Source of the DNA: a virus
Lineage: Duplodnaviria; Caudoviricetes
DNA length: 64,000 bases
IMG/VR virus record: IMGVR_UViG_2882447294_000001
Span: 587-64,586 of that record
Reading direction: 5' to 3' (one strand)
In this document: positions 1 through 64,000 of the stretch, piece by piece
How the letters are laid out: the number at the start of each line of letters is the position of its first letter
Numbering within the stretch: position 1 is the first letter of the stretch
Notes under the pieces: generated by a model
Told to the model about the DNA's origin: nothing
What the model saw: the letters and a program-made list of their open reading frames with translations, nothing else
The model's database searches: none
Made by a program: the position numbers and the translations under genes

Positions 1-267
1 AAAAAACCCGGCCTCTCCCCAGGCCGGGCTCATTCGAATACTGTTGCTGAACTTGATCCTACCACCCAGACGGGACGAGTGCTAGAGGCGCTGAGGCGCC
101 ATCCGATGAGCGCCGCTGAATTGCAGTGGGATTTACGAATCGCCCACGCGCCAGCAGCGATCAGAGACCTGCGCAATCGGGGCTTCACCATCGTTACGGA
201 ATGGCACCCGCAACCTGCAAAGCCCAAGGCCAAGATCAAGCGCTATCGTCTGGTCGAGACCGAGTAG
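1..267 (+). CDS. Winged helix-turn-helix protein, 5' truncated by window edge
   Basis: Frame is open from base 1; 'RVLEALRRHPMSAAELQWDLRIAHAPAAIRDLRNRGFTI' wHTH pattern. Confidence 0.7.
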   Translation, partial: KKPGLSPGRAHSNTVAELDPTTQTGRVLEALRRHPMSAAELQWDLRIAHAPAAIRDLRNRGFTIVTEWHPQPAKPKAKIKRYRLVETE

Positions 268-319
268 CTGGCGCGAGGGTGTCGTGAAACACGACGCCCT
301 CGCCTCCTAGGAGGATGGC

Positions 320-721
320 ATGGCGAAGAAGAAGCGCGATCGGGTAGCTGCGCCCGGCGGCTTCCTCGCACTGCCCAAGCTACTGATGGAGCAGCGGGAC
401 TTCCGCGAGTTGTCACCGTCTGCCCTGAAAGTGCTGATAGTGCTGGGAAGCCAGTACAACGGCCGCAACAACGGCAATCTGGCCGCCACTCATTCGATGA
501 TGGATGTGTGGGGCGGCATGGCCAAGGCAACGCTGGCCAAGTCGCTGAGGGAGCTGCAAGACCGCAACCTGATCAGCAAGACTCGAGAGAATCGGCGTGG
601 CCGAGAAGGTGCCCGCTGTGCGCTGTTCGCGCTCACGTGGCACACCATCGACGATTGTCCGGGTAAGGATCTGGACGTGGTGCCGAGCATCATCCCACAG
701 CGAAGGTTGTCCCAGGCCTGA
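320..721 (+). CDS. wHTH replication initiator-like protein of the satellite
   Basis: GGAGG RBS; 'LSPSALKVL..YNGRNNG..KATLAKSLREL..NLI' wHTH; lies just before the repeat-rich putative origin. Confidence 0.65.
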   Translation: MAKKKRDRVAAPGGFLALPKLLMEQRDFRELSPSALKVLIVLGSQYNGRNNGNLAATHSMMDVWGGMAKATLAKSLRELQDRNLISKTRENRRGREGARCALFALTWHTIDDCPGKDLDVVPSIIPQRRLSQA

Positions 722-739
722 ACAGATTGTTCACCTCTT

Positions 740-768
740 TCGACCCGCCCTTGAGGCGGGTCGATTTT
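740..768 (+). terminator. Intrinsic terminator
   Basis: TCGACCCGCC-cttga-GGCGGGTCGA followed by TTTT. Confidence 0.6.
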
Positions 769-770
769 CA

Positions 771-911
771 CCGCGTTCAAAATTTGCCACCCACGGTGGC
801 AAAAAATGAACCCTTATCCAGTTGAGGATGCTGCCACCTTTAAATAAGGGTTCAAAAAATGAACCCTTATCCGGGATTTTCGATTTTTACCGCGTTCAAT
901 AATTGGACACC
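771..911. repeat. Putative satellite origin: four imperfect palindromes, consensus GTTCA-N5-TGAAC
   Basis: Perfect ATAAGGGTTCA-aaaaa-TGAACCCTTAT at 844-870; variants near 775-789, 797-811 and 894-908; AT-rich. Confidence 0.65.
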
Positions 912-1056
912 CTTCTAGAGTTACCACCCTGTGGGGGTTTGAAGGTGATTACGAGTCACTTTTAAAACACCTATGCAACGATATATCATTGCGTCTATGG
1001 TGGATATTCGTACAGTGCCACCAGCCCAACCCGACACCGCCACAAGGTGAATCATC

Positions 1057-2274
1057 ATGAAATTGAGTGCCCTACGTGAGCAGCGTTCCGCCAAGGTCGC
1101 CGCCATGAAAAACCTGGTCGAAACCGCCTCCAACGAAGGGCGCGACCTGACCGCTGACGAAACCCAGAACTTCGACGCCCTCAAGGCCGAGGAGCGCAAC
1201 CTGGTCGGCCAAATCGAGCGAGCCGAGTATGTGGCCGATGCCGAGCGCCGCAGTGTCGCCACGCCCGTGAACAACGAAGCTGGCGGCGATCTGGACAAGC
1301 TGGCGCGTCAGGTCAGCGTGGTGAAGGTGATGCGCGCCCAGATGGAAGGACGATCACTTGACGGCGCCGAACGCGAGTACAGCCAGGAAGCCGAACGCCG
1401 ATCGGGTCGCAAAGCTCAAGGCGCGTTCATTCCAATGCAGGCGCTCGAGACCCGTGCCAACGAGACCAGCACCGCCAGCCAGATTGTGCCGGTGCAGCAT
1501 CGCCCCCAGGACTACATCGGCGCGCTGCGTAATCGCCTGCTGGCTCGCAGTCTGGGCGTTCGCGTGCTGTCCGGCCTTTCCGGTGATGTCGCTATTCCCA
1601 AGTACGGCACCGGGCTGGCTACCGGCTGGGTGACGGAAGGCCAAGCGGTGCCCGAAGGCCAAATGTCGTTTGGTGACGTGAAGCTGACGCCCAAGCACGT
1701 GGGCGGCAAGACGGAGATGTCCCGTCAGCTCATCCAGCAGTCGAGCCCGGACATCGAGGAGCTGGTGCGCAGTGACTTGACCGCACTGATCGCCGAGCAA
1801 ATCGACCGCGCCATCCTCGCCGGTACCGGGACCGATGGCGAGCCGACCGGCATCCTCAATGCCGCTGGCATCCAGACCGCCAACCTGCCGAGCGACTGGG
1901 CAGGCGTACTGGGTCTGTCCGAGTTGCTGGAACTGGCCAACCTCGAGGCGATCAACTGGCTGGCGGCGCCGGGGATCAAGACCACTTACGCCAGCACCGA
2001 GAAGGTGCCGGGCAGCGGCTCCGGCTTCCTGCTGCAAGGTGGCCGGATGGACGACAAGCCGTTCAACGTCACCAACCAGATGCCGACCGATACCCTGCTG
2101 CTGGGCGACTTCAGCCAGGTGATGCTGGGGATCTGGTCGGAGCTCGACATTCTGGTCAACCCGTATGCCGAGCCGGCCTACAGCCGTGGCGGTGTTCAGG
2201 TGCGCGCGATGGCGACCGCCGATGTGGCGATTCGCCACCCGCAAGGCTTCGTTGTCGCCAAGCCGGAAGCCTGA
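1057..2274 (+). CDS. HK97-family major capsid protein with N-terminal delta domain
   Basis: Coiled-coil N-terminus, 'WVTEG', 'VKLTPKHVG..SRQLIQQS', 'LLGDFS', 'DVAIRHPQGF'. Confidence 0.95.
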   Translation: MKLSALREQRSAKVAAMKNLVETASNEGRDLTADETQNFDALKAEERNLVGQIERAEYVADAERRSVATPVNNEAGGDLDKLARQVSVVKVMRAQMEGRSLDGAEREYSQEAERRSGRKAQGAFIPMQALETRANETSTASQIVPVQHRPQDYIGALRNRLLARSLGVRVLSGLSGDVAIPKYGTGLATGWVTEGQAVPEGQMSFGDVKLTPKHVGGKTEMSRQLIQQSSPDIEELVRSDLTALIAEQIDRAILAGTGTDGEPTGILNAAGIQTANLPSDWAGVLGLSELLELANLEAINWLAAPGIKTTYASTEKVPGSGSGFLLQGGRMDDKPFNVTNQMPTDTLLLGDFSQVMLGIWSELDILVNPYAEPAYSRGGVQVRAMATADVAIRHPQGFVVAKPEA

Positions 2275-2276
2275 TC

Positions 2277-2798
2277 ATGGAAGTGCGCGCCAGCAACGAG
2301 ATGAAGCCCCAGGGGCGCAAGCTGACCGGCTATGTGTCCCGCTTCAACGAGCCTGCCGATCTGGGCGAGTTCGTCGAGGTCGTTCGGCCTGGCGCGTTCA
2401 CTCGCACGCTGGGCGACCCGAGAGCCCGCAACATCCGCGCCATCTACGAGCATGACGGCCGCGCCCTGCTGGGGAGAGTAGGTGCCGGCAGTCTGAGGCT
2501 GGCGGAAGATGCCGCTGGGCTCGCCTTCGAGATCGACCTACCCGATACCACGCTGGGCCGGGACCTAGCGGCACTGGTCACGCGCGGCGACGTGGCCGGC
2601 TGTTCGTTCGGCTTCCTGCCGGTGCGGGATCGCTGGATCGAGGAGAACGGGCGCCCGGTGCGTGAGCTGCTGGACGTTGACCTGTTCGAGGTGACGGTAA
2701 CGGCGGCACCCGCCTATGACGCCTCGAGCGTTCAGGTTCGCCATACCCAACACCGTGCCATTCGCTTGGCCCGGCTCTACCTGGAGGCCTGCCAGTGA
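2277..2798 (+). CDS. HK97-family prohead protease
   Basis: 'GYVSRFN', 'YEHD..LLGR', 'GCSFGF', 'LFEVTVTAAPAY'. Confidence 0.93.
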   Translation: MEVRASNEMKPQGRKLTGYVSRFNEPADLGEFVEVVRPGAFTRTLGDPRARNIRAIYEHDGRALLGRVGAGSLRLAEDAAGLAFEIDLPDTTLGRDLAALVTRGDVAGCSFGFLPVRDRWIEENGRPVRELLDVDLFEVTVTAAPAYDASSVQVRHTQHRAIRLARLYLEACQ

Positions 2799-3964
2799 AG
2801 CTTTTCCGACGCCGCACCGAGAAGCGGGCCGACGCCTACGACCGTTACTGGGACAAGGTGGCGGCCGTTCAGGACGTAGCCGGCGTGAACGTGACGCCAT
2901 CCAGCGCCGAGGGTATTTCCGCCGTCTATGCCGCCGTGGCAGCCATTTCCGAGAGCGTGGCGAGCCTGCCTCTCGACATCTACCGGCGCACGGAGGATGG
3001 CCGGGAGAAAGCCCGCTCCCATCCGCTGTACAAGGTGCTGCACACCGAGCCCAACTCGAAGCAAACCGCGCTCGAGTTCCGCGAGATGATGCAGCGCCAC
3101 GTGCTGCTGAGGGGCAATGCCTATGCCGAGATCCAGTGGAATCGTGCCGGGCGCGTCGAGGCGCTGCTACCGCTGCACCCTGATCGCGTGAGCGTGCTGC
3201 TGACCGACGATGATTCACTGATCTACGAGGTGAGCGATCGACGCGGCAACATCCGCCGGCTGCTGGCCGAGGAGGTGCTGCACCTTCGCTACCACACCGA
3301 TGACGGGATCATGGGAAGAAGCCCCATTCAGGTCGCGCGCGACACCGTGGGGCTAGCACTGGCCGAGCGCACGCACGGGGAACGGATGTTCGCCCAGGGC
3401 ACCAAGCTATCCGGAGTGATCCAGACGCAAGCTGGCACCACCAAGCAGCAGGCCGGCGACATTCGGGAGAGCTGGGCGGCTGGCTATGGCGGCGTGGGTA
3501 GCCATGGCAAGACCGCCGTCCTTCCTGCTGGCGCCGAGTTCAAGACCGTCAGCATGACGCTGGAGGATGCCGAGTGGATCGAGGCCCGCCGGATGAGTGT
3601 CGAGGAGGTGGCGCGCCTGTTCCGCGTGCCGCCTGTCCTGATCGGGGATCTGCGAGAGGCCAACTACTCCAACGCCGTGGAGCTGGGCCGGTACTTCGTG
3701 ACGCACACGCTGCGCCGGCACCTGGTGATGTGGGAGCAGGCGGCGGGCCGATCGTTGATCAACGACCCGGCCACCTTCTACGCCGAGCACAACGTGGAAG
3801 GGCTGCTGCGCGGCGATAGCCTCAAGCGCGCCCAGTTCTACCAGCGCTCGATCGAGGACGGCTGGATGATGCGTTCAGAGGTTCGTCGCCTGGAGAACCT
3901 GCCTACCGTGGAGGGTATCGACGATGCGCCCCGTCAAGAAGCAGCGCCGCGTACCGCTGAGTAG
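2795..3964 (+). CDS. HK97-family portal protein
   Basis: 'ISESVASLPL', 'LLRGNAY', 'GRSPI', 'VARLFRVPP', 'EVRRLENLP'. Confidence 0.95.
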   Translation: MKLFRRRTEKRADAYDRYWDKVAAVQDVAGVNVTPSSAEGISAVYAAVAAISESVASLPLDIYRRTEDGREKARSHPLYKVLHTEPNSKQTALEFREMMQRHVLLRGNAYAEIQWNRAGRVEALLPLHPDRVSVLLTDDDSLIYEVSDRRGNIRRLLAEEVLHLRYHTDDGIMGRSPIQVARDTVGLALAERTHGERMFAQGTKLSGVIQTQAGTTKQQAGDIRESWAAGYGGVGSHGKTAVLPAGAEFKTVSMTLEDAEWIEARRMSVEEVARLFRVPPVLIGDLREANYSNAVELGRYFVTHTLRRHLVMWEQAAGRSLINDPATFYAEHNVEGLLRGDSLKRAQFYQRSIEDGWMMRSEVRRLENLPTVEGIDDAPRQEAAPRTAE

Positions 3965-4256
3965 CGCGGCATGGCGCAAGCTGCGTGCCCAAGTGCTCGC
4001 AGAGGAGCCGCTGTGTCGACAGTGCGTGGCGCTGGGCATCGTCACCCCGGCTACTGATGTCGACCACATCGACAACGCCGAGGGCGACTACACGGACGAC
4101 AACAGCCGCGAGAACCTGCAGCCACTGTGCCACGAGTGCCACTCACGCAAGACGATGGCAGAGACCCAAGGCCGCGGCGCGACCGTCATCGGATGCGACA
4201 CGAGTGGAATGCCGCTCGACCCGGACCACCCGTGGCGAAAAATCACCAGCAACTGA
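3924..4256 (+). CDS. Packaging-associated HNH endonuclease
   Basis: 'EPLCRQC..DVDHI..NLQPLCHECHSRKT' next to the terminase genes. Confidence 0.9.
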   Translation: MRPVKKQRRVPLSSAAWRKLRAQVLAEEPLCRQCVALGIVTPATDVDHIDNAEGDYTDDNSRENLQPLCHECHSRKTMAETQGRGATVIGCDTSGMPLDPDHPWRKITSN

Positions 4257-4268
4257 CCCGGCCCACAC

Positions 4269-4278
4269 CGCCGCCAAA
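4269..4278 (+). other. Putative cos site (cosN)
   Basis: CGCCGCCAAA in the HNH-terS gap, the usual position for HK97-type cos. Confidence 0.6.
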
Positions 4279-4301
4279 GGTCGCTTTTATCGGTAACTGC
4301 C

Positions 4302-4763
4302 ATGAAATCCACGCCACGCCGACACCGATCCGACAGCGCTAAGGCCGCTGTGACGGCTGCCCAGGCCGCCTCTATGGGGCCGCTCGAGCCGCCGGCATTC
4401 GTGCGCGTGCGAGACCGTGACCGCCCGGCGTGGGACGCCATCGTGACCGCTCGAGCGCGTGACACGTGGACAGAAGCCGACCTGATGCTGGCGGCGCAAC
4501 TGGCCCGCGCCTATGGCGACATCGCGGAGCTGGAGGCCTACATCGACGAGAACGGCATGATTCTAGGCGATCAAATCAACCCGGCCTGCACGCTGCTGGA
4601 CAAGGTGAGCCGGCGAGCATTGGCGATGGCCCGCCAACTCAAGGTCGACACGATCAGCGTGGTGGGCAAGTCGCAGGATATCCACAAGGGTGCGGCACTC
4701 GAGCGTGGCGCCCGCCAGGGTATCGACGATGACGACGACCTGATTCCGAGGGCGCTGCAATGA
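4302..4763 (+). CDS. terS: Terminase small subunit
   Basis: Position, size, 'NPACTLL' motif, ATGA overlap with terL. Confidence 0.8.
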   Translation: MKSTPRRHRSDSAKAAVTAAQAASMGPLEPPAFVRVRDRDRPAWDAIVTARARDTWTEADLMLAAQLARAYGDIAELEAYIDENGMILGDQINPACTLLDKVSRRALAMARQLKVDTISVVGKSQDIHKGAALERGARQGIDDDDDLIPRALQ

Positions 4764-6256
4764 CCCGCGCCGATCGCGTGATTCGCTTCATCGAGCGCTA
4801 CTGCGTCACGCCTGAAGGTGCAGGCGTGGGCAAGCCGATGGTGCTGGCGGACTTCCAACAGCAGTTCATCCGCGACATCTACGACAACCCGGCCGGCACA
4901 CGGCGCGCGATCCTGTCGGTGGGCCGCAAGAACGGCAAGACCGGGCTGATCGCCGCCCTGCTACTGGCCCACCTGGTGGGCCCCGAGGCGAAGCAGAATA
5001 GCCAGCTCGTCTCCGGCGCCCTGAGCCGCGATCAGGCGGCGCTGGTATTCAACCTAGCGTCCAAGATGGTGCAGCAGTCGGCGGAGCTTTCGCGCATCGT
5101 GAGGATTGTGCCCAGTGGCAAGCGCCTCATAGGGCTGACGATGAATACGGAGTTCAAGGCGCTGGCGGCCGATGGCAAGACGGCGCACGGCCTGTCGCCG
5201 GTGCTGGCCATCCTCGACGAGGTGGGCCAGGTGCGCGGGCCACAGTCCGACTTCGTGGACGCGATCACTACCAGCCAGGGCGCCCACGAAAGCCCGTTAT
5301 TGATCACGATCAGCACGCAGGCGGCGAACGATGCCGACCTGCTGAGCCAGTGGATCGACGACGCGTTGCGCTCGAAAGACCCGCGCACCGTCTGCCGACT
5401 CTACGCCGCGCCCGAAGGCTGCGACCTGATGGACGAGGAGGCGTGGAAGGCTGCCAATCCAGCGCTTGGCATCTTCCGCAGTCAGGACGATATGCGCGAG
5501 CAGATGGCGCAGGCCGAACGGATGCCGAGCATGTCGAACACCGCGCGCAACCTGCTGCTGAATCAGCGCGTGAGCCTGGATAGCCCGTTCATCAGCCCGG
5601 ACGTGTGGGCCGGCTGCGCCGAGACGCCCGAGCCATTCGATGGCCCGGTCTATGGCGGGCTAGACCTGTCGGCTCGAACCGACCTCACCGCGCTGGTGCT
5701 GGTGGGCAAGGTCGGCGGCGTGTGGCAAGTGCGGCCTTACTTCTGGACGCCAGAGCAGGGGTTATTCGACCGCTCCAAGGCTGACCGCGCCCCCTATGAC
5801 GTGTGGGCGCGCTCCGGACTGCTTCGCACCACGCCCGGCGCCACCGTGGACTATGAGGCAGTGGCCGCCGAGCTGGCGGACATCCTGCAGGACGTGGATC
5901 TGCACGCGCTGGCCTTCGACCGCTGGCGCATCGACATCTTCCGTAAGGAGCTGGACCGGCTGGGCATCGAGCTACCACTGGTCCCTCACGGCCAAGGCTT
6001 CCGAGACATGGCGCCGGCACTCGATGCCCTGGAGGCGGAGCTACTGAACGGCCGCATCGCCCACGGCAATCACCCGGTGCTGACGATGTGCGCGGCCAAC
6101 GCCGTCGCCGTCACCGATCCGGCCGGCGCCCGTAAGCTGGACAAGTCGCGGCGAACCGGCCGCATCGACGGCATTCAGGCGCTGGCGATGGCAATGGGCG
6201 CCGCCCAGGGGGCCGAGGAGCCCGCCGATATCGAAACCGAGGTGTATTTCATATGA
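4760..6256 (+). CDS. terL: Terminase large subunit (cos type)
   Basis: Walker A 'GRKNGKT', Walker B 'ILDE', nuclease 'GLDLS..DLTA', 'RIDG..A'. Confidence 0.96.
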   Translation: MTRADRVIRFIERYCVTPEGAGVGKPMVLADFQQQFIRDIYDNPAGTRRAILSVGRKNGKTGLIAALLLAHLVGPEAKQNSQLVSGALSRDQAALVFNLASKMVQQSAELSRIVRIVPSGKRLIGLTMNTEFKALAADGKTAHGLSPVLAILDEVGQVRGPQSDFVDAITTSQGAHESPLLITISTQAANDADLLSQWIDDALRSKDPRTVCRLYAAPEGCDLMDEEAWKAANPALGIFRSQDDMREQMAQAERMPSMSNTARNLLLNQRVSLDSPFISPDVWAGCAETPEPFDGPVYGGLDLSARTDLTALVLVGKVGGVWQVRPYFWTPEQGLFDRSKADRAPYDVWARSGLLRTTPGATVDYEAVAAELADILQDVDLHALAFDRWRIDIFRKELDRLGIELPLVPHGQGFRDMAPALDALEAELLNGRIAHGNHPVLTMCAANAVAVTDPAGARKLDKSRRTGRIDGIQALAMAMGAAQGAEEPADIETEVYFI

Positions 6257-6534
6257 CGACCGTCACGCTGCAGGAAGCAAAGGACCATTTACGAATCCTC
6301 GAGGATGACGAGGACGCTTACATTACCGGGCTGCTGGCAGCCGCTGAGGGCCACGTAGCCGGCTACCTTGGCGATGACCTGCCCGAGCCGATGCCGGCGC
6401 CTGTGCGCGCCGCCGTCCTTCTGCTGGTCGGCGACCTGTACGAGCATCGCGAGCGGCAGAACGATCGGGCGCTGTACGAGAACGCCACGTTTCATCTGCT
6501 GCTGAACCCCTACCGATCGCACGAGGTGCTGTGA
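6253..6534 (+). CDS. Head-tail connector (HK97 gp6-like)
   Basis: 'TLQEAKDHLRI..DED', 'AVLLLVGDLYEHRE', 'LLNPYR'. Confidence 0.92.
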   Translation: MTTVTLQEAKDHLRILEDDEDAYITGLLAAAEGHVAGYLGDDLPEPMPAPVRAAVLLLVGDLYEHRERQNDRALYENATFHLLLNPYRSHEVL

Positions 6535-6860
6535 TGCGAGCGGGCAAGCTGCGACACCTGGTGACGATCCAGAACTTCAGCCAGACCCAGAACCAATATG
6601 GCGAGGTGATAACCGAGTGGATCGACGGCCCACGTATCCGCGCCAGTGTCGAGCCGCTGCGTGGGCGTGAATACTTCGCCGCAGCGCAGGTGAACGCGGA
6701 GACGACCTATCGCGTCCGATGCCGCTATCACCCGGAGCTGGCGACCGGTAACGCTACAAGCAAGCGCCTCACAGTACAGGGCATGATGTTCGAGATCGAG
6801 GCTGTGCTGGACGTGGAGCTGAAACACGAGTGGATGGAGATCATCTGCCATACGAGGTAG
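6531..6860 (+). CDS. Head closure / head-tail adaptor (SPP1 gp16-like)
   Basis: 'MRAGKLRHLVTIQ', 'ASVEPLRGRE', 'RCRY', 'FEIEAV'. Confidence 0.92.
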   Translation: MMRAGKLRHLVTIQNFSQTQNQYGEVITEWIDGPRIRASVEPLRGREYFAAAQVNAETTYRVRCRYHPELATGNATSKRLTVQGMMFEIEAVLDVELKHEWMEIICHTR

Positions 6861-6980
6861 GAACCCGCAGCCAGTGCGGTCCCAAGAGGGAATAGACTGG
6901 CCGGGGATCAGTCGGACAGTGCCCCGATCGAGCAAAACCCCGACAGCCGGCAGGCGCAGTTCCTCGCGCCGTGGCCGGCA
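6861..6980 (+). ncRNA. Candidate structured RNA with three hairpins, each loop having a complementary partner
   Basis: Pairings read by eye (see findings); no family recognised. Confidence 0.45.
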
Positions 6981-7030
6981 TCTCTTATTTTCTGCAAACC
7001 ATTGAAAAGCAATAATTCCTGCACAGGTCG

Positions 7031-7057
7031 GGGTTTTACGAAGGTCTCGTAAAACCC
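7031..7057. repeat. Perfect 11-bp inverted repeat
   Basis: GGGTTTTACGA-aggtc-TCGTAAAACCC. Confidence 0.7.
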
Positions 7058-7103
7058 ATCAAACGGTGGGATTTTCGGCACTACCCTCGAAAGCGCCTTT
7101 CGT

Positions 7104-7142
7104 TGCTACCTGTTGCCCGCCACTGCTACCTATTTGCTACCT
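7104..7142 (+). repeat. Three TGCTACCT direct repeats, probable integrase arm-type sites of the satellite
   Basis: Copies at 7104-7111, 7124-7131 and 7135-7142, about 70-100 bp from the att core. Confidence 0.6.
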
Positions 7143-7157
7143 AGTCGCTAAGCAACG

Positions 7158-7197
7158 AAAAACCGCCACCCGGCATGATCCGTAAGTGGCGGTTTTT
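7158..7197. terminator. Bidirectional intrinsic terminator downstream of the tRNA 3' end
   Basis: AAAAACCGCCAC...GTGGCGGTTTTT. Confidence 0.75.
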
Positions 7198-7208
7198 ACT
7201 AGCCATTC

Positions 7209-7253
7209 TGGTCGGAGCGACAGGATTCGAACCTGCGACCTCTGCAACCCCAT
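7209..7253 (-). tRNA. 3' half of tRNA-Pro(GGG): att-site duplication, not an intact gene
   Basis: Minus strand reads ATGGGGT-TGCAG-AGGTC-GCAGG-TTCGAAT-CCTGT-CGCTCCG-A-CCA; no D arm or 5' acceptor strand upstream. Confidence 0.9.
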
Positions 7254-7272
7254 TTTGGCGCCGATAGGTAGA

Positions 7273-7355
7273 TATGCCGTTGATAATAAAAGAGAAACGC
7301 GAGAATGGGATAGGGGCTAAAACGCTCGATTCGCTCCATATGAATCAATGGGTTC
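7273..7355. promoter_or_regulatory. Two IHF-like sites in the prophage att arm
   Basis: TATCAACGGCATA (minus, 7273-7285) and AATCAATGGGTTC (7343-7355) resemble WATCAANNNNTTR. Confidence 0.4.
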
Positions 7356-8497
7356 TATGAGGGTTTTGGAAGGGATAGCAAGGCGTTCATGTCGTACACA
7401 TTGCCTTTGGCAGCCTGCCAGCGTATGCCATGCCCGTCGAGGTAATGCTGGGTCATTTCTTCGTCGGCGTGCCCCATTAAAATTTGAATGTCGCCAATGG
7501 GCACGCCTTTGAGCTCGAGTAGCCGAGATCCTAGCGAGCGGATCTCATGGAAGGTCGGCTGTTCTTTTTCCGGCAGGCGCGCGATGCTTTGAACTTTCAC
7601 CCGCAACTCTGCGAACTGCCGAGAAATCTTGTCTGGCGTGACACTACTCCAATGCTCGCGTCTCTTCGCTGCTTTCGTTATCCGCCTCGGCGTTCTGTGG
7701 ACGATGAAAGGGGAGACTGGCGGTAATTGCCGACTTCGCTGAATGAGGCTTTCTATTGCTGGAGTCATCCCGATCGCGACGTAGGCGGTCTTTGAGCGCT
7801 CCCGCGTTTTCTGCCGGACGTAGTGTAGGGCGTTGTCGTAGATATGGTCGTACCGGGCTGCCGCGGCTTCGGCCCGGCCAAACAGGCAGACAAGAGCCAT
7901 CTCCATGGCGATCTGAAACCACTCGGGCGCCATGGCGTAAATCGCCTTGTATTGCTCGATGGTGAGCCGCCTGCGCTGCTTCTCGTAGGATTCATCGCTC
8001 TTCCGTGTCGGAGCTATCGGGTTTCCATTCATCCAGCCCTTCGTCTGCGCGTAGTCGAAGATCTGCGACAGCACCGACCGGTACTGGATGTACGGGTCGC
8101 CTTTGAAGTTTTCGTCTAGGTACTCGGCGCACCAACGAGTGTCTATCTGGTCCAGGCGCGCGTCACCACGATCTTTGATGATGCGACCCGTCCGGTAATG
8201 CTTGTTCTGCTTTGTGCTGTCACTGAGTTTTCGGTGATCGTCTACACGTTCTTTCAAGAAGAGCTTTGCCGCATGTTTGAGCGTGACCCCCTCCAAACCC
8301 ATCACGCGGGCGACCAGGTCAGAGCTCTTCATCAGGCGGGCATTGAGCACGCGAGCCGCCGCTTGTGCCTTGGCCTTATCGGAGCCCATACCGTGCCATT
8401 TTTGGGTAACCGGATTCTTGTACGAGTAATACCCGCGACTTTCATATAGATTGGGTTCCAGCCCTCGCTTGCTGCGAGAGCGCGGTCTTGCTGCCAC
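7355..8497 (-). CDS. int: Lambda-type tyrosine integrase
   Basis: Arm-binding N-terminus 'PNLY..GYYSYKNP', 'TFHEIRSL', 'LMGH..MT.HY'. Confidence 0.95.
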   Translation of the reverse strand: MAARPRSRSKRGLEPNLYESRGYYSYKNPVTQKWHGMGSDKAKAQAAARVLNARLMKSSDLVARVMGLEGVTLKHAAKLFLKERVDDHRKLSDSTKQNKHYRTGRIIKDRGDARLDQIDTRWCAEYLDENFKGDPYIQYRSVLSQIFDYAQTKGWMNGNPIAPTRKSDESYEKQRRRLTIEQYKAIYAMAPEWFQIAMEMALVCLFGRAEAAAARYDHIYDNALHYVRQKTRERSKTAYVAIGMTPAIESLIQRSRQLPPVSPFIVHRTPRRITKAAKRREHWSSVTPDKISRQFAELRVKVQSIARLPEKEQPTFHEIRSLGSRLLELKGVPIGDIQILMGHADEEMTQHYLDGHGIRWQAAKGNVYDMNALLSLPKPS

Positions 8498-8715
8498 TAG
8501 GCACTCTCCATATTCTTCAGCACGTCATCGGCCAGATCGTTGCCGGTCTGATTACGCTCTGCGTCGACATCGATATACCAATTCCCACCGATACGCTTTG
8601 CCGGGATCGTCCCGTCATTACACCAGCGCCGAACCGTAGAGCGCCCGGGCGGCTTGCCCAGGAAGCGTGCTTTTCGCCAATCATCAAGGCTCATGAGCTT
8701 ACCAGTCGACATCAT
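8497..8715 (-). CDS. xis: Excisionase
   Basis: AAGGAGGA RBS; 'LMSLDDW..PGRSTVRRWC..G.IPAKRIGGNWYI'; abuts int. Confidence 0.85.
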   Translation of the reverse strand: MMSTGKLMSLDDWRKARFLGKPPGRSTVRRWCNDGTIPAKRIGGNWYIDVDAERNQTGNDLADDVLKNMESA

Positions 8716-8803
8716 GTCCTCCTTGCCGTTGGCCTGACAGGGCCGAGCAGGCACAAAAAAGCCGGCAGGTGCCGGCGTGTCATTTTCCGTCTGTAGTAGG
8801 CGC

Positions 8804-9031
8804 CTATCCCGAGCTCTTCCTCGGTCGCCCGCGCGCCGTGACGGGCTTTTCCACGGCTTTCTTGAGAGCGGCTTCCCGGCTCAGACCCTTCGCTTCCAGC
8901 ATCCTCAGCCTCGTTTTCAACGTGCCGAGTGGCATACCGGCTTCTTCGGCGATGCTCGACAGGCTGCGCGCGGCGCGTTCAGGCTTTTTCCTGGCCTTGG
9001 TCAGTGGCTTGTCGTGTGTCGTGATTTTCAT
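8804..9031 (-). CDS. Small basic HTH-like protein
   Basis: 'LSSIAEEAGMPLGTLKTRLR..GLSREAAL'; coupled to the upstream gene. Confidence 0.55.
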   Translation of the reverse strand: MKITTHDKPLTKARKKPERAARSLSSIAEEAGMPLGTLKTRLRMLEAKGLSREAALKKAVEKPVTARGRPRKSSG

Positions 9032-9684
9032 CGGCTGCTGCCTCCTAGCTCAGCCTCTGCCTGGCGCCACGCTTCCTGCACTGCATGAAACGCCTCTGCA
9101 CTCCCGCCACGATCCGGATGTGTCTCGCGAAGCTTCCGCCGGTATGCGGCTTGCACCTCCTGACGATCACTGCTTTCCGTGCCGAGTATCGTTCGCCAGT
9201 GCGGCCGACCCATGGCCTCCGGACTGGCCAGTTGGGCAAAGCCGGTGAATGCGGCCCGCATCAACCCGGCATCGTGGCGCTCGATGGTGCGCAACGATTC
9301 GATCACGTCGGCGATCGCGGCCAGGTTGTCAGCGATACGGGTGTAGACGTCGCACGGTATGCACTGCTGCTGTCCGTCCAGCTCGAAGTAGACCGCGGCG
9401 CCAGGGTCTTTCGGCTCACGCTGACCAGATCGAGGCAGGCCGTCGCTTCGGAGTGCCAGGTCGGAGCTGATGATGATAGTGTCCGGCGGCACCCGATAGG
9501 GATGGCCTGCGCGGGTGTATCGATCGAGAGCAGAAAGCACGCGGTCGCGACCCTCGGCCAGGGTCAGCTCCTTCAGACCCCAGCCCTGCGCGTTGCGCTT
9601 GCCAAAGCGGCCGGATTTGCGGTCATTGGCTAGCGTTCGCGGCTTGCCCGGCGGCCAGCATAGTGGCGAGGCCGTTATCGTCAC
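9028..9684 (-). CDS. Phage protein with C-terminal DnaJ (J) domain
   Basis: 'WRTILG..AYRRKLRETHPDRGGSAEAF..V..AW' with HPD motif. Confidence 0.85.
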   Translation of the reverse strand: MTITASPLCWPPGKPRTLANDRKSGRFGKRNAQGWGLKELTLAEGRDRVLSALDRYTRAGHPYRVPPDTIIISSDLALRSDGLPRSGQREPKDPGAAVYFELDGQQQCIPCDVYTRIADNLAAIADVIESLRTIERHDAGLMRAAFTGFAQLASPEAMGRPHWRTILGTESSDRQEVQAAYRRKLRETHPDRGGSAEAFHAVQEAWRQAEAELGGSSR

Positions 9685-9944
9685 GACTCACCTCCCAAGT
9701 TATTCAGAATCTGATCGACTTCTCCCACAGCTATCTGTGCTGCTGCGTAGTCAGCCGCAATCGCCCTGTGCATTCCTCCTTCTATCGACCGATTAGCCTG
9801 CTTATACAGCCCGGCGTGGCGCATGCAGCCATCGAACAGTTCACCTTTCGTTTTACGAAACAGTGCCGCCGAGCTGTCTTCCAGAACACAAACGCCGGCG
9901 ATGGCCGGCGCGAATTGATTGGTGTAGGTGGTTGTGGTGGTCAT
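9681..9944 (-). CDS. Hypothetical phage protein
   Basis: RBS and start/stop coupling within the left operon. Confidence 0.55.
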   Translation of the reverse strand: MTTTTTYTNQFAPAIAGVCVLEDSSAALFRKTKGELFDGCMRHAGLYKQANRSIEGGMHRAIAADYAAAQIAVGEVDQILNNLGGES

Positions 9945-10534
9945 GCGGCCCCCTTGATCCTTTGCGCGTAAGCGTGCCATGCATCTACGTCGCGCTTCTG
10001 GACTGATACCGTGTCATCACCTCGCTGCCACGTGACTCTCCCCTGAAGGCCGGGGACGCGCATGTCTACTCCAGGCTGATTGCTTCGCGAGGTGCCATGA
10101 AAGATGTAGGTGATCTCTGCGCCGGGGAACTTCGCCCGAGCCTCATCGGCAACGGCCCGTTCCAGCTCCTGCCGCGCCTTAATCTCGGCTACTTCGGTAT
10201 CGTGGTGCTCGGAGTTGTAGTAGGTCCAGTTGCCGACGAAGACAGGGTCACAGTCTTCCTCTTCGTCGTGGATCAGGTCTTCATAGATCACCTGGTCGCA
10301 CCCGCAATTGCACGGAACCCGCCATCCTTGATCTATTAGCGCGTGATCTGGAACACCACCGCGACGGCCGGCATATTGATCAGCCCATGGCGCACGCCGG
10401 CAAAACTCGACGAACTCCCATTCGGTGCCAAGCTCACCGGCACCTTGCCGGCGAGCGGCCGCGCTGTTGGTGGCGAACACGATGCAGCAATGAGCTTCGT
10501 GGTCTTCCTGAACATGATATGCCTTCAGTTGCAT
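9941..10534 (-). CDS. Hypothetical phage protein with Cys residues
   Basis: GAGGAG RBS before MQLKAY; coupled to the next gene. Confidence 0.65.
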   Translation of the reverse strand: MQLKAYHVQEDHEAHCCIVFATNSAAARRQGAGELGTEWEFVEFCRRAPWADQYAGRRGGVPDHALIDQGWRVPCNCGCDQVIYEDLIHDEEEDCDPVFVGNWTYYNSEHHDTEVAEIKARQELERAVADEARAKFPGAEITYIFHGTSRSNQPGVDMRVPGLQGRVTWQRGDDTVSVQKRDVDAWHAYAQRIKGAA

Positions 10535-10544
10535 GAGAGTCTCC

Positions 10545-11474
10545 TCACGGTGTTGGGACGCTCGGCTCGGCCTCGCCACCCAGCCATTCCAGCAGGCTGG
10601 CGATAACCTTCGACATCGCGTCGCTCCACAGCGCGAAGTCCGTTTCGAGTCGCACGGCAGGGTCGTCGCCGTCATCGGCCTGGCTGGCTTCATCGAGCAG
10701 CGCGTCGTCGAACTTCAGCCCCTTGATGCTCAAGTCATCGTAAAGCTGGAACCGCGCGAGACCTTCGATGCCAATGGCGAGACGCGTGGCCTGACGTCCC
10801 CCTTCCAGCAAGTGCTGCATTTCCTCGCTGTCCAGATCGACCTGGCGCGCGCGGTAGATTCCCTCATCCTCTGCGGCACGCAGTTCGACCTGGTCGCCCA
10901 GCAGCAAAATCGCCGGCCGGCTGCCTGGATCGCTCAGCCACTGCGTCATGCCGCGTGCCGGTGGTGTGCGTGTCGCCAGCGGCGTGACCTTGAGCGAGCC
11001 CAGCGACTGCCGCAGCAGATCCAGCGCTTCCTCGGCGGCTTTTCGGCTGCCGGCGTTGATGCCGATGATGCGGTTCGCGGTGTCCCACCAGACATCGATC
11101 CGCTTCGTGCGCGTGAATGCCTGCGGTAGCAACTCTTCCAGTACCTGCTCCTTGAGTAACTGGCGCTCACGACGGGACAGGGGCTGGCCCTCAGCGGCTT
11201 CGCGGGCCTCTGCCCGTTCGGCCACTTCGTCATTGACCACCGCCGCAGGCAGCAGGCGCTCCTGCTTGAGCATCGTGATCAGGATGTGGCGCTGGATCTC
11301 GTGGGAGAGCGCCTCGCTCTGCTTGCCGGCCGGCGTAGTCCAACCGACGCGGCGCATCTCTCGCGGCGACACGGGGCGGAAGGCGAACTCGGCCAGTGCG
11401 GCTTCGAGGTCTTCGAGCGCGATCGCCTGTTCGTCGCCGTGGATGCGGTAGAAAAACATGGCTTTGGGGAACAT
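10545..11474 (-). CDS. rdgC: Recombination-associated protein RdgC
   Basis: 'MFPKAMFFYR', 'GWTTP', 'ERLLPAAVV', 'ELLPQAF', 'LRQSLGSL'. Confidence 0.93.
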   Translation of the reverse strand: MFPKAMFFYRIHGDEQAIALEDLEAALAEFAFRPVSPREMRRVGWTTPAGKQSEALSHEIQRHILITMLKQERLLPAAVVNDEVAERAEAREAAEGQPLSRRERQLLKEQVLEELLPQAFTRTKRIDVWWDTANRIIGINAGSRKAAEEALDLLRQSLGSLKVTPLATRTPPARGMTQWLSDPGSRPAILLLGDQVELRAAEDEGIYRARQVDLDSEEMQHLLEGGRQATRLAIGIEGLARFQLYDDLSIKGLKFDDALLDEASQADDGDDPAVRLETDFALWSDAMSKVIASLLEWLGGEAEPSVPTP

Positions 11475-11484
11475 TACGGATCTC

Positions 11485-12570
11485 CTAGAACGAAGAAGCC
11501 GCCCCAGAGGCGGCTTCGTTGATGATTAGCTTTGTGTCTCGATATGCCTCGATGAACGTCACCGCCGCTTCCGCGACGATCGCGTTTCCGTAGGCGCGCA
11601 GTCGTCCCACTCGGGAGGGAGCCCCATGAGCCAGCGGGAGTGTGCCGGGTTCAACTGGCCGCCACTTTCCATCCCGGCAGAAGATCCAGTCAGCATCTCG
11701 CCAGAAGCCGTTAGTCGGGCCGGGCCGCACATCTTGGCGATCCCCTGATTCGATGGTCGCGGCTTTGTCTTGTCCCCCTGGTCGTACTGGTAGTCGCCTC
11801 GGCGGCTGTCGATCGTCGTGGGCGTCTGCCATCCGGCCATCTCTGCCTGGAGGTTCAGCGCCGTCAGGCTGACTCCGCACTTTCCGTCGAGTTTCCGTTT
11901 CCGATCGAGAAATGCTTCCGGCGACCCACCGGCTTCCGTTGTTGTGGGCGTTCCCCAGCCTGCCAGCATCGCGAAGTCGTTCAGGTTCGATCCGTGACGA
12001 GTTTCGCCCATCGCGCGCTTCGCTTGGCCACCGCCTGTGCTGTCGCTGGTTTGGGTTGTCGGCCAGCCCGTCAGCAACAAACCACAGCCGTTGTCGCCAG
12101 TGCGGCGCGCCGACGCCCGCAGCGCACAGATCCGCCGTCCCGACGGCGTAGCCCGTTCCTTCCAGGTCAGCTTGCACAAGGTCGAGCCAACCGAGGCCGT
12201 CCTTGCTCGCAACCTGCTCGCCAAAGACGACTGGAGGGCGGCACTGTTCGATGAGATGGTGGAACGCTGGCCATAGGTGCCGCTCGTCAAGCATTCCAGA
12301 TCGGCGGCCTGCCGCGCTGAAAGGTTGGCAGGGGCAGGAACCACTCCAAACAGGTCGACTATCTGGCCAGCCGGCACGCCGAAGCGCGTAGGACCAGACA
12401 CCGATTCCGGCGAAGAAGTGGCACTGCGTGTATCCATGCAGGTCGCTGGGATAGACATCGCGAATATCTCTCTCGTCTACGTCGCCGGGCGCGATGTGGC
12501 CGGCCTCGATGAGGTTTCGCAACCACTGCGCGGCGTATGGGTCGAACTCGTTGTAGTAGGCGCGTGGCAT
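11485..12570 (-). CDS. C5 cytosine DNA methyltransferase, alpha polypeptide
   Basis: Motif I 'FFAGIG', IV 'SCPCQPFS', VI 'EQV', VIII '[10 protein letters not shown]', X '[10 protein letters not shown]'. Confidence 0.92.
11559..12458 (-). CDS. Alternative-frame beta polypeptide of the methyltransferase (TRD repeats and motif IX); start uncertain
   Basis: 299-codon nested ORF with three GW-x-T-(T/P) repeats and '[16 protein letters not shown]'. Confidence 0.75.
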
Positions 12571-12599
12571 GCGTCCTCCAGAACCAAGGAAGCCGCCAA

Positions 12600-15134
12600 T
12601 CAGGCGGCCTCGTCGTCTTCAAGCACATCGAATAGCGATGGCATCGACATCTCTCGTTCAGCGGCCGCGCAGTAGGCGGCGCCATCCAGGTAATAGGCGG
12701 GATTGAGCTCGACGCCGCGGCCGCGACGCTTGAGCTTCACCGCACAGTACGGCACGGTCATTAGCCCGCCGAACGGGTCGAAGATCTCTTCGCCGGGCAT
12801 GCTGTACTGCTCGATGCAGCGCTCGACGATGTCGATCGGCAGTGGGCACAGATGCTGATCCTTGCCCTTCGAGGCCTGGCTGGTGTTGAGCGTCCGCATC
12901 CTGACCACGTCTGCCCATACGTCCGGGTGCCAGCTCTGCGGCTGTAGCAGCATGAATGTCGTTGGCAGCCATCCCGATTCGTCGACGGCTTCGGCAATCT
13001 TCACGTTGTGCCGGTAGTCGTAGACGGTCTCCAGGCTGTAGCGCTTGTACAGTTGGAAGATGGCGGCCTGATCCAGTGATTCGAGCTCTTTCGGATCGAG
13101 CAGGCGGTCGCCGCTGGACCGCATGAATCCATGGGCGTCCATCTGCCAGCGCGCGCGAGAATATTCGGCCTTGTTCTTCACGACCGGCGTGTCGGCATAG
13201 CCGTTGCTGGGATCGCTCGTCGGCTTTCGGAACACCAGCAGGTACTCCGGCATGCCGTTGCCCATGCGCGAGCCGTCCTTGCACTGCTCGGACCATCCCA
13301 GCCGGTAGGTCTGATTGTTCTCGCGTACGACATCGGTGACGATCGTCTTCCTGGCCAGGAACGCGAAGCCGTGCTTCGTGAAGTTGGCAACGGTCTCGTC
13401 GCTGAACGGGTGGACGGTCTGGAAGCCGAACCCGTTGATGCCGCCCGGCGTGATTCGGTCCTTCACGTGGATCGCCGCGACGCGCCCCGGTTTCAGCACG
13501 CGCAGCAACTCCGGTACCAGGTAGTCCATCTGCTGCCAGAAATGCGCGTTATCGTCGGTGTGGCCGAAGTCGTTATAGCTCGGGCTGTACTCGTACTGCG
13601 TCGCGAACGGAATGCTGGTCACGATCAGGTCGACGCTGTTCTCGTCCATGCTGCGCGTCTCTTCCACGCAGTCGTTGTTGACCACCGTGTAGTCTTGGCC
13701 ACTCGCCTCGACGCGCTTCACGCCCAGCGAGCGAGCTAGCGTTGCCGCCATGGCGGCATGGGTGAGGCCGTACTCTCGTATGAACTCGGTCATCTTCTTC
13801 ACCATCGTGTCGTGCTGGCGCCATTTCCGCTCGAGCTGACGCTTCACCTCGACTTCGGCTTCGGTGTAGATCAAATCGATCCGGACCGGCCTGGTTTGGA
13901 GGAAGCGCTGGATGCGGTGAATGGCTTGAATGAAGTCGTTGAACTTGAACCCGATGCCGAGGAATACGGCCCAGGCGCAATGCCGCTGGAAGTTGCAGCC
14001 GCTGCCGGCGATGGAGGGCTTGGCGGCGAGTTCCTGGAAGCGACCGTCACTGAAATCGACGATGGCCTGTTCGCGCTTGTCCAGGTCCTGGCTGCCGTAG
14101 ACGCTCACGATATCGGGAATCGCTGACTCGATGGCGTGACGCTCGGCCTCGAGGTCGTGCCAGATCAGACGGTGCGCCGCCGGATCCTCGGCGCGGATGG
14201 CCATGAGCTTGTCGATACGCGCCGGCAGGCTGTCGCGTTTCTCGCGCGCCGCGTCCTGGATGCCGATCGCGGCATTGGCGAACAACCGGCCCTGGCCATC
14301 TTTCTCGGCGCCGGCCTTGGTGTGGTCGCTGGGAATCTCGTGCCAGCGCACATCCATTGAGGGGAGTTCGTAGCCCTCGTCGCTGAATCCGAGATCGGAG
14401 GGGCGCTGGACGAACAGCCCCCAGCTCGCTACCCACAGCCAGAACTCCTTCTCCTTGTGCGGGTGCAGTGTGAGCTTGTCGGCCTTCTCGGCGTTGCGCT
14501 TGAAGAAGCGCGTCTTGGCCTGGCCGACGTCCATGATGCCCAGGAAAGCCGCATAGGCGAGCAGCTCGATGTACTCGTTCGGGCTCGGCGTTGCCGTGGC
14601 CACGAACCGGTACCGGATCCCTTCGGTGCGGATCCCGTTCTTCCGGTCATCGCCGGCGAACAGCGCCATGAACTCGCGGAAAGTCTTGCTGCCGCCGAAG
14701 CCGCGCAGGCAGGATGCCTCGTCGAGCGATGTCACGCTGAACAGCCTGGGATCGAGCTTACCGTCGCGCACCGACTCGTAGTTTGTGAGGTAGATCGCCT
14801 CCGGGTCGGTAGCCTCCTCGATCCGGCGGATGAACTTCACCTTGATGCCGAGCATCTCGGCGTCACGCCGGAACTCTTGGCGAACGCCCAGCGGGATGAC
14901 GATCAGCGCCATGCCGCCGGCACGCTCACGACAGATCCGCACCGCCTCGAGCTGAATAACAGACTTGCCCAGGCCAAAGGCGGCGAAACAAGCCCGACGG
15001 CCGCCGTCGACCATCCACTGCACCATGGCGCGCTGGTGATCCTTCAGGATTGGGTTGATGTCGGCGGGGGCGATCGGTACGCCATAGACAGGCGCGACCG
15101 CGACCTTCGCCTTGAGGAAGTCGTGGTATTCCAT
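12600..15134 (-). CDS. SNF2-like helicase fused to an amino (N4/N6) DNA methyltransferase
   Basis: 'FGLGKS', 'LDEAS', 'ATATP', 'RIQRF'; then 'VDLIVTSIPF', 'HLCPL', 'DPFGG'. Confidence 0.9.
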   Translation of the reverse strand: MEYHDFLKAKVAVAPVYGVPIAPADINPILKDHQRAMVQWMVDGGRRACFAAFGLGKSVIQLEAVRICRERAGGMALIVIPLGVRQEFRRDAEMLGIKVKFIRRIEEATDPEAIYLTNYESVRDGKLDPRLFSVTSLDEASCLRGFGGSKTFREFMALFAGDDRKNGIRTEGIRYRFVATATPSPNEYIELLAYAAFLGIMDVGQAKTRFFKRNAEKADKLTLHPHKEKEFWLWVASWGLFVQRPSDLGFSDEGYELPSMDVRWHEIPSDHTKAGAEKDGQGRLFANAAIGIQDAAREKRDSLPARIDKLMAIRAEDPAAHRLIWHDLEAERHAIESAIPDIVSVYGSQDLDKREQAIVDFSDGRFQELAAKPSIAGSGCNFQRHCAWAVFLGIGFKFNDFIQAIHRIQRFLQTRPVRIDLIYTEAEVEVKRQLERKWRQHDTMVKKMTEFIREYGLTHAAMAATLARSLGVKRVEASGQDYTVVNNDCVEETRSMDENSVDLIVTSIPFATQYEYSPSYNDFGHTDDNAHFWQQMDYLVPELLRVLKPGRVAAIHVKDRITPGGINGFGFQTVHPFSDETVANFTKHGFAFLARKTIVTDVVRENNQTYRLGWSEQCKDGSRMGNGMPEYLLVFRKPTSDPSNGYADTPVVKNKAEYSRARWQMDAHGFMRSSGDRLLDPKELESLDQAAIFQLYKRYSLETVYDYRHNVKIAEAVDESGWLPTTFMLLQPQSWHPDVWADVVRMRTLNTSQASKGKDQHLCPLPIDIVERCIEQYSMPGEEIFDPFGGLMTVPYCAVKLKRRGRGVELNPAYYLDGAAYCAAAEREMSMPSLFDVLEDDEAA

Positions 15135-15320
15135 GGATGCTCCAGAACTAAGTCGGCCACCGCGTGGGTGGCCAATCAAATAGGGTGGGACTCAGTCCCG
15201 GTTGTCTTCGGCCCACGCCTGATTCCACGAGTCGATGACTCGATAGACGCGACGAACCAGCCATGGCGTCACTGCAACGCCGACGGCGGTGAATGCTATC
15301 CAAGCCATGGCTGCCTCCGG

Positions 15321-15512
15321 CTAGAAGTGGTTGAGCCGCTTGGCCCGGCGCCGAGCTTTCCGCTTGGCTGCCTGGCGCTGGTGGGATTTGACGCTGCCGG
15401 CCTGGGCGCGCGGCATCGGCTGGATGTAGGGCGTGGCCTGCGTGCATCGGGGCAGGTTCCAGTCCTGAGCGGTGGCGCTGAGCATGCGGGCAACGGCGGA
15501 GAGGATGGTCAT
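15321..15512 (-). CDS. Small basic hypothetical protein
   Basis: Coupled to the MazG-like stop; Arg/Lys-rich C-terminus. Confidence 0.45.
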   Translation of the reverse strand: MTILSAVARMLSATAQDWNLPRCTQATPYIQPMPRAQAGSVKSHQRQAAKRKARRRAKRLNHF

Positions 15513-15919
15513 CAGTAAGCCTTTCCTCCGGCCTTGATGCGATTTTCCGGCTTGTGATCGGCGCGCCGCGCGTTGTATTCAAGTTTCTCCACCATGGCCC
15601 CGATGATGTCGTAGCCAGCGCGGCCTGCCAGGTCATAGATCCGTATGACAGCATCGGCCAACTCAACCTCGACCATCTCGCGGTGTGGCAGTTTGTCGTC
15701 CATCAATCCTTTGCGATGCCCCTCCATTGCCTCGCTGATTTCCGAATGAATCAGGCACAGCTTTTGCGCGAATCGCTCCGGGGTGAGTTCGTAAGCCTGC
15801 CCAGTTTTGGCATCAGACCACCATCCGGCGGCGCATGATCTCTGATAGCACAGCCTTGCCAGTTGTTCGGCGCCACGCTGGTCGAACTCTCCAATCATCG
15901 TGCTTTTGCTCATCATCAT
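15512..15919 (-). CDS. MazG-like nucleotide pyrophosphohydrolase
   Basis: 'LIHSEISEAMEG..EVELADAVIRIYD..KLEYNARR'. Confidence 0.85.
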   Translation of the reverse strand: MMMSKSTMIGEFDQRGAEQLARLCYQRSCAAGWWSDAKTGQAYELTPERFAQKLCLIHSEISEAMEGHRKGLMDDKLPHREMVEVELADAVIRIYDLAGRAGYDIIGAMVEKLEYNARRADHKPENRIKAGGKAY

Positions 15920-15963
15920 CTCCTTGAATTGGGGCCATCTTGACGCGGTGGCACACGGCCCGG

Positions 15964-16389
15964 TCAGTGCATGACGGGGTCAGGTTTCACCGCTGGATGC
16001 TGCTTGATTTTTTCGAGATAGCGCTGCATCAGATGCTCGTCGGCTTCGCGGAAGCGCTCGAAACTCGCGATCTTCGCCATCTCGCACATTGCCGGCAGCA
16101 AGCCGGTATACGATTCGTCCGTCACGAACACTGGCTGACCATCCGTATCGATCACTGGAATCTCTACAAGTCTCTTGCCAGTACGTTTTTCTGTGACGTT
16201 GATTGCATGGCCTTCTCCCCGAACAACGAGGAAAGCAAATGCTTCGATGGTTTCGCCCTGGTGGTTGCCATCAAGCACTTCGAGACGAAGGTCGCAAAAC
16301 GCTTCTACCTCAGTCGGTCCCTGGTCGGTCTGCACCAGTCGCATGAAGTCTTCATCGCCAATCGGCTCTACCGTTTCTTCGAGCTGCAT
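15964..16389 (-). CDS. Hypothetical acidic protein
   Basis: AAGGAG RBS; intact ORF in operon orientation. Confidence 0.6.
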   Translation of the reverse strand: MQLEETVEPIGDEDFMRLVQTDQGPTEVEAFCDLRLEVLDGNHQGETIEAFAFLVVRGEGHAINVTEKRTGKRLVEIPVIDTDGQPVFVTDESYTGLLPAMCEMAKIASFERFREADEHLMQRYLEKIKQHPAVKPDPVMH

Positions 16390-16613
16390 GATGATCTCCT
16401 TGAATTCGATGGCCCCGTCTCGTGGGGCATCCGGCTTTGCCTGGGCCTACCGCATTTGCGGTTCCGGTCATCCGTAAACGCTCGACCCCATGCCGAGCGC
16501 CCACGGGTAGTCCCGGGAGTGCGGCCCATCTCAGCTGCTGACGTGGATATTGGATACGCAAACCACCCGCCGGCCCGTCCGAGCGAGCAGCGCGGTGCGG
16601 CGGGGTGTCCTAA

Positions 16614-17087
16614 TCAGAAGGGGATTTCGTCGTTGAAATCGTCGAAGCTGCCGGGCGCCGGCGCTCCGTAATTCTGCTGACCGCCTTGCGGCGGTTGGTT
16701 CTGCTGCTGTGCGTAGTTGGATTTAGCCTGCTGATAGCCGCCGTAGTTCGGCTGTTGTGACGATTGCTGCTGCCCACCTTGGCCGCCAACCAGATTGATC
16801 TCAGAAACCTTCAGCGTTACCGCAAACCCTGGGCTGCCATCTTTCTTTTGAAACTCACGCGTACCAATCTCACCAGATACGAACACCTCCTGCCCCTTGA
16901 CGAGGTATTGAATCAAGCCACCCTCGGCGCGCTTTCCCCAGATCGAACAATCCAACCAGAGAGTGGACTTGTTCTGCCCAAAGCCGACATCCACCGCGAC
17001 GGGAAATCCCGCCACGGCATGGCCGCCTTGGGTCTGGCGAACTTCTGCCTGACGACCTACGCGTCCGACTGCTGTGTAAACACCCAT
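16614..17087 (-). CDS. ssb: Single-stranded DNA-binding protein
   Basis: OB fold 'GRVGR.AEVR..YLVKGQEVFVSG', Q/G-rich linker, C-terminal 'DDFNDEIPF'. Confidence 0.95.
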   Translation of the reverse strand: MGVYTAVGRVGRQAEVRQTQGGHAVAGFPVAVDVGFGQNKSTLWLDCSIWGKRAEGGLIQYLVKGQEVFVSGEIGTREFQKKDGSPGFAVTLKVSEINLVGGQGGQQQSSQQPNYGGYQQAKSNYAQQQNQPPQGGQQNYGAPAPGSFDDFNDEIPF

Positions 17088-17088
17088 T

Positions 17089-18042
17089 TCATACCCCTTG
17101 GTTAAATGCAGTGTGGCGGACATCGCCGGCGGCGATAGCAGTGAGAGCAGCGTGAGCGGATTGTGTGTCCAGACCGGCATCGATCAGATCGGCCAGGGCC
17201 TCATTCCAGCGAGATTGCTCTTTGACATGAGCGGCCTGCGGCTCATCGAAACCAGGATCAAAACCGATCCACTCAGGGGTATCCGATGGCGCAGCGTACG
17301 TTACCTGCTGTGCCGGATCATCCGCCGGGGCAGTCACCGCGGTGGCGGCAGCTTCCTGCTGCTCCTTAAATCGACGCAGTTCTTCTAGCTCGGCGCGCTC
17401 CGCTTCCTGGCGCTCTGCTTCTTCTCGCAGCCGGCGGCGCTCTGCCTCAACTTCCGCTTGCTCGGCGGCGAGTCGTTCACGTTCCAGCGCGGCAGCATGC
17501 ATGTCGCGGAGCGTATTGATGACGTTAGCCTTCGCGTCTTCGGCTTCGGCAGTGATGTCGAAATAGTCGCCAGTGCTGATATCGAGAGCCGAGTCGTATA
17601 GATCGGCCAGGGCAGTGGAGTCGAGGCCCTGGGCGGTATCGAGATAGCTGTTGATCTCCCGATCGAGGCGCTCGCGCAGCCGGGCGATGCGTTCTTCCTT
17701 TTTGCGCTGTTCTGCCTCGTCCGCGGCCTGCTTCGCATCGCGGTGCGGCTTCTCAAGTTTCTCGATTTCCGAGATCAGTGATTTGCCATAGTTGTTCACT
17801 CGCTCGATGAAGTCGCGGTGTGGCTTAGTGATCGCCAGTCGGGCTTTGTCTGTCCCGGTACGGTAGCCGGTTAGTTCCTTGATCGATGCCTTACCGGCCT
17901 TGTAGCCCTCTGGAGTCGAGTAGTCCGGCACGTTGCCGTGGCGGGCGCGGAGTTCGGCCAGCGCCTGCTCGACGCGGTTCAACTCGACGAGCTCGGTGCC
18001 GTAGGGCTCCTGGTCGTTCAGTTTCTCTGCTGTGTTAGCCAT
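17089..18042 (-). CDS. Coiled-coil protein of the recombination module
   Basis: Long helical/charged ORF between annealase and ssb; AAGGAG RBS. Confidence 0.7.
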   Translation of the reverse strand: MANTAEKLNDQEPYGTELVELNRVEQALAELRARHGNVPDYSTPEGYKAGKASIKELTGYRTGTDKARLAITKPHRDFIERVNNYGKSLISEIEKLEKPHRDAKQAADEAEQRKKEERIARLRERLDREINSYLDTAQGLDSTALADLYDSALDISTGDYFDITAEAEDAKANVINTLRDMHAAALERERLAAEQAEVEAERRRLREEAERQEAERAELEELRRFKEQQEAAATAVTAPADDPAQQVTYAAPSDTPEWIGFDPGFDEPQAAHVKEQSRWNEALADLIDAGLDTQSAHAALTAIAAGDVRHTAFNQGV

Positions 18043-18850
18043 TGGTGGTCTCCTTCTTATCGGCCAGATTGCGCTTGGCATTTTCAATGCCATCAGCCAT
18101 GGCCTGACGGATCATCTGGATGCCCTTATCGGGATCGACTCGGGCGACGCTGGCGCGATCGCGAATCCGGTTCAGAATCGCTTCTCCGGCCATCTGGATG
18201 CTGCGGGGGTGCGGGATCTTCTCCCGCAGAGTGGTGCATTCGCGCTTGAGCCAGTCGGCATACTCGTCGCGATACTTCTGCAGCTCGGAATCGAAGTCAT
18301 CGGCGGCGGCCAGGCGGGTCTCTGCTTCTCGAACCGCTCGATAGCCCTGGTCATCGAACAGGCCGGAAAAGATGTCGGCGGCGAAGCCGAGGCAACTGAG
18401 GCACTTCTTCATAGCGTCGGAGACCGATTTCTTCGGCGCTTCGCCGTCAGTCATCCACGTGCCTTTGTTGGTGCGGTAAACGGCGCGGGTATGGCCGTAC
18501 TGAGTGACCTCGCCGCGTTCGCCGTGCCATTTGTACCAGAGCGTCAACCGGATGGTATGGGTCTGCTCGTGGGCGATCAGGCTGCCGGTCTGGGGATCGA
18601 TGACCGGCGCGCCCTGGTCGAATCGCTCTTCGTCGATCCCGTAGCCCCAGCCCAGCCCCATCGGACCGAATACCTGAGTAGCTAGCCGGATCATGTGCAT
18701 GGTGTCGATCGCGGTGATCGACTGGCCGTTGACGTTCGCCTGCTTGGTTGCGGTTGTGGGCGTCTTCTCGACCTGCTTCCACAACGCCATGTGGTCGGCT
18801 GCGCACGCCGAAGCCTGCGAGCCGCCCGCGTGGGTGACTTGCTGATTCAT
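18035..18850 (-). CDS. Rad52/Sak-like single-strand annealing protein
   Basis: 'ATQVFGPMGLGWGY', 'EAPKKSVSDAMKKCLS.LGFAADIF.G'. Confidence 0.8.
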   Translation of the reverse strand: MNQQVTHAGGSQASACAADHMALWKQVEKTPTTATKQANVNGQSITAIDTMHMIRLATQVFGPMGLGWGYGIDEERFDQGAPVIDPQTGSLIAHEQTHTIRLTLWYKWHGERGEVTQYGHTRAVYRTNKGTWMTDGEAPKKSVSDAMKKCLSCLGFAADIFSGLFDDQGYRAVREAETRLAAADDFDSELQKYRDEYADWLKRECTTLREKIPHPRSIQMAGEAILNRIRDRASVARVDPDKGIQMIRQAMADGIENAKRNLADKKETTNG

Positions 18851-18902
18851 GAAGTTCTCCGGGAGAGATGCCGGCGGGCGCCGGACGGGGTAATGCGGTG
18901 GG

Positions 18903-19274
18903 CTAAGCGGCGGACTTGAGTAGGCTCTCCAACTTGCCGTCCTTAACTTCCCAGCCGATGGCCGCAAGAGCGCTATCGACGGCTTCAGTGTGTTCTCGAA
19001 CGAGCCGATCATCTTCAGGCTCACAGCCAAGCGCGAGGCAGGCAATCCACGCCGCCGCCCAGTTCCATATCTCACGCAGCACGTTATCGAGGCTGTCACT
19101 GCGCTCGCCGGATAGCCATCGGCTCATCATCTCGGCATACGCCGGATGCTCGTAGCAGTGATCGAGTACGTCCTGGCAGTCATAGACCAGATTGACGCCG
19201 GCGTAATCCTGGCGATCGGCCAGGGTCATGAAGGCGCGTTCCAATTCCCCATCTAGCAGTGCATTCCTGTCCAT
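18903..19274 (-). CDS. Hypothetical protein
   Basis: ORF with RBS in operon orientation. Confidence 0.55.
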   Translation of the reverse strand: MDRNALLDGELERAFMTLADRQDYAGVNLVYDCQDVLDHCYEHPAYAEMMSRWLSGERSDSLDNVLREIWNWAAAWIACLALGCEPEDDRLVREHTEAVDSALAAIGWEVKDGKLESLLKSAA

Positions 19275-19275
19275 A

Positions 19276-19470
19276 TCACACCCCCAGTTGCTGCCGCGCA
19301 GGCAGGTTGCGGAGCTTCATTTCGAACTCGACACGGCGCTGAATATTGACCGGGTCAGTAGGCGGCCGACATCCGATCAAAGGCCGGCCGGTGTCGATTA
19401 CTGGCTTGCCGGCAACCCGGCACTGCGCCCGGTACTCGATCATCCGAGCGCGTCGATCGTTTGCGGTCAT
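19276..19470 (-). CDS. Hypothetical protein
   Basis: AAGGAGG RBS before MTANDRR. Confidence 0.55.
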   Translation of the reverse strand: MTANDRRARMIEYRAQCRVAGKPVIDTGRPLIGCRPPTDPVNIQRRVEFEMKLRNLPARQQLGV

Positions 19471-19726
19471 GGCCGCCTCCTTGGAATAAAAAGCGCCCGA
19501 CGAATGCCGGGCTAAAGGCCGCTGGGACGCGGCATGCAGGGGAACTTCGGGGTGGGCTCTGCCGAACATCTCGCAGCATGTCGGCTACATTGGCCCGTGA
19601 CGCGAGGGGTGCTGCGACAACATCATCGCCACATCAGCCTGCGTATTCAGAGCCCACTCCGAAGGACAGATATTCTCATCCTCTGCCGTAGCGCTATGCC
19701 GCGTTACCCAGCGGATCGGGTGGTGC

Positions 19727-19891
19727 TCATACATCACTTCCAGCTACGGTTTCGCGGATGTCGTCGATTACGCATTCTGGAGACCATCCACGCATGAAAT
19801 ACGTGTGGTAGCGATATGTGTCTAGCGACAGGTCAAGCCCATGATCGTCGGCTTCGTCTTTCAAATGCTCAAGCCAAGTCTCGTAATCCAT
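19727..19891 (-). CDS. Small acidic hypothetical protein
   Basis: GAGGAG RBS before MDYETWLEHLKDEA. Confidence 0.6.
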   Translation of the reverse strand: MDYETWLEHLKDEADDHGLDLSLDTYRYHTYFMRGWSPECVIDDIRETVAGSDV

Positions 19892-19979
19892 CACCCTCTC
19901 CTCTGGTTGTCGATCCCGCATACCACTCGTCGAATGGCATCTGGGATCGGCCACTGCCGTAGCAATGGCCATGCCTTTT

Positions 19980-20213
19980 CTAATGGCGCTTGATGAGATC
20001 GTCGATTGAAACCTCACGCCCTGATGCTCGATGTAAGCTTGGGCCTGCATCGATGTCGTCCTCGTCGTCCCATACGAGAAAGTAACGCTCTCCAATCCGT
20101 CGCGGCTGGCTAAAATCGGCACCACTTGCGCCAGCGTTCTTAATTGCTTGCACGACCTCGTCATATTCGTCTTCTGACAAGCCAGCGGTTTTGACGTAAT
20201 CTCCACGTTCCAT
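19980..20213 (-). CDS. Small acidic hypothetical protein
   Basis: GGAG RBS before MERGDYVKT. Confidence 0.55.
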   Translation of the reverse strand: MERGDYVKTAGLSEDEYDEVVQAIKNAGASGADFSQPRRIGERYFLVWDDEDDIDAGPSLHRASGREVSIDDLIKRH

Positions 20214-20370
20214 ATAGTCTCTCCAAAACCAAAACCTGCTGCCCATCAACAGGCTTTGGAAGCGGGCCTCGCCGTGGCGAAGCCCTGAATCCTGATCCGT
20301 AACACGACCCGGCATCGCTCTCTGCCGTGGGGTGCCAGCCCCAACGCCTTGGCCCTCAATCGCCCGGCGA

Positions 20371-20901
20371 TCAAGCTGCAAGCTCGTGCGTGATCACTCC
20401 GCGCTTTAGCCGATTCAACTTCATCGGTATCAGTTGCCAGTTGCCGTACCAGTGGAGTCCGCAGACGTTCGGGTCGATGATCGGCACGATGTGATCGACC
20501 TCGAACTTGATCCCGGTCCATTCCTCGTACTGCTTGGCAAGCTGTCGCAGATGCTTCATCCGAGCCTTGTTGCGTGCCATGAACAGGGGATCATCGATAT
20601 TCAGCGTTCCGGCCTTAGTGAGCTTGACTCGACGCTTTCTGGCCGCGTCAGCCCTTGGGCTGAATCGGTTGTAGTCGACGAAGTATTGACGGTTACGCTC
20701 CTGGTAAGCCTGCTGATAAGCCTTGTTTCGATCGGCGTTATCTCGCTTCCATTTCCGGTCTTTCTCGTACTTACACTGAAGGCACTCGCGCCACATGCTT
20801 CTTTCGCAGACGTGCCCCTTAGGGCACGGCTCTCCAGTGAAGTAGCGCTTCATGCCAAGTGCCTTTGCCTGCTTTCTTGAAATGATGTGAACGTGAAGCA
20901 T
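20371..20901 (-). CDS. HNH endonuclease-like protein with N-terminal Cys/His motif
   Basis: 'YFTGEPCPKGH..CLQC', 'VDHIVP..VCGLHWYGNWQLIP..N..K'. Confidence 0.8.
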   Translation of the reverse strand: MLHVHIISRKQAKALGMKRYFTGEPCPKGHVCERSMWRECLQCKYEKDRKWKRDNADRNKAYQQAYQERNRQYFVDYNRFSPRADAARKRRVKLTKAGTLNIDDPLFMARNKARMKHLRQLAKQYEEWTGIKFEVDHIVPIIDPNVCGLHWYGNWQLIPMKLNRLKRGVITHELAA

Positions 20902-21127
20902 GGTTTTCTCCGTCTTCGCATCCAGAGGCGCCCCAAAAGACGCCTTTGGATGCGCCCTCGCCGAGGGCGCTATCTCTCGCACAGATGATGTCGCCATCGG
21001 CTTCCACGGGGTGCCGCCCCGGTTCCGCCTCCATACCGACCCTCAATTGCCGGATGACCCGCGACGGTCGCCATACTGTGGTTGGCCGCCTCCGCATGCG
21101 GGATAGCTGTGCGTGTACTTCGCCGAG

Positions 21128-21164
21128 TTGATAAAGAACTTGCTGTTGCCCGGTCAGCATCCGG
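21128..21164 (-). promoter_or_regulatory. nutL-like antitermination site (hairpin then boxA)
   Basis: Minus strand CCGG-atgctga-CCGG then GTTCTTTATCAA, two mismatches from boxA GCTCTTTAACAA. Confidence 0.55.
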
Positions 21165-21194
21165 CGGCCTGGTAGGGCCGGCGATCCCTAGAAA

Positions 21195-21254
21195 ACAACC
21201 TAAGTTGTTATGTAAGTTATACCTAGGTTGTTTTGTCGTCAACACCTAGGTTGT
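21195..21254 (-). promoter_or_regulatory. oL/pL: three 14-bp operators and leftward promoter
   Basis: ACAACCTAAGTTGT, TATACCTAGGTTGT, AACACCTAGGTTGT; TTGACG-17-TAACTT. Confidence 0.85.
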
Positions 21255-21295
21255 AAATTTTTCGCGGGAAGCAGATGAGGAGTTTGATGCAGGCA

Positions 21296-21321
21296 CAAAA
21301 AACCCGCCGGGCGGCGGGTTG
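21296..21321 (-). terminator. Terminator of the cI operon
   Basis: AACCCGCC-gccc-GGCGGGTT then a T run on the minus strand. Confidence 0.75.
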
Positions 21322-21339
21322 GGCGAGGGAATAGAAATG

Positions 21340-21726
21340 CTATGTTAGGCGTAAGCGCTCAATAGTCGCTACGGTGTCAAAGGACGGGTCGTTAATATCG
21401 AAGAATACTTCGGCGAAGCCGTAAGCGTCTTGCCAGTTCGGATGGGCCATTTCGAACATTCGTAGATGATCTTTGATCACAGCCACCACCTCCCTCGTAT
21501 CTGTCCCGGCTGTAATTTGCCTGTCCATGACCAGCGCCGTAACTGTCTGGGAAAGCCTTCTTAAAAACTCTTCATACGCAGCACGACCTTTGTCTTTGCC
21601 AAACCAGGTGCGTTTCCCATGGCTTTTGATCACCTTCGCCATAGCGACGACCAGCCCTTGAAGCGCTGTATAGGTATGTTTTCTTGTCAGCGCCAGCCTT
21701 TGTTGAAATAGTTCATTCCCTGCCAT
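21340..21726 (-). CDS. Unknown protein in the rex position downstream of cI
   Basis: GAGG RBS 17 bp after the cI stop; lower GC than flanks. Confidence 0.75.
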   Translation of the reverse strand: MAGNELFQQRLALTRKHTYTALQGLVVAMAKVIKSHGKRTWFGKDKGRAAYEEFLRRLSQTVTALVMDRQITAGTDTREVVAVIKDHLRMFEMAHPNWQDAYGFAEVFFDINDPSFDTVATIERLRLT

Positions 21727-21743
21727 GTTATGCCTCTACTTAT

Positions 21744-22394
21744 TTACGTTTCTGCCCCTGCAAAGATCACTGTCCCCACGATCCGGCAGTTCCCGTTGAT
21801 GGCGATATAGGGCTCAGGCCAATTAGGGTTCATGGCTTTGAGCATCTTCTGTCCGCCGTCTTCGATGTATTGCTTGAACGTGGCTTCGTTGGAGTCGCTC
21901 AGCATGGCGACTACTTTCTTTCCGCTGATCGCCACTACTTCGGGATCGACAAAGATGATGTGGCCTTGCGGGAAGTAGGGCGCCATGGAGTCGCCTTTGA
22001 CCCGCAGTGCGAATGTGTAGGGACTGCACGGAACCGGGCAGGGCCAGTGCCTGGCTTCCGACACGTCGATCTGAGAAACGTCGACAGATGTCCAGGCACC
22101 TGCCTGAACCCACGATAGCTCTGGCACTGATCGAGCGTTGGATAGCGACCCTACATATTCGACGTTCGATTCTTGAACTTTCCGGTTACGTCCATCCTCC
22201 TCACCGGCTTCAAGCCAATCAGCCGTGACCCCCAGTGTGCGGGCGATAGAAGACATGAAGCGCGATCGAGAAGATCTTCCGCTTTCAAGTTTTTGATAGG
22301 CCGCCTGAGACATGCCTGATTTCTCAGCCACCTGATCCTGAGTAAGGCCAGCTTGCAGTCTGGCGGCGATCAATCGATCACGTAATGTTTTCAT
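21744..22394 (-). CDS. cI: CI repressor (HTH plus S24 peptidase)
   Basis: 'LTQDQVAEKSGMSQAAYQKLESG', 'VQAG', 'VKGDSM', 'ATFKQY'. Confidence 0.96.
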   Translation of the reverse strand: MKTLRDRLIAARLQAGLTQDQVAEKSGMSQAAYQKLESGRSSRSRFMSSIARTLGVTADWLEAGEEDGRNRKVQESNVEYVGSLSNARSVPELSWVQAGAWTSVDVSQIDVSEARHWPCPVPCSPYTFALRVKGDSMAPYFPQGHIIFVDPEVVAISGKKVVAMLSDSNEATFKQYIEDGGQKMLKAMNPNWPEPYIAINGNCRIVGTVIFAGAET

Positions 22395-22400
22395 TTCGTC

Positions 22401-22465
22401 AAGCTACAACCAAGGTTGTGAATTGACAAACAACCTAAGTGGTCTTTAAATACAACCTATGTTGT
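22401..22465. promoter_or_regulatory. oR with three operators, pR and pRM
   Basis: ACAACCAAGGTTGT (22406), ACAACCTAAGTGGT (22430), ACAACCTATGTTGT (22452); TTGACA at 22423. Confidence 0.85.
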
Positions 22466-22480
22466 TTGAGGAGTGCGGTT

Positions 22481-22738
22481 ATGCCCGCTTTGGCTGCGAA
22501 ACCCGACATGGCTATTCAGCGCCGATTGGTTCGTGAAGCGATGAAGCTTCACAACGATAGCCAGTCAGCGCTGGCCGACTCCGTAGGGTGCTCTCAGACG
22601 ATGATCTGGAAGCTGCTCAACGGTAAATCCCGCATCTCTGTCGAGATGGCTAGACGTATCCACCGCGCTACCGATGGTCGATGCCCCGAGCATGAATTCC
22701 GCCCCGATTTTTTCGAGGCGCCTGAAGAGGCCGCCTAA
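22481..22738 (+). CDS. cro: Cro-like repressor
   Basis: Divergent from cI; 'SQSALADSVGCSQTMIWKLLNG', 'RPDFF'. Confidence 0.88.
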   Translation: MPALAAKPDMAIQRRLVREAMKLHNDSQSALADSVGCSQTMIWKLLNGKSRISVEMARRIHRATDGRCPEHEFRPDFFEAPEEAA

Positions 22739-22798
22739 AACTCTGCGCCGTCCGTGAGGCCCGCGTGCAATCGCAACTGACTGAAGGATCAACGTCAT

Positions 22799-23137
22799 AT
22801 GCACTCTCGCTTTATCGAAGACCGGCGCTGCAAGGCTGACGGCGAACATCTCGATAACCCGGTGAAGACACGACTCACCGACGAGGAGTTCGAACGCCTG
22901 GAGCGGCATGCCGAGAAACGCCACGCCGGCGTGCTCTCGCACACCATTCGCGAGTTCGTGCTGCTCGGCATGGACATGGCGGAGCAGCGCCAGGCCGCGC
23001 TCGTCGACGTGCTCGACAGCGGCCAGAACTGGGATGAGCTACAGCGCGACATCATGCAGGCGCTGATGGCTCAGATCGTAGACCAGCGCATGACCGAGCG
23101 GCTTGCCGCGAGGGTAGTGCAACAGCAAACGGCCTGA
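22799..23137 (+). CDS. CII-position regulator, ribbon-helix-helix-like
   Basis: 'VKTRLTDEEFERLERHA..SHTIREFV'; follows cro. Confidence 0.65.
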   Translation: MHSRFIEDRRCKADGEHLDNPVKTRLTDEEFERLERHAEKRHAGVLSHTIREFVLLGMDMAEQRQAALVDVLDSGQNWDELQRDIMQALMAQIVDQRMTERLAARVVQQQTA

Positions 23138-23157
23138 CAGGGCCGAGGAGTCGCCCC

Positions 23158-23370
23158 ATGGAACCGATCAATCGTTCCGATATTCGAGGTTCTTTGGACC
23201 GGATGAGCGCAGCCGGAAGGGCAGAGCTGCATCGTGCAGCCGGTGAGCGCGGGATCACTGCCGAGCAGTTTTTCGTCGACGTGATTTTCGAGAATGCCGG
23301 CGGGCTGCAGGAGCAGTTGTATTCGCTGCGGCAGGCCATGACGCGCTCGCATCTGCGGGCGGTGAAGTAG
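23158..23370 (+). CDS. Small hypothetical protein
   Basis: GAGGAG RBS; in the right early operon. Confidence 0.65.
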   Translation: MEPINRSDIRGSLDRMSAAGRAELHRAAGERGITAEQFFVDVIFENAGGLQEQLYSLRQAMTRSHLRAVK

Positions 23371-23528
23371 GGGAGTAGAGCGCCTTGAGAAGGGCGCTTT
23401 GCTTCGTAGATACAAGGCCCTGTCAGGCCAAATCCGGACAGGCGAACATGAAAAAGCCCCGCAGGTTGTGGCGACCAGGGCGGGGCTATCTCACTAACAG
23501 AGCATCAAGCACAAGCAAGGAATTCAAT

Positions 23529-23753
23529 ATGCCTGATCTTGCCCATGACGTAAAGCCCGGACGGTTCCAGTCGAGTGTGGTCGCTGGCCCTTGGCCTTCA
23601 TACGTCCATTTTCGAAATCTGCCGGAGCGCGACCGCTGGGTCATGTACGGACACGCCAAGCGTGTGCGCCAGGACATGGAAGATACCGGCTTCGAGTTCA
23701 CCGAGACCTACGAACAGTTTATCGCCCGCGTGTGCCGCGAGCTGGAGATTTGA
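23529..23753 (+). CDS. Hypothetical phage protein
   Basis: AAGG RBS; 'YEQFIARVCRELEI' C-terminus. Confidence 0.65.
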   Translation: MPDLAHDVKPGRFQSSVVAGPWPSYVHFRNLPERDRWVMYGHAKRVRQDMEDTGFEFTETYEQFIARVCRELEI

Positions 23754-23755
23754 GC

Positions 23756-24181
23756 ATGGATTTCGACGATTTCTTCATGACCTTTCCAGAAGAAGTAGCT
23801 GAGCAGCTCCGCAAAGACGCGGAAGCAGAAGAAATTGCTGTCAGCACTTTCAAAAACTTCATCCGTGAAAATCGAGACATCCTTTCTCCAATCTCCAGGT
23901 GGGGTGACGGGAAGTGCGGCTACATGAGAGAGCTTCTTTGCGAAGAGTTCGGCATTAACCCCTTTGAGAACGAGCCTCGCGGTTACAGGAAGCAGAAAAT
24001 CTCACAGTCCTTGAGAACCAAAGTCTTCGAGAGAGATGAGTACCGCTGCAAGTGGTGTGGTGATCACAAAAACCTATGCGTCGATCACATCTACCCCGAA
24101 TCCAAGGGCGGCAGCCTGGAGCTTTCAAACCTTCAGACTTTGTGCCGCACCTGCAATCTCAAGAAAGGAGATCGGGTATGA
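23756..24181 (+). CDS. HNH endonuclease
   Basis: 'VFERDEYRCKWCG..VDHIYP.SKGG..NLQTLCRTCN..KG'. Confidence 0.9.
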   Translation: MDFDDFFMTFPEEVAEQLRKDAEAEEIAVSTFKNFIRENRDILSPISRWGDGKCGYMRELLCEEFGINPFENEPRGYRKQKISQSLRTKVFERDEYRCKWCGDHKNLCVDHIYPESKGGSLELSNLQTLCRTCNLKKGDRV

Positions 24182-24966
24182 GCATCCGCAGAGCCCCTCG
24201 CCCCGAGAGCAATTTCTACCTGCTCGATAAGCGCATCAGCGAAGACGAGCGCCTTTCCTGGGCTGCTCGCGGGATGCTCATCTTCCTGCTGGGCAAGCCT
24301 GATCACTGGATTGTGTCTGTCGCCAACCTGATCAATGAAACCGCCGGGTCTAGCAAGAAGTCAGGTCGTGATGCGGTGTACGGCACACTGAAGGAGCTTG
24401 AGCGGGCAGGCTATCTGACTCGCGAGAAAGCCCGCGCCGATGGCGGAGAGTTTGGTGGAGTTGATTACGTCGTCCACGAGTCACCGCTTACGGAAAAGCC
24501 GCACACGGCGAATCCGGATACGGTCAAACCGCACACGGCGAATCCGGATACGGTCAAACCGGATACGGCGAATCCGACACAAGTAAGTATTGAAGGGGTA
24601 GTAAGTAATGAAACCCCAGCAAGGAATGAAACCTCTTTGGCGTCTGGCGACGCAAAGCGAGCGAAGAAAAACACGCAGCTTCCTGACGACTTTCAGCCCA
24701 ACGACACGAACCGTCGCATTGCTGCCGAGCGTGGTGTGAACCTGGAAGATGAGCTGGCGAACTTCAAGGACTACCACGGCGCCAAGGGATCCAAGTTCAA
24801 GGATTGGAATCTTGCCCTGAACACCTGGCTTCGCCGGGCACGCGGCACCAAGGTGCCCGGCAACGTCCACCCGTTCCCGGGGAGGCCGCGCCCGCAGCAC
24901 AGCAACCTGGATCAAGCCACCTCGCACGGCCTCACGCCGCGTGCTGACGGGACGTATTCGCTATGA
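24178..24966 (+). CDS. Phage replication initiator (O-like) containing the origin
   Basis: N-terminal wHTH 'LSWAARG..ELERAGY', internal repeats, C-terminal 'F.DYH..DW..TW.R'. Confidence 0.85.
   Translation: MSIRRAPRPESNFYLLDKRISEDERLSWAARGMLIFLLGKPDHWIVSVANLINETAGSSKKSGRDAVYGTLKELERAGYLTREKARADGGEFGGVDYVVHESPLTEKPHTANPDTVKPHTANPDTVKPDTANPTQVSIEGVVSNETPARNETSLASGDAKRAKKNTQLPDDFQPNDTNRRIAAERGVNLEDELANFKDYHGAKGSKFKDWNLALNTWLRRARGTKVPGNVHPFPGRPRPQHSNLDQATSHGLTPRADGTYSL
24484..24580 (+). repeat. Origin iterons, 15-bp period
   Basis: Alternating CCGCACACGGCGAAT and CCGGATACGGTCAAA units, followed by AT-richer DNA. Confidence 0.85.
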
Positions 24967-25733
24967 CCGAGACATCGATCATGGGCGTCCTGGAAACGCG
25001 AGCCGCGCATTGCGATCAGCACGGGGACTATGAGTCTTTGCTGCTGAACGTCGGCGGCAAGCGTTGGACAGGGTGCCCGCAATGCTCGCAGGCGGCGATC
25101 GACCGAGCCGAAGCTGAGCGCGAACAAAACCAGGTCGTCGATCTTCGCAGCCAGCGCGGTCAGGCCATGTTCGAACAGTCCGGCATTCCTGCGCGCCTGC
25201 GTGAGGCCACACTCAAAAACTACGTCAGCGCGGGCGACTCTCAGCAGCGCGCCCACAAGCAGGTATGCGAGTACGCTCGCCACCTACCCGAACGTCTTGG
25301 CGACGGCAATGGGTTGATCCTGATGGGCAATATGGGGACTGGCAAGACGCATCTCGCTGTCGGGCTGATCCGGCACTGTACTCGCAACCTCGCGGTCGCC
25401 GCCAAGTACACCACCGCGCCGGCGCTATTCTCCCGCATCCGAGCCTCATACAACTCTCACACCGAAACCGAGGCCAAGATTCTCGCCGAGCTGATCGCCG
25501 CCCCTTTGCTGGTGTTGGATGAGATCGGCGTCGGCAAAGGTTCCGACAACGAGTTGAACGTGACCTATAGCCTGCTTGGCCAGCGTTACGACGAACGCCG
25601 ACCGACCATCGTCATCACCAACCTGATGAGCGAGGAATTCAAGGCGTGGTTGGGCGAACGCGTCGTCGATCGCATGCGCGAGACGAACCCTGTCGTCCTG
25701 TTCGATTGGGAATCGCACAGGGGGCGCTCATGA
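24963..25733 (+). CDS. DnaC/IstB-like helicase loader
   Basis: 'GNMGTGKTHLA', 'LLVLDEIG', 'ITNL', 'RVVDRM'. Confidence 0.92.
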   Translation: MTETSIMGVLETRAAHCDQHGDYESLLLNVGGKRWTGCPQCSQAAIDRAEAEREQNQVVDLRSQRGQAMFEQSGIPARLREATLKNYVSAGDSQQRAHKQVCEYARHLPERLGDGNGLILMGNMGTGKTHLAVGLIRHCTRNLAVAAKYTTAPALFSRIRASYNSHTETEAKILAELIAAPLLVLDEIGVGKGSDNELNVTYSLLGQRYDERRPTIVITNLMSEEFKAWLGERVVDRMRETNPVVLFDWESHRGRS

Positions 25734-28093
25734 ACCTGTACAGCCAAGACGCAGAAGCGTCAGTCGTGGGCGCTGCGCTGCTCAAGCCTGATCTGATCGC
25801 CGATCTTTCCGAGGCCGTGCGACCCGAGGACTTCGGATACATCGAATACCGTATTATCTGGAGCGCAGTGATCAACATGGCCCGCCGCGGCGAGGAGATC
25901 GACGCGATCACTGTGTCCGAGTACCTGGCATCCTCAGGCACGCTGGATGATGTCGGCGGACTGGCAGCTATCAGCGAGATGGCTCGCAGCACGCCTTCGA
26001 CGGATAACGCCGGGTCATACGCCGGCATTGTTGCCGACCTGGCACAGCGACGTGCCCTGATCGCCATGCTGCCGGACTGTGAACAGGCGATAGCCGAGCG
26101 CGACAAGCCGGTCGACGAGATCGTCACCGCGCTGCAAGGCCGTCTTGAGTCTACGAGGCGCAAGACTCGGCAGCGGCTTCTTCGCGCCGCAGAGTACCTG
26201 CCGACAGAATTCGCCGATCCGTTGGACCGGAAATTCAACGGCCAGGAGGAGTCCATGGGTGTCTCCTACGGGCTTCGCGACCTCGACAAAAACACAATGG
26301 GCATGAAGCCGAATGAGCTTGTCGTGGTCGGCGGTCGACCATCGATGGGCAAGGCGCAGCCGCTCGACGCCAAGGTGCTTACGCGACGCGGCTGGAAGCT
26401 GATGGGGGAGATCCAGATCGGTGACGAACTGGCTTCAGTGGACGGGAAACTATCGTTCGTGACGGGAGTATTCCCGCAGGGTGTGAAAGATATTTACGAA
26501 GTGGCGTTCTCGGATGGTCGCTCAACCCGCGCTTGCGCTGAACACCTATGGAGCGTCACCTATCGCGATTGGGACGGGCCGCGGGTAGTGTCCACCGCCA
26601 AGCTGATCGACATGCTGGGCAAGAAGCGCTACCAGAACCGCCTTTGGATCGATGTTTACCGCGGCGACCATGGGCATGACGAAACGCTGCCGCTGCATCC
26701 GTGGGTTGTAGGCGCCATGATCGCAAACGGCAACGTGACTGACGGCACGCCGCGGATCAGCACTGGTGACCCCGAGAATCTCGACAAGCTGATTGAGTTG
26801 ATGGGCGGCGCCGTCTCGCCAACACCGGACGGTGATTGCTCATATCGCCTGAAAGGCGTCAAGCAGAAGAACGCTCTGGCTGACGGGCTCAAGCAGATCG
26901 GTATGTGGGGTTGCTTGTCCTACGAGAAGCGAGTCCCCGCGGCGTATTTGGAGGCACCGAAGTCTGACCGCATTGACCTGCTCGCCGGCCTGATTGACAA
27001 CGATGGCTGGGTAGAGAAGTTCGGTGCCGTCCTGTACTCCACCTCAAGCCGCGGCCTGGCGGAAGACGTCCAGTACCTCGTTCGCTCCTTGGGCGGGGTC
27101 TGCAACATCGCAACCAAAGAACCTGCGTACCGCGGCAAGGAAGGCGAGCGACTGATCGGCAGGACGCATTACACCTGCACGATATGCCTGCCCTGCTTCG
27201 ATGGCGTGGTCACGCTGCCGCGGAAGCTGGAGCGGATTGGGGCGAAGAAATCCAACCGCCAGAAGCGCATCAATGTCGCCAGTATTCGCTTGGTATCACG
27301 CGAGCAAGCGCAGTGCATTTCTGTATCTCATGATCGCCACCTGTATGTGACTGACGACTTTATCGTCACTCACAACACCGCGTTCATGATGAACACGCTT
27401 CGCGCTGCGCTTCGAGGTGACAAGCCGATACTGGTCGAGAGCCTGGAGATGAAGCGACCAGCGCTGTTCAACCGTCTCGTGGCCGGCATGGGTGGGTTTC
27501 CAATCGCCGCTCTGCAAGATCCTCAAAATAATGGGATGGATGAGTACTGGACCTACCTTTCCGCCCCGATGCTGACGATCAAGAACAGTGATCTGTACAT
27601 CAACGACGAGACGCCGCGCACCATCAGCCAGATCCGCGCCCAGGTGAAAGAGATCCACGACCGGCACGGCTCGATTGGTCTCGTGATGATCGACTACCTG
27701 GGCAAGGTCAAGGTCGAGGGCGACTACGGGCTACGTCATGACCGTGCCATTGAGGAGGTAGTGACCGGCGCCAAGGCGATCGCCAAGGAGTTCAACTGCC
27801 CCGTGATGTTGCTTTCCCAGCTCAACCGGAAGCTGGAAGAGCGCCCGAATAAGCGCCCGAATATGGGCGATCTCAAGGATTCGTCGGCCATCGAGCAGGA
27901 GGCCGACACGATCCTCTTTCTGTACCGCGATGAGGTCTACAACAAGGACAACCCCAACAACAAGGGGCTGGCCGAGATCATCATCGCAAAGCAGCGCGAG
28001 GGCATTACCGACACCGTTCACGTCGTTTCCCGTCTCAGCCATGCCCGGTTCGAAGACCTGGCGCCGTCGTATTACGCAGAGGAGGCCTCATGA
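25730..28093 (+). CDS. dnaB: Replicative DnaB helicase with intein
   Basis: 'GRPSMGK|TAF', 'SLEM', 'IDYL', 'LSQLNR', 'DLKDS.AIEQEAD', 'KQREG'. Confidence 0.95.
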   Translation: MNLYSQDAEASVVGAALLKPDLIADLSEAVRPEDFGYIEYRIIWSAVINMARRGEEIDAITVSEYLASSGTLDDVGGLAAISEMARSTPSTDNAGSYAGIVADLAQRRALIAMLPDCEQAIAERDKPVDEIVTALQGRLESTRRKTRQRLLRAAEYLPTEFADPLDRKFNGQEESMGVSYGLRDLDKNTMGMKPNELVVVGGRPSMGKAQPLDAKVLTRRGWKLMGEIQIGDELASVDGKLSFVTGVFPQGVKDIYEVAFSDGRSTRACAEHLWSVTYRDWDGPRVVSTAKLIDMLGKKRYQNRLWIDVYRGDHGHDETLPLHPWVVGAMIANGNVTDGTPRISTGDPENLDKLIELMGGAVSPTPDGDCSYRLKGVKQKNALADGLKQIGMWGCLSYEKRVPAAYLEAPKSDRIDLLAGLIDNDGWVEKFGAVLYSTSSRGLAEDVQYLVRSLGGVCNIATKEPAYRGKEGERLIGRTHYTCTICLPCFDGVVTLPRKLERIGAKKSNRQKRINVASIRLVSREQAQCISVSHDRHLYVTDDFIVTHNTAFMMNTLRAALRGDKPILVESLEMKRPALFNRLVAGMGGFPIAALQDPQNNGMDEYWTYLSAPMLTIKNSDLYINDETPRTISQIRAQVKEIHDRHGSIGLVMIDYLGKVKVEGDYGLRHDRAIEEVVTGAKAIAKEFNCPVMLLSQLNRKLEERPNKRPNMGDLKDSSAIEQEADTILFLYRDEVYNKDNPNNKGLAEIIIAKQREGITDTVHVVSRLSHARFEDLAPSYYAEEAS
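26354..27376 (+). mobile_element. 341-aa Ala1 (class 3) intein with LAGLIDADG homing endonuclease
   Basis: Starts AQPLDAKV after Walker A Lys and ends VTHN before Thr; 'EHLW', 'QCISV', 'LAGLIDNDG'. Confidence 0.92.
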
Positions 28094-28341
28094 CCATCCA
28101 CAGCTTCAACGACGCAAACGCGCGCCGAATCGTTCTCAACATCGTGAGTTGCCATCAACCGATGACGCTGACCGATATCGCGCATGCCGCGTCCCATCAT
28201 TTCGGCCGGGCCTTGAGCCGGGAAGAGATCGAACAGGCAATCGACGGACTGCGCGAGCGTGGCTACCGAATCGAATCTCACGACGACGGTATTGCGGTCG
28301 AGTATTGGGTCGAGGAGCCGACAGGAGGTGATGCCGCATGA
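28090..28341 (+). CDS. Small wHTH-like protein
   Basis: 'MTLTDIA..IEQAIDGLRERGYRI'; coupled to dnaB. Confidence 0.6.
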   Translation: MTIHSFNDANARRIVLNIVSCHQPMTLTDIAHAASHHFGRALSREEIEQAIDGLRERGYRIESHDDGIAVEYWVEEPTGGDAA

Positions 28342-28763
28342 ACTCCATCGAGAACCGCTGGCACCAGGCAGAGCTCGATTTCCTGATCGCGAAGTACCCA
28401 CTGCCGGGCTGGACGGTGCAGGCGATACAGCTGGCTCTGCCAGGCCAGCGCCGGACCGTGGAGGCGATCAAACGCAAGGCCGCCTATCTCCAGTTGTCCC
28501 GGCTCCGCCGCGACGCCGTCGAAGAGATCCGCGGCCGCATGGTCGAGGACATCTACGACATGTGCGTGCTCGATTACACGGTCGAGCGGATGGCGGCGGA
28601 GCTCGCCAGCCAGTATCGCATACCCGTGAGCGAGGACCTGGTAGGCCAATTGATGCGGGAACGGCTGAATCCGTGCACGTATCGATGCTGGTTGCAGCGC
28701 TATCACGAGCGCCAGGTGCGCGGGCAAAAGCGGGGCTGGGAGACGACAAGGAGAGCAGCATGA
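28338..28763 (+). CDS. Putative DNA-binding protein (Myb/HTH-like)
   Basis: 'RWHQAELDFL..Y..LPG.RRT.EAIKRKA'. Confidence 0.6.
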   Translation: MNSIENRWHQAELDFLIAKYPLPGWTVQAIQLALPGQRRTVEAIKRKAAYLQLSRLRRDAVEEIRGRMVEDIYDMCVLDYTVERMAAELASQYRIPVSEDLVGQLMRERLNPCTYRCWLQRYHERQVRGQKRGWETTRRAA

Positions 28764-28942
28764 CGGTATTCACCGATACGGCGGCCGCCATCGACGAGGC
28801 GGTCTGGTTGGCCGGCATGACCGATCAGGCGCACGTCATTGTCCGCTGCGAAGGCGGGGTGGCTGTTATGAGCTACGCCGATGCCTGGTTCCAACGCAAA
28901 GAGATCCTCGAGACGGTCCATCCGACTTGGGAGGCCGCATGA
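28760..28942 (+). CDS. Hypothetical phage protein
   Basis: AGGAG RBS and ATGA coupling on both sides. Confidence 0.65.
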   Translation: MTVFTDTAAAIDEAVWLAGMTDQAHVIVRCEGGVAVMSYADAWFQRKEILETVHPTWEAA

Positions 28943-29442
28943 CCAAATCCAAACGCCAGCCCATCTACCTGCGCACGGTTCGGCTCATCGATCCTCAGAC
29001 GGGCGCCGAGGTGTCGGCAATGATTCCGGCCAGCGCCACAGACCAGAACCAGATCCGGGAACGGGGCATCACGCTGGGCAAGGTGCTACGTGCCGATTTG
29101 ACTGAACCACGTAACCCGCAGTTTCACCGGCTGGCCCACGCAATCGGTGGTCTCTGCATCGAGCACATCGAGGCATTCGAGGGCCTGGGACAGCACGAAG
29201 CACTGAAGAAGCTTCAGCGCGAATCCGGCGTCGAGTGCGATATCAGCTACATCGAAATCCCTGGTGGTGGCGCACTCGAGCACCGGCAACCGCGGTCGAT
29301 GGCGTTCGACAGTATGGACCAGACCCGTTTCTATCAGTTCGTGTCCGCGCTGTGTGGCTACATCGCCCGCACCTATTGGCCAACCTGTACAGCAGAAGAA
29401 GTCGAGGCAATGGCCGATGCGATGGTGAGGGAGGCAGCGTGA
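28939..29442 (+). CDS. NinB/DUF1367-like protein
   Basis: 'PRNPQFHR', 'PRSMAFDSMDQ..F'. Confidence 0.7.
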   Translation: MTKSKRQPIYLRTVRLIDPQTGAEVSAMIPASATDQNQIRERGITLGKVLRADLTEPRNPQFHRLAHAIGGLCIEHIEAFEGLGQHEALKKLQRESGVECDISYIEIPGGGALEHRQPRSMAFDSMDQTRFYQFVSALCGYIARTYWPTCTAEEVEAMADAMVREAA

Positions 29443-29894
29443 GCGACGTTCCTATCGATCCTCAAGATTTCACGGGAGGCCTGAAGGTCGTTGATATCGG
29501 CGACCTGCGCGTAGCGCGCGGCTGGTCTCGGCGGCCGGCGGTCACTTGTCGCCATCTCAACATGACGTATGACGATAAGGAGCGCCGAATCTGGTGCTCT
29601 GACTGTGAGACCGAGGTCGAGCCTTACGACGCCTTCAAGGTCGTGTGCGAGAACATCGATACAGCCACCAAGCGCTTGAAACGACGTGAGGCAAGCCTAA
29701 AGGAGGCCGAGCAATTCGCGCTGCGCAGCCGAGCGGCAAAGGTCATGGATGGGTTCTGGCGTGGCCGCTCGCTGGCGCCTCTCTGCCCGCATTGCAATGA
29801 AGCCCTTTTGCCAGAAGACGTGGTTAACGGGCTCGCAGGGTCGAATCCTGATTGGGTGCGTCGTCTGCGGAAAAAGCATAGGGAGAGGAAATGA
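29439..29894 (+). CDS. Hypothetical Zn-binding phage protein
   Basis: GTG start with GGAGG RBS; 'CRH', 'CSDC', 'CPHC'. Confidence 0.7.
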   Translation: MSDVPIDPQDFTGGLKVVDIGDLRVARGWSRRPAVTCRHLNMTYDDKERRIWCSDCETEVEPYDAFKVVCENIDTATKRLKRREASLKEAEQFALRSRAAKVMDGFWRGRSLAPLCPHCNEALLPEDVVNGLAGSNPDWVRRLRKKHRERK

Positions 29895-30190
29895 TGCTCA
29901 CACAACGACAGGTAGTCCACCGCGACCGCAAATGGCTCGCCGCCGTGCACGAGATCGACCAGTGCGTGCTGTGCGGCGCCTGGGGCGTGCAGGCGGCTCA
30001 TCGCAACCAGGGCAAAGGAATGGGGCGCAAAGCCGACGACTGTCTGACGGCCGCCATCTGCCCGGCCTGTCATCACGAGATCGACAACGGCACGGGCATG
30101 ACCCGGGAACAGCGCCGCGCGCGTCTCGACGAGGCCGTGGTGCTCACGATCCAGCAACTGGCCCGGCGCGGGCTTATCGGGGTGAAGTGA
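29891..30190 (+). CDS. DUF968-like HNH-related nin protein
   Basis: 'WLAAV..CVLCG..QAAH..KGMG.KADD..C.ACH..ID'. Confidence 0.75.
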   Translation: MMLTQRQVVHRDRKWLAAVHEIDQCVLCGAWGVQAAHRNQGKGMGRKADDCLTAAICPACHHEIDNGTGMTREQRRARLDEAVVLTIQQLARRGLIGVK

Positions 30191-30375
30191 TGGGGCGCTT
30201 TAAATTCCCGATCCCGTTCCAGGTATATCAACCCACTCCATTTGACGCTGGCATTGAAGCATTCAACCGCGGCGAAGGATGGGACCGATGCCCTCGATAT
30301 GAATCGGCACAAGACAGGTTGATGTGGCAGCGCGGGTGGAGCGCGGCCATGCGCGATCGGAGGGACGGCAGATGA
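30190..30375 (+). CDS. Rmf/CrpP-fold-like small protein
   Basis: 'FDAGIEAFNRG..CPRY..RLMWQRGW'. Confidence 0.6.
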   Translation: MGRFKFPIPFQVYQPTPFDAGIEAFNRGEGWDRCPRYESAQDRLMWQRGWSAAMRDRRDGR

Positions 30376-30758
30376 CGCCGATCGTTCTGTTCGTGCCGTA
30401 TATCGCCAGCAGCACCAACGTTGGCACCCGGCAGCACTGGACGGCCCGGAAGCGTGAGGTCGACACGTGCCACATGCTCGTGCGCAATGCGGTACGCCGT
30501 GCCGGTATCGGTCGCATCACCGTGCCGGTGGACCTGACGTTCAGGCCTAGGCTTGGAAAGGGCGTTCGCCGCCGGGACACGTCGAATTATTCGATCTCGC
30601 TCAAGAACCTCGAGGACGGGCTGGTCGCTGCCGGCGTGCTGCCAGATGATCGGGGCGAGTACGTGCGCCGCGTCATCCTCGAGCCGCCAATGGTAGATCG
30701 CAAGGCCGAGACGGGGACATGGATCGAGATTCGAGCAGCTCAGGAGCAGGCGGCATGA
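30372..30758 (+). CDS. RusA-like Holliday junction resolvase
   Basis: 'RRDTSNY..KNLEDGLV.AGVL.DD..YV'. Confidence 0.8.
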   Translation: MTPIVLFVPYIASSTNVGTRQHWTARKREVDTCHMLVRNAVRRAGIGRITVPVDLTFRPRLGKGVRRRDTSNYSISLKNLEDGLVAAGVLPDDRGEYVRRVILEPPMVDRKAETGTWIEIRAAQEQAA

Positions 30759-30792
30759 TCGAGGGAATTGATAGGCACCTCTCAGTAGGAAA

Positions 30793-30840
30793 ACGGTACG
30801 ACGGCACGCTACACGGTACGACGTGCCGTTTTCGTGCCGT
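30793..30840. repeat. Five ACGG(T/C)ACG octamers, three direct and two inverted
   Basis: Plus at 30793, 30801, 30813; minus at 30822, 30833. Confidence 0.8.
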
Positions 30841-30906
30841 CATGCATGGTTGAGATATGGGGTATCCGGATTAAATGGTGGATCGGGTCTTTTTGGAACA
30901 TATTTT

Positions 30907-30950
30907 TATACACACAAAACTATTGCATGGTAGTTATGTGTGTATATAAT
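30907..30950 (+). promoter_or_regulatory. Sigma70-type promoter embedded in an inverted-repeat operator
   Basis: TTGCAT (30923) and TATAAT (30945); TATACACACA...TGTGTGTATA arms. Confidence 0.75.
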
Positions 30951-31012
30951 TGAGTCATAGGTTGAGACACAGCCAACCGGCGCCTCCCGGGATGAGGGGT
31001 AGAGAGAACACC

Positions 31013-31369
31013 ATGAATATCGTTATCACCAAGCAGCTCCCCAACGGCGTCATCATCCAGGCTCAGAGCCACGACGGTCGCTATCAATGGTTTAGCGGTC
31101 AGGACGGCTACATTCGCGACACCCTGGATGGCCGCAGTATTTACCAGATGGCTTACTTGAAGCGTGCCGGCGAGGGCTTTGGTAGCGACCCACTGCCGGA
31201 TGGCGTGGCAAATGACGTGCGGGCATTCTGGGCTTCCCTGAATCCCCTGGTTGCTGCACGCGAAGAAGCCGCTGAGCGGGCTCGCATAGAGCGGGAAGTT
31301 GCGACGATCGATGCGCGTGAAGACCTCTATCGCATAATGGATAGCCACATGGACCCCAAAGACCGATGA
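31013..31369 (+). CDS. Unknown 118-aa protein, candidate anti-defence factor
   Basis: First gene behind the operator-overlapped promoter. Confidence 0.7.
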   Translation: MNIVITKQLPNGVIIQAQSHDGRYQWFSGQDGYIRDTLDGRSIYQMAYLKRAGEGFGSDPLPDGVANDVRAFWASLNPLVAAREEAAERARIEREVATIDAREDLYRIMDSHMDPKDR

Positions 31370-31734
31370 GCAACCAAAACCGCAAGCGCATCATCATCCA
31401 GGCTGGCGAGTCCAGCCTGATGTACCCAACAGCCAAAGTACCCAGCTACGATGATCTCGGTCTGGTGTCTGTGGGTGATGACACTGGGCGCCTGCTTCGC
31501 AACAAGCGATCCGGGACATACGTCATGTATATCGGCGGAGCAACCCGCTCACTCGATCAGCGTAAAGTGCGCTCGGCGCTGGGCATCGGCCCTGGCCGTC
31601 CCGAGCAAATGCAGGGTGGTCGCCGCCGCAACGTCTACATGAGCGATGCGGATGCCGACTACCTGCGCCAGATCGGCAACGGCAATCTCTCCGAGGGCAT
31701 CCGGGTCGCGGTCGCTGCGCATCGCGAGCAGTGA
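31366..31734 (+). CDS. Protein with C-terminal ribbon-helix-helix-like domain, probable autorepressor
   Basis: 'GRP..RRNVYMSDADADYLRQIGNGNLSEGIR'. Confidence 0.7.
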   Translation: MSNQNRKRIIIQAGESSLMYPTAKVPSYDDLGLVSVGDDTGRLLRNKRSGTYVMYIGGATRSLDQRKVRSALGIGPGRPEQMQGGRRRNVYMSDADADYLRQIGNGNLSEGIRVAVAAHREQ

Positions 31735-31777
31735 CCGGTAAGCAAGATTCCACCAGCATCACCCAGATTGCGCCATC

Positions 31778-31833
31778 CGTTCAGCACCCTCCCGAAACCC
31801 CGGTACCATGATCCTGACCACGCCGTGAGGCGT
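31778..31833 (+). promoter_or_regulatory. Putative late promoter 1 with GTGA hairpin
   Basis: CGTTCA-N20-TACCAT-N10-ACGCC GTGA GGCGT. Confidence 0.55.
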
Positions 31834-31864
31834 CATCACATTTCAATTGCTATCAGGTGCCGAC

Positions 31865-32149
31865 ATGAGTGACCCCAAGCCGAGCGAAGAGCAGCTCCAC
31901 GAACTCACCTGGCATATGGCTACCAGCTTTCTGTGTAGTACTCCGGAGTTGTCGCCCGACCCAAATCTTCCGCGACCCGAATACCTCGCAGCGCGCCAAG
32001 CGATCAATCAATCTCTGTTGGAGCAGACCCGGCCTCAGATCGAAAAGACGGTCTATTTCGAAGCGGCCAACGCCGCGCATCCCGATCTCTTTGTCGCAAC
32101 GGCAGAAATTAACGACCGGTCGAAATACGTGGCCATCGCAGCCGAATAA
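31865..32149 (+). CDS. Hypothetical protein upstream of endolysin
   Basis: AGGT RBS; intact ORF. Confidence 0.55.
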   Translation: MSDPKPSEEQLHELTWHMATSFLCSTPELSPDPNLPRPEYLAARQAINQSLLEQTRPQIEKTVYFEAANAAHPDLFVATAEINDRSKYVAIAAE

Positions 32150-32187
32150 CCGTTCATTCCTAACCACTGTCGGGAGACAGAGGATCA

Positions 32188-32748
32188 ATGGATTCCAATC
32201 TCAAGGCCAAGCTGATCGCCGGCGTGCGTGAGCGCGAGAAGGGCTACAGCGATCATCCCGCCGACAAGGGCGGGCCAACAATGGACGGCGTCACCCAGGC
32301 GACAGCGCGCCGCTACGGCTACCAGGGTGACATGCGCGACATCCCGTCCACTCTCATCGATCAGATCTACGCCGACCTCTACTGGCAGCCTCTCAACCTC
32401 GACGAATTCTCCACGCTCAGCGAAGACCTGACGGTCGTGCTGTTCGACTTCGGCGTCAATTCTGGCACCGGCCGAGCTGCGAAGGACCTGCAGCGCGCAC
32501 TGAACGTGCTGAACCGCCGCGGAGCCGACTATCCCGACATCGTTGCCGACGGCGCCATCGGCCCGAAGACGATGGCTTCCGTGTCTGCATTCGCTGCCAA
32601 GCGCGGAGACGAGGGCGTCGAGATGCTTGCCGACATCGTCAACGGCATGCGCCTGTCGTTTCTCGTCGAGCTATCGGAACGCGACGAATCCCAAGAGGCA
32701 TTCACGTTCGGCTGGCTGCGGCGGGTGATCCACCTGCTGTGGGCATGA
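32188..32748 (+). CDS. Endolysin, glycoside hydrolase family 108 with peptidoglycan-binding domain
   Basis: 'EKGYSDHPADKGGPT..GVT', 'FDFGVNSG', 'DGAIGPKT', 'FGWLRR'. Confidence 0.93.
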   Translation: MDSNLKAKLIAGVREREKGYSDHPADKGGPTMDGVTQATARRYGYQGDMRDIPSTLIDQIYADLYWQPLNLDEFSTLSEDLTVVLFDFGVNSGTGRAAKDLQRALNVLNRRGADYPDIVADGAIGPKTMASVSAFAAKRGDEGVEMLADIVNGMRLSFLVELSERDESQEAFTFGWLRRVIHLLWA

Positions 32749-32795
32749 CCATGACCAGGAATCACCGAGGTGATCGTTATGCGGAGTCGTAACAT

Positions 32796-33158
32796 ATGGA
32801 CCAGCAGACCTCGACACCGGACGGACTTTGGCTGGTCTCGTGGTTCATCGCCAATGCCCCTTGGATCTATGCCGGATGCGCCTCTGCTGCTTTCCGCTTT
32901 GTGTATCAGTGGGGTGTCGATCATCGCCCCGTTCGCACGGCGGCTTCAGAGGCGTTTATGTGCGGTGCCGTGGTCAGTGTATCTGCTCCAGTGGCCGCCG
33001 TTGTGGGCTTCAACGAGACCTGGGCGATGGTTGTTGGAATTGCTGTCGGTCTTGCTGGCCCTGAGGTTGTGCGGAGTGCTGCCGTAGAGCGTCTCAGGGC
33101 GGCAGGACGGGCGGCAGCCAAGGTGCTTTTCAAGGGAGATGACGATGCCGGGCACTGA
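32796..33158 (+). CDS. Putative holin (lambda S-like)
   Basis: About three hydrophobic segments, basic C-terminus, follows endolysin. Confidence 0.7.
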   Translation: MDQQTSTPDGLWLVSWFIANAPWIYAGCASAAFRFVYQWGVDHRPVRTAASEAFMCGAVVSVSAPVAAVVGFNETWAMVVGIAVGLAGPEVVRSAAVERLRAAGRAAAKVLFKGDDDAGH

Positions 33159-33606
33159 GTTCCTGACGGAGCAGGTCAGGCGCGAACGGGAACGCGGCGA
33201 CCGGGAGCGTCGCCGTGGCAACTGGTCGTACGGACTCATGGTCGTTGCTGTGATCGGCGCCATCGTTGTCGGGTACCTGTGGTTCAAGGCCGATAACCGC
33301 GTCGGTGAACTGACGCGAGAGATCGCCTCTCAACAGGCTGACTACAAGCGTCGCCTCGACGATCAGGCGGCGGACTACAAGCGTCAACTGGCGCGCGAGA
33401 AGCGGATCAATGACGACTACAGCGCACGCATCACCCGGCTATGGGCGGCCAACGCGGTGGCCGTTGGGTCACTGATCTACGAGCGCAAGAAAGCGGGCGA
33501 TCTCGCCGCCGACAACAAGCGGATCTGGCGTCGCAATCGTGACTTGCAGGAAGACAAACAGCGGATGCGTGAAAACTGGACATCCGAGCTCAGCATCGAT
33601 CAATGA
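33139..33606 (+). CDS. Membrane-anchored coiled-coil protein (i-spanin-like)
   Basis: One N-terminal TM helix then heptad-rich region. Confidence 0.5.
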   Translation: MTMPGTEFLTEQVRRERERGDRERRRGNWSYGLMVVAVIGAIVVGYLWFKADNRVGELTREIASQQADYKRRLDDQAADYKRQLAREKRINDDYSARITRLWAANAVAVGSLIYERKKAGDLAADNKRIWRRNRDLQEDKQRMRENWTSELSIDQ

Positions 33607-33615
33607 GGGCGTGTC

Positions 33616-34209
33616 ATGTCAGTGGACTGGAAATCGGCAATCGGCGAAGTCGCGAAGTACGCACCAGCCGTGGCAACGGCTCTCGGCGGTCCCGGTGTCG
33701 GCGGCGTAACGGCCGGGGCGGCAAAGGTTGTCTCCAGCATGCTGGGTATCGACGACGATCCCGCGTCGTTCGTTGCTGCCACGAAGAATCCCGAGTTGCT
33801 GGCCAAGCTGCAGCAGATCAACAACGACCACGAGCGGGAACTGCTGTCGTTGCGACTCCAGGCCGAGCAGGCCGCCGCCGCAGAGAAGACCAAGCAGATG
33901 ACCGAGGTCAACGCCACCATCCGCGCGGAGCTTGGCACTGAAGGCTGGTTCAAGTCCGGCTGGCGCCCGGCCATCGGCTGGGTCATGGCGCTGGCATTCG
34001 CCGTCATGTCCGGTGCCATGGCGTATGCGCTGATCGTCGATCCCAGTCAGCTACCATCGATCATGGACGGCATCATCACGCTGATCGTCGCCATGGGTAC
34101 CGTGCTGGGCGTGAACATCAATGCGCGCACGACCGAAAAGCACTTGCAGACTACCGGCACGAAGCCGCTGTCGCTGATGGATGCGATCAAGACACGGGTG
34201 GCGAAGTAG
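33616..34209 (+). CDS. GTA-type 3TM holin-family protein
   Basis: 'APAVATALGGP', 'GWRPAIGW', C-terminal TM pair ending 'RTTEK'. Confidence 0.8.
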   Translation: MSVDWKSAIGEVAKYAPAVATALGGPGVGGVTAGAAKVVSSMLGIDDDPASFVAATKNPELLAKLQQINNDHERELLSLRLQAEQAAAAEKTKQMTEVNATIRAELGTEGWFKSGWRPAIGWVMALAFAVMSGAMAYALIVDPSQLPSIMDGIITLIVAMGTVLGVNINARTTEKHLQTTGTKPLSLMDAIKTRVAK

Positions 34210-34214
34210 CCGAT

Positions 34215-34289
34215 CGATCATCGGCCCTCGTCCGCTGTGGGACGATGACATAGAACACGCCGTGAGGCGTTATTCGGGCCGTGAGGCCC
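34215..34289 (+). promoter_or_regulatory. Putative late promoter 2 with two GTGA hairpins
   Basis: CGATCA-N20-GACGAT-N10-ACGCC GTGA GGCGT, then GGGCC GTGA GGCCC. Confidence 0.5.
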
Positions 34290-34296
34290 CACACCA

Positions 34297-34797
34297 ATGG
34301 CGGTCGAGGCCGTCGAGGAGCAAGCAGTGATCGATATCAAGATTCGTCCCGTGACGCGGTTCATCGTGACCCGGCACACCGACAACGGTACGACCGGGTC
34401 GAACGAGGAATGCGGGGAATTTATCTCCCATGACCAGGCCGAGCATGTTGCGTTCGGGCTCGAAGCACTGGCCAAGGCCGATGGCAAGCAGGTTCAAGTC
34501 GTCTCGTCCGACGACCGCATGGCTGATCTGACCGATATTGACCTGCTGGCAGAACTGATTCGGCGTCGCGGCGTCGGGCACGCGCCAAAGCGGCGGGAGT
34601 ACCACACACCGCATTACGACGTCTGTGTCGGAGTCGGCCGCGACCACACTGCCGACATTACCCTGGACGGCGATTCGCTGCTGGAACTGAACCGACGTCG
34701 TGGGTGTGTCGACCCCAGCCGGATCATCGTCGATGACGATTCGGTCAACGAAGCGCTGAGTAGCGAGCGGTGGAGTCTCGACAGCGACGGGCAGTAA
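34297..34797 (+). CDS. Hypothetical protein
   Basis: ORF between lysis and packaging genes; start uncertain. Confidence 0.6.
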   Translation: MAVEAVEEQAVIDIKIRPVTRFIVTRHTDNGTTGSNEECGEFISHDQAEHVAFGLEALAKADGKQVQVVSSDDRMADLTDIDLLAELIRRRGVGHAPKRREYHTPHYDVCVGVGRDHTADITLDGDSLLELNRRRGCVDPSRIIVDDDSVNEALSSERWSLDSDGQ

Positions 34798-34877
34798 TCG
34801 CGAGTTTGGGCGGCACGTCGTGAGACGCCCGCCCTGTTTTACACGGAGCAGCACGCCGTGAGGCGTCCTGACAGCAC

Positions 34878-35450
34878 ATGGCAAAGCCGAAGGGCAAACG
34901 CTACGACTGGGAAGCGATCGAGGCGGACTATCGCACCGGACGCTTTTCGCTCCAGCAGCTCGCCGACAAGCACGGGCCGAGCAAGACGCAGGTTGCGAGA
35001 CGGGCCCGGGAAGAGGGCTGGGAGAAGGATCTCACCCGGTCGGTCCAGCAGCGCACACGTGAGAAGCTGACGCGTCGCGAATCCGATCTACCCGACACAC
35101 CCGAATGCGAGATCGTCGAGCGCGCGGCAACCGAGAACGCAGCCGTCGTTTACGGTCATCGAGCGACGCTGGCGCACTGGCGTGGCATCAGCGAGCGCTT
35201 CGCGAAGCGCCTGACCGAGCAGCTCGATCAGGGCTACCGGACGGCGATTCTGAACGGCAATCTCGTCGAGCTTGATCTCGATCTCGAGTACATCGGCAAG
35301 TGCATCAATCACGGCACTGGTGCCGTCGAGCGCGTCATCAGAATGGAGCGTACTTCATACGGCCTGGACGCTGACAACGGCGAGGAAGAGGGCAAGACGC
35401 TCCAGGAGTTGATGGGTGAGCTCAAGGAACGCGAGAACGCCGATGGCTGA
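34878..35450 (+). CDS. terS: Terminase small subunit
   Basis: 'DWEAIEADYRTG.FS..LADKHG..RRAREEGW' HTH; precedes terL. Confidence 0.88.
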   Translation: MAKPKGKRYDWEAIEADYRTGRFSLQQLADKHGPSKTQVARRAREEGWEKDLTRSVQQRTREKLTRRESDLPDTPECEIVERAATENAAVVYGHRATLAHWRGISERFAKRLTEQLDQGYRTAILNGNLVELDLDLEYIGKCINHGTGAVERVIRMERTSYGLDADNGEEEGKTLQELMGELKERENADG

Positions 35451-37044
35451 CCGTGCCCGCGAAGTGAAACGCGCGGACCGGTTCCTGCGCCTGTACCGCG
35501 AAGGAAAGCTAACGGATCGCGCCGACTTGATCTATGCGCTGTCGCTCAAGTGGTTTCGGCTCAATGCGCTGTACAAGATCAAGGACAAGAACGGGAAGGT
35601 GCGCCGGTTCCGGCCGAACATGGCGCAGCGTGAGCGGTTCATCAATGCCCATTTCTGGGACCTAATTTTGAAGGCGCGCCAGCTCGGCATGACTACATTC
35701 GAGATGATCGATGCCCTCGACGACTGCCTGTTCATCGACAACTACTCGGCAGGCTGCATCGCGCACAAGCTCGACGATGCCAAGGACATCTTCCACAACA
35801 AGATCAAGTTCGCGTACGAGAACCTCGATCCCGAGTGGCTGGCCATCTTCAAGCTGATCGGCCTGAAGCTGCCGCGCCCGGTCAACGACAAGGGTGAAGG
35901 GATCCGATTCGATAACGGGTCGAGCATCAAGGTCTCGACGTCGTATCGCGGCGGCACACTGCAGCGCCTTCATGTCAGTGAGTTCGGCAAGATCTGCCGG
36001 AAGTATCCGGACAAGGCCAAGGAGATCGTGACCGGCGCGTTCGAAGCCGTTGGCGTCGGCAACAAGATCACGATCGAGAGCACGGCGGAGGGGCGAGAGG
36101 GCTATTTCTACGATTACGCGCAGTCTGCACAGCAGCTCCAGCAGATGGGCAAGACGCCAACCGAGCTGGATTTCCAGTTCCATTTCTTCCCGTGGTGGCG
36201 TGATCCGGCCTACAGGCTGAATCCGGATGGCGTCGTCGTCCCGCAGTATCTCCGCGAATACTTCGAGCAGTTGGAGTTGAAGCACGGTATCCGCACCGAC
36301 GCTGGTCAGCAGGCCTGGTATGCGAAGAAGGCCGAGAAGCTCCAGGACGACATGAAGCGCGAATACCCGTCACTGCCGGCCGAGGCATTCGAACAGTCCG
36401 CCGAGGGCGCTTACTACCTGCAGCAGATGATGTTCCTGCGCAAGCACGGCCGTATCACCACGAAGGTGCAGCACAATCCGGCGCTGCCGGTGTTCACCGG
36501 CTGGGACCTTGGCATGGACGATCAGATGGCAATCTGGTTCGCACAGGTCGTCGGCAGGGAAATCCATCTGATCGACTACCTCGAGGATTCCGGCGAGGGC
36601 ATCGAGTACTACGCCGGCTTGCTCAACAAGAAACCCTACAACTACGGCGGCCACTTCGGTCCGCATGATCTGGCCGTGAAGGAGATCGGTACCGGCAAGA
36701 GTCGGGTCGATGTGGCCAAGGGCTACGGCATCAATTTCACCATCATTCCGCGCATCTCGACGATGAGCGAGGGCCGTCAGGCCGTGCGCGCATTCCTTCC
36801 CAACTGCTGGATTGCCGAGGATGCGTGCTCGCAAGGGGTGGATTGCCTCGACAATTACCGCAGGGAGTGGGACGACAAGCTTGGCGTCTACAAGGACAAG
36901 CCACGGCACGACTGGGCATCTCACGGTGCCAAGGCGTTCGAGACACTGGCGCGCTCCGACATTCTCGACCGTTCGGGCATCGGGGGTGGGTTTAACGCCC
37001 CGAGAAGTGACCAAAATCGTAGAAGCTGGGGAGCATTCACGTGA
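35443..37044 (+). CDS. terL: Terminase large subunit
   Basis: 'LKARQLGMTT', 'LHVSE', 'ESTAEG', 'WDLG', 'HDWASHGA'. Confidence 0.94.
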   Translation: MADRAREVKRADRFLRLYREGKLTDRADLIYALSLKWFRLNALYKIKDKNGKVRRFRPNMAQRERFINAHFWDLILKARQLGMTTFEMIDALDDCLFIDNYSAGCIAHKLDDAKDIFHNKIKFAYENLDPEWLAIFKLIGLKLPRPVNDKGEGIRFDNGSSIKVSTSYRGGTLQRLHVSEFGKICRKYPDKAKEIVTGAFEAVGVGNKITIESTAEGREGYFYDYAQSAQQLQQMGKTPTELDFQFHFFPWWRDPAYRLNPDGVVVPQYLREYFEQLELKHGIRTDAGQQAWYAKKAEKLQDDMKREYPSLPAEAFEQSAEGAYYLQQMMFLRKHGRITTKVQHNPALPVFTGWDLGMDDQMAIWFAQVVGREIHLIDYLEDSGEGIEYYAGLLNKKPYNYGGHFGPHDLAVKEIGTGKSRVDVAKGYGINFTIIPRISTMSEGRQAVRAFLPNCWIAEDACSQGVDCLDNYRREWDDKLGVYKDKPRHDWASHGAKAFETLARSDILDRSGIGGGFNAPRSDQNRRSWGAFT

Positions 37045-37448
37045 AGGAAGACATCGAGATCGTTGGCCGGATCGATACCGGCACCATCGACCGTGACAAA
37101 CGAGAAGCTGCCCGGGTGGCCGCCTATGTCGCGCCTTACCTGCAAGACATTGCCGTCGCACATCCCGACATCCGCAAGGACATCGGCAACGTGCAAGTCG
37201 ATTTCGGCTATGCGCACTGGGGCGCGACGAAACACGACCCGATCTGCCGGTTGACGTTCCGGCTCCCGCACAATCTCGGCGCCGACATGAACATCAAGCT
37301 CGCCGATTTCCGCGCCGACCCCGCGGGCTATACCCGCGATTTACTCGACCATCTCGGGCCGATGTTCCGAAACGTGCAGCGCCTGCGCGTGAAGAAGCAA
37401 GCCGCCACGGATGCCATCTATCGGGCAATGGGAGCGAAACATGGCTGA
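37041..37448 (+). CDS. Hypothetical protein between terL and portal
   Basis: Coupled GTGA start with GGAG RBS. Confidence 0.65.
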   Translation: MKEDIEIVGRIDTGTIDRDKREAARVAAYVAPYLQDIAVAHPDIRKDIGNVQVDFGYAHWGATKHDPICRLTFRLPHNLGADMNIKLADFRADPAGYTRDLLDHLGPMFRNVQRLRVKKQAATDAIYRAMGAKHG

Positions 37449-39741
37449 ACGCCAGTCGCTAGGGCTTCTTCAGTACCGCAGCAGTGCCGACATGCTCGCC
37501 GACGAGCAGGACGCCGAACGGCAGCGCCAAGAGGAGGAGCGTCGTCGCCGCGACATCGTCGAGCAATCGCTTTCCGGCCACATCCGCAAGTCGTGGGAAA
37601 ACGCCAAGATGGCGAAGAATGAAGTCGAGCAGCGCATGCTCGACTGCCTGCGCCGCAGGAAGGGCGAATACGACAAGACGAAGCTGGCCCAGATTCGGAA
37701 TGAGGGCGGTTCCGAGATCTACATGATGCTGACCGCCACCAAGTGCCGGGCAGCCAGCGCGTGGATTCGCGACATTCTCATGCCGGCGCATGAGCGGCCG
37801 TGGGGTCTGGAGCCCACGCCTGTCGCCGACATTCCGGCGCCGTACATGCAGCGCCTGCAAATGCAGGTCATGCAGCAGATCCAGCAGATGGTGGCGAACG
37901 GCCAGCAGGTCGACCCCCAGCAGCAACTGGCCATGCTCGAGGACGCCAAGGATCAGTTGCGATCACACGTCCAGAAAATTGCCAGGAAAGCGGCCGATCG
38001 CCATGAAGACTTGATCGACGACCAGTTGACCGAGGGCGGCTGGCTGGAAGCGTTGGAAGGATTCGTCGACGACTTCACCACCTACCCGGGCGCCATTCTC
38101 AAAGGGCCGATGATGCGTCGCGTGCCGACCTTGGCCTGGGGTGAGGGCTGGCAGCCGATCCAGACTACGGAGGTGCGCCCCGAGTTCGAACGCGTCTCGC
38201 CATTCGATCTCTACCCGTCGCCGGATAGCGTGAACTGCGACGACGGTGCCTATCTGATCGAGCGCATCCGCTACACGCGTGCGCATCTCAACCAGTTGCG
38301 CGGTGTGCGCGGTTACAGCGACGACGCTCTGGAGAAGGTGTTGCGCGACTACGGCCAGGGCGGGCTGCGCGACTGGCTGTGGACCGACGGTGAACGTCAA
38401 CAGCTCGAAGGCCGTGGCCACGAGTGGCTGAGTAACAGTGAGACCATCGACGGCCTGCAGTATTGGGGCAGTGCACAGGGCCTTTCATTGTTGCAGTGGG
38501 GCATGGACCCTGACGCCATCGACCCGCTCGCCGAGTACGAGGTCGAGGCGATCCTGATCGGCCAGCACGTTATTCGGTGCGTCATCAATCGCGATCCGTT
38601 GGGCAGTCGGCCCTATCACAAGGCCAGTTATCAGCCGGTGCCGGGATCGTTCTGGGGACAGGCCATCGCCGAGCTCATGGCCGATATTCAGGACACGTGC
38701 AACGCCACGGCCCGGAGCCTGATCAACAACCTGTCGATTTCCTCCGGGCCGCAGGTCGACGTCAATATCGACCGAATACAAGCCGGCGAGGATATCTCGC
38801 AGTTCTATCCGTGGAAAATCTGGAAGACCAAGTCATCGCTGGTCAACAACGATCCGGCCGTTCGATTCTTCCAGCCGAACTCGAACGCCGCTGAATTGAT
38901 GGGCGTTTACGAGAAGTTCGAGACCAAGGCCGACGACGCTACCAACATCCCGCGCTACACCTACGGCAACGAGAAAGTCGGCGGCGCCGGCAATACGGCG
39001 TCGGGGCTGTCGATGCTGATGGAGAGCGCGAACAAAGGCATCAAGGATTCCGTTAGGCACATCGATCGCGGCGTCATTCGCCGCGTCATAGAGGCGCTGT
39101 GGCTGTTCAACATGCAGTACAGCAACGACCAGAGCATCAAGGGCGACTGCAAGGCCGTACCGCGTGGATCGTCGGCGATGTTGCAGCGCGAGCAAGTGCA
39201 GATGCTGCGCCAGCAGTTCCTGCAGATGACCGGCAATCCCGTCGACATGGGCATTATCGGTACCGCCGGCCGCGCCAAGCTGCTGCGCGCCATTGCCGAG
39301 CAGCTCGACATGCCGGACCTGGTGCCGGATGACCGAGCCGTAGAGAGCCAGACGGCCCAGCAGCAGAAAGCCCAGCAGATGCTCAACCAGCTCGAACAGC
39401 AGATCAAGCAGGCCGAGGCTCAGGAGAAAGCGGCGCGCGCCCAGGAAGCTCAGGCCGATGCCCAGCAGACCCAGATCGAGACCCAGCACGATCAGGCCAT
39501 GCTCCCGCTAGAGCAGAAAAAGATGCTGGCCGAGATTCTGAAGCTACTAGGAGATTCCCGTGGAGATCAGCACGCAGGAATGGAAGGCGTTGGCGCGTAT
39601 CCGGCAGAGCCAGGACGGGGAGGTTTTGGTGGCACTCGTCCAGCGCTACCGAGAGGAGGCGCGGGAGGCGTTGGAAACGGCCCAGCCGCCGCATTTCAGC
39701 CTCCAGCAGGGTCGGGCGTCTCTGGTCCGGGATTTGGTTGA
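37441..39741 (+). CDS. Podovirus-type portal protein
   Basis: Position and size; 'FWGQAI..D.Q..N..R..NN', 'TASGLSML'; Q-rich barrel-like tail. Confidence 0.88.
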   Translation: MAERQSLGLLQYRSSADMLADEQDAERQRQEEERRRRDIVEQSLSGHIRKSWENAKMAKNEVEQRMLDCLRRRKGEYDKTKLAQIRNEGGSEIYMMLTATKCRAASAWIRDILMPAHERPWGLEPTPVADIPAPYMQRLQMQVMQQIQQMVANGQQVDPQQQLAMLEDAKDQLRSHVQKIARKAADRHEDLIDDQLTEGGWLEALEGFVDDFTTYPGAILKGPMMRRVPTLAWGEGWQPIQTTEVRPEFERVSPFDLYPSPDSVNCDDGAYLIERIRYTRAHLNQLRGVRGYSDDALEKVLRDYGQGGLRDWLWTDGERQQLEGRGHEWLSNSETIDGLQYWGSAQGLSLLQWGMDPDAIDPLAEYEVEAILIGQHVIRCVINRDPLGSRPYHKASYQPVPGSFWGQAIAELMADIQDTCNATARSLINNLSISSGPQVDVNIDRIQAGEDISQFYPWKIWKTKSSLVNNDPAVRFFQPNSNAAELMGVYEKFETKADDATNIPRYTYGNEKVGGAGNTASGLSMLMESANKGIKDSVRHIDRGVIRRVIEALWLFNMQYSNDQSIKGDCKAVPRGSSAMLQREQVQMLRQQFLQMTGNPVDMGIIGTAGRAKLLRAIAEQLDMPDLVPDDRAVESQTAQQQKAQQMLNQLEQQIKQAEAQEKAARAQEAQADAQQTQIETQHDQAMLPLEQKKMLAEILKLLGDSRGDQHAGMEGVGAYPAEPGRGGFGGTRPALPRGGAGGVGNGPAAAFQPPAGSGVSGPGFG

Positions 39742-39781
39742 TATTCTTGATCGTGCGCCGGGCGTTGCCCGGGAGCGCTGA
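39560..39781 (+). CDS. Small head-assembly protein overlapping the portal 3' end
   Basis: AGGAG RBS; 'QGRASLVRDLVDIL'; overlapped portal frame is a Gly/Pro low-complexity tail. Confidence 0.7.
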   Translation: MEISTQEWKALARIRQSQDGEVLVALVQRYREEAREALETAQPPHFSLQQGRASLVRDLVDILDRAPGVARER

Positions 39782-39909
39782 CCAGGCTCAAGCCGCTTCG
39801 CCGAGGCGGCTTCGGCGTGGGGCAGCTCGGACGTGAAGGCCAACACGGCCGAACTCTGACCCATAACCGTGAACTCCGGCAATGCCGGCTCACTTTGAAG
39901 GAACCAGAA

Positions 39910-40884
39910 ATGACGCTACCGCAACGAGTCCGGGAACAAGCCGATGCCGCTGCCCGCCATTACGAACAACTCGGGAACACCGACAACGACACCGCGCAGG
40001 CCGGCGGCGACGTTCCGGCTCCCGGTGATGTGAATAATGACGACAACGGCCAGGACTCCGGCGATGACGCGCAACGTGATGGCGAAGATCGCCGCGCGGA
40101 ACACCAGCCCGAGACGGAACAGGGTGCCGCCTACTGGCAGCATCGCTTCAACGTCAGCGAGGGCCGGCTCCGTAGCGTGACCGATGAGAATCGGACACTG
40201 AAAGAGACGATCAAGCAGCACGAAGGCCGCATCGCAGAGCTCGAGCGATCCGGTGGTCAGCAATCGGGAAATCTAACGCCCGGAGAAGTGACCAAACTGG
40301 AGAAGCTCCGGGAGGAATACGGCTCCGACCTGGTCGACGCGATAACGCAATTGGTGGAGCACAAGTTGCCGAAGGGCAATGCCAACGACGAGCGTGTCGA
40401 GCGACTCGAGCAGCAACTGCAGCAGAACCGGCAGGATCAGCAAGACGACCTCGAAGCTCGTTTCTGGCAGCGCCTGCATCAGCTTGTGCCCAACCTGCAA
40501 GAGATCAACGCCGACCAGGGGTTCCTGGACTGGCTTGCCGGTATCGACCGTTTCGCTGGCGTGCCGCGCCAGCAGTTGCTGGAAGATGCGCGGACCAAGC
40601 TCGATGCCGAGCGAGTAGCAGGCATTTTTGACGCGTACTCAAGTGGCGCGCAACCCCCTGACCAAAGTGGCGGGGCCGGGTCTGGAAAGCGGGAGATTCC
40701 CGAAGAACAGATCCAGCCCCGTCAGTCTCGAAGCACCCAAACGCCTGCCGGTGCCAAAGTCTGGACGCGTGACGAAATCCAGAAGTTCTATAAGGATCGG
40801 CGGGAAGGAAGGTATTCGCGGGAAGAGGGCGAGCGTGTCGAAGCCGACATCTTTGCCGCACAGCAGCAAGGCCGCGTTCAGTAA
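39910..40884 (+). CDS. Scaffolding protein
   Basis: Acidic disordered N-terminus, coiled coil, C-terminal helices; directly before capsid. Confidence 0.8.
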   Translation: MTLPQRVREQADAAARHYEQLGNTDNDTAQAGGDVPAPGDVNNDDNGQDSGDDAQRDGEDRRAEHQPETEQGAAYWQHRFNVSEGRLRSVTDENRTLKETIKQHEGRIAELERSGGQQSGNLTPGEVTKLEKLREEYGSDLVDAITQLVEHKLPKGNANDERVERLEQQLQQNRQDQQDDLEARFWQRLHQLVPNLQEINADQGFLDWLAGIDRFAGVPRQQLLEDARTKLDAERVAGIFDAYSSGAQPPDQSGGAGSGKREIPEEQIQPRQSRSTQTPAGAKVWTRDEIQKFYKDRREGRYSREEGERVEADIFAAQQQGRVQ

Positions 40885-40936
40885 GGGACTGGAGCGGTAG
40901 TCACGCCGTGACGGCGTCACTGAAGGAATCGAAAAA

Positions 40937-41878
40937 ATGGCTGGTCCGACTCGTGCCGAAGGGCACCCCGACTATAGCTCCAGCTCCAGCGCTGGATTCA
41001 TCCCGGAAATCTGGTCCGGGAAGATGATCGAGAAGCTGTATGCACGCACGTGCTACGGCGAGATCGCCAACACCGACTACGAAGGCGAGATCAAGCAGAA
41101 GGGCGATACCGTCCAGATCCGCACCACGCCTTCCATCACCATCCGCGACTACGAAGTTGGCGGCGGCCTCACTTACGAGAAGCCGACCAGCGACAAGGTC
41201 GAGCTGCAAATCGACCAGGCGAAGTATTTCGCCTTCGAGGTCAACGACGTCGATGCCTATCAGGCGGACATCAAGCTGATGGACGATTGGTCCGACGACG
41301 CCGGCCAGCAGATGAAAATCCACATCGACACCAACCTGCTCGGCAAGCACTACGCCGATGCAGCGGCGGAGAATTCAGGATCTGGGGCGGGCGCCAAGTC
41401 TGGTTCCTACGACCTGGGCGAAGCCGGCGCGCCGGTGGGGATCACTCGCGACAATATTCTGGACGTTCTCGTCGACTGCGGTTCCGTGCTCGACGAACAG
41501 AACGTGCCGGAAGAAAGCCGCTACGTGATTCTGCCGGCGTGGATGAACGGCATGCTGAAGAAGTCCGACCTTCGCGATGCGAGCGTCATGGGCGACAGCA
41601 CGTCGGTTTTCCGCAACGGCAAGGTCGGGATGCTCGATCGATTTGCGGTCTTCATCTCCAACAACCTGTCGATCGTCAACGACGAAACCGCAGGCAAGCC
41701 GGCGACCAACGTCTTCTTCGGCCACAAGAAGGGCCTGACCTTCGCGTCGCAGATGACGAACATGGAGACGCTGCCGAACCCGACGGACTTCGGCAAGCTG
41801 GTTCGTGGCTTGAACGTCTTCGGCTCCAAGGTCATCGACCCGGATGCCGTTGGCCACCTCTACGCCGCGCGCGGCTAA
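40937..41878 (+). CDS. Major capsid protein
   Basis: 'FIPEIWSGK', 'DYEGEI..GDTV.I', 'LDEQNVP', 'RGLNVFG.KV'. Confidence 0.9.
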   Translation: MAGPTRAEGHPDYSSSSSAGFIPEIWSGKMIEKLYARTCYGEIANTDYEGEIKQKGDTVQIRTTPSITIRDYEVGGGLTYEKPTSDKVELQIDQAKYFAFEVNDVDAYQADIKLMDDWSDDAGQQMKIHIDTNLLGKHYADAAAENSGSGAGAKSGSYDLGEAGAPVGITRDNILDVLVDCGSVLDEQNVPEESRYVILPAWMNGMLKKSDLRDASVMGDSTSVFRNGKVGMLDRFAVFISNNLSIVNDETAGKPATNVFFGHKKGLTFASQMTNMETLPNPTDFGKLVRGLNVFGSKVIDPDAVGHLYAARG

Positions 41879-41935
41879 GTGAGCGAGGGGCGTCGCCTGG
41901 CGCCCCTTTCTTGCCTCAACACAGGAGCAAGCACC

Positions 41936-42439
41936 ATGAGCGAACTGAACCGCGAGCAGTTGGTGGAGGCCATCGAGTCCGCCGAGACCAAGGAAGAGCT
42001 CATCGCCATTGCTGGCGAAAACGGCCTCAAGATCAATAAGCAGGGTGGGCTCGAAACCGTGCGCGGCAAACTGCTAGAGGCTGTCGAGGATATGGATGAT
42101 GGGACGGAAGAGCCTGCGCCTAACACCGACCCCGACAGTGAAGCCGACGACAGCCAGGCGGATGCCGACAGCGTGGGTAATGCGGAAGAACCCGAAGCAC
42201 CGGAAGTTAGCGAATCGAAGCCGGCTGCTACTGGTGGACCGTCTAAGGCTCATACTCCCAAGACTGAGCAGTTACCCCGCAAACCCAAGATCGATCCGGC
42301 TACTAACGGCACGGAAAAGGGCGCTGCCGTAAAGGTCGAGGGCAAGCCGGCCAATCGCATGCTGACCAATACCAAAAACGGCCGCCGCTTCGTCTGGACT
42401 GCTGCGCTGGCCAAGCTGGCGCACATGCGCGAGGAGTAA
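41936..42439 (+). CDS. Hypothetical protein after capsid gene
   Basis: AGGAG RBS; small helical N-terminus plus acidic linker. Confidence 0.65.
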   Translation: MSELNREQLVEAIESAETKEELIAIAGENGLKINKQGGLETVRGKLLEAVEDMDDGTEEPAPNTDPDSEADDSQADADSVGNAEEPEAPEVSESKPAATGGPSKAHTPKTEQLPRKPKIDPATNGTEKGAAVKVEGKPANRMLTNTKNGRRFVWTAALAKLAHMREE

Positions 42440-43144
42440 GTGATGGCCGTTACGACTGTTGGCGTCATCATCAACAACGCCAAGCTTGTGCTGCAAGAAG
42501 TCACTCAGGCCGGTACGCGCTGGACCAACGAAGAGCTGATTGGTTGGCTCAATGAAGGCTATCAGGCGATCACCCAGATCAAGCCCGATGCTGCCAGTGT
42601 CAATGCGACACATGAGCTTGTGCCAGGTACTCGTCAGGAGATCCCTTCCGATGGTCTGCGCCTGATCGATGTCGTGCGCAACACCGCTGACACGAGCGAA
42701 AAGATGGGCATTTTGGTGACCACTCGTCGGGCTCTGGATACCACGCGACGCAGTTGGCACTCGGATACGCCTAGCATCGATGTTGAGCAGTACGTTTTCG
42801 ATGATCAGGACCCCACGCGGTTCTATGTCTATCCGCCGGCGACTGAAGGGGCGGAGGTCGAGATCATCTATTCGTCCGTGCCAGCGCCTCATGACGTCAG
42901 CAAGGGACTGAATGGTCTCAAGGACGATCCGATCAAACTCAACGACAGCTACGGGCCGTGTCTGACCGATTACATCCTGTATCGCGCATACAGCAAGGAC
43001 GCCGAACATGCGGCAAACCTGAACCGGGCACAGATGCACTTGCAGTCTGTGGCAACGTCGCTTGGCCAGAAAATCGAGGTGGATCGGGCAATCTCGCCCA
43101 ACGCCTACGATAACTCGTCACATCCGCAACGGACGCGGCAATGA
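42440..43144 (+). CDS. Head-tail adaptor protein
   Basis: 'RWTNEELIGWLNEG', 'FYVYPP', 'YILYRAYSKDAE'. Confidence 0.75.
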   Translation: MMAVTTVGVIINNAKLVLQEVTQAGTRWTNEELIGWLNEGYQAITQIKPDAASVNATHELVPGTRQEIPSDGLRLIDVVRNTADTSEKMGILVTTRRALDTTRRSWHSDTPSIDVEQYVFDDQDPTRFYVYPPATEGAEVEIIYSSVPAPHDVSKGLNGLKDDPIKLNDSYGPCLTDYILYRAYSKDAEHAANLNRAQMHLQSVATSLGQKIEVDRAISPNAYDNSSHPQRTRQ

Positions 43145-43686
43145 CGATCGAAGAACTGGTCGACGAGATTGTCGTCGACGTGCCGGAAGCGCCGATCATG
43201 GCAATTCGTGACGCGGCGCGTTGGGCTCAGCGAGAGTTCTGCGACGGCACCAACGTTTGGCATATCGACTCGCCAGTAACGGTCGTTGACGGCGTGGGTT
43301 CGTATGAGGGAATTGCCGATGCCGAGCCGGTGCGAGTCCTCTCTGTCAGCGACGGCGACCGCGTGCTCATTCCAGGTACCCAATACCATCAGGATGATCC
43401 GCAGTCGCTGGTGTTCGGCATTGCTGTCACGAACCCCGTGGCGGTTCTCGTTCTACGTCCCTCGCGTGGTCACGACATGCCGGCACCGCTCATCGGGCAT
43501 TGGCGCGAAGCGCTGATCGCCGGTGCGTGTCATCGATTGCTGCGCATGCCGCAGCCCTGGCGCGAGATGGAACTCTCCGAATACCACCGCCGCCGTTTCA
43601 TGTCTTTGACCGCCGATGCGCTGAAAACCACTGCGCTTGGGTATGGGAAGGGCGGTGCCAGAGTGAAGCTCCGCCGTTATCACTGA
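43141..43686 (+). CDS. Second adaptor-like virion protein
   Basis: 'AQREFC..T.VW', 'ALIAGA..RL..MP.PW'. Confidence 0.65.
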   Translation: MTIEELVDEIVVDVPEAPIMAIRDAARWAQREFCDGTNVWHIDSPVTVVDGVGSYEGIADAEPVRVLSVSDGDRVLIPGTQYHQDDPQSLVFGIAVTNPVAVLVLRPSRGHDMPAPLIGHWREALIAGACHRLLRMPQPWREMELSEYHRRRFMSLTADALKTTALGYGKGGARVKLRRYH

Positions 43687-43693
43687 GGCTGCC

Positions 43694-43891
43694 ATGACCG
43701 ACGCTGACGCCATTGCATTGCTGGAAGACGCCATCGACGAGACCGATGCCGAAATCGCTGCCGTGGAGCAGGGTTACGACGATTTGGACGATGCCCTGCG
43801 GGCGCTCGACTCGGCGCTGGGCGATGTTTCAGGGCGCCTGGCGTCGATGGAGAAACACGTACGCTACGCGAAAGATTACTTTGGGGTGTGA
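43694..43891 (+). CDS. Small acidic coiled-coil protein
   Basis: GAGG RBS; heptad pattern. Confidence 0.6.
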   Translation: MTDADAIALLEDAIDETDAEIAAVEQGYDDLDDALRALDSALGDVSGRLASMEKHVRYAKDYFGV

Positions 43892-45366
43892 GCATGGCCA
43901 CGACACTTGATCCTGCACTACAGGATAACATCGACAATCTCCAGGCACGCCATACAAAACTGGTCGATGCCGTGCGCAATTATCGGAATGGTAGTGTCGC
44001 GTCGGCTACCAATGACGTCCTGGCGGCAAAAGCCCACGCTGATGCAACTATCGACGCAAGGGAATCTGCTCTGCTTGGATTGATTCAGACCCAAACCGAT
44101 CAACCAGTGCCGTCTCTGTTGCTGGACTTCGCGAACCGGGTATACATGCAGGGAACACGCAGGCTCGAGCATGGATACGACGCATACGACCTATTGACTG
44201 TCAGCCGTTCGTCGCCGAAATGGGTCTTTGGTCCGTCGGGGAGACTCGTCGAAGTGGAGCCGAATAAACTGGCGTACGAGTACGATCCCGTCACCGGCGA
44301 GCCGCTGGGGGCGCTGATTGAAGAGGCGCGGACGAATCTGCTGTTGTGGAGTGAGGATTTTACGCAGGCGGATTGGAGTAAACGCAATTCATCTATCGAA
44401 ACCGGCGATGCCAGTTCCCCTGCCGGTGGTGCGGCCCAAGCAGTCATCGACGGCGCGAATGTGGCACAGCTTAGGCAAACCAAATTTAATATTGCCACAG
44501 GGATATATACTTTCACCCTCTTCTTTAAGAAGAAAGATCACGATTTTGGTTGGATACGAATTCAAGATGTAGATTTCAATGCACTACAGTTATACTTCAA
44601 CCTAGACACTTTGGAAATTAGCTATATATCACCTAGCGGATTCACGAATACTGCGCTGACTCGCTTATCTGACGGATGGATCAAGCTCACTGTGAATGTC
44701 GAGGTTGGCTTGGGCGATGAAGTGCGTATCTACGCAGGGGGCACCAATTCGGTAGCATTCAATACATGGCTAAGTGATGGGGATGGTGTGTCCGGTACGT
44801 ATATTTGGGGTGCCCAACTCGAAGAAGGATCATCGCCCAGCTCATACATCCCCACGCAAGACGCCCCGGTAACCCGTGCGGCGGACACTAACTATCGCGA
44901 TCTCGGAAATGAGTTAAATAAATCAGGGTTCACTCAGCTTGTCCGCTTTTATATGGCACCGGGCGAGGCTATGCCCGGGGGCGGCGTGTTTACTATCTCG
45001 ACCGCAGATTCGTCATTTGGCAACTATGCAGCAAAGTCTGGGCTACGGGTGACCGGCGGACGCAATCTCAGCGCCGAGGTGTACTCGGATGGCGGGGCGA
45101 CCGTCGTATCGCGTAATGCAGACCAAATGAGCGTCGTCGATGGCATCAACACAGCAGCGATTGCTGTAGACGCGGCAAGCGGAGTTGTTCGATTCGCGAT
45201 CAACGGGCAAGTCGCCGAGACAACGACTGACCCGTTTACGATGTCCGAACTGACCCGGTTCTGGCTCGATCACTCCGGCGCCGAGCGACCCTTTAAACGT
45301 TATCTGTATGCGACGTTATTAACGCACGCTCTCTCCGCCGCTGAACTTGAGGAGATCACAGCATGA
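43888..45366 (+). CDS. Fibre/spike protein with beta-rich carbohydrate-binding-like domains
   Basis: 'GALIEEARTNLLLWSEDF', 'WGAQLEEG..PSSYIPT..VTRAAD'. Confidence 0.8.
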   Translation: MSMATTLDPALQDNIDNLQARHTKLVDAVRNYRNGSVASATNDVLAAKAHADATIDARESALLGLIQTQTDQPVPSLLLDFANRVYMQGTRRLEHGYDAYDLLTVSRSSPKWVFGPSGRLVEVEPNKLAYEYDPVTGEPLGALIEEARTNLLLWSEDFTQADWSKRNSSIETGDASSPAGGAAQAVIDGANVAQLRQTKFNIATGIYTFTLFFKKKDHDFGWIRIQDVDFNALQLYFNLDTLEISYISPSGFTNTALTRLSDGWIKLTVNVEVGLGDEVRIYAGGTNSVAFNTWLSDGDGVSGTYIWGAQLEEGSSPSSYIPTQDAPVTRAADTNYRDLGNELNKSGFTQLVRFYMAPGEAMPGGGVFTISTADSSFGNYAAKSGLRVTGGRNLSAEVYSDGGATVVSRNADQMSVVDGINTAAIAVDAASGVVRFAINGQVAETTTDPFTMSELTRFWLDHSGAERPFKRYLYATLLTHALSAAELEEITA

Positions 45367-45782
45367 TCGACGCAATCATCTATGTAGCTGATTTCCCGGC
45401 GCTCGTTGCGTATCTCGATGAGCACTACCCCGACCTTCTCGCCCGCGACGAGAACGGCGACACCACCCAGCCACCCGTTGTCACCGGGTTCGCCCGCACA
45501 CCAGCGGTTGTCAACGGAAACGAGCTGATGATCTATGCCAGGCTATCGGAAAGTGATGCAGACATTTGGCGAGGCATGGAGGGCGTGACAATCCTCGCCG
45601 AAGCGGAGTTCGTCGGCAAGGGGGCAGCGGACACGCTTTATCAATCGGTCTTCGATAATGCGGATAAATACGCGATCTACTCTCGGGTCTATCCTCACGA
45701 TCCGTACGAAATTGAGGATCAAGAAATAGGCACTATTACGATCACACCGCCGAAGAAGTTCGGCATTATGGCGGGCGCGTAA
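45363..45782 (+). CDS. Fibre-associated protein (possible chaperone)
   Basis: ATGA-coupled to the fibre gene. Confidence 0.6.
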   Translation: MIDAIIYVADFPALVAYLDEHYPDLLARDENGDTTQPPVVTGFARTPAVVNGNELMIYARLSESDADIWRGMEGVTILAEAEFVGKGAADTLYQSVFDNADKYAIYSRVYPHDPYEIEDQEIGTITITPPKKFGIMAGA

Positions 45783-45793
45783 AGGAGGCCGAC

Positions 45794-45961
45794 ATGTCGA
45801 TTGAAGTGGAATCTAAACTCCAGGCCCTTGCTGATGAGATATCGGATATTAAGGCCCAGCTTTCCGATACAGAAGCCGTATTGAGCATGACTCAAGTTGA
45901 GCTCTCTGCGGCAGAGAGCCGGATCGATGAGATGGAAAGCCAGATGCAGGAGCGGCAGTGA
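45794..45961 (+). CDS. 55-aa acidic coiled-coil protein (below ORF-track cutoff)
   Basis: AAAGGAGG RBS; MSIEVESKLQALADEISDIKAQL...; stop overlaps next start. Confidence 0.65.
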   Translation: MSIEVESKLQALADEISDIKAQLSDTEAVLSMTQVELSAAESRIDEMESQMQERQ

Positions 45962-47583
45962 AGATAGCCATTACCGCCTTCAAGGGTGAAATTCCGAAAG
46001 TTGATCCTCGCCTACTGCCGGATAGCAACGCCCAGGCAGCACGGAACGTCGATCTTGACCGTGGCACGGTCAAGTCGCTGCCGAATGTTTCGACGACGGA
46101 TACGGTGCCCGATGTGGCAAACCCGACCACGCTCTATCGCTATCCGAATGGCAACGATGGAGAGGGATTCTGGTTCGTATGGGGAATGGATAAGCACGTC
46201 CACATCGTTCGGTCCCCGCTGGCTAACGACGAGTGGGAGCGTGTCTACTGGACGGGTGACGGATTTCCCAAGATGGCGGGGATCGGCCAGGCGACAGCAG
46301 GCTCTCCGCCGTACCCCGGGAACTATTACAGGCTGGGCATCCCCGAGCCTAATGGGGCGCCGACCCTGTCCCAGCCCGACGATCGCGATGCCAGTGAAGA
46401 GATCCCCGACACCGCGCTCGAGACCACCTATGCGGTGACGCTGGTCAGCGGATTCGGGGAAGAAGGCCCGCCGACGGTATCGGGCACAACGATCCTGCGC
46501 TGGGACATGGTTGACGATGCTCCCGCGGGGGGTGGCGTGGTGGTGACTCTGCCCGGCATCCCGAGCGGCGCGCAGAATATCGTGACCAAGCGTCTCTATC
46601 GTGTGGAATCGGGCGGGGTGTTTCAGTATGTCGCCGACGTTGATGCTTCAACAGCCACATACCGGGACGATATTTTCAGCGAGCAGTTGGGCATTGATCT
46701 GCCGTCGACAGAATGGCAGGGGCCAGACGACCGGATGATAGGGCTCACGGCATTGCCGAATGGCATCCTGGCTGGTTACTTCGGCAACACGCTGTGCTTC
46801 AGTGAAGCATACCGGCCCCATGCCTGGCCGGTTGGCTATCAACTCGCCATGCAGCACGACATCGTAGCGATCGCCTCAACATCCGTTGGTCTCGTCGTCC
46901 TGACAGAGGGAAAACCGGTGCTGGTGACTGGGTCAAGCCCCGAGGCCATGGCGCAAGGAGAGTTGGATGTAAACCAGCCCTGCGTGGCGGCACGTTCGGT
47001 CGTGGACATGGGGGCATATGCACTCTATGCCTCGCCTGATGGGCTGGTTGCTGCCACCGGTCAGGACGCCCAGGTCGTGACCGCCAATGTGATGACGAAG
47101 GATCAATGGCAGGTATTGAAGCCCGAAACTATCCATGCGTACCGCTACGATGGGAAGTACCTGGCTTTCTATGACGGCGGATGTTTTGTATTCACCCCCG
47201 GCGAGGGTGTCGAGTTTCACGACATCCAAGCTAGTGGCGGGTACTACGACATTACCGACGATACTCTCTATCTGATCCAGGACGACGATATCGTCGCATG
47301 GCGGCAGGGCTCGGCGTTGCCATATCGGTGGCGATCAAAAGTGTTCGAGGTACCGCCCGGCGGTGCGGGCTTCACTTGCGCCAAAGTGATCGCTCGCGAG
47401 TATCCGATCACGATTCGTCTGTTCGCCGATGGCGCGACGATGTTGGAAACTGATGTCGACGGCCCGGGGATGTTTCGTCTGCCGTCAGGCTATGCGTTGA
47501 GCCGCGACTGGGAAATCGAGATCGCCGGCACCGCGGAGGTCAACAGCGTACAAATCGCGACGAGCCCCTCGGAACTAACGTAA
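45958..47583 (+). CDS. Tail nozzle / DNA stabilisation protein
   Basis: 'F.GEIP..DPRLLP..AQ.A.N', 'LCFSE.Y.PHAWP', 'YASPDGLV'; beta-propeller-like. Confidence 0.75.
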   Translation: MKIAITAFKGEIPKVDPRLLPDSNAQAARNVDLDRGTVKSLPNVSTTDTVPDVANPTTLYRYPNGNDGEGFWFVWGMDKHVHIVRSPLANDEWERVYWTGDGFPKMAGIGQATAGSPPYPGNYYRLGIPEPNGAPTLSQPDDRDASEEIPDTALETTYAVTLVSGFGEEGPPTVSGTTILRWDMVDDAPAGGGVVVTLPGIPSGAQNIVTKRLYRVESGGVFQYVADVDASTATYRDDIFSEQLGIDLPSTEWQGPDDRMIGLTALPNGILAGYFGNTLCFSEAYRPHAWPVGYQLAMQHDIVAIASTSVGLVVLTEGKPVLVTGSSPEAMAQGELDVNQPCVAARSVVDMGAYALYASPDGLVAATGQDAQVVTANVMTKDQWQVLKPETIHAYRYDGKYLAFYDGGCFVFTPGEGVEFHDIQASGGYYDITDDTLYLIQDDDIVAWRQGSALPYRWRSKVFEVPPGGAGFTCAKVIAREYPITIRLFADGATMLETDVDGPGMFRLPSGYALSRDWEIEIAGTAEVNSVQIATSPSELT

Positions 47584-47612
47584 AAACCTATTTGGCTCAC
47601 CGTGAGGTGCCC

Positions 47613-50600
47613 ATGCCTACCAAGCGTCGACGCGCGCTACCCACGGTATCGGCCAAAGCCGATCCGAACACTCGCCAGCTACTCGATGCCCTCAAGGAGA
47701 TCGTCGAGACGGGCGAGGGTGTCCGGGGAGACCCTCGCAATCGAAAAGTGACGTTCGGCGATCTGCTGGACAGCGGGATCGCTTCGCTCATTGGAACCAG
47801 AATCGGGTCTGGAATTCGCCCGGGAGATGGCATCCGCAATCCAATTCCCAATATGTCCGTGCCGCCTAAACCCGAGGGATTTGCCGCCATCGGAGGTTTC
47901 TACGGCATGGTCAATCTGTCGTGGACGGTACCGGAAACGCTCTACGGGAATCATGCGTTCACCCGCGTCTATCGCAGCGAAGAAGATAACTTCGCCAATG
48001 CCGAGGTAATCGGTCAGGAGTCCGGTGCATTCTATTCCGACTTCGTTCGCGACGATGCACTTGACCCCGATGATCCGACCAAACTGAAAGGCTATTACTA
48101 CTGGATCACGTGGGTTTCGACATCGGGCGTCGAGGGACCGCCCAACGATCCGTCTGGCACCTATGCGGCACCGCTGATCGATATCGACTACTTGCTGGAG
48201 ATCCTGAACGGGCAGCTATCCGAGTCGCAGCTCAACCAGGACCTTCTCGCCAAGATCGATAAAATCGTCGAGATTGACGAGGTCCGCGATCAGTTAGCAA
48301 CCGTCCGTGACAACCTGCTTTCCGAGGCCAATCGGCTGGATGGTCGTATCAATGAGATCGACAACCATCTCACCGAGCAGAAGGAAGCGCTCGACAAGGA
48401 TATCGACACGGTTCGTGGCGACCTGGCATCCGAGGCCGAACGGCTGGATGGCAGGGCTGATGAGCTAGACCAGCGCCTGCAAGGTGTGAAAACGGCTTTG
48501 GAGTCTGCCGACGATGACCTGCTGTCCCGCCTGCTCGAAGCCAAGCAGGCGATCGTCGATGCAGCGACGGCCAGCCAGGACGGTGACAACTTCCTTGCCG
48601 AGCGCATCAGTGGGCTGGTGAATGTCACCGATGACCATGCCCTCTACATCGGCCAGCTCCAGCGTGTATCGGCCGAGCGTGATGCTCTGGAGGCCGTTCA
48701 CTTCGATGCGCTTCATGCCGAGACCGCCAATCGCCAAGCCTCTATTCGTACGCAAGAGACGGTTCGGATCACTGCCGAGGAAGCGCTGGCCAGCCGCGCC
48801 GATGCCATCGAGGCATCTGTTGATGACAACCGCGCCGCGATCGTCGAGGAGCAGACGGCCCGCAGCGATGCTGTATCGTCGCTGGCATCACGCGTCGGTG
48901 AGCTGTCCGCCAAGCTGGATGCCGCGCCAACATTCGGTAGTGGCTTCGAGGCTGGTGCGGATTTCAGCCAGTGGGTGGTGGCCGACGGCAACACCCTCGA
49001 GGCCGATGACTCCGATCCCTTTTCTGGCCTGCAATCTGCCCTAGCGACATCATCGGTCTCCGGTGCGAATGTCGGTAGCGCAATCTACGCGCCGGTGCCG
49101 TCCGGTGTGATGAATGCGTTCGCTGGCTACGAGATCGTACTCAAGATCGCAGCTAAGCAACCCGACACCGATGCCTCGTCGGAGGCGGCCATTGCCTACC
49201 GCGCCAACAACGGTAGCTCCGGCTGGCTGCGTTTCACTCTTGGTGTCGAATGGCAAACGTTCGAATTCCGCTATCAGGTACCGAGCGACGACGATCCCAG
49301 CGATCACCGCATTGCGGTCTGGGCCGATACGTCCGGCAATGGTGGTGGGGTGATCGTCGACGGCGTTTCTGCCCGCCGCGCTGACGCCAACATTGCTGAA
49401 ATCAGTGCTGCAATCCAAGCTGAACAGACGGCCCGTGCTAATGCGGACGAGGCTCTGGCCACCGACCTCGACACGATGCGCTCGCGCCTGGGTACTGCCG
49501 AGGCAGCACTGACCGAGGAGTCACAGGCCCGTGCGACAGCGGACGAGGCTCTCGCGCAGCGCACAACCAACATGGAGTCACACCAGGATGACACTGATGC
49601 GCGCCTGACCACCGAGGAAGAAACACGCTCAAGTCAGGTCGAATCGCTTACCCGACGAGCCAGCTCCCTGGAATCCCGTGTTAGTGACGCCGAGTCAAAC
49701 ATCACCGATGAACAGTCTGCCCGAGCCAATGCCGACGAAGCGCTGACAAAGCAGATCGATGCTGCCGGTAGCCGTATCGATGATGCCGAAGCGTCACTGG
49801 CGAGCGAGCAACAGACCCGTGCAACCGCCGATCAGGCGTTGACCGATGAATTATCCGCTGCCAATAGCCGGATTGGCGACGTCGAAGCCAGTGTCATCGA
49901 AGAACAGCAGACCCGCGCCTCTGCTGACGAAGCAGCCGCTGAACGTCAGGAGTCGTTGCGTGCCGAGCTAGATGATGCTCAAGCGCGTCTTATAGCCGAG
50001 GAGCGTGCGACTGTCGCCGCCAATGAGTTGGAGGCGGTGCAGTTCGAAGCCATCGAGGTTTCGAAGGGGGGCTCTCGTGCCGCTATCTCAGTCGAGCGCC
50101 AGGTTCGAGTCGCCGAGGATGAGTCGCTTGCCACCGATATCCGCGCAGTTCAAGCCGCCACCGCAGACAACGCCGCCGCCATCGTTGATGAGACTCGGGC
50201 TCGAACGGATGCGGACACCGCGCTAGCAAGTCGGGCTTCGACGTTGGAGGCGAAGACGGCTGAAAACGAAGCATCCATTACCGATGAGGCGAAAGCGCGT
50301 TCGGATGCTGATTCTGCGATGGCGAGTCGTGCCTCGGCATTGGAGGCTAAAACTGCGGACAACGAAGCGGCGATTGCTCAAGAGCGATCTGCTCGAACCG
50401 GTGCTGACTCTGCAATGGCCCGTGACATCTCCGGTTTGCAAACTCGCGTAGGGGATACCGAATCGGGTATTCAAGAGGAGCGCGAGACGCGTATTGCAGA
50501 AGGCGAAGCGTTGGCCTCACAGATCACCACCGTGCAGAACGATTTGGGTGGTCGACTGACATCCGTCCAGCAAACGATGGAGACCCACGGCAACGCCATC

Positions 50601-51464
50601 GACGGGCTGTCGGCCGAGTACATGCTTAAGCTCGATGTCGATGGCTACATCTCCGGCATCGGCGCCTATAACGATGGCGACTCCAGCATGCTGGTCTTCC
50701 GCTCAGACCTGATCGCGTTCGCGCCGCCCAAGGGAAAGGGCAATGCGAAGGTGTTTCCGCTCGTCTACGACAGCGGTGTCGGCGCGGTCGTGATCGACAC
50801 GGCGCTGATCAAGGACGGCTCGATTCAGTCCGGCCAGTTGGGCGCGGTTCAGAGCGGCAAGCTGTTCCTGCCCGACGGTACGCCAGTGACGACAGCAGCG
50901 GGACTGATTCGCGCCGAGGCGATCGCCGTCGATGACCTCAAAGTGCAATGGGCCAATATTCAGAATGCGTCTATCAAGACTGCCGATATCGAGAATGGCG
51001 CGATTACGTCGGCCAAGATCGGCACTGCAGCTGTAGACACTCTTAAACTTGCAAATCAAGCGGTTACCATACCTGCCTCTAATTATGTGGCTGCTTCAGT
51101 GGATATAACGGGAGATGACTGGACTACAGTCGTGTCTCTCACTGTGTCGTCAACAGGTGCGCCGACACAGGTGCTTGCATCATTTGGATATTATGCCGAT
51201 GGTGGTAAAGGTGAAAATTTTTTGTCATATAGAATTCGCCGTGGGAGCACGGTTATCAGATCCGGCGATTTTGACCAAGTAAGCTATGTTGATCTTGGTA
51301 GTTTCTGGTTTACGATTTATGCGCGAGGAGTGGCAACGCCTGCAGTGCTAGATAATCCTGAAGCAGGTAACAATACATACTACATAGACGTGCGACGCCT
51401 CTACGATCGTGGATCGGTAGAAGTATACGACAGATTTATATCAACAATGGAAACCAAACGATGA
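47613..51464 (+). CDS. Long tail fibre / host-specificity protein
   Basis: FN3-like N-terminus, E-x-x-AR-x-x-AD repeats, internal CBM-like insert, DUF1983-like region and 'I.NASI.TA.I' repeats. Confidence 0.85.
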   Translation: MPTKRRRALPTVSAKADPNTRQLLDALKEIVETGEGVRGDPRNRKVTFGDLLDSGIASLIGTRIGSGIRPGDGIRNPIPNMSVPPKPEGFAAIGGFYGMVNLSWTVPETLYGNHAFTRVYRSEEDNFANAEVIGQESGAFYSDFVRDDALDPDDPTKLKGYYYWITWVSTSGVEGPPNDPSGTYAAPLIDIDYLLEILNGQLSESQLNQDLLAKIDKIVEIDEVRDQLATVRDNLLSEANRLDGRINEIDNHLTEQKEALDKDIDTVRGDLASEAERLDGRADELDQRLQGVKTALESADDDLLSRLLEAKQAIVDAATASQDGDNFLAERISGLVNVTDDHALYIGQLQRVSAERDALEAVHFDALHAETANRQASIRTQETVRITAEEALASRADAIEASVDDNRAAIVEEQTARSDAVSSLASRVGELSAKLDAAPTFGSGFEAGADFSQWVVADGNTLEADDSDPFSGLQSALATSSVSGANVGSAIYAPVPSGVMNAFAGYEIVLKIAAKQPDTDASSEAAIAYRANNGSSGWLRFTLGVEWQTFEFRYQVPSDDDPSDHRIAVWADTSGNGGGVIVDGVSARRADANIAEISAAIQAEQTARANADEALATDLDTMRSRLGTAEAALTEESQARATADEALAQRTTNMESHQDDTDARLTTEEETRSSQVESLTRRASSLESRVSDAESNITDEQSARANADEALTKQIDAAGSRIDDAEASLASEQQTRATADQALTDELSAANSRIGDVEASVIEEQQTRASADEAAAERQESLRAELDDAQARLIAEERATVAANELEAVQFEAIEVSKGGSRAAISVERQVRVAEDESLATDIRAVQAATADNAAAIVDETRARTDADTALASRASTLEAKTAENEASITDEAKARSDADSAMASRASALEAKTADNEAAIAQERSARTGADSAMARDISGLQTRVGDTESGIQEERETRIAEGEALASQITTVQNDLGGRLTSVQQTMETHGNAIDGLSAEYMLKLDVDGYISGIGAYNDGDSSMLVFRSDLIAFAPPKGKGNAKVFPLVYDSGVGAVVIDTALIKDGSIQSGQLGAVQSGKLFLPDGTPVTTAAGLIRAEAIAVDDLKVQWANIQNASIKTADIENGAITSAKIGTAAVDTLKLANQAVTIPASNYVAASVDITGDDWTTVVSLTVSSTGAPTQVLASFGYYADGGKGENFLSYRIRRGSTVIRSGDFDQVSYVDLGSFWFTIYARGVATPAVLDNPEAGNNTYYIDVRRLYDRGSVEVYDRFISTMETKR

Positions 51465-51652
51465 ATAAAAGATACGCGATATTTGATGATGCGGGCGATA
51501 TTAAATCTATTTTTATTGGTTCTGATGAACTTGTTAAGTTTCAGGGGCTAAATCATATTGAGGTGGGCCCCGATGTATCTGATGCAACACACTATATAGA
51601 TTTAGAAAATATGCAGCCTTCCATCTTGGATGAGCCAAAGAAACGCCGTTGA
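51461..51652 (+). CDS. Small fibre-associated protein
   Basis: ATGA coupling; shares low GC with the fibre tip. Confidence 0.65.
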   Translation: MNKRYAIFDDAGDIKSIFIGSDELVKFQGLNHIEVGPDVSDATHYIDLENMQPSILDEPKKRR

Positions 51653-51654
51653 CC

Positions 51655-51711
51655 CGATCACCGACTCCGACGACTCCTGATACTATCTACACATCCGCCT
51701 ACCGTGAGGTA
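51655..51711 (+). promoter_or_regulatory. Putative late promoter 3 with GTGA hairpin
   Basis: CGATCA-N20-TACTAT then TACC GTGA GGTA over the RBS. Confidence 0.55.
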
Positions 51712-51716
51712 CGCCC

Positions 51717-52226
51717 ATGCAAGCCACATCCCGCTCACCGGAGCGACAATTCCTTCACCAGGTACTCGCTGGCAATGAGCCCGCGATGCGGTGCTGCGAG
51801 ATCCTGTTCAGCGTATCGCAGACCCTCGACGACATCGTCGACGGCGACCGCGAGGTAACCGCTGCCGCAGTCATCAAAAGCTACTGGGAAGCCATGATCG
51901 AGCTTCCCGGCAATCCCTTCTATCGCCAGCACGAGCCCTACCTGCGTCCGCTGCTGGCCCAAGCCCTACAGGACTGGACGGATAGCGTGGCGCTGGAACG
52001 ATCCCAGGACCGGCACGCGCTGACGTTGGCCTTCGTGCTGCGCGACCAGCTTAGCGGCTTCGTCGTGCAGTGCGCCGGCCTGGTTGCCGGTTACGACTGG
52101 ATGCGCCAGATCGGCCCCACGATTCGGCAGTACTTCCACGACGAACGGCTGGATGATTATCTGGCATCGCTCCAACCCGAGGATGGCGAAGTCGAGCCAG
52201 TACCGGAAGGGGAGTCAGCATCATGA
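51717..52226 (+). CDS. All-helical protein with DDxxD motif, isoprenoid-synthase/prenyltransferase-like
   Basis: 'QTLDDIVDGD', 'LPGNPFY'; first gene of the ejection-protein cluster. Confidence 0.6.
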   Translation: MQATSRSPERQFLHQVLAGNEPAMRCCEILFSVSQTLDDIVDGDREVTAAAVIKSYWEAMIELPGNPFYRQHEPYLRPLLAQALQDWTDSVALERSQDRHALTLAFVLRDQLSGFVVQCAGLVAGYDWMRQIGPTIRQYFHDERLDDYLASLQPEDGEVEPVPEGESAS

Positions 52227-52858
52227 GTGGTGGCGGTGGTGGAGACAACACGGTCAAGGACACACCGGAACAGCGCTATCTCGCCCAGGTCGCGGCCGAG
52301 AAGTGGAACTACGCCCAGCAGGAACTGGCACCCCTCGAGGATGCGTACATGCAGGACGTCAACCAGATGACGGGCGACGATCGCATGTCGTACATCCGGG
52401 GGCAGGCCAGCCAGGGCCAGATGCAAGCCACCTCGGATCTGCTCGGCCAGGGGTCATCCCAGCTCACCCAGGCCGGCATCGACCCGAGTAGTGGTCGGTA
52501 TGGCGCGGCCATGTCCGGGCTGGCGCTGGGCGCCGCGCAGTCTGGTGGCGACACCATGGCCAGGGGGCAATTCTCCCAGGAAAACGAGCAGATCACCGGC
52601 CTGCAAAACATCATTGCCATGGGGCAGGGCGAATCCACCCAATCCCAGGCCGGTCTTTCTGGTGTCGCCAGCCAGGCGGCGGCGGATGCGCGTTCCAGTG
52701 CGATGGACAGCTATAACCGCAACTCGGCGAACCTGCAGTTGCTCGGCACCGCCGGCGGTCTTGGCGCGAGCTACGCGATGGGTCAGGGATCAGGTCTGGC
52801 ATTGGGTGGTACCGCCAATCCTGATTACGTCCCGGGACAAGGGTTGCAACTCTACTGA
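52223..52858 (+). CDS. Internal virion (ejection) protein with MSGGGGG N-terminus
   Basis: G/A/Q/S-rich; position typical of podoviral DNA-transfer proteins. Confidence 0.75.
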   Translation: MSGGGGGDNTVKDTPEQRYLAQVAAEKWNYAQQELAPLEDAYMQDVNQMTGDDRMSYIRGQASQGQMQATSDLLGQGSSQLTQAGIDPSSGRYGAAMSGLALGAAQSGGDTMARGQFSQENEQITGLQNIIAMGQGESTQSQAGLSGVASQAAADARSSAMDSYNRNSANLQLLGTAGGLGASYAMGQGSGLALGGTANPDYVPGQGLQLY

Positions 52859-52866
52859 GGTGAATC

Positions 52867-53343
52867 ATGGCGTATAGCAACACGCTGGGCTTGACGCTGC
52901 CGACCGTGACGTCATCCGCGCTACAGACCGTCGATCCCGAGCAAGCATTCCGGGGCGATCAGGGCGCCTCAACACTGCTAGGTCAGCTCTCGCGAGCCCA
53001 GTGGGAAGACTGGAAAACCCGATACTCTCCGTACATCCAGACGCTTGCCGATGCGGCACAGAATCCAACGGCGGCCGCCGATGCCGCGGCGATGGCATCG
53101 AACTCGATGACAACCGCCTTCGACAACAGCCAGCAAGGCCTGGCCATGCAACGGCAGGGCATGGGCGTTCAACAGACTGCAGCCCAGCAGGCAGCGGATA
53201 CGCGGCGCCAGGCATTGAACAAAGCGGCGAGCTCGGTCTCGGCCGGCAATCAGGCGCGCATCTCGGCTGTCGATCGCCAGCAAGCCATCCTTGGCGGCGG
53301 GCTCGGCCTCTCCAACATCCCTGACCAAGTGATGAACCAGTAA
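52867..53343 (+). CDS. Internal virion protein
   Basis: A/Q-rich; GAGGTG RBS. Confidence 0.7.
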   Translation: MAYSNTLGLTLPTVTSSALQTVDPEQAFRGDQGASTLLGQLSRAQWEDWKTRYSPYIQTLADAAQNPTAAADAAAMASNSMTTAFDNSQQGLAMQRQGMGVQQTAAQQAADTRRQALNKAASSVSAGNQARISAVDRQQAILGGGLGLSNIPDQVMNQ

Positions 53344-53372
53344 CTCTTCTCCGACTCACCGGGAGGTGACTC

Positions 53373-53633
53373 ATGGCATACGGACTACTCGGCCTCCGCA
53401 ATCAGATGGAAGGCGAAGCGCTGCAAGGCCTCGGCGATCTTGCCGGTCAGCAGCGCCAGAACAAAGCGCTCGAAGACCAGATGGATCAGGCCGATCGCCA
53501 GCAGAAGATGCAGGCCGTCGGCACCGGTGCCGGGCTGGGCATGATGGCTGGTATGCAGGCCGGCAGCGTGGGCGGCCCGATGGGGGCGGCCATTGGTGCC
53601 GGTGTGGGCTTCCTAGCCAGCGAACTGTTCTGA
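53373..53633 (+). CDS. Glycine-zipper internal virion protein
   Basis: 'GTGAGLG..GGPMGAAIGAGVG'. Confidence 0.75.
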   Translation: MAYGLLGLRNQMEGEALQGLGDLAGQQRQNKALEDQMDQADRQQKMQAVGTGAGLGMMAGMQAGSVGGPMGAAIGAGVGFLASELF

Positions 53634-53643
53634 GGAGACCGTC

Positions 53644-54882
53644 ATGGCAGGATTGGATACCCGCGGCTTGGCAAGTGGGCTGGCGCAAGGTCTCGGGCTC
53701 GGCATGAAACTGCAGAACCAGGAGCGACAGGCGCAGTATCAGAACGCCCGCATGCAGCAGTACGAGCGTGGCCTGGACATGCGAGAGCAACAGTACAACG
53801 ACCAGCGTGAGCAGCAGCAAAAGGCACGCCAGCTCGAGCAGGATAAGCTCTTGGCACAGAGCGGCTACGCGCGACTCGCTGCCGGTCAGGATCTGGACGA
53901 TGAACAGCTCGAAGCATTCAAGCGCAATCCATGGATGGCACCTTGGCATGTGGCTAGTGATGGCGTTGGACAGGCAATCGATCAGGCGCAGCGGGTCATC
54001 GATCCCAAAGATCCGGCCGATCTCAACGACCCTGAGTCACTAGAAGCACTGAACGCCATGTTCGGGCCACGCATTAATCGTGGCCACGGAACGAACAAGC
54101 GCATCCGTGCCGCCGTCCCCGGACGGAAACCCGGCACGTTGGCATTCGATCTCGACGTCGAGGGAGAAGACGGTAGCCGCTATACGGCGCCGATGACGCG
54201 CAATCGCGGTAAGGCCGGCGACGACGATGAGGTCATGCAGACTGATGTCGGCGATATCGTCAACCAGGTGGCCGGTTATAAGGCGCTACGCCAAGTACTG
54301 TCATCGCCGGAAGCACGCGAGAAGGCATTGGCCTATGGTCGCCAACTCGGGTTTGTGCCGCAGGCGGCCGACACCTGGGAGACAGTACAGGGACCGGGGG
54401 GCAGCTTGCTGCAACGCAATACTCGCACGGGCGAGATGAAGTCCATTGTTGGGCGCGAGCCACGCAGCGGTGGCGGCTATGGCTATGCCCCCACATCTTC
54501 GATGAAAGAAGCGCAATGGCTGGTCGCCAACGGCATTGCACCCAATATCAGTGAAGCCTACAAGATGGCCCGTGCCCGGGCAGGTTTGGATGGCGGCCAG
54601 CAATTGGAACTCAAGCAGCTCGACTATCTGGGCGATCAGATCAGCGACATCGATAGCCAGGTAAAAGCCTATCAGGACAACTACCAGGAACCCCCACAGG
54701 ATCTACTGGCGCAACGCCAGCGATTGATGCAGCAGCGCGAGGCGATCGCCGGGCGCATCTGGGGAGGCGAAGCAACGCCCACCGGCAGGCATGTCGAACA
54801 ACCTCAAGCGCAATCACCGCAGCGCCAGCAGACGGGCGACGACTTCGACCCTGATGCATTCCTCAACGACCTCGGAATTTAG
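53644..54882 (+). CDS. Internal virion (ejection) protein
   Basis: 'GLASGLAQGLGLG' then Q-rich coiled coil; precedes the largest ejection gene. Confidence 0.75.
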   Translation: MAGLDTRGLASGLAQGLGLGMKLQNQERQAQYQNARMQQYERGLDMREQQYNDQREQQQKARQLEQDKLLAQSGYARLAAGQDLDDEQLEAFKRNPWMAPWHVASDGVGQAIDQAQRVIDPKDPADLNDPESLEALNAMFGPRINRGHGTNKRIRAAVPGRKPGTLAFDLDVEGEDGSRYTAPMTRNRGKAGDDDEVMQTDVGDIVNQVAGYKALRQVLSSPEAREKALAYGRQLGFVPQAADTWETVQGPGGSLLQRNTRTGEMKSIVGREPRSGGGYGYAPTSSMKEAQWLVANGIAPNISEAYKMARARAGLDGGQQLELKQLDYLGDQISDIDSQVKAYQDNYQEPPQDLLAQRQRLMQQREAIAGRIWGGEATPTGRHVEQPQAQSPQRQQTGDDFDPDAFLNDLGI

Positions 54883-54891
54883 GAGACGCCC

Positions 54892-57800
54892 GTGGCTGGC
54901 AAGTGGCAACAAGTCGTGCAGAGCGAGCGCTGGCAGGCACTCGACCCCGAGCAGCGCCAGGCCGTGCGAGGTGCGTTTTTTGATCGCCAGATCCGACCCC
55001 AGACGCCGGGCGATAAGCTCGAGGCCGTGCAAAGCGCTTTCTTTACCCGCACCGAGCCGGATGTCTTCGGCAAGAGTGATGAGGAAGGTGGTGGCGTCGG
55101 CGCCATGGATTACGTCAAGGAGCTTGGCGCCGGGCTAGAAGAGGGTACCGGTGCCGTCCTGCAGGGCGCCGGCGATCTTCTCGAGCAGGGTGGCAAATGG
55201 GTCGATCGTGGGCTGCGCGCTATCGGGCTCGGCGATGCGGTCGATGTTGGTGACCGGGCGCTGGGCGGTCGCAGCCCATCCGACGCCGTGCGCGGCGCCG
55301 GCGAGTGGTTCGACGAGGGCGGCGATACTCTTCGCGCCCGTCAATCCGAGGCCGCGACACAGGCACGTGAGGACAGCACGCCGACCGGCGATATCACCAA
55401 GCCTTCGACGTGGAGCATGGGCGAGGACCCGAGCCTCGCCGGTTATGGGCTCCAGGTCTCCAACCTGATCGGCCAGTTCGCACCGCAGGCCGCTGCACTG
55501 CTGGCGCCCGGCGGGCAGGCGCGCGCTGTCGGCATGGCCAGTGTTGGTGGGCTGCAGGCGGGAGGAGCCGCCGGCCAGGATGCCGAGCAGTACGTCATGC
55601 AGCAGAGTGACGAGGATCTGGCGAAGAATTCCGGCATGTATCGGGATCTCATCGACCAGGGTGTTGAGCCGGCAGAGGCAAAGCGCCAAACCGCAGTTGC
55701 CGCGCGCGGTGCCGCATTCGCCGGGGCTGCACCAGTGGGCGGTGCCGGTGGGGCGCTGACCCATTACATTCTGGGCCCGTTCCAGCGGGCCATCGGTGGC
55801 GGCGTCGGGCGTCGTCTGGGTTACGGTCTGGCAGTGGATGCGCCGGCGGAAGGCGCTCAGGAAGTCGCCGAAACCGTGGCAGGGCGCACGGCTCAGAATG
55901 AAGCCACTCAGGGCAACCGGGATACCACGCAAGGCACCTTCGGCGATGCTGCCCTCGGTGCTATCGCTGGTGGTGGTCATGCTTCTCTCGGCGCGGCGAT
56001 GGGCGAGACGTTGCCGCAACGCAACCGGATGCCGACACCCGACGATCTGGTGCGGGAACGCACACCGGAGGACATTGCCGAGGCTGAACAGCAATACCAG
56101 CGGGATCGCGACGACGAAGCACGCCAGTGGTTCGAGCGGCGCCGCGCCGACGAGCAGTCCCAGCAGGCGGCCCGGGAGCAATTCGGCGAAGACGGCGCAG
56201 CGGTTTGGCAGAACGCCGACAACGACCTGCCAGTCAGGGTTCGCGGCATCGAGCCGGAGCCGGACGAGGAAGGCCGGCAGTATGCCCGCGTCGAAGTCGA
56301 TGGCCAGGAAGGCTTTGTGCCCTTGGATGAGCTTCGTGCCACGGAATCAGACCCGGTCGAAGAATCAGCGGCAGAGCCCAACCCGGACAATCCGCGCCAG
56401 CCCCAACTCGGCATCGACAACGACATTCGCGTCGCCGAGCGGATCGGCGCCGACGAGGACGCCATCCGTCTGCGTAATGCCAAGTCACTGTTCCTCCGCG
56501 CTATGGAGCAGGACGCCGCCGGCAACAACGATGCAGGATCGCGCCTACGCGAGCGCGGGCTGAACATCTATCGCGACATCTACGGCGACCCTGAATCACC
56601 GATGCCGGAACGGCCGGCGTCATTCCCGGTGCCGTACGAATATGTCGGTGATGTCGAGGCAGGCGGGCAGCTTCCGGTTCAGGCCGCTCGTCAGGATCGA
56701 GGAGAAACCTATTCCGGCGAGCCCGATCCGGCGCTTGCCACCCCGGCACCGCAACTACGCCAGGGGGACCAGGCCACCGGCGACCCTCTGATCTACGGCC
56801 AAGGGCCAACCGTCCGTCGCGGCAATGCCAATACCGGCCTGGATCAGCCGTTCGAAGGTGCGCGCACGACCGACACCAGCGCCGAGCAGCGCAGTGATTA
56901 CGATCCAACTAAGCCTGTAGATACGCCGCGCCACCGCCGACGCATGGAGACGAGTGGTCGACGTGCCACCGCATATCTAGCTGATAACACGCCGGTACCG
57001 GTACGTTACCGCGTCATGGATCTGGACGAGCTGACGCCCTCAAATGATCCTGATGGTGCAGTGAACCCACTGTTCCCAACAGAGCTTCAACCCCGGGACC
57101 GAACCGGGAAGAACAGCCAGGTTCAAGTGCGCAATATCGCGGCACGCCTCAACCCCGAGCGTCTTGGCGAATCCACAGATGCAGGCAGCGGATCGCCGAT
57201 CGTGGGTCCTGATGGTGTAGTTGAATCCGGCAACGGCCGAACGATGGCCATCGCACAGGCATATCGCAGCGATAGTCCGCAGGCCAGGCGCTATCGTGAC
57301 TTCGTGCGTCAGCGCGCTCAGGACTTTGGTATCGACCCAGGCGTCGTTGCCGGGATGCGAAATCCCGTTCTCGTTCGTGAGCGCACAGGTAGTATCGACC
57401 GTGCCGAATTCGCCCGCCGTGCCAACGAAGCCGATGTCGCTGGCATGACACCGCATGAATTGGCAATCTCCGATGCTGATCGGCTCAGCGTTGACGACTT
57501 GGCGCAGTGGGCACCGGATGAGAGTGGCGATCCGCTTGCAGCGTCGAACCGTGCCTTTGCGCGCCGCTTCGCCCAGCGCATGGGGAACAACGAGGCCAGC
57601 CGCTATCGTGGCCGGGATGGCCAGCCGACGCCGGAACTCGGCGAGCGCATGATGCGTGCCGTATTCGCCAAAGGCTATGCAGACGACCAAGGGCGTCCGT
57701 CGACCGATATGGTTGAAATGGTCGCCGAGCCCCAGGGGCGGATGCGCAATCTGACAGTGGCACTGCAATCAGCCGCGCCTGATTTTGCCATTGCACGAGA

Positions 57801-60800
57801 ATATGGCGGCGAGCAAGCCCAGGCCATGGCTGATACCGTTGTCGATGCGGTACGCATTGTGCGTCAGGCGCGCTCTTCCGGTATCTCTGTGCGTGAGCTG
57901 GTGAGCCAAAATGATGCGTTCAGCCAGCCCGTGCCACATGACACGGCCATGTTGGCATCCTTCATTGCCAACAATGCCCGTAGCCGATCTGGATTGAATG
58001 AAGCGCTGTCGCTGATTGCCGCAGCGACCCGTAACCGTGCTGAAAGCAGTCGAAACGGCTCGCTATTCGGCGATCAAGTCAGCAACCAGGACATTCTCGA
58101 TGCAGCAACGCGACAAGATTCATCTACGCCGGATCCAGAACGATCCAGCAGTGACGGAGCTTTTGCGGGAGGGGATCGCGCAGGCACAGGCGAGACGCCC
58201 CGAGGGTCGGAAACTGATCGTGCCCGAGCACCTGAACAAACCCAAGAAGTAGACGATCCGCTTCTCACGACGTACACCGAGCAGGATATCGCCGACCGCG
58301 AGCGAGCCAATGCAGCGTCAGCGCAAGATGAGCAGCTCCAGCGCCAGGCGGAGGCGCAGCGCGCTCAGGCCGACCGTGACGCCGAGGGCTTCACGCTCAC
58401 AGGCAGCGATCGGAGTGCGGATGTAGCTGCCGCTCAAGGTCAGGATGATCTGCTCGATACACGGTACGCCATGCGTTCGAACGCCGGAGACGTGGCGCCA
58501 CCGACCGCCGAACAGGTCCGAGCCGCTTTGGACAGCCTGGGCGAGCGTCTTGGCGACTTCACCGTCGTGGATTCGGCGGCGGAACTCCCGCTCCTGAATC
58601 AGCTAATGATGGCTCGCGATAACGTCGATCCCGCCGATGTCCGTGGCATCTATAGCGGAGACCGCCTGTACATCGTGGCGTCCAACAATGACAACATTCA
58701 GCAGGCCGTAGCGACGGCCGTTCACGAGGCCGTCGGGCACAAGGGGATTCGTGGCGTTCTCGGCGACGAGATCGAGCCGGTGATGCGCCAACTCTACAAG
58801 TCGCTGCCATTCGACAAGCGCGGCCGTGAAGCGCTCGACGAGGTGCTGGCCGACTATCCGTTCCTGGATCGCAATAACCCAGACGACCAGGTGACCATCG
58901 CCGAAGAAATGGTCGCGCACCTGCTCGAGAAAGGATACAGGCCCAAGGCGTGGCAGCGCGCCGTGGCCAAGATCCGGGAATTGCTGCGGAGATTCTTCCC
59001 CAGCGTGGCCTGGACCTACTCGGACGTACTGGCGCTGGGAGAGCGATCCCGCGAGTATCTGCGTTCGCAGGCCAGCACCTCGGAACCCGGCCAGGGGCCG
59101 AACCGATACTCGCGCCGCGGCTGGCGCTCGGACTTTCCCGACGCGGCACTGGCGCACCCGCTGCGCTGGGCAACGCAGCATCCGGACTACGAGGCGGCCA
59201 AGGCCGGCGACGACCAGGCAGCGCTACGGCTGGCGCGCGATGCCGTCACGCCGGAGTTCGTTGAGCAGGTGCGACAGATGATCCCCACCGGTTCGCAGCC
59301 TCGCATCGTGCCGGTGGTGGCGCAGGAAAGCGCGGGCAGGAATCGGATTCCGGCAATGGCTGCCGAAGTTCTCGCAGCACGGCTGGGCCTTGGTACCGTC
59401 GATAACCTGACCCAGCGCGAGCGCGTATCGCGTACCGGTGCCAATGCGATGGATCGCCTGCAACGCCAGCCTACGTTCGACGGCGACGTGGATGGCGGCG
59501 ACTTCCTCTTGCTCGATGACACCTTGACCCAGGGCGGCACGCTGGCGCAGTTGAAGACGCATATCGAAGACCAGGGCGGGCGGGTGCTTGGCGTGGCGGC
59601 ATTGACCGGCAAGCAGTACTCGCGCAAAATTGCTGTCGACCCATCAACTCTGGATCAAGTCCGTGACCGATTCGGTTCTGTCGAAAACCAGTGGCGTGCA
59701 GCCTTCGGCTATGGCTTCGAAGGACTCACCCAATCGGAAGCCCGAACGCTCCTTACATTCGAGCGCGGACGTCTATCGCCTGACGAACTCCGAAATCGAA
59801 TCCCTGCGCTCCGAGATGCAAGCCTCAATGGCGTGGGCGAGGGAGCAGCTGGCGATCGATCCGGACCTGAAGCACCTCTAAGCGATCCCTCCCGCTACAG
59901 TCTGCGCCCCCAGCGTCAGCCCGTCGCTGATCAATTCGATGACCTGAGCCCTGAGCAACAGGCCTTCATGGCTAAGTTCGGCCCCAGTACGCCGACGCGC
60001 CGCGTCATGGAGTGGTGGAAGGATCTCAGCCACCGCGCCGGCCTGCGTATCCGGCAGGGCATGATCGATCAGTATGCCGCGCTCAAGGAACTCGACGAGA
60101 AACGCTTCGGCAAGGATGGTGCACTCAAGCAAAGCATCACCAGCTCCAGTTGGGTGCTGGCGCGCATGTCGAATGCCGCCAATGGCGCGCTGCACGCCAT
60201 GCTGCACAACGGTCGCATCTACCTCGATCCCGATCAGAAGGTGATCGACATTCGGGACGACGACTCCAAAGGGCTCGGCGCCGTGCTGGGTCGACTGGGC
60301 AGCCCGGCGGAGATCGAGCGCTTCATGATGTGGATCGCCGCCAATCGCTCCAGCAAGCTCAAGGATGAGGGCCGCGAGTTCCTTTTCAGCGACGGCGAGA
60401 TTCGTGCCGGCATGCAGCTCGACCAAGGACGCATGGCGGATGGCGGCAGTCGGGCCGAGCGCTACGCCGAGGTCTTCGACGAGTTCCAGCAGTATCGCGA
60501 CGACGTGCTGGCCATTGCGGAACGGGCGGGCGTGATCCGACCCGATCAGCGCGCGATGTGGCGCGACGAATTCTACGTGCCGTTCTACCGGCTCAAGGAC
60601 GACAAGGACGTTAACGTCCAGCTCGGCACCAGCGGGCTATCTCGACAGCAGGCCTACAAGCGCCTGAAGGGCGGTACGCAGAACATCAACGACTTGCTTC
60701 AGAACACGATGATGAACTTCCATCATCTGCTCGATGCCAGCCTGAAAAACCAGGCAGCGCAGCAGGCGATCGACAATGCCGAAGCGATGGGTATGGCGCG

Positions 60801-62586
60801 CCGCGTGCCGGAGAGCGGGCGCGATACTTCGAAGTCGACCTTCGTCATGAAGGACGGCGCCAAATCCTTCTACGAAATCGACGATCCGCTCGTGTTCCAG
60901 GCGCTTTCCGCCCTGGCGCACCCGGGCATGAACAACACGATCATGAAGGTGATGCGTGGTTTCAAGCGCGTCTTCACCAATCTGACGACGACCACCCCGC
61001 AGTTCATGGTCGCCAACCTGATTCGCGACAGCCTGCAGGCCGTGGCGACCAACGAAGTCAGCATGAATGTGTTCAAGAACGTCTACGATGGCACCGGTAC
61101 GCTGCGAGACCAGCGCAAGCGCGCCCGGATGCTGGCTGCCGGTGGTAGCTTCAACTTCGGCCACCTGTATAACAACAACCCCGACGAGCTACGCGCGCAA
61201 CTGACGCGCAACCTTCGCGATGCCAAGATCGTCGGTGTTCCCGGATCCCGGCTCAAAGGCTTTGCCGCGCCGGCGGCGCTGATCCGTGCAGGTTGGGCGA
61301 AGTGGGGCGACGTCACCGACTTTGCCGAGAACCTGAACCGAGCGGCGATATACGACCAGAATCAGGACCAGGGCAAGCTCAAGGCGGCATTCGAGGCTCG
61401 GGACCTGATCGACTTCAGCGCACGCGGCGCATGGCCGGCGGTGCGCATCCTGACCGACATCGTGCCGTTCCTGAACGCTCGCATCCAGGGGCTGGACAAG
61501 ATCTACCGCAGCGGTGTGAAGCCGGGCGCCAATGTGCTGGCCGCAGCCTTCGGCAAAGGCGAGGCCGGTGTTTCCGATCGTCAGGCGGCTGCCCGATTCT
61601 GGTCCGTCGCCGGCGCGCTCACACTGGCCACGGTCGCGCTCTATCTCCACAACCGCGACGACGAGGACTACCAGAAGCTCGAGGAGTGGCAGAAGGACAC
61701 ATACTGGTTCTTCAAGGTCGGCGATCAGGAATTCTTCATTCCCAAACCGTTCGAGGTGGGTGCCATCGCCACCATGGCCGAGCGCGTCACCCAGCAGTTC
61801 GTCGACGATGAGGCGACGGGGGCGTTGTTCGGCCAGCGCATGATGCACATGCTCACCGACACGTTCAGCTTCTCGCCAGTGCCGCAGATGATGCAGCCCG
61901 CGCTGGATGTTTACGCCAACCGGGATTCGTTCACCAATCGGCCGATCGAGGGCATGGGCGATGAGCGGCTTTCGCCACAACTCCGCAAACGCGATGACAG
62001 CTCTCTGGCGGCGCGTGGCGCCAGTTGGGTGCTGAATCACTCCGTTGGCGCCATCGGCGATCCCGAACTCAACCCGATGGCGCTGTCGCCGCTACAGATC
62101 GACTACCTGATCCAGGGCTATCTCGGCCAGGTTGGGTCATGGGCGATTGGATCGGCCGATGTCGCATGGCGAGTTTTCGACGGCAAGGACGAGCCGGCCA
62201 AGCATTGGTACGAATACCAGCCGATCCGTCGCTTCTATCGAAACCTGGGCGACGAGCCGCGATATACCCGCTATGGCACGGTCTTTTATGACGGATTGCG
62301 CGAGGCCGAACGTGCCTATGCCGACGTCAAGGAGCTGGGTGAGCTCGGACGGATCGAAGAGGCTCGAGAGTTGGCCAAGAACAAGGCCGATGTCTTGCGC
62401 CTGCGCAAGCCTTTGATGAAGGCTCAGCGCGACCTGGGCAAGATTCGAGCCCAGATGGACGCCATTCGCCGCTCGGACCTGGACGGAGACCTGAAACGCC
62501 AGCGCCTCGATCGACTCACGGCCGTGCGGAACCGGATCCAGCAGGTATTGGGTGAGAAGATTCTGGAGCAGCGCGCGGCGGAGTGA
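54892..62586 (+). CDS. Large polyvalent ejection protein: ddrB-like ParB, zincin-like peptidase, PRTase and LPD38-like domains
   Basis: 'LQPRDR..VESGNGR', 'HEAVGH..AEEMVAH', 'LLLDDTLTQGGT', 'IPKPFEVG..RPI'. Confidence 0.85.
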   Translation: MAGKWQQVVQSERWQALDPEQRQAVRGAFFDRQIRPQTPGDKLEAVQSAFFTRTEPDVFGKSDEEGGGVGAMDYVKELGAGLEEGTGAVLQGAGDLLEQGGKWVDRGLRAIGLGDAVDVGDRALGGRSPSDAVRGAGEWFDEGGDTLRARQSEAATQAREDSTPTGDITKPSTWSMGEDPSLAGYGLQVSNLIGQFAPQAAALLAPGGQARAVGMASVGGLQAGGAAGQDAEQYVMQQSDEDLAKNSGMYRDLIDQGVEPAEAKRQTAVAARGAAFAGAAPVGGAGGALTHYILGPFQRAIGGGVGRRLGYGLAVDAPAEGAQEVAETVAGRTAQNEATQGNRDTTQGTFGDAALGAIAGGGHASLGAAMGETLPQRNRMPTPDDLVRERTPEDIAEAEQQYQRDRDDEARQWFERRRADEQSQQAAREQFGEDGAAVWQNADNDLPVRVRGIEPEPDEEGRQYARVEVDGQEGFVPLDELRATESDPVEESAAEPNPDNPRQPQLGIDNDIRVAERIGADEDAIRLRNAKSLFLRAMEQDAAGNNDAGSRLRERGLNIYRDIYGDPESPMPERPASFPVPYEYVGDVEAGGQLPVQAARQDRGETYSGEPDPALATPAPQLRQGDQATGDPLIYGQGPTVRRGNANTGLDQPFEGARTTDTSAEQRSDYDPTKPVDTPRHRRRMETSGRRATAYLADNTPVPVRYRVMDLDELTPSNDPDGAVNPLFPTELQPRDRTGKNSQVQVRNIAARLNPERLGESTDAGSGSPIVGPDGVVESGNGRTMAIAQAYRSDSPQARRYRDFVRQRAQDFGIDPGVVAGMRNPVLVRERTGSIDRAEFARRANEADVAGMTPHELAISDADRLSVDDLAQWAPDESGDPLAASNRAFARRFAQRMGNNEASRYRGRDGQPTPELGERMMRAVFAKGYADDQGRPSTDMVEMVAEPQGRMRNLTVALQSAAPDFAIAREYGGEQAQAMADTVVDAVRIVRQARSSGISVRELVSQNDAFSQPVPHDTAMLASFIANNARSRSGLNEALSLIAAATRNRAESSRNGSLFGDQVSNQDILDAATRQDSSTPDPERSSSDGAFAGGDRAGTGETPRGSETDRARAPEQTQEVDDPLLTTYTEQDIADRERANAASAQDEQLQRQAEAQRAQADRDAEGFTLTGSDRSADVAAAQGQDDLLDTRYAMRSNAGDVAPPTAEQVRAALDSLGERLGDFTVVDSAAELPLLNQLMMARDNVDPADVRGIYSGDRLYIVASNNDNIQQAVATAVHEAVGHKGIRGVLGDEIEPVMRQLYKSLPFDKRGREALDEVLADYPFLDRNNPDDQVTIAEEMVAHLLEKGYRPKAWQRAVAKIRELLRRFFPSVAWTYSDVLALGERSREYLRSQASTSEPGQGPNRYSRRGWRSDFPDAALAHPLRWATQHPDYEAAKAGDDQAALRLARDAVTPEFVEQVRQMIPTGSQPRIVPVVAQESAGRNRIPAMAAEVLAARLGLGTVDNLTQRERVSRTGANAMDRLQRQPTFDGDVDGGDFLLLDDTLTQGGTLAQLKTHIEDQGGRVLGVAALTGKQYSRKIAVDPSTLDQVRDRFGSVENQWRAAFGYGFEGLTQSEARTLLTFERGRLSPDELRNRIPALRDASLNGVGEGAAGDRSGPEAPLSDPSRYSLRPQRQPVADQFDDLSPEQQAFMAKFGPSTPTRRVMEWWKDLSHRAGLRIRQGMIDQYAALKELDEKRFGKDGALKQSITSSSWVLARMSNAANGALHAMLHNGRIYLDPDQKVIDIRDDDSKGLGAVLGRLGSPAEIERFMMWIAANRSSKLKDEGREFLFSDGEIRAGMQLDQGRMADGGSRAERYAEVFDEFQQYRDDVLAIAERAGVIRPDQRAMWRDEFYVPFYRLKDDKDVNVQLGTSGLSRQQAYKRLKGGTQNINDLLQNTMMNFHHLLDASLKNQAAQQAIDNAEAMGMARRVPESGRDTSKSTFVMKDGAKSFYEIDDPLVFQALSALAHPGMNNTIMKVMRGFKRVFTNLTTTTPQFMVANLIRDSLQAVATNEVSMNVFKNVYDGTGTLRDQRKRARMLAAGGSFNFGHLYNNNPDELRAQLTRNLRDAKIVGVPGSRLKGFAAPAALIRAGWAKWGDVTDFAENLNRAAIYDQNQDQGKLKAAFEARDLIDFSARGAWPAVRILTDIVPFLNARIQGLDKIYRSGVKPGANVLAAAFGKGEAGVSDRQAAARFWSVAGALTLATVALYLHNRDDEDYQKLEEWQKDTYWFFKVGDQEFFIPKPFEVGAIATMAERVTQQFVDDEATGALFGQRMMHMLTDTFSFSPVPQMMQPALDVYANRDSFTNRPIEGMGDERLSPQLRKRDDSSLAARGASWVLNHSVGAIGDPELNPMALSPLQIDYLIQGYLGQVGSWAIGSADVAWRVFDGKDEPAKHWYEYQPIRRFYRNLGDEPRYTRYGTVFYDGLREAERAYADVKELGELGRIEEARELAKNKADVLRLRKPLMKAQRDLGKIRAQMDAIRRSDLDGDLKRQRLDRLTAVRNRIQQVLGEKILEQRAAE
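58100..58252 (+). CDS. Nested +1-frame 50-aa ORF after the ParB-like domain
   Basis: AGGA RBS; GC3 by hand about 36/49 in this frame versus 18/51 in the host frame. Confidence 0.6.
   Translation: MQQRDKIHLRRIQNDPAVTELLREGIAQAQARRPEGRKLIVPEHLNKPKK
59711..59881 (+). CDS. Nested +1-frame 56-aa ORF at the end of the PRTase domain
   Basis: GC3 by hand about 43/55 versus 25/57 in the host frame; amphipathic helix 'LTNSEIESLRSEMQASMAWAREQL'; RBS weak. Confidence 0.6.
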   Translation: MASKDSPNRKPERSLHSSADVYRLTNSEIESLRSEMQASMAWAREQLAIDPDLKHL

Positions 62587-62820
62587 TCAGCGTTTGACCT
62601 TGGTGGCAGCAATGCCGCCGAGGAACAGCGCGCCGAACATCAGCATCGGAACGTTGACGAGCAGGGCGACCAGGCACAGGAAACCGGGAATGCCGACGAA
62701 GCTGACGAGTAACCAGCCCTGGACGGACTGCCACTCCTTGGGGAAGCCGATCATGGCCAGCAGGCCTAGGATGGGTAGGCCAATGACCAGACCGAAGATG
62801 ATTTCGGGTTCGGGCGTCAT
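62587..62820 (-). CDS. Small membrane protein (moron)
   Basis: Two to three hydrophobic segments; convergent with the late operon. Confidence 0.65.
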   Translation of the reverse strand: MTPEPEIIFGLVIGLPILGLLAMIGFPKEWQSVQGWLLVSFVGIPGFLCLVALLVNVPMLMFGALFLGGIAATKVKR

Positions 62821-62867
62821 TTGCCTACAGTAGTTCGAAAGTAGGGAGACTGCGAGGGCCAAACAGT

Positions 62868-62893
62868 AAAAGGGCCGCGAGTGCGGCCCTTTT
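62868..62893. terminator. Bidirectional intrinsic terminator
   Basis: AAAAGGGCCGC-gagt-GCGGCCCTTTT. Confidence 0.8.
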
Positions 62894-62910
62894 GCAGAAG
62901 ATGGTGGGTT

Positions 62911-63108
62911 TTAACCCTTGCGCGATTTTTCGCGAAGAATTTTAGCGAGAGCCACCGACGCCTGCTTCTTCTGAGAAGGCTGAGTATCAGTAGGGTTACG
63001 CCTTGATGACGTGGAAAGATACCCCGAGCTACGGTAGAAACTTGGATCACGCGGGGTTGACGAATTTGAACACACCGAGCTGGTTGACGAGGAAAGGTTA
63101 GTCATCAT
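62911..63108 (-). CDS. Small Ser-rich basic ORF overlapping the stop of the proteasome-like gene
   Basis: ATGATGACTAA overlap; ends just before the terminator. Confidence 0.4.
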   Translation of the reverse strand: MMTNLSSSTSSVCSNSSTPRDPSFYRSSGYLSTSSRRNPTDTQPSQKKQASVALAKILREKSRKG

Positions 63109-64000
63109 GATTAAATCCCGTGTGTTTGTGGATTAGCTCAGGCTCGTTGAGCATCGCGAATTTTTCTCCACGTCTGAGTACCCCTATATGCGTCCTACCA
63201 CCAACTGTCGCGATGCCTGGTTCGAAGCGCTGCATCCCTGATTGAGTATTGACCACCATCTCAACAAAATCGATAGCGTATTGAGTCGGTAGGTTTGCGA
63301 AATCGATGTTTGCTCGACTGTTCGACAGCACTGCTTCCAGACTTTTGGTGGGCAAGCCGTGCCGCTCCACTAGGTCGAATTGTAACGATTCGTCCGCTCC
63401 AATCAGTAGGCGCTGAACGTAATTCGCCTGCCCAGCCCAGGCTATACCAGGACGGCCATCGTACTGCAACTGCATGCTCTTCGCTAGCACATCAATACGA
63501 TAGACTCTGCCTTCGCCTTTTGGTTCGAAGCCAGCAACAAGAAATTCGACGTTATCGTACAGCTGGGGATAAGATTCATCGTCGGCTGTTTCTGTGTAGC
63601 CGACAGTAAGCTCCCACTTGTCTCGAACATATGCGAGAAAGGCGGAAGCAACCTCCTCTACGGTTCCGAGCTTGCTTCCGGTCTCGCGTCGGAATTTGTT
63701 CGCGTGCTCGGCGATGGTCATACCATCCAATATGGCTAGCCCAGCAGTGACTGCTGCCACTTGTATTGAGCCCTCGCTAATACAGAACATCTTCCTAACA
63801 CCACCAAATACAGTGGTAACGGCATGGGAGGCCTGCCCCCGGAAGGTCAGATTTCCATGCTGGTCGAGAATGGGGCTGCCGTGCTCATCCGTAACAAGCT
63901 GAACGTCTTTCGCCCTGAAGACGGGCTCCGTCATGCTGGAGAGGCTGTCACATCCGAGGACAATTGCCTCTGAGGTCGCCAAAGCTACGTTAATTGTCAT
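63098..64000 (-). CDS. Proteasome beta-subunit-like Ntn hydrolase
   Basis: M-Thr start 'TINVAL..AIVLGCDS', 'RKMF', 'FLVAGF', 'TVGG..HIGVL'; start codon is at the window edge. Confidence 0.75.
   Translation of the reverse strand: MTINVALATSEAIVLGCDSLSSMTEPVFRAKDVQLVTDEHGSPILDQHGNLTFRGQASHAVTTVFGGVRKMFCISEGSIQVAAVTAGLAILDGMTIAEHANKFRRETGSKLGTVEEVASAFLAYVRDKWELTVGYTETADDESYPQLYDNVEFLVAGFEPKGEGRVYRIDVLAKSMQLQYDGRPGIAWAGQANYVQRLLIGADESLQFDLVERHGLPTKSLEAVLSNSRANIDFANLPTQYAIDFVEMVVNTQSGMQRFEPGIATVGGRTHIGVLRRGEKFAMLNEPELIHKHTGFNHDD

Follow-up and report, generated by a model that had tools for sequence, protein, structure and literature searches.

The window analysed here is a stretch of viral DNA of 64 kb, near the left end of which lies a block of head and packaging genes on the + strand. 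Pfam assigned a capsid protein (1057–2274), a prohead protease (2277–2798), a portal (2795–3964), TerS (4302–4763; also recognized by PHROG), TerL (4760–6256) and a gp6-like connector (6253–6534), and the operon closes with the gene for a 109-aa head completion, or head closure, protein (6531–6860; PF05521 Phage_HCP, E = 3.6e-27). The stop codon of this last gene ends 4 nt 5′ of a structured RNA, with which we are concerned here. Some 230 nt beyond the RNA is a 46 nt att core, the 3′ part of tRNA-Pro on the − strand (7209–7254), which forms the right edge of the element carrying the head genes and the left edge of a neighbouring prophage; a weak tRNA match at 7220–7241 appeared when 6700–7400 was searched against Rfam at E up to 10. 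Three identical copies of the core are present on contig C67, at 14231, 24997 and 82288: the first 3.5 kb before the start of the window, the second at 7209–7254 and the third inside an intact tRNA-Pro(ggg) gene just beyond the end of the window. The presence of three att copies indicates that two elements lie in tandem at tRNA-Pro. The first measures 10.7 kb between att copies and ends at 7208, while the prophage extends for ∼57 kb and opens with an integrase gene (7355–8497).

In the left part of the smaller element, all on the + strand, are genes for an integrase of 460 aa and a winged-HTH protein, a weak match to a replication initiator, and small ORFs that gave no hits. The small ORFs after int and a 103-aa ORF before terS gave no Pfam or PHROG hit, alpA and HNH were not found, and there were no tail genes among the ORFs of the element. 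The int-alpA RNA, which is typical of PICIs, was not found in this satellite; the same scan recovered it in 3 of 7 related satellite-sized loci. The combination of an integrase with a capsid and packaging gene set, the lack of tail genes and the small size, within the ∼10–15 kb of such islands, mark the element as a cf-PICI-like satellite, as judged from its gene content, which agrees with the cf-PICI description in so far as that was available to us (bioRxiv 10.1101/2022.09.08.507074); no non-coding RNA is named in the accessible part of this preprint. Downstream of the RNA, before att, three direct TGCTACCT repeats can be read on the + strand (7104–7111, 7124–7131 and 7135–7142), which are probably arm-type integrase sites of the satellite attachment region. 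They are followed by a strong, terminator-like hairpin with an A-run on one side and a U-run on the other (7158–7197, +; −23.5 kcal/mol, z = −3.9). The interval from the end of the RNA to att has no credible ORF, only two overlapping frames of 39–44 aa without a Shine–Dalgarno (SD) sequence.

A preliminary description of this DNA, made from the letters alone, had placed a compact structured RNA at 6861–6980, directly past the final stop of the satellite head operon, and had suggested an Rfam scan. A scan of the whole 64 kb returned RF03044 (Proteo-phage-1 RNA) at 6865–6948 (+), scoring 80.4 bits where the gathering cut-off is 42 bits (E = 4.9e-13 over 64 kb); the match is full length, covering model positions 1–82 of 82, and RF03044 is the sole Rfam family above its own cut-off in the window. 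No non-standard pair is marked in the window's alignment to the consensus helices P1, P1a and P2. We are therefore almost certain, on sequence grounds, that the stretch 6861–6980 encodes a structured RNA of this family, and that both the placement and the strand originally proposed were right; the window copy adds one more strong, ordinary member to a family already described. Its setting is phage-related, with the genes from capsid to head completion upstream and att repeats at tRNA-Pro. The family name does not occur in the preliminary description. Rfam types RF03044 as 'Gene; sRNA', and the motif goes back to the 2017 survey by Weinberg et al. (PMC5737381), the main text of which, in the part available to us, does not mention it; the supplements may already give pseudoknots or gene associations. 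A full-text search for the name Proteo-phage-1 found no papers, and hence no function in print. The genome of the window contains one copy, and when it was searched together with 60 relatives (61 genomes), the RNA was recovered in the window's own genome and in G059, a member of the same order, where it matches twice in tandem (42.1 and 36.7 bits).

The fold that we predict begins with a hairpin, H1 (6865–6879, +; 6865–6868 paired with 6876–6879 within the strings CCGCA, 6865–6869, and TGCGG, 6875–6879). The H1 loop is the source of the 5′ strand of P1 (6871–6900, +), a helix of the Rfam consensus in which CCAGU (6871–6875) pairs with ACUGG (6896–6900). The preliminary description had drawn this pairing as GCCAG (6870–6874) with CTGGC (6897–6901), whose strings are where it had put them; the positions just given are those of the family. 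Because the loop of H1 pairs downstream, H1 and P1 form an H-type pseudoknot, and P1 encloses a small conserved hairpin, P1a (CCC 6881–6883/GGG 6888–6890, +). A second hairpin, P2 (6902–6926, +), pairs CGGGG (6902–6906) with CCCCG (6922–6926) and bears a 15 nt loop, AUCAGUCGGACAGUG, within which AUyAG and AGUG are near-invariant. GUCGG (6911–6915) in this loop pairs with CCGAC (6940–6944) to form PK2 (6911–6944, +), the 3′ strand of which is preceded by an A-rich linker (6934–6937). The last helix, P3 (6946–6979, +), has a base of GCCGGC (6946–6951) paired with GCCGGC (6974–6979) and an inner stem of GGCGC (6953–6957) paired with GCGCC (6966–6970), with a bulged A at 6952 that faces GUG (6971–6973); its hairpin energy is −23.5 kcal/mol, and it lies past the 3′ end of the Rfam model. 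The RNA would thus consist of two side-by-side H-type pseudoknots (H1 and P1 with P1a; P2 and PK2), followed by the irregular hairpin P3. The window shares P1, P1a, P2 and the conserved blocks with the RF03044 model as printed, whereas that model holds nested pairs only, so that H1 and PK2 are what make the double pseudoknot, though the curated seed annotation may differ.

Homologues were collected with sequence patterns. The first pattern, built on conserved unpaired positions, returned 37 IMG/VR stretches, of which 36 are real and one (L020) was a chance hit. A stricter pattern, applied to species-representative genomes, gave 17 stretches, 12 from Pseudomonadota (alpha, beta and gamma classes) and five from Isosphaeraceae (Planctomycetota). 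The third scan gave 88 IMG/VR stretches, with 70 unique among the 80 matches listed; these loci are not independent and include several near-duplicates. Matches were aligned to a covariance model built with nested helices only, namely P1, P1a, P2 and the P3 of the lambdoid type. In 35 sequences of the Rfam type, 94.6% of 1113 cells pair, against 33–40% when the partners are slid by 1–3 columns, and none of 500 column shuffles matched the observed pairing. In a more diverse set of 59 the paired share is 93.9% of 1158 cells (29–49% when slid), and in an alignment of 18 sequences it is 96.5% (29–53% when slid).

These totals are made up of changes on both sides of the helices. In the 59-sequence set all four pairs of H1 vary on both sides (for example CG:21 GC:15 GU:3 UA:3), with 76.5% of cells paired, a share that rises to 95% in the closer 35-sequence set. 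All five pairs of P1 and four of the five pairs of P2 do likewise, with 92.7% and 99.7% of cells paired, respectively. The search patterns fixed CGG/CCG in PK2 and several loop bases, so that the invariance at these positions is partly an artefact; the adjoining pair was left free on both sides, and there the counts are UA:25 AU:20 CG:13 GC:1, never unpaired, in the 59 sequences and UA:7 AU:6 GC:5 in the 18. The counts for P1, P1a and P2 lean towards the model, because these helices were included in it, while the alignment of H1 and PK2 was not fitted to their pairing, as both are outside it. Taken together, the alignments indicate that H1, P1, P2 and PK2 are maintained by compensatory changes in homologues.

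Folding of the + strand gave −57.7 kcal/mol (z = −3.9), a stability reached by none of 200 shuffles; the − strand is as stable (z = −4.2), and folding energy therefore cannot choose the strand. G-U cells exceed A-C cells by 42 to 11 in one alignment and by 12 to 0 in the other, which favours the + strand, on which the operon is read. About 25 unpaired nucleotides are near-invariant (AUyAG, AGUG, AAAAC, CAGCC and the G-Y-G bulge), and these are kept in three classes of Pseudomonadota and in Planctomycetota.

P3 calls for separate treatment, since it is outside the 82 nt model. In a MAFFT alignment of 18 non-lambdoid sequences, each cut where P3 ends, 99.1% of the cells of its 6 bp base pair; base pair 4 is CG:6 GC:6 AU:2 GU:2 UA:1 UG:1 and base pair 6 is CG:9 GC:5 UA:4. 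Any single P3 assignment is weak, because its 3′ end was picked by complementarity and 895 of 3950 shuffled windows reach 6/6 complementarity. The support for P3 comes from its recovery in 70 of 71 loci, from the flanking nucleotides (a conserved G-Y-G that precedes the complementary stretch in 47/79, an A that follows it in 55/79) and from the covariation of its base. We infer that P3 is a conserved helix with a covarying base, present in all types examined, and that the conserved unit exceeds the Rfam model. In public DNA of a related satellite, similarity spans the RNA and ends at 6982, so that the limits 6861–6980, as first drawn, suit the conserved unit better than do the 82 nt. In the copies of Pseudomonas lambdoid phages, a further ∼110 nt with covarying hairpins are conserved after P3.

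All six helix and loop strings of the preliminary description lie where it had put them, and its three hairpins are borne out by covariation in the homologues. It had claimed three loop pairings as pseudoknots, and two of these, GCCAG/CTGGC and GTCGG/CCGAC, are upheld by covariation, whereas the third, between TTCCTC (6960–6965) in the P3 loop and GAGGGA (6886–6891), does no better than shuffled sequence. It reaches 6 bp in the window, and among relatives it is seen only in the nearest, L028 (5 bp); the other 33 of 35 sequences pair over 3–5 bp, and shuffled loops equal that (share reaching the observed length 0.27–1.0 in all 35). This pairing also competes with the conserved CCC/GGG of P1a. 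An alternative partner for the 3′ region, with the tail after P3 (ACCUAUUC) pairing to the P1a–P1 linker, was tried by eye and abandoned, as only 4 nt matches were seen and their registers shift.

Directly 3′ of P3 is a U-rich tail, AUCUCUUAUUUUCU (6980–6993, +), with eight T in its first 12 bases (AUCUCUUAUUUU). It is possible, from this arrangement, that P3 and the tail act as an intrinsic terminator and so set the 3′ end of the transcript. Three other loci have AUUUUU immediately 3′ of P3, and four, L028 among them, have a separate canonical terminator 5–15 nt past it. Promoter and terminator scans of 6300–7400 called nothing under strict consensus criteria, P3 and its tail included.

The neighbourhood of the RNA in other genomes is most consistent on its 5′ side. 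Among the matches listed, the nearest upstream ORF on the same strand encodes TerL in 34 of 66 IMG/VR loci. By Pfam, 27 of these carry PF20441, mostly with PF03354, six are Terminase_3 (PF04466), five of which also carry Terminase_6N, and one is of the GpA type. The remaining upstream ORFs in that sample comprise two portal, two capsid, one Mu-F and eight assorted proteins, and 19 without a family. The TerL ORF ends, again among the matches listed, mostly 40–62 nt before the GAT of the P2 loop, and thus at, or no more than ∼20 nt from, the 5′ end of the RNA. Many contigs of the third scan are 10–12 kb long, with the RNA 0.4–2 kb from an end, among the matches listed. The nearest relative, L028, is an 11.1 kb element at the tmRNA gene, with a C4 antisense RNA, in which the RNA follows the head closure gene as it does in the window; in other genome satellites it stands right after a capsid gene, with an ORF of 72 aa beginning ∼20–25 nt further on. 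The loci thus show a structure at the RNA level, on the strand that is sense for the operon, which regularly turns up 3′ of terL in capsid-forming satellites.

On the 3′ side, 20 of 71 loci have, under a strict pattern, an SD and the start codon of an ORF of at least 50 aa no more than 60 nt past P3, and ∼10 further loci, by eye, show GAAAGAnnCAAATG after P3. The ORFs downstream of P3 often encode what we take, from their N-terminal motifs, to be a gp6-like connector. Lambdoid phages and prophages of Pseudomonas, including phiAH14a and Solano, have the order NinB/NinG, Q-like protein, RNA, holin/spanin and terminase, where the Q-like protein (phrog_3373 or phrog_3412) weakly resembles antiterminator Q. 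A strong terminator lies 10–25 nt upstream of the RNA in ∼20 of 35 lambdoid loci, by eye; −10-like words seen by eye just upstream of lambdoid copies are not conserved, and a promoter and terminator scan of L011 found only one distant terminator-like site. In phage PS-1 the RNA is among early genes. The chromosomal copies of Isosphaeraceae adjoin DUF1559, PepSY_TM, AhpC/TSA, SOD and cytochrome c′-like genes, with no phage genes seen nearby, and lie 49–173 nt upstream of AhpC/TSA, cytochrome c′-like and other genes. Second copies occur as the tandem pair in G059 and as two copies in each of L032 and L049. When the RNA region of the window was compared by BLAST with isolated phages, only 149 nt of the coding part matched, in Halomonas phage QHHSV-1, and no match to the terL type of the RNA was found among isolated phages.

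We tentatively favour a reading, to which we give rather less than an even chance, in which the RNA is the last part of the transcript that runs from capsid to head completion and serves as a cis punctuation element for late mRNA. As the RNA is packed tightly between ORFs, there is no room for a promoter of its own; it would form the final part of the satellite operon transcript and act there in cis. In the window copy, P3 and the AUCUCUUAUUUU run would terminate the transcript, leaving its 3′ end tucked against the pseudoknot stack. This pseudoknot cap might shield the message for TerL, connector and head completion protein from 3′-to-5′ exonucleases or, alternatively, present a conserved RNA-processing factor of the host with a defined site, and in either case would set the amount of packaging proteins made. 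In relatives in which the next gene begins 20–35 nt on, the same fold may separate and insulate two cistrons. The co-orientation with the operon, the 4 nt spacing from the stop codon and the U-run or terminator that follows P3 in several copies speak for such an element. Against it stand the strict scan, which calls no terminator at P3 and its tail, and the variety of contexts, with an upstream terminator and an extension in lambdoid phages, early genes in PS-1 and chromosomes in Isosphaeraceae. Moreover, a plain stabilizer or terminator needs no ∼25 near-invariant unpaired nucleotides, a pointer to a more specialized role.

There is precedent for structured elements that define the ends of phage mRNAs and control their stability, in the intercistronic RNase III sites of T7 and in lambda sib. 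Like P3, these are irregular hairpins with an internal loop, and we use them as a working analogy, not as a claim of membership; to our knowledge they are plain hairpins that lack pseudoknots and show no conservation between distant phages. Should the RNA indeed control the amount or the ends of packaging messages, phages and satellites would have a regulatory part of their late operons in common.

The invariant unpaired nucleotides are also what one would expect of a riboswitch-like sensor, in which the double-pseudoknot core binds a small molecule or protein and P3, as the output, controls read-through into the next gene or its translation. Invariant unpaired nucleotides, pseudoknots and wide phyletic spread are the marks by which 'biochemically sophisticated' RNAs were recognized in the portion of the 2017 survey available to us (PMC5737381), and the present RNA, with copies in two phyla, shows all three. 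The sequence after P3 alternates between a U-run or terminator and an SD with ATG, much as riboswitch expression platforms do, and the Isosphaeraceae copies, at the distances given above, precede AhpC/TSA, cytochrome c′-like and other genes. Yet the class of downstream gene is inconsistent, in the window, in L028 and in several further copies no gene follows, and the consistent neighbour, terL, sits upstream; nor was any mutually exclusive pairing seen, PK2 and P3 being adjacent and not overlapping. We regard a sensor as possible but rather unlikely.

A broader proposal, to which we likewise attach only a small probability, is that Proteo-phage-1 is the visible core of a larger, multi-phylum RNA class, defined by two pseudoknots, P3 and the ∼25 invariant nucleotides, that directly follows terL genes from three unrelated TerL Pfam groups, in phages as well as in cf-PICI satellites, that also occurs in Isosphaeraceae chromosomes, and that carries out catalysis or specific binding. 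Such a class might be, for example, a new self-cleaving or RNase P-directed module, through which terL mRNA would acquire a 3′ end capped by a pseudoknot, or a sensor linking the expression of packaging genes to the state of the cell.

In another reading, the RNA would be a self-cleaving ribozyme, or a site for a dedicated endonuclease such as RNase P, where the polycistronic late mRNA is cut between terL and the next gene, and would leave the upstream message with a pseudoknot cap. In favour of this are the compact size (∼115 nt), the pseudoknots, the junction nucleotides that do not vary, the co-oriented position between cistrons in operons of phages and satellites, and an occasional second copy (in G059, L032 and L049). 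The preliminary description had listed a nuclease-resistant 3′ cap, a ribozyme and a packaging RNA as possible functions; ribozyme, pRNA and xrRNA families gave no match in 6700–7400 at E up to 10, where only RF03044 and the tRNA fragment were reported, and among the titles that we could survey nothing relevant was found on ribozymes together with terminase and prophage. The end of P3, with G...C at its base and then A in 55/79, recalls a tRNA acceptor end, a lead towards RNase P and no more, as ACC follows P3 in just 29/79 and the window has AUC. A terminator directly follows several copies, and the authors of the 2017 survey, in the part available to us, regard downstream terminators as at odds with self-cleavage, although they say so of other motifs (PMC5737381). 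Self-cleavage or directed processing is on balance unlikely. If the RNA does cleave or sense, it would represent a new RNA class.

Somewhat more doubtful still is a trans-acting RNA freed from the operon transcript, be it an sRNA, a decoy for host or helper, a motor RNA of the phi29 pRNA kind or an antitoxin. The Rfam type 'Gene; sRNA' accords with this, as does production of the RNA together with late and packaging genes, adjoining terL. Lambda-like phages make short late-leader RNAs at the position that the lambdoid copies occupy, between an upstream terminator and the lysis genes. Against this stand the lack of space for a promoter between ORFs and the lack of a pRNA match, toxin gene or repeat array. 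The likeness to phi29 pRNA lies in loop pairings and in the link to packaging through the adjoining terL, but pRNA was not matched (Rfam, E up to 10), the pairings of Proteo-phage-1 RNA are intramolecular, and a motor component is unlikely for an RNA that is found beside three unrelated TerL Pfam groups and in contexts that have nothing to do with packaging. The preliminary description had counted an RNA antitoxin among its suggestions; with one copy, no tandem array and no downstream ORF before att, this idea finds no backing in the window, and a Type III toxin–antitoxin (ToxI-like) RNA was rejected on the same basis, there being no repeat array, no toxin gene and a single copy in the genome.

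HK022 put RNA and the Bacillus eps-associated RNA (EAR) are cis-acting folded RNAs in long operons, and the present RNA could, in the same style, bind RNA polymerase while nascent, so that downstream terminators are read through. The likeness is one of description only, in that each could act on a universal host machine; such a target would account for conservation across phyla, the RNA heads the late region in lambdoid phages, and terminators follow it in several satellites. Its place at the very end of the operon is nevertheless ill-suited to antitermination: neither the window nor L028 has anything useful between the RNA and att, the nearest strong terminator in lambdoid phages is upstream of the RNA, and these phages also encode a Q-like protein. 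We consider processive antitermination improbable. That there is no RNA function at all, and that we are looking at chance GC-rich hairpins or at a DNA site (an att arm, cos or a protein-binding site), for which the equal stability of the − strand and the att only 230 nt away in the window might be cited, is largely refuted by the covariation that preserves pairing in all helices, by the excess of G-U over A-C (42 to 11 and 12 to 0) and by the location of most relatives' copies between genes and away from att.

As far as could be checked, the conserved P3, the 110 nt lambdoid extension, the association with terL and cf-PICIs and the Planctomycetota copies are new. The family has been catalogued without a function since 2017, and the boundaries of the unit and its contexts, as described here, make the question of function testable. 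The tail after P3 in the window (AAACCATTGAAAAGC) resembles the connector leader of relatives (CCAACCATTTGAAAGA), a likeness which suggests that the connector and head completion genes changed sides in this lineage.

The 46-nt att core at tRNA-Pro occurs in three identical copies, at window positions 7209-7254 and at 14231-14276 and 82288-82333 of contig C67, which contains the window; these copies show that a single tRNA-Pro(ggg) is the integration site of two adjacent tandem elements. The first is the 10.7-kb satellite that bears the RNA; the second is a prophage of ~57 kb (window 7255-64499), which carries no copy of Proteo-phage-1 and which could be the helper of the satellite. Three direct repeats of TGCTACCT lie between the RNA and att (window 7104-7142). 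These are probably arm-type integrase sites, and TGTCACCT repeats occupy the same position in a related satellite (public run).

Other structured RNAs were found in related satellites. The closest relative, L028, is an 11.1-kb satellite-like contig that begins within a tmRNA gene (L028:1-225) and contains a C4 antisense RNA at 2502-2590 (RF01695, 70.4 bits). The int-alpA RNA (RF02996) is present in three satellite-sized contigs, L062, L078 and L115, in which terL is followed by the Proteo-phage-1 RNA; it is absent from the window's own satellite (L041).

In Pseudomonas lambdoid prophages, conservation of the RNA runs ~110 nt beyond the P3 hairpin (L011:5387-5500 and the same region in ~30 lambdoid loci). 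This extension contains additional covarying hairpins, one of which has a GAAAGA loop, and its conserved end is GCACCTATTCAGG; in L010 and L013 it is interrupted by an insertion of ~120 nt. The RF03044 model spans the first 82 nt only, leaving the extension outside Rfam's model.

The P2/PK2/P3 core is also present in chromosomes of Isosphaeraceae (Planctomycetota), at L042, L045, L047, L051 and L052, the L045 copy having no Rfam match at E values up to 0.1. These copies adjoin genes for DUF1559, PepSY_TM, AhpC/TSA, SOD and cytochrome c'-like proteins, and no phage genes were seen near any of the five. They may represent a separate, cis-regulatory branch of the RNA class.

Some genomes carry two copies of the RNA: a tandem pair ~40 nt apart in genome G059 (L002/L003, G059:C12:285359-285566), a truncated second copy in L032 (L032:1902-1996) and a divergent one in L049 (L049:1218-1348). 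In two lambdoid loci, L005 and L032, the RNA is directly preceded by tRNA genes or the 3' ends of tRNAs, with a gap of 8 nt in L032; L005 also has two tRNA matches ~120-190 nt downstream of the RNA. In the viral contig L131 (13230-13457, minus strand), an Acb2/Tad1 hairpin domain, of the type present in anti-CBASS and anti-Thoeris sponges, is encoded by the ORF immediately 5' of the RNA.

Follow-up and report, generated by a model that had tools for sequence, protein, structure and literature searches.

A small conserved phage protein with a predicted isoprenoid-synthase-like fold, encoded directly ahead of a putative ejection-protein gene

Introduction

Podoviruses such as T7 and P22 carry a small gene behind the tail genes and directly 5' of the gene for the first internal or ejection protein, a position referred to here as the IVP-A slot. 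In the available part of a 2016 analysis, it was reported that T7 IVP-A (gp13) has an HHpred match to acetyltransferases and is required in morphogenesis while not being retained in the virion, that P22 and epsilon15 possess standard IVP-A homologues, and that phiRIO-1 has IVP-A swapped for an unrelated protein (Hardies et al. 2016, PMC4819975). That source goes no further than calling the slot gene a morphogenesis factor whose match is acetyltransferase-like (PMC4819975). In our literature search no paper was found that assigns a biochemical activity to a slot gene of the T7 gp13 or P22 gp14 type. In the related phage Bcep22, the protein in the corresponding slot (gp69) is annotated as an acyl-CoA N-acyltransferase; this label is the record's own, since gp69 gave no Pfam match at E <= 0.1 and only weak GNAT rows in a PDB search (E 0.28 and 0.45).

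Two groups of isoprenoid-related proteins are also relevant. ComQ and PalQ are full-length, trans-IDS-like proteins with two motifs, which prenylate the Trp of short secreted ComX-type peptides. The small subunits of HepPPS/HexPPS are not known to contain an Asp-rich DDxxD, and they function together with a large catalytic subunit whose gene lies beside theirs. Literature searches for a prenyltransferase or isoprenoid synthase in connection with phage ejection proteins, virions or prophages, found nothing relevant, and among the papers listed for lipidation none dealt with phage ejection proteins.

The present analysis concerns a stretch of 64,000 nucleotides of viral DNA (the window; positions 587 to 64,586 of IMGVR_UViG_2882447294_000001), in which a sequence-only reading had proposed that a 169-residue protein (the target) is a prenyltransferase-like enzyme that, in place of an acyltransferase, lipid-modifies an ejection protein encoded by the next gene. 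The genomic context, conservation and predicted fold of the target are described below, together with the possible roles that they suggest.

Gene context of the target

The target is encoded by a prophage gene in a late-operon position behind a tail-fibre gene, and occupies the IVP-A slot in a layout comparable to that of T7 and P22. Five plus-strand genes lie 3' of it (Table 1), corresponding to phrog_611 (the partner), phrog_596, phrog_594, phrog_601 and a very large protein. Several features described by the sequence-only reading were recovered, including the open reading frame itself and its DDIVDGD string (codons GAC GAC ATC GTC GAC GGC GAC). The ATGA junction with the next gene, whose product begins MSGGGGG, was recovered as well; here the target stop codon TGA (52224-52226) overlaps the ATG at 52223. 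On the other hand, the promoter of its own that had been suggested for the target found no backing: a crude scan of 51200-52400 for sigma-70 consensus sites, which does not exclude a promoter, gave no plus-strand site and one minus-strand site against 1.1 expected. The target had also been placed at the head of an ejection cluster; it does head the five-gene block, whereas the ejection identity of the 211-aa partner is based on synteny.

Table 1. Coordinates of the target, its partner and the remaining genes of the block within the window
Feature	Position	Strand	Basis
Target ORF, 169 aa, ATG start	51717..52226	+	phrog_21390 match, E 1.9e-20
GAGG, Shine-Dalgarno-like sequence, 7 nt 5' of the target ATG	51706..51709	+	read from sequence
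DDIVDGD (D38, D39, D42, D44), invariant Asp-rich motif, at the C-terminus of helix 2	51828..51848	+	sequence, conservation
AFVLRD (A105-D110) with invariant R109	52029..52046	+	conservation
Partner, 211 aa, starts MSGGGGGDNT; phrog_611, weaker phrog_8003 'virion structural protein'	52223..52858	+	ORF, PHROG match
Partner N-terminal tail MSGGGGGDNTVKDT, candidate recognition/modification site	52223..52264	+	unstructured in model
158-aa protein, phrog_596	52867..53343	+	blastp: found in 53/81 loci
86-aa glycine-zipper protein, phrog_594	53373..53633	+	PF13441 E 3.9e-5, PF25688 P22_gp7 E 0.0013 (both below curated cut-offs)
412-aa protein, phrog_601	53644..54882	+	found in 48/81 loci
2564-aa polyvalent DarB-like internal protein, last of the block	54892..62586	+	Pfam domains, PHROG matches

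With regard to the rest of the block, the P22_gp7 match of the glycine-zipper protein is to the C-terminal part of that ejection protein. The last protein contains a ddrB-ParB domain (PF18763, residues 698-831), an LPD38 domain (PF18857, 2257-2443) and a weak PF00156 match (1522-1575). Its Bcep22 counterpart is annotated as DarB-like, and its JC1 homologue was detected in virions by mass spectrometry, according to the available part of the source (PMC9144972).

Family distribution and conserved residues

The target belongs to phrog_21390, a large, unnamed and mostly viral family, for which 117 close homologues and 917 representative clusters were obtained. Close homologues occur in prophages of Halomonas, Salinicola, Pseudomonas, Marinobacter and other bacteria. 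Among isolated phages, one record with a homologue (CF418P1) was found by tblastn with the target, and a megablast search of positions 45000-64000 against isolated phages gave no match.

The sequence-only reading had named in advance a non-conserved Asp motif as a refutation of its proposal; D38 and D42 proved to be invariant in all three sets of aligned homologues (27/27, 48/48 and 35/35). R109 is likewise invariant in the three alignments, and D39 is invariant in two of them and present in at least 90% of the third. Even among family members of 25-30% overall identity, D38, D42, F68, R109 and G125 are invariant, and D39, D44, N66, P64 and W87 are retained in at least 90%. Of the 82 loci, 81 contain the DD..D string, and the exception (L053) looks frameshifted. 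In distant members the region of R109 reads (F/Y)xLR[S/G/A], with the loss of D110. A lone DDxxD is not rare at a length of 169 aa and an Asp content of ~7% (roughly 5% by a hand estimate, 165 x 0.07^3); it is the conservation of the motif that exceeds chance.

Predicted fold

Structure prediction and a fold search, which had been put forward as a check on the sequence-only reading, were carried out. The AlphaFold2 model of the target (pLDDT 92.2, pTM 0.82) is all-helical and consists of eight short helices in ~150 residues, one of them spanning residues 21-42, in agreement with the earlier description of a helical protein. When the model was compared with 48,161 chains using VIA-align, the best match was the small subunit of heptaprenyl-PP synthase from S. 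aureus (5h9d_D; Z 9.9, rmsd 3.2 over 135 residues), in which model residues 7-151 align nearly one-to-one with residues 29-180 of the chain at 7% identity. Judged by title, rows 1-36 are prenyl-diphosphate synthase or prenyltransferase entries throughout, and isoprenoid enzymes make up 46 of the best 50 matches; nearly all entries in the match lists are isoprenoid synthases at Z 8-10, which is the tool's grey zone for helical proteins and may reflect a common helical arrangement. Further matches include yeast GGPPS (2e8v_B, Z 9.6, model residue 4 aligned to residue 39 of the chain), human GGPPS (2q80_A, Z 8.5, model 6-160 aligned to 25-246) and two other small subunits (9kp1, Z 7.8; 3aqb, Z 6.7).

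A second structural comparison placed 95 of 999 chains at Z >= 8, and the best 50 listed were all isoprenoid enzymes (50/50). Foldseek listed the same enzymes with E-values of 0.2-1 and TM-scores of 0.44-0.58 on the query. In a protein-language-model search, PF00348, PF07307 and DUF2600 clusters were among the four nearest named clusters with a score of 0.77, and because of this score they are regarded as leads only. As a property of the model, the fold appears to resemble trans-prenyl diphosphate synthases and little else.

The conserved residues can be placed approximately within this fold. The offsets of the aligned ranges, rather than a residue-level superposition, put D38-D42 near the first Asp-rich motif of the synthases, and the NCBIfam alignment pairs residues 26-46 of the target with positions 69-89 of an archaeal hexaprenyl-PP synthase. 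The AFVLRD segment would fall at about the place of the second Asp-rich motif of prenyl synthases and is not itself Asp-rich; this placement derives only from the aligned ranges and from a likeness to the AFQxxDD context in IspB of the host.

Sequence comparison with prenyl synthase families

Sequence comparisons did not place the target in any described prenyl synthase family. Pfam returned no family for the target at E <= 1, and thus neither PF00348, PF07307, PF11090 nor PF11039, and among 48 homologues PF00348 was matched by one (1/48, E 0.16). The NCBIfam model hexpp_archaea, whose cut-off is 400, gave the target 12.3 bits, and no significant match emerged when the PDB was searched by sequence. 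When 251 family members were compared by local hhalign with 30 synthases from proteobacteria, the probability was 2%, and the alignment covered the motif only and could be made to either Asp-rich motif. By sequence, the target is not a member of PF00348 and falls below the Pfam, NCBIfam and hhalign thresholds.

The target contains a single DDxxD in the whole protein and no second one, and no RRG is conserved after the first motif, where the target reads REVTAAAV following DDIVDGD; IspB of the host shows RRG, as seen in the profile alignment. The host genome contains two PF00348 genes on other contigs, and within the block there is no PF00348 gene or catalytic large subunit, nor any other isoprenoid gene. 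An enzyme of the ComQ/PalQ type was also rejected for the target, which is half the size, has one motif and is followed by a 211-aa helical protein instead of a short precursor peptide. The proposal that the DDxxD marks an isoprenoid synthase is consistent with the predicted fold and the motif position, but finds no counterpart in sequence membership, and the half size and single motif speak against it.

Coupling to the downstream gene

The family gene is closely linked to the gene behind it. In 78 of the 82 loci the next gene starts at most 40 nt away, and the ATGA overlap is present in 51/82, while the upstream neighbours fall into 28 unrelated clusters over 81 loci. The partner model (pLDDT 64) shows helices at residues 15-49, 52-83, 91-135 and 140-185 behind a flexible tail. 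Searches with the partner were mostly unproductive: Foldseek with this poor model and a PDB sequence search gave no match, hhalign gave a weak local match to P22 gp7 (probability 11%) and none to T7 gp14, and the Pfam P22_gp7 family was found in 0/35 partners. Some distant partners carry a C-terminal Peptidase_S74 chaperone domain, which is typical of fibres.

The partner N-termini have a distinctive composition. Position 2 is S, G or C in 56 of 60 unique partners, compared with 16% of 281 background N-termini, and at least three Gly within residues 2-9 occur in 67% versus 2.5% of the background. Partners in distant clades start with MGC, MCC, MCGNVC or MGMC, and in Bcep22 gp70 a hydrophobic extension of the N-terminus takes the place of the MCC present in its relatives. 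W28 of the partner is common and not invariant. Residues close to the conserved sites of the target family vary together with these N-termini: His35 with LR[S/G/A] is paired with Cys-bearing partners in 9 of 12 cases and Gln35 with LRD is paired with Cys-less partners in 64 of 65, a covariation that may stem from one or two clades only.

Slot genes and fused forms

The sequence-only reading had named predicted GNAT-like proteins in the same slot of T7 (gp13) and P22 (gp14), which is consistent with the acetyltransferase match of T7 gp13 and the standard IVP-A homologue of P22 in the available part of the source (PMC4819975), as well as with the annotation of Bcep22 gp69. In the Stx phage VT2-Sakai and the Aeromonas phage phiARM81mr, a phrog_610 gene lies directly upstream of the phrog_611 homologue; both of these slot proteins were rejected as relatives of the target (hhalign probability <1%). 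A phmmer search of the ORFs of the 82 loci with eight queries (T7 gp13, P22 gp14, Bcep22 gp69, the two phrog_610 proteins and the N-terminal parts of P0252, P0207 and P0198) returned nothing at E <= 0.01, and Pfam detected no acetyltransferase among 15 upstream neighbours.

Rare fused forms of the target domain were identified as well. A SAM methyltransferase is fused to it in P0207 and P0272, and the N-terminal half of P0252 is GNAT-like by language-model search only, a lead for which BLASTP and PDB sequence comparison with Bcep22 gp69, P22 gp14 and T7 gp13 gave no match. In a search for longer forms, a single-sequence query recovered one protein (P0271, a truncated chimera) and a profile query recovered two, namely P0271 and the methyltransferase fusion P0272; a fusion to a glycosyltransferase did not appear. 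The suggestion that a prenyltransferase stands in place of an acyltransferase is weakened, at the level of a lead, by the P0252 fusion. The fusions are as compatible with a shared recognition module as they are with an enzyme.

Possible roles of the target

The target is most probably (at roughly 0.8) a real conserved phage gene product of ~150 residues with a miniaturised class-I isoprenoid-synthase fold, which keeps an invariant DDxxDxD at the first-motif position together with an Arg, has lost half of the fold and the second motif, occupies the IVP-A slot and is coupled to the gene that follows. The motif and the slot are supported, as the Asp residues and the adjacency are conserved and the slot has parallels in published work and sequence records, and a fold of this kind appears likely from the matches of the model. 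With regard to function, we tentatively consider, at below even odds, that the target is a non-virion maturation enzyme that alkylates the N-terminal tail of the partner from an isoprenoid-type donor. In this case, the Asp cluster would be a ligand site for Mg2+ and, jointly with R109, for the diphosphate of a host-made isoprenoid (or similar) donor. The partner would insert its flexible N-terminal tail, beginning with Ser, Gly or Cys after removal of the initiator Met, into the pocket, where the tail would become alkylated, and a hydrophobic anchor would result on a protein that must presumably enter the host envelope. Prenylation of the putative ejection protein is plausible, although the presumed acceptor residue varies among Ser, Gly and Cys, which counts against alkylation, and the enzyme reading has against it that the closest structure is a non-catalytic subunit and that a second motif is missing. 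A more general and rather doubtful extension is that podovirus slot genes represent a polyphyletic group of transferases, comprising the acetyltransferase-like gp13/gp14, the family of the target and perhaps others. All would act on the N-terminus that the first ejection protein exposes after Met removal, where Gly, Ser or Cys precedes a tail rich in Gly or Cys. The target family would then rank as the smallest class-I isoprenoid-fold enzyme with activity and as the first enzyme from a bacterial virus that prenylates proteins, and it would equip the ejection protein with a lipid anchor for entry into the host envelope.

The same non-catalytic nearest structure, the half size and the missing second metal motif would suit a protein without catalysis, in which the partner, bound by the bundle at its free N-terminal tail or at its helices, is delivered to the procapsid, the acidic cluster recognising an exposed alpha-amino end or a cation and not diphosphate. 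Such an escort or recognition module, which might act as the substrate-recognition domain in the fusions, would also account for the strict adjacency and coupling to the partner and for the linkage to unrelated transferases (the SAM methyltransferase of P0207 and P0272 and, as a lead, the GNAT-like half of P0252), and would be in line with IVP-A being a morphogenesis factor absent from virions in the available part of the source (PMC4819975). However, the invariance of DDxxDxD with Arg, Asn and Tyr in very divergent members typifies a ligand site and would be unusual for a protein that is only a chaperone, and the motif lies at the Mg-diphosphate position of the fold family; we regard this role as somewhat unlikely. 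The evidence of fold and motif, together with the late-operon position, could also be read as an enzyme or binder of another diphosphate ligand, for example one that binds or hydrolyses membrane undecaprenyl-PP or FPP when virions assemble or the cell lyses, or as synthesis of a small terpenoid, with the neighbour not being the substrate. This is improbable, as the partner stays next to the gene whereas the upstream neighbours are exchanged, residues beside the motif covary with the N-terminus of the partner, and the block offers no further isoprenoid gene.

A generic helical-bundle coincidence, with the Asp cluster serving, for example, to bind Ca2+ or Mg2+ for stability, would be compatible with Z-scores in the grey zone for helical proteins (8-10), Foldseek E-values of at least 0.2 and the hhalign probability of 2%. 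It is nevertheless improbable to a similar degree: the matches come almost purely from one superfamily (46/50 and 50/50 of the best listed) and not from a mix of generic bundles, the motif falls at the fold family's own motif position, and the independent language-model feature search leans the same way. Finally, the best structural matches being HepPPS/HexPPS small subunits and the host possessing two PF00348 genes, the target might mimic a small subunit and pair with IspA or IspB of the host, altering or blocking isoprenoid chain synthesis. This appears very improbable, since small subunits are not known to contain a DDxxD while the target keeps it invariant, the gene is coupled to a structural gene in a virion-assembly operon and is not among early host-takeover genes, and similarity to PF07307 is limited to the 0.77 language-model lead.

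These possibilities have different implications. The slot would contain a second, unrelated fold that is also normally an enzyme fold, in this case for a hydrophobic activated donor, with the putative metal-binding motif kept. Therefore, the notion of an 'assembly factor' becomes a testable chemical hypothesis, namely a mass change at the N-terminus of the next protein. If catalysis is true, the target would represent a much-studied enzyme fold reduced to a minimum; without catalysis, it would show clearly how an enzyme fold can be co-opted as an escort in virion assembly. In addition, because the family is large and unnamed, the fold assignment would annotate many prophages.

Comparison with known systems

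Among the known proteins, the small subunits of HepPPS/HexPPS (5h9d C/D; HexA of M. luteus, 3aqb_A; B. subtilis, 9kp1_A) are similar to the target in size (~140-190 residues) and in being all-helical, whereas the target has an invariant DDxxDxD, gives no profile match to them and has no large subunit nearby. With the homodimeric GGPPS, FPPS and OPPS of PF00348, it appears to share the helices from about C or D to I and a DDxxD where the corresponding helix ends, but it comprises ~150 residues compared with 280-350 and has neither a second DDxxD nor RRG. To our knowledge, no active enzyme of the isoprenoid-synthase fold has ~150 residues, the target being half the size of any. ComQ and PalQ, to which no sequence relation of the target was found, demonstrate that an isoprenoid fold can prenylate a gene-adjacent peptide. 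T7 gp13 (PF11090) and P22 gp14 (PF11039) occupy the same slot as the all-helical target and are unrelated to it in fold and sequence. A precedent for the replacement of IVP-A by an unrelated small protein is provided by gp39 of phiRIO-1, as described in the available part of the 2016 analysis (PMC4819975).

Gene context and coupling to the downstream gene

The window carries the late operon of a podovirus-like prophage on its + strand; the gene for the 169-residue protein heads a block of six genes there and is single-copy in the 4.6-Mb bacterial assembly that contains the window. The DDIVDGD motif and the ATGA overlap described in the sequence-only reading are both present, the TGA stop of the gene overlapping the ATG of a 211-residue protein (hereafter the partner) that starts MSGGGGGDNT. 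A promoter of its own, which had also been proposed, was unsupported by a consensus promoter scan. Immediately upstream the G+C content falls to 37-46%, compared with 60-69% in the block and on the flanks of this stretch, which takes in a 63-residue ORF and the C-terminal part of the tail-fibre gene; it resembles a host-range cassette that is often exchanged and ends exactly at the 169-residue gene.

Features of the late operon and of the block headed by the 169-residue protein
Feature	Position	Strand	Remark
Small terminase	34878	+	
Large terminase	35416	+	
Portal	37411	+	
Major capsid protein	40937	+	
Tail proteins	43888, 45958	+	
Tail fibre	47592-51464	+	1290 aa; the block comes next
Low-G+C stretch	~51000-51650		
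63-aa ORF	51461-51652		
169-residue protein	51717-52226	+	GAGG 7 nt ahead of ATG
DDIVDGD motif	51828-51848	+	
Partner	52223-52858	+	211 aa; phrog_611
Glycine-zipper protein	53373-53633		86 aa
Giant protein	54892-62586	+	2564 aa
300-aa ORF	63098-64000	-	Beyond the giant gene; no PHROG match at E <= 1e-5

The gene order was compared across 80 IMG/VR loci, Achromobacter phage CF418P1 and the window. By blastp, homologues of the upstream phrog_511 tail/internal protein and of the tail fibre were detected in 76 and 68 of 81 loci, respectively, and the next four genes downstream had homologues in 56, 53, 49 and 48, the giant ORF mostly extending past the end of the fetched stretch. An ORF of at least 150 residues begins within 40 nt of the stop codon in 78 of 82 loci, with an ATGA overlap in 51, and the directly upstream genes fall into 28 unrelated clusters among 81 loci, including tail-fibre pieces and DUF4376 proteins. 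Therefore, the 169-residue protein belongs with the genes that follow it. One distant relative has a gene for S-adenosylmethionine decarboxylase (locus L057, 7477-7986; PF02675, E 8.6e-15) that runs into the start of the homologue; it is another small enzyme heading the block.

Family, conservation and predicted fold

The protein matches phrog_21390 (function not assigned; E 1.9e-20) and no Pfam or NCBIfam family, the sole NCBIfam hit aligning 21 residues of the motif region with an archaeal hexaprenyl-PP synthase at 12 bits. None of its 117 close homologues, from Salinicola, Halomonas, Pseudomonas, Marinobacter, Stutzerimonas and metagenomes, is named, and the sole homologue in isolated phages is that of CF418P1 (34% identity). 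In an exhaustive search the family comprised 917 representative clusters at E <= 0.001, of which 408 remained at <= 1e-10 and 17 at <= 1e-30; the proteins are almost always of 140-180 residues, and the nearest clusters in a language-model atlas were 82-100% viral. In three alignments of 27, 48 and 35 sequences, D38, D42, F68, R109 and G125 are invariant; D39, D44, P64, N66 and W87 reach at least 90% in all three, and Y69, E94, R137 and Y148 in two. A lone DDxxD could plausibly occur by chance, whereas its invariance at 25-30% overall identity, judged from these alignments, is not plausibly so.

The AlphaFold2 model, based on the 27-sequence alignment (pLDDT 92.2), consists of eight helices, the second of which carries the Asp motif at its C-terminal end. 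Foldseek returned nothing from the PDB at E <= 0.001; at E 0.2-1 and query TM 0.44-0.58 the rows were diphosphate synthases of the geranylgeranyl-, octaprenyl- and related types, except for three with TM < 0.2. Against 48,161 representative chains, VIA-align placed the small subunit of S. aureus heptaprenyl-PP synthase at the top (5h9d_D; Z 9.9, rmsd 3.2, 135 residues), and 46 of the best 50 rows were isoprenoid enzymes, the first 36 all being prenyl synthase or prenyltransferase entries. In a second structural comparison, 95 of 999 chains had Z >= 8. Since Z below about 13 may reflect an arrangement common among helical proteins, homology to isoprenoid enzymes is not claimed; a match list of nearly a single superfamily would nevertheless not be expected for a generic helical bundle. 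A profile-profile comparison of the family with 30 proteobacterial synthases was not significant (probability 2%, motif only). The proposed isoprenoid-synthase-like fold is favoured by the structural match lists, while their Z and E values are weak and profiles do not corroborate it. In BFVD, four uncharacterised Caudovirales proteins matched the model (E 7.5e-9 to 4.4e-6), and the next row was a giant-virus trans-prenyltransferase (E 0.36).

The structurally aligned stretches begin at model residues 4-6, which pair with residue 39 of yeast GGPPS and residues 23-25 of human GGPPS, and finish at model residue 160, close to chain residues 246-278. By the motif numbering of these enzymes, D38-D42 presumably lies at the first Asp-rich motif and A105-D110 (AFVLRD) near the second. 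The LAFVLRD context resembles GLAFQxxDD in host IspB; this candidate second site is not Asp-rich: R109 is invariant there, and distant members have S, G or A in place of D110.

The partner protein

Close relatives of the partner start MSGGGG...DTPEQR, and distant ones MGSLGGGG, MGTMGGS, MGCMSTE (CF418P1 included), MGCLSSP, MGMCGGGGG, MCCSGG, MCCDAP, MCCNAP, MCGNVCG or MSMGKSS. As descriptions rather than tests, the sequences being related and non-independent, position 2 is S, G or C in 56 of 60 unique N-termini (16% among 281 further long ORFs of these loci), at least three Gly occur in residues 2-9 in two thirds (2.5% of the further ORFs), and 8 have Cys in residues 2-8 (8 of the 281). Of 12 loci whose homologue of the 169-residue protein has His three residues before DD and LR[S/G/A], 9 have a Cys-bearing partner; of 65 with Gln there and LRD, 64 have a Cys-less one. 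This association may represent one or two evolutionary events.

The AlphaFold2 model of the partner is poor (pLDDT 64), with a 14-residue coil followed by four long helices. It is the partner's position that points to a possible role in ejection. Some distant partners end in a Peptidase_S74 intramolecular-chaperone domain, namely that of CF418P1 (locus L001, 5844-7031) and 2 of 35 partner proteins; self-cleaving fibres and spikes typically carry this domain, so a uniform "ejection protein" label for the partner family is questionable. Weak local similarity was also seen between the partner and the N-terminal part of P22 ejection protein gp7, and the glycine-zipper protein resembles the C-terminal part of gp7 below threshold (E 0.0013), so that gp7-like functions may be split across two genes, as far as such similarities indicate.

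Possible roles

With a probability of about 0.8, we consider the 169-residue protein an isoprenoid-synthase-like protein of reduced size that keeps an acidic ligand site, fills the slot directly upstream of the first internal protein (IVP-A slot) and works with the product of the next gene. It might transfer an isoprenoid or comparable group to the N-terminal tail of the partner in a Mg-dependent reaction, a hypothetical mechanism that we hold tentatively. A non-catalytic escort or recognition role is only slightly less probable, and the remaining probability falls to a different ligand, a mimic of the host synthase small subunit or a coincidental fold. A literature search, mostly outside subscription journals, returned nothing on lipidated ejection proteins, nor on isoprenoid-synthase-like proteins encoded in the ejection modules of phages.

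Rare domain fusions bear on these readings. Database proteins P0207 and P0272 represent clusters of 2 and 3 independently sourced members and join an N-terminal SAM methyltransferase to the domain of the 169-residue protein. P0252, a singleton present on 2 contigs, has an extra N-terminal half; BLASTP and PDB sequence searches with this half were blank, and the named atlas clusters nearest to its 150 residues were all viral GNAT acetyltransferases (0.90, 0.87 and 0.87), which makes a GNAT-like identity a lead. Searches for longer forms of the family brought up no GT8 glycosyltransferase fusion. The observed fusions would fit either a single substrate that is modified in several steps or a recognition domain in shared use. 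Of the suggestion that the protein stands in place of an acyltransferase, the exchange of slot proteins has precedent, while the fusions argue against simple replacement.

Comparison with other phages

T7 gp13 and P22 gp14 belong to PF11090 and PF11039, which we take to be members of the acetyltransferase clan. The earlier argument from the slot that they occupy is sound, and replacement of slot proteins has precedent (PMC4819975; Bcep22 and Stx-phage records). Hardies et al. 2016 (PMC4819975) describe T7 IVP-A (gp13) as needed for morphogenesis, not kept in the virion, and matched by HHpred to acetyltransferases; according to them, standard IVP-A homologues occur in P22 and epsilon15, and phiRIO-1 has an unrelated protein instead.

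The structural module of the window is related to those of Bcep22, Stx phages and others (phrog_511 tblastn, 376 records). In the Stx phage VT2-Sakai (locus L083, 14053-14454) and Aeromonas phage phiARM81mr (locus L082, 3630-3989), the slot is occupied by phrog_610 (~124 aa; function not assigned), which is unrelated to the 169-residue protein and precedes the phrog_611 homologue; the N-termini of these partner homologues are MGGSKGGG and MGKGGSNE. T7 gp14 starts MCWAAAIP; P22 gp7 would start KGGKGG after removal of its first 20 residues, as its record notes; and in Bcep22 gp70 a hydrophobic extension of 60 residues precedes GDAPAPDP, where relatives begin MCCDAPDP.

The giant protein of the window is DarB-like, as are Bcep22 gp75 and JC1 gp69, the latter detected in virions by mass spectrometry according to PMC9144972. 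It contains ddrB-ParB (698-831) and LPD38 (2257-2443) domains, a HEAVGH string and a weak phosphoribosyltransferase match (1522-1575). In Bcep22 (locus L118, 11147-14907), a gene between virion-associated gp68 and gp70 is annotated as an acyl-CoA N-acyltransferase, and gp70 is followed by a PAPS-reductase-like protein, another virion-associated protein and the DarB-like giant; thus, enzyme genes are interleaved with those of internal virion proteins.

Follow-up and report, generated by a model that had tools for sequence, protein, structure and literature searches.

Only a few genes are known that lie nested out of frame within another gene, and such genes are thrown out by annotation pipelines. 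Embedded small genes of this kind include Rz1 within Rz of phage lambda, E within D of phage phiX174 and comS within srfA of Bacillus, the last of which sits in a giant multi-module gene. Each yields a short protein from another frame of a longer gene, as would the two nested open reading frames (ORFs) described here, in neither of which did we notice a lipobox or membrane segment that might hint at a spanin or at a function in lysis. One of them, ORF 2, is bound to one protein domain, which it accompanies between solo and fused contexts across phyla; we know of no such domain-linked movement for Rz1, E or comS.

The gene that houses both ORFs is of the same class as the polyvalent proteins (PMC5512222) and phage P1 DdrB, with a DdrB-like ParB domain, an HExxH stretch, a phosphoribosyltransferase (PRTase) and LPD38 in one late-gene product. 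Solo PRTases related to the polyvalent ones occur in phages and plasmids (Iyer et al. 2017, PMC5512222), and the words 'frameshift' and 'overlap' appear 0 times in the article text of that account of polyvalent proteins. Among the KfrC/Upf54.4 proteins of IncU and IncP-1 conjugative plasmids, RA3 KfrC shares with our locus the PRTase domain, its DDT motif and a nested +1 ORF. RA3 KfrC is a solo 355-aa plasmid protein with a C-terminal domain of its own, which binds KorB and VirD4, according to the article text of PMC8124265, whereas the PRTase studied here forms a module within a 2564-aa virion protein. The same text reports that RA3 KfrC is toxic when over-produced, that this toxicity depends on the DDT motif and is lost in a DDT-to-AAA variant, and that a 1-249 truncation was uncloneable, with only rearranged clones obtained (PMC8124265). 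The nested ORF does not figure in that text, where 'overlapping' and 'frameshift' occur 0 times.

In the window (the whole 64,000-nucleotide stretch of DNA that was analysed), the host gene is preceded by genes with matches to the tail protein, tail fibre and internal virion protein (phrog_511) families. Pfam matches in its product are ddrB-ParB at residues 698-831, LPD38 at residues 2257-2443 and, weakly, PRTase, and PHROG matches likewise divide the protein into modules (Table 1). The DdrB-like module is matched by PF18763 at 129.9 bits (cut-off 27.6), and the P1 DdrB region aligns to host residues 689-1069 with 38.5% identity (tblastn). The PF00156 match to the PRTase module is weak (16.3 bits, below the 26.3 cut-off), and residues 4-252 of RA3 KfrC align to this module with 44% identity (BLASTP, E 8e-58), their DDT motifs in register. 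No megablast match was found between the host gene and phage records, and blastn of a viral relative against phages matched only an unrelated downstream domain.

Table 1 Features of the host gene and its two nested ORFs (positions are those of the window).
Feature	Position	Strand	Basis
Host gene, 2564-aa polyvalent virion protein	54892..62586	+	ORF, GTG start; closes prophage structural module
DdrB-like module (ParB domain and helical extension), host residues 689-1072	56956..58107	+	phrog_2299 at 697-1072; P1 DdrB
AGGA, Shine-Dalgarno-like, 8 nt ahead of ORF 1 ATG	58088..58091	+	Sequence
Nested ORF 1, 50 aa, basic, pI 10.9	58100..58252	+ (+1 frame)	Conserved peptide, over low-complexity host linker
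KfrC/Upf54.4-type phosphoribosyltransferase module, host residues 1404-1662	59101..59877	+	RA3 KfrC BLASTP; phrog_22413 at 1417-1637
DDT motif of PRTase module	59509-59541	+	Aligned with RA3 KfrC
Sigma-70-like promoter match ahead of ORF 2, TTGACC-17-CAAAAT, 9/12, weak lead	59602..59630	+	1 site versus 0.3 shuffled mean
Nested ORF 2, 72 aa from GTG 59663, 56 aa from ATG 59711	59663..59881	+ (+1 frame)	Lineage-conserved GTG; conserved peptide
Invariant motif region of ORF 2	59780-59809	+	Peptide conservation

A sequence-only reading of the window had singled out two stretches of the host gene in which codon-position GC moves to the +1 frame, rare CGA, GGA and CTA codons cluster and a complete +1 ORF, of 50 or 56 aa, is present, and all of these observations were borne out. 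GC at codon positions 1/2/3 is 0.71/0.47/0.72 across the whole gene but 0.74/0.70/0.36 at 58102-58251 and 0.78/0.58/0.46 at 59722-59871, giving the usual coding pattern when either stretch is read in the +1 frame. At a gene-wide frequency of 0.028, the three rare codons together account for 6 of 51 host codons in the first stretch (1.4 expected) and 11 of 57 in the second (1.6 expected). Candidate starts are TTG 58016 or ATG 58100 for ORF 1, which ends at 58252 and encodes 50 aa from the ATG, and TTG 59630, GTG 59663 or ATG 59711 for ORF 2, which ends at 59881 and encodes 56 aa from the ATG. ORF length alone is unremarkable because many alternative-frame ORFs of at least 40 aa occur in the host gene; the two are more than chance because they are conserved in relatives.

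Two details of that reading needed correction. The first stretch had been placed right after the ParB domain, whereas it starts at residue 1070, about 240 residues past the Pfam ddrB-ParB match; it does lie at the end of the DdrB-homologous module, with phrog_2299 ending at residue 1072 and the P1 DdrB alignment at 1069. For ORF 2, ATG 59711 had been taken as the start but is kept in just 5 of 13 distinct lineage sequences, compared with 13 of 13 for GTG 59663.

Comparison with relatives indicates that both +1 ORFs are probably real overprinted protein-coding genes, each nested at the 3′ end of a module within the prophage polyvalent protein. Holding the host protein fixed and redrawing synonymous codons 300 times per sequence (forward null), we found no redraw out of 300 with a +1 similarity as high as that observed, in 9 of 9 sequences at site 1 (ORF 1; z 9.4-23.2) and in 12 of 12 at site 2 (ORF 2; z 6.8-14.0), probabilities that are overstated because related sequences are not independent. 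When the two frames were compared over identical bases, +1 scored higher than the host frame in all 21 sequences. When the comparison was slid along the same genes as a control, the host frame scored 57-152 elsewhere and both off-frames 25-69; the +1 frame equalled or exceeded the host frame solely at the two sites, where +2 stayed low. In a reverse null, host-frame similarity exceeded the level imposed by the +1 peptide only weakly (z -0.6 to 4.9).

All six frames were also scored, giving means of 73.4 for +1 against 44.3-49.0 for the other five at site 1, and of 56.8 against 32.7-43.9 at site 2. The +1 frame was open in 9/9 sequences at site 1 and 12/12 at site 2, whereas the other shifted or antisense frames were open in at most 6/9 and 2/12, and substitutions in the +1 peptides were conservative (E/D, S/A, I/V). 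The same six-frame comparison ruled out an antisense ORF at 58074..58310 as a true constraint. The conservation foreseen by the sequence-only reading, of two +1 ORFs each at the 3′ end of one module, was recovered among the relatives compared, as were the open frame and the stop position of each. Eight small peptides searched against Pfam, PHROGs and NCBIfam gave nothing at or above a curated cut-off and nothing convincing.

The ORF 1 peptide and its stop position are kept in nine family loci and in 9 of 11 usable viral loci, the remaining two retaining only the N-terminal half of the peptide. A start codon occurs at the same site in all 15 dereplicated relatives (ATG in 12, GTG in 3), compared with a chance per sequence under the null of 0-0.68 (mean about 0.33), and two relatives (L039 and L181) carry a +1 stop directly upstream of it. 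Shine-Dalgarno (SD) pairing energy averages -5.4 kcal/mol in the 15 relatives versus -4.0 kcal/mol after synonymous resampling, a modest gap. The frame is open in 14 of 15 relatives, with a stop nine codons past the start in L007; across codons 0-39, 1 stop was seen versus 5.4 expected, a depletion that weighs little because host-frame composition makes +1 stops rare and so few are expected. ORF 1 persists both with a downstream domain of the coiled-coil/HExxH type and with one of another type.

Judged by sequence similarity, ORF 1 occurs only in one lineage of (pro)phages from the window's bacterial family and in related viral contigs. P1 DdrB differs from the window's DdrB-like module in that no ORF 1 relative was found in it, and HMMs of the +1 peptides gave nothing below E 1 at the loci of P1, Achromobacter phage CF418P1 and Aeromonas phage phiARM81mr. 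ORF 1 likewise had no match in plasmids. A profile search with the site-1 alignment against 1.84 billion representatives returned five matches, three of which are small proteins of the same kind; the two others are long repeat proteins that we regard as spurious.

ORF 2 overlaps the final ~55 codons of the PRTase domain. Its peptide has a variable N-terminal part rich in Ser, Pro and Lys, a near-invariant L-T-x-S-E-I-x-x-L-R core and a conserved C-terminal part, and is conserved across 12 family loci, 54 genome loci and 80 viral loci (the best 80 of 122). The genome loci are biased because they were chosen by the ORF 2 peptide motif itself, whereas the viral loci were picked by a PRTase-core pattern outside the overlap and hence are unbiased for the peptide. 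In these best 80 of 122 viral loci, a peptide HMM matched the +1 frame in 68, frame 0 in 1 and +2 in 0; the viral loci with no +1 match (about 11-12 of the best 80 of 122) have a diverged +1 motif by eye, an inspection that left out L054, L077 and L095. The single frame-0 match is a locus with a frame change. No +1 peptide match was found at L028 (G279).

The scattered +1 stops in homologues that had been named beforehand as the mark of a spurious frame are absent at site 2, with 0 seen versus 82.7 expected from -20 to +19 codons in 49 dereplicated sequences. In the same sequences, +1 stops are as frequent as expected from -200 to -31 codons and more frequent than expected after +20. In the unbiased viral set, the frame is open at -28 to -10 in 23 of 23 sequences, compared with 5.6 expected. 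ORF 2 occurs in PRTase genes that stand alone (204-580 aa) as well as in those for polyvalent proteins (at least 2000 aa); in the solo genes it has an ATG with SD pairing of -6 to -12 kcal/mol, whereas the window's own copy has no clear SD sequence.

No positionally fixed start was found at site 2. Two candidate signals were rejected: a fixed ATG at the G-Y-G site, whose Tyr codon is TAC in 23 of 38 sequences and TAT in the other 15 (background TAT 0.58), and an enrichment of ATG upstream of the motif (-35 to -15), where 38 of 49 sequences have one versus 34.1 expected.

RA3 kfrC contains the same +1 ORF, with 48% identity to ORF 2 (E 1e-11). By our own mapping it covers KfrC residues 207-260, such that the 1-249 truncation removes its last 11 codons. 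In the plasmid records listed (40 of 117), the annotation at the place of the match is just the PRTase or kfrC gene, or nothing. We also identified six free-standing relatives of ORF 2 in plasmids of 2.6-20.8 kb (HMM E 3e-9 to 4e-13), one of them annotated as a 45-aa protein, with 48-74% identity to the RA3 peptide and their own starts 4-8 codons before the motif. By tblastn no PRTase core was found at any of the six, and the would-be PRTase frame contains stops in five of them, in three cases inside the conserved core. The proposal that each domain travels with a nested partner gene is partly supported: each ORF stays with its own module despite changes in neighbouring domains, and ORF 2 accompanies the PRTase in the PRTase contexts sampled, but the free copies in small plasmids have no PRTase beside them.

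Could the +1 similarity be a by-product of host-frame conservation, GC-rich composition or a conserved RNA or DNA element, with no second gene at all? The many alternative-frame ORFs in the host gene would fit this explanation, as would the host-frame composition that by itself makes +1 stops rare at site 1, and at site 2 the host motif I-R-D/N-R-I and the +1 motif share the same bases. Even so, it already fails the tests run in this analysis and is extremely improbable: the forward null gave 0/300 in all 21 sequences, stop depletion is frame-specific with sharp borders, the +1 frame is the best of six and its substitutions are conservative, and the free plasmid copies keep the peptide frame while the other frame gathers stops. 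Programmed +1 ribosomal frameshifting is a different matter, as it would make the conserved peptide a tail rather than a separate protein, with ribosomes slipping into the +1 frame and stopping at the conserved site to yield shorter isoforms that end just past the ParB or PRTase module. The position of the +1 stops at module borders, the rare host-frame codons (CGA and others) within the overlap and, for ORF 2, the want of a fixed start codon and the weak or absent SD in the window copy are all consistent with slippage. We nevertheless consider it very unlikely, since the ORF 1 start codon is present in 15/15 relatives with +1 stops directly upstream in two, the +1 frame at site 2 is open from about -28 codons through a region in which the host frame is conserved too, solo PRTase genes have a strong SD and ATG, and free-standing copies start only a few codons before the motif; no conserved slippery site was noticed in an unsystematic look.

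What the peptides might do invites comparison with polymorphic toxin/immunity cassettes, which resemble this locus in that effector modules can be exchanged, one module has a small partner bound up with it, and orphan copies may exist elsewhere. Each nested peptide could be an inhibitor or chaperone of the domain it overlaps, protecting the producer and absent from the newly infected cell, with the free plasmid copies as orphan immunity genes. We rate this as possible, at a rather low probability. In its favour, ORF 2 was strictly co-inherited with the PRTase domain in all contexts sampled; more indirectly, over-produced KfrC has a DDT-dependent toxicity and cloning of its 1-249 fragment failed (PMC8124265, article text), a fragment that by our mapping cuts the nested ORF. 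That fragment also lacks the KfrC C-terminal domain, however, which may alone explain the failure, and free relatives in plasmids with no PRTase lower the claim, although orphan immunity genes are conceivable. The layout differs as well: polymorphic toxins keep immunity as a separate gene directly downstream, whereas here the small gene is nested in the +1 frame and its neutralising role is putative.

Our preferred reading, of two overprinted genes, would have both peptides arise by internal initiation on the host-gene mRNA, as separate small proteins. ORF 1 would be translated as a 50-aa basic peptide from its conserved ATG or GTG, with AGGA 8 nt upstream, over a weakly constrained host linker. 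ORF 2 would give a 56-72-aa peptide, and it accompanies the PRTase domain both where this stands alone, in phages and in conjugative plasmids (RA3 kfrC among them), and where it is part of polyvalent proteins from several phyla. Very tentatively, its product may work with, or temper, a toxic PRTase activity in the producing cell; in view of the free-standing plasmid copies, it may equally act alone. A bolder proposal, which we consider unlikely, is that the KfrC-type PRTase forms a two-frame cassette, with a toxic nucleotide-modifying effector end and an out-of-register small protein that would restrain it in the producer. Module shuffling among phages, plasmids and polyvalent proteins could then not part effector and antidote, because the same DNA would encode both, leaving the pair inseparable by recombination. 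The free copies on small mobilizable plasmids would be orphan antidotes against rivals' PRTase effectors, and ORF 1 would be a second, younger example in the DdrB-like module.

ORF 2 is conserved over several phyla, is tied to one protein domain and lies without annotation in model plasmids. Published constructs that delete, truncate or over-express kfrC change the hidden gene too, and therefore KfrC phenotypes may partly stem from it. The locus is a concrete illustration of how domain shuffling in polyvalent proteins could leave a module joined to its small partner gene, and suggests that a shift of codon-position GC within a long gene can mark real dual coding.

Finally, small proteins like that of ORF 2 are already present among gene calls: gene callers list 182 proteins of 27-119 aa that match the site-2 profile at E ≤0.01 (best 2e-25). 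As a lead only, an ESM Atlas search with one site-2 peptide returned best scores of 0.82-0.84, from unnamed clusters. Longer proteins matching the profile number ten and include two-copy small proteins, and none of the ten is a clean in-frame fusion of the ORF 2 peptide to a PRTase. When a free-standing gene of the two-copy kind (P0129) was sought in metagenome contigs, the best locus proved to be no free gene but a tandem copy of the dual-coding segment inside a 663-aa PRTase ORF. In some of the longer matches the called ORF begins in a toxin-like or IS66 transposase fragment and continues into a 3′ remnant of a PRTase gene; others are weak and carry unrelated names.

The 2,564-aa host gene ends a run of genes with similarity to tail protein, internal virion protein and tail fibre families. 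GC falls to ~0.52 over 62750-64000, beyond the gene, which probably marks the prophage border; we therefore take the gene to be a prophage's final large late gene. The window stretch occurs once in its 4.6-Mb genome (contig C67). A sequence-only reading had called the product a polyvalent ejection protein, of which its domains and late-gene position leave polyvalent virion protein as a fair label. GC is also low (0.45-0.46) at 51000-51750, at the end of the tail-fibre gene.

Features of the host gene and its two overlaps (nucleotide positions in the window, residues in the host protein; module borders are from PHROG matches; PRTase, phosphoribosyltransferase)
Feature	Nucleotides (strand)	Host residues	Source or remark
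Host gene	54892-62586 (+)		ORF, GTG start
Virion RNA polymerase family		189-493	PHROG, partial match
phrog_2299 (P1 DdrB kind)		697-1072	PHROG
ddrB-ParB		698-831	Pfam, 129.9 bits
Nested ORF 1 (site 1)	58100-58252	1070-1121	+1 frame, 50 aa
Antisense ORF	58074-58310 (-)		78 aa, spans nested ORF 1
HExxH motif	58723-58740	1278-1283	Between both nested ORFs
phrog_22413 (family ~242 aa)		1417-1637	PHROG
PRTase		1522-1575	Pfam, sub-threshold
Sigma-70-like promoter match	59602-59630		Just 5' of ORF 2; 1 site versus 0.3 expected
Nested ORF 2 (site 2)	59663 or 59711 to 59881	1607-1664	+1 frame, 72 or 56 aa
phrog_18222		1662-2550	PHROG
LPD38		2257-2443	Pfam

Overall GC at codon positions 1, 2 and 3 of the host gene is 0.71, 0.47 and 0.72, compared with 0.74, 0.70 and 0.36 at 58102-58251 and 0.78, 0.58 and 0.46 at 59722-59871. 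This bears out the earlier claim that codon bias moves to the +1 frame in two linkers, as does a pile-up of rare CGA, GGA and CTA codons (6 versus 1.4 expected in the first stretch, 11 versus 1.6 in the second). Both ORFs lie in this frame, ORF 1 at the end of the DdrB-like module and ORF 2 at that of the PRTase module. Their length by itself says little, because the host gene has many alternative-frame ORFs of at least 40 aa. Host-frame GC at third positions is also low (0.52-0.60) over 56842-57441, in the ParB domain, where no other frame takes over the bias, and may reflect a different module origin.

Translating relatives in three frames revealed a similar +1 peptide with the same end position at site 1 of 9 distinct loci, where the host frame encodes a Gln/Arg/Pro/Ala/Glu-rich linker, and a core motif, L-T-x-S-E-I-x-x-L-R, in the +1 frame at site 2 of 12 distinct loci, some of them solo PRTase genes of ~250 aa. 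Among 13 PRTase-matching places in the family search, the site-2 peptide matched at E < 1e-3 in 11 and weakly in one (L036; E 0.78), with no +1 match in the other (L028). The small ORF lay in the +1 frame of the long ORF in 21 of 21 sequences, and in 9 solo PRTase genes its stop fell 2-9 codons past the host stop. As a forward null, 300 codon sets per sequence were drawn at the gene's own usage with the host protein held fixed; for none of the 21 sequences did a draw attain the similarity observed in the +1 frame (z 6.8-23.2), and all 21 scored higher in the +1 than in the host frame on the same bases. In sliding windows the +1 frame matched or exceeded the host frame only at the two sites, and the +2 frame never did; elsewhere the host frame was always ahead (57-152 versus 25-69). 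With the +1 peptide held fixed instead, conservation of the host frame was only slightly above expectation (z -0.6 to 4.9), so that within the overlaps the constraint comes mainly from the +1 frame. Neither nested peptide is covered by a Pfam, PHROG or NCBIfam model.

At site 2, 54 genome loci count for context only, because they were picked with the peptide motif itself; 49 of their 55 small ORFs lie in the +1 frame of a PRTase-homologue ORF. Three of the other six (L064, L070 and L089) are on inspection 3' remnants of PRTase genes, and those of L054, L077 and L095 lie in the +1 frame of short 117-139-aa ORFs. An unbiased sample came from scanning viral contigs with a PRTase-core pattern outside the overlap. 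Among the best 80 of 122 confirmed loci, the peptide HMM matched in the +1 frame in 68, in frame 0 in 1 and in the +2 frame in none, and the remaining 11 showed a diverged +1 core by eye. The frame-0 locus (L140) is a PRTase gene from a virus in which an internal deletion or a change of frame has put the peptide in frame with the upstream remnant. A loose pattern placed 73 of the 80 (the other 7 were dropped), which dereplicated at 80% nucleotide identity to 23 sequences, all open in the +1 frame from -28 to -10 codons relative to the peptide core (5.6 expected). We also profiled +1 stops in sequences from both collections that retain an intact core (49 after dereplication). Stops were as frequent as expected from -200 to -31 codons, fell to 4 versus 9.5 expected at -30 to -21 and then exceeded expectation beyond +19 (16 versus 9.8, then 36 versus 17.8). 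From -20 to +19 codons there were 0 versus 82.7 expected, so that the scattered +1 stops named earlier as counter-evidence are absent here. Judged from sequence, this profile is that of a translated ORF of ~50 codons. For site 1, a scan using host-frame sequence 5' of the overlap yielded 12 viral loci, 11 of them usable, with the whole peptide in 9 and its N-terminal half alone in 2.

Start sites differed between the two ORFs. At site 1, all 15 dereplicated sequences carry ATG (12) or GTG (3) at one fixed +1 codon despite varying host residues (Asp, Asn, Gly, Arg), with a null probability averaging about 0.33 per sequence, and AGGA or GAGGA lies 8 nt 5', modestly better than the null. A +1 stop just upstream in two loci (L039 and L181) argues for initiation at this codon; in another (L007), a +1 stop occurs 9 codons into ORF 1, where a close relative continues. 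No single start is evident at site 2, where ATGs cluster at -33, -27/-28 and -19/-20 codons, without enrichment above chance across -35 to -15. A fixed ATG at a G-Y-G site was rejected, the Tyr codon being TAT in only 15 of 38. In most solo PRTase genes an ATG is present whose SD pairing is -6 to -12 kcal/mol. Of 13 distinct sequences in the window's lineage, 5 retain the ATG at 59711 and all 13 the GTG at 59663, making 59663-59881 the likelier ORF 2; this GTG arises from a host CGT codon, which accounts for 0.19 of the gene's Arg codons. The promoter-like match is a weak lead as an ORF 2 promoter.

Two other accounts of these frames were weighed. The antisense ORF might itself be the source of the constraint, but no more than 5-6 of 9 relatives keep an antisense frame open, and these frames show less conservation; as the +1 frame is the best conserved of six and, among the shifted and antisense frames, the only one that every sequence keeps open, the antisense ORF is taken as a by-product. 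A +1 frameshift from the host frame is the less likely alternative and fits poorly with a +1 frame that is long open upstream of the core and with free-standing copies of the peptide. We infer internal initiation well for ORF 1 and solo ORF 2, and less well for ORF 2 of the window. The forward null, sliding windows and six-frame comparison, with the stop counts at site 2, show both +1 ORFs to be conserved in homologues; the earlier observation is confirmed and strengthened, and both are conserved, predicted overprinted genes at module ends.

The free-standing copies come from six plasmid loci (L194-L199) without a PRTase core, on small plasmids of Aeromonas, Edwardsiella, Xanthomonas, Escherichia and Shigella. 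Each has a short ORF with the ORF 2 core and following putative helix (E 3e-9 to 4e-13 against the peptide HMM). The ORF starts 4-8 codons 5' of the core, and this start often coincides with the stop of the upstream gene or comes a few bases from it. In 5 of 6 the frame that would encode the PRTase is interrupted by stops, which fall inside the conserved core in 3; one copy is annotated, as a 45-aa hypothetical protein, and five are unannotated. Together with 182 small proteins of this family among gene-caller predictions, they define the ORF 2 peptides as a gene family of their own. ORF 1 is far less common, with 3 small proteins among 1.84 billion representatives and none found in plasmids. 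The six copies adjoin mob, rep, par or resolvase genes, some small proteins (P0038, P0082, P0007, P0129, P0131 and P0132) contain two cores, and at L192:560-1300 the whole dual-coding segment is tandemly duplicated in both frames inside a 663-aa PRTase ORF.

Plasmid records with a site-2 peptide match numbered 58 in one search and 117 in another, and among the conjugative-plasmid matches listed these underlie genes annotated phosphoribosyltransferase, kfrC or Upf54.4. The window's PRTase module is 44% identical to KfrC of the IncU plasmid RA3 (E 8e-58). A +1 ORF within RA3 kfrC, spanning KfrC residues 207-260, is 48% identical to ORF 2 (E 1e-11), with GGAGG 7 nt 5' of a TTG and 13 nt 5' of an ATG. 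Excess RA3 KfrC inhibits growth, a DDT-to-AAA change relieves this inhibition and residues 1-249 could not be cloned (PMC8124265); we infer that this fragment would also cut the nested ORF short. The available portions of that paper do not mention an overlapping gene in kfrC. The published toxicity hints that the ORF 2 peptide might be a modulator or antidote of the PRTase, its most interesting functional reading, while a role of its own is compatible with the free-standing copies. Iyer et al. 2017 (PMC5512222) described PRTase and DdrB-ParB domains in polyvalent proteins, in text whose available portions lack the words 'overlap' and 'frameshift', and our literature search for nested genes in polyvalent proteins returned nothing.

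Nucleotide comparison with phage records found no close record for the host gene; its best protein-level phage relative is Achromobacter phage CF418P1 (33% identity), and residues 689-1069 are 38.5% identical to the P1 DdrB region. Residues 1000-1720 were matched in 36 of 342 genomes of the bacterial family, including the window's own (E up to 1e-10), mostly within 2,000-3,800-aa ORFs with shuffled domains. The HExxH module is common in this search (query residues about 180-412). Iyer et al. 2017 (PMC5512222) place a metallopeptidase at this position in proteins like P1 DdrB; a Pfam scan of the host protein at E up to 0.01 matched no peptidase family. The domain 3' of ORF 1 varies, being coiled-coil/HExxH or of another type (L003, L183, L184 and L187 versus the window, L009 and L014), and nested ORF 1 remains with the upstream module when the following domain differs.
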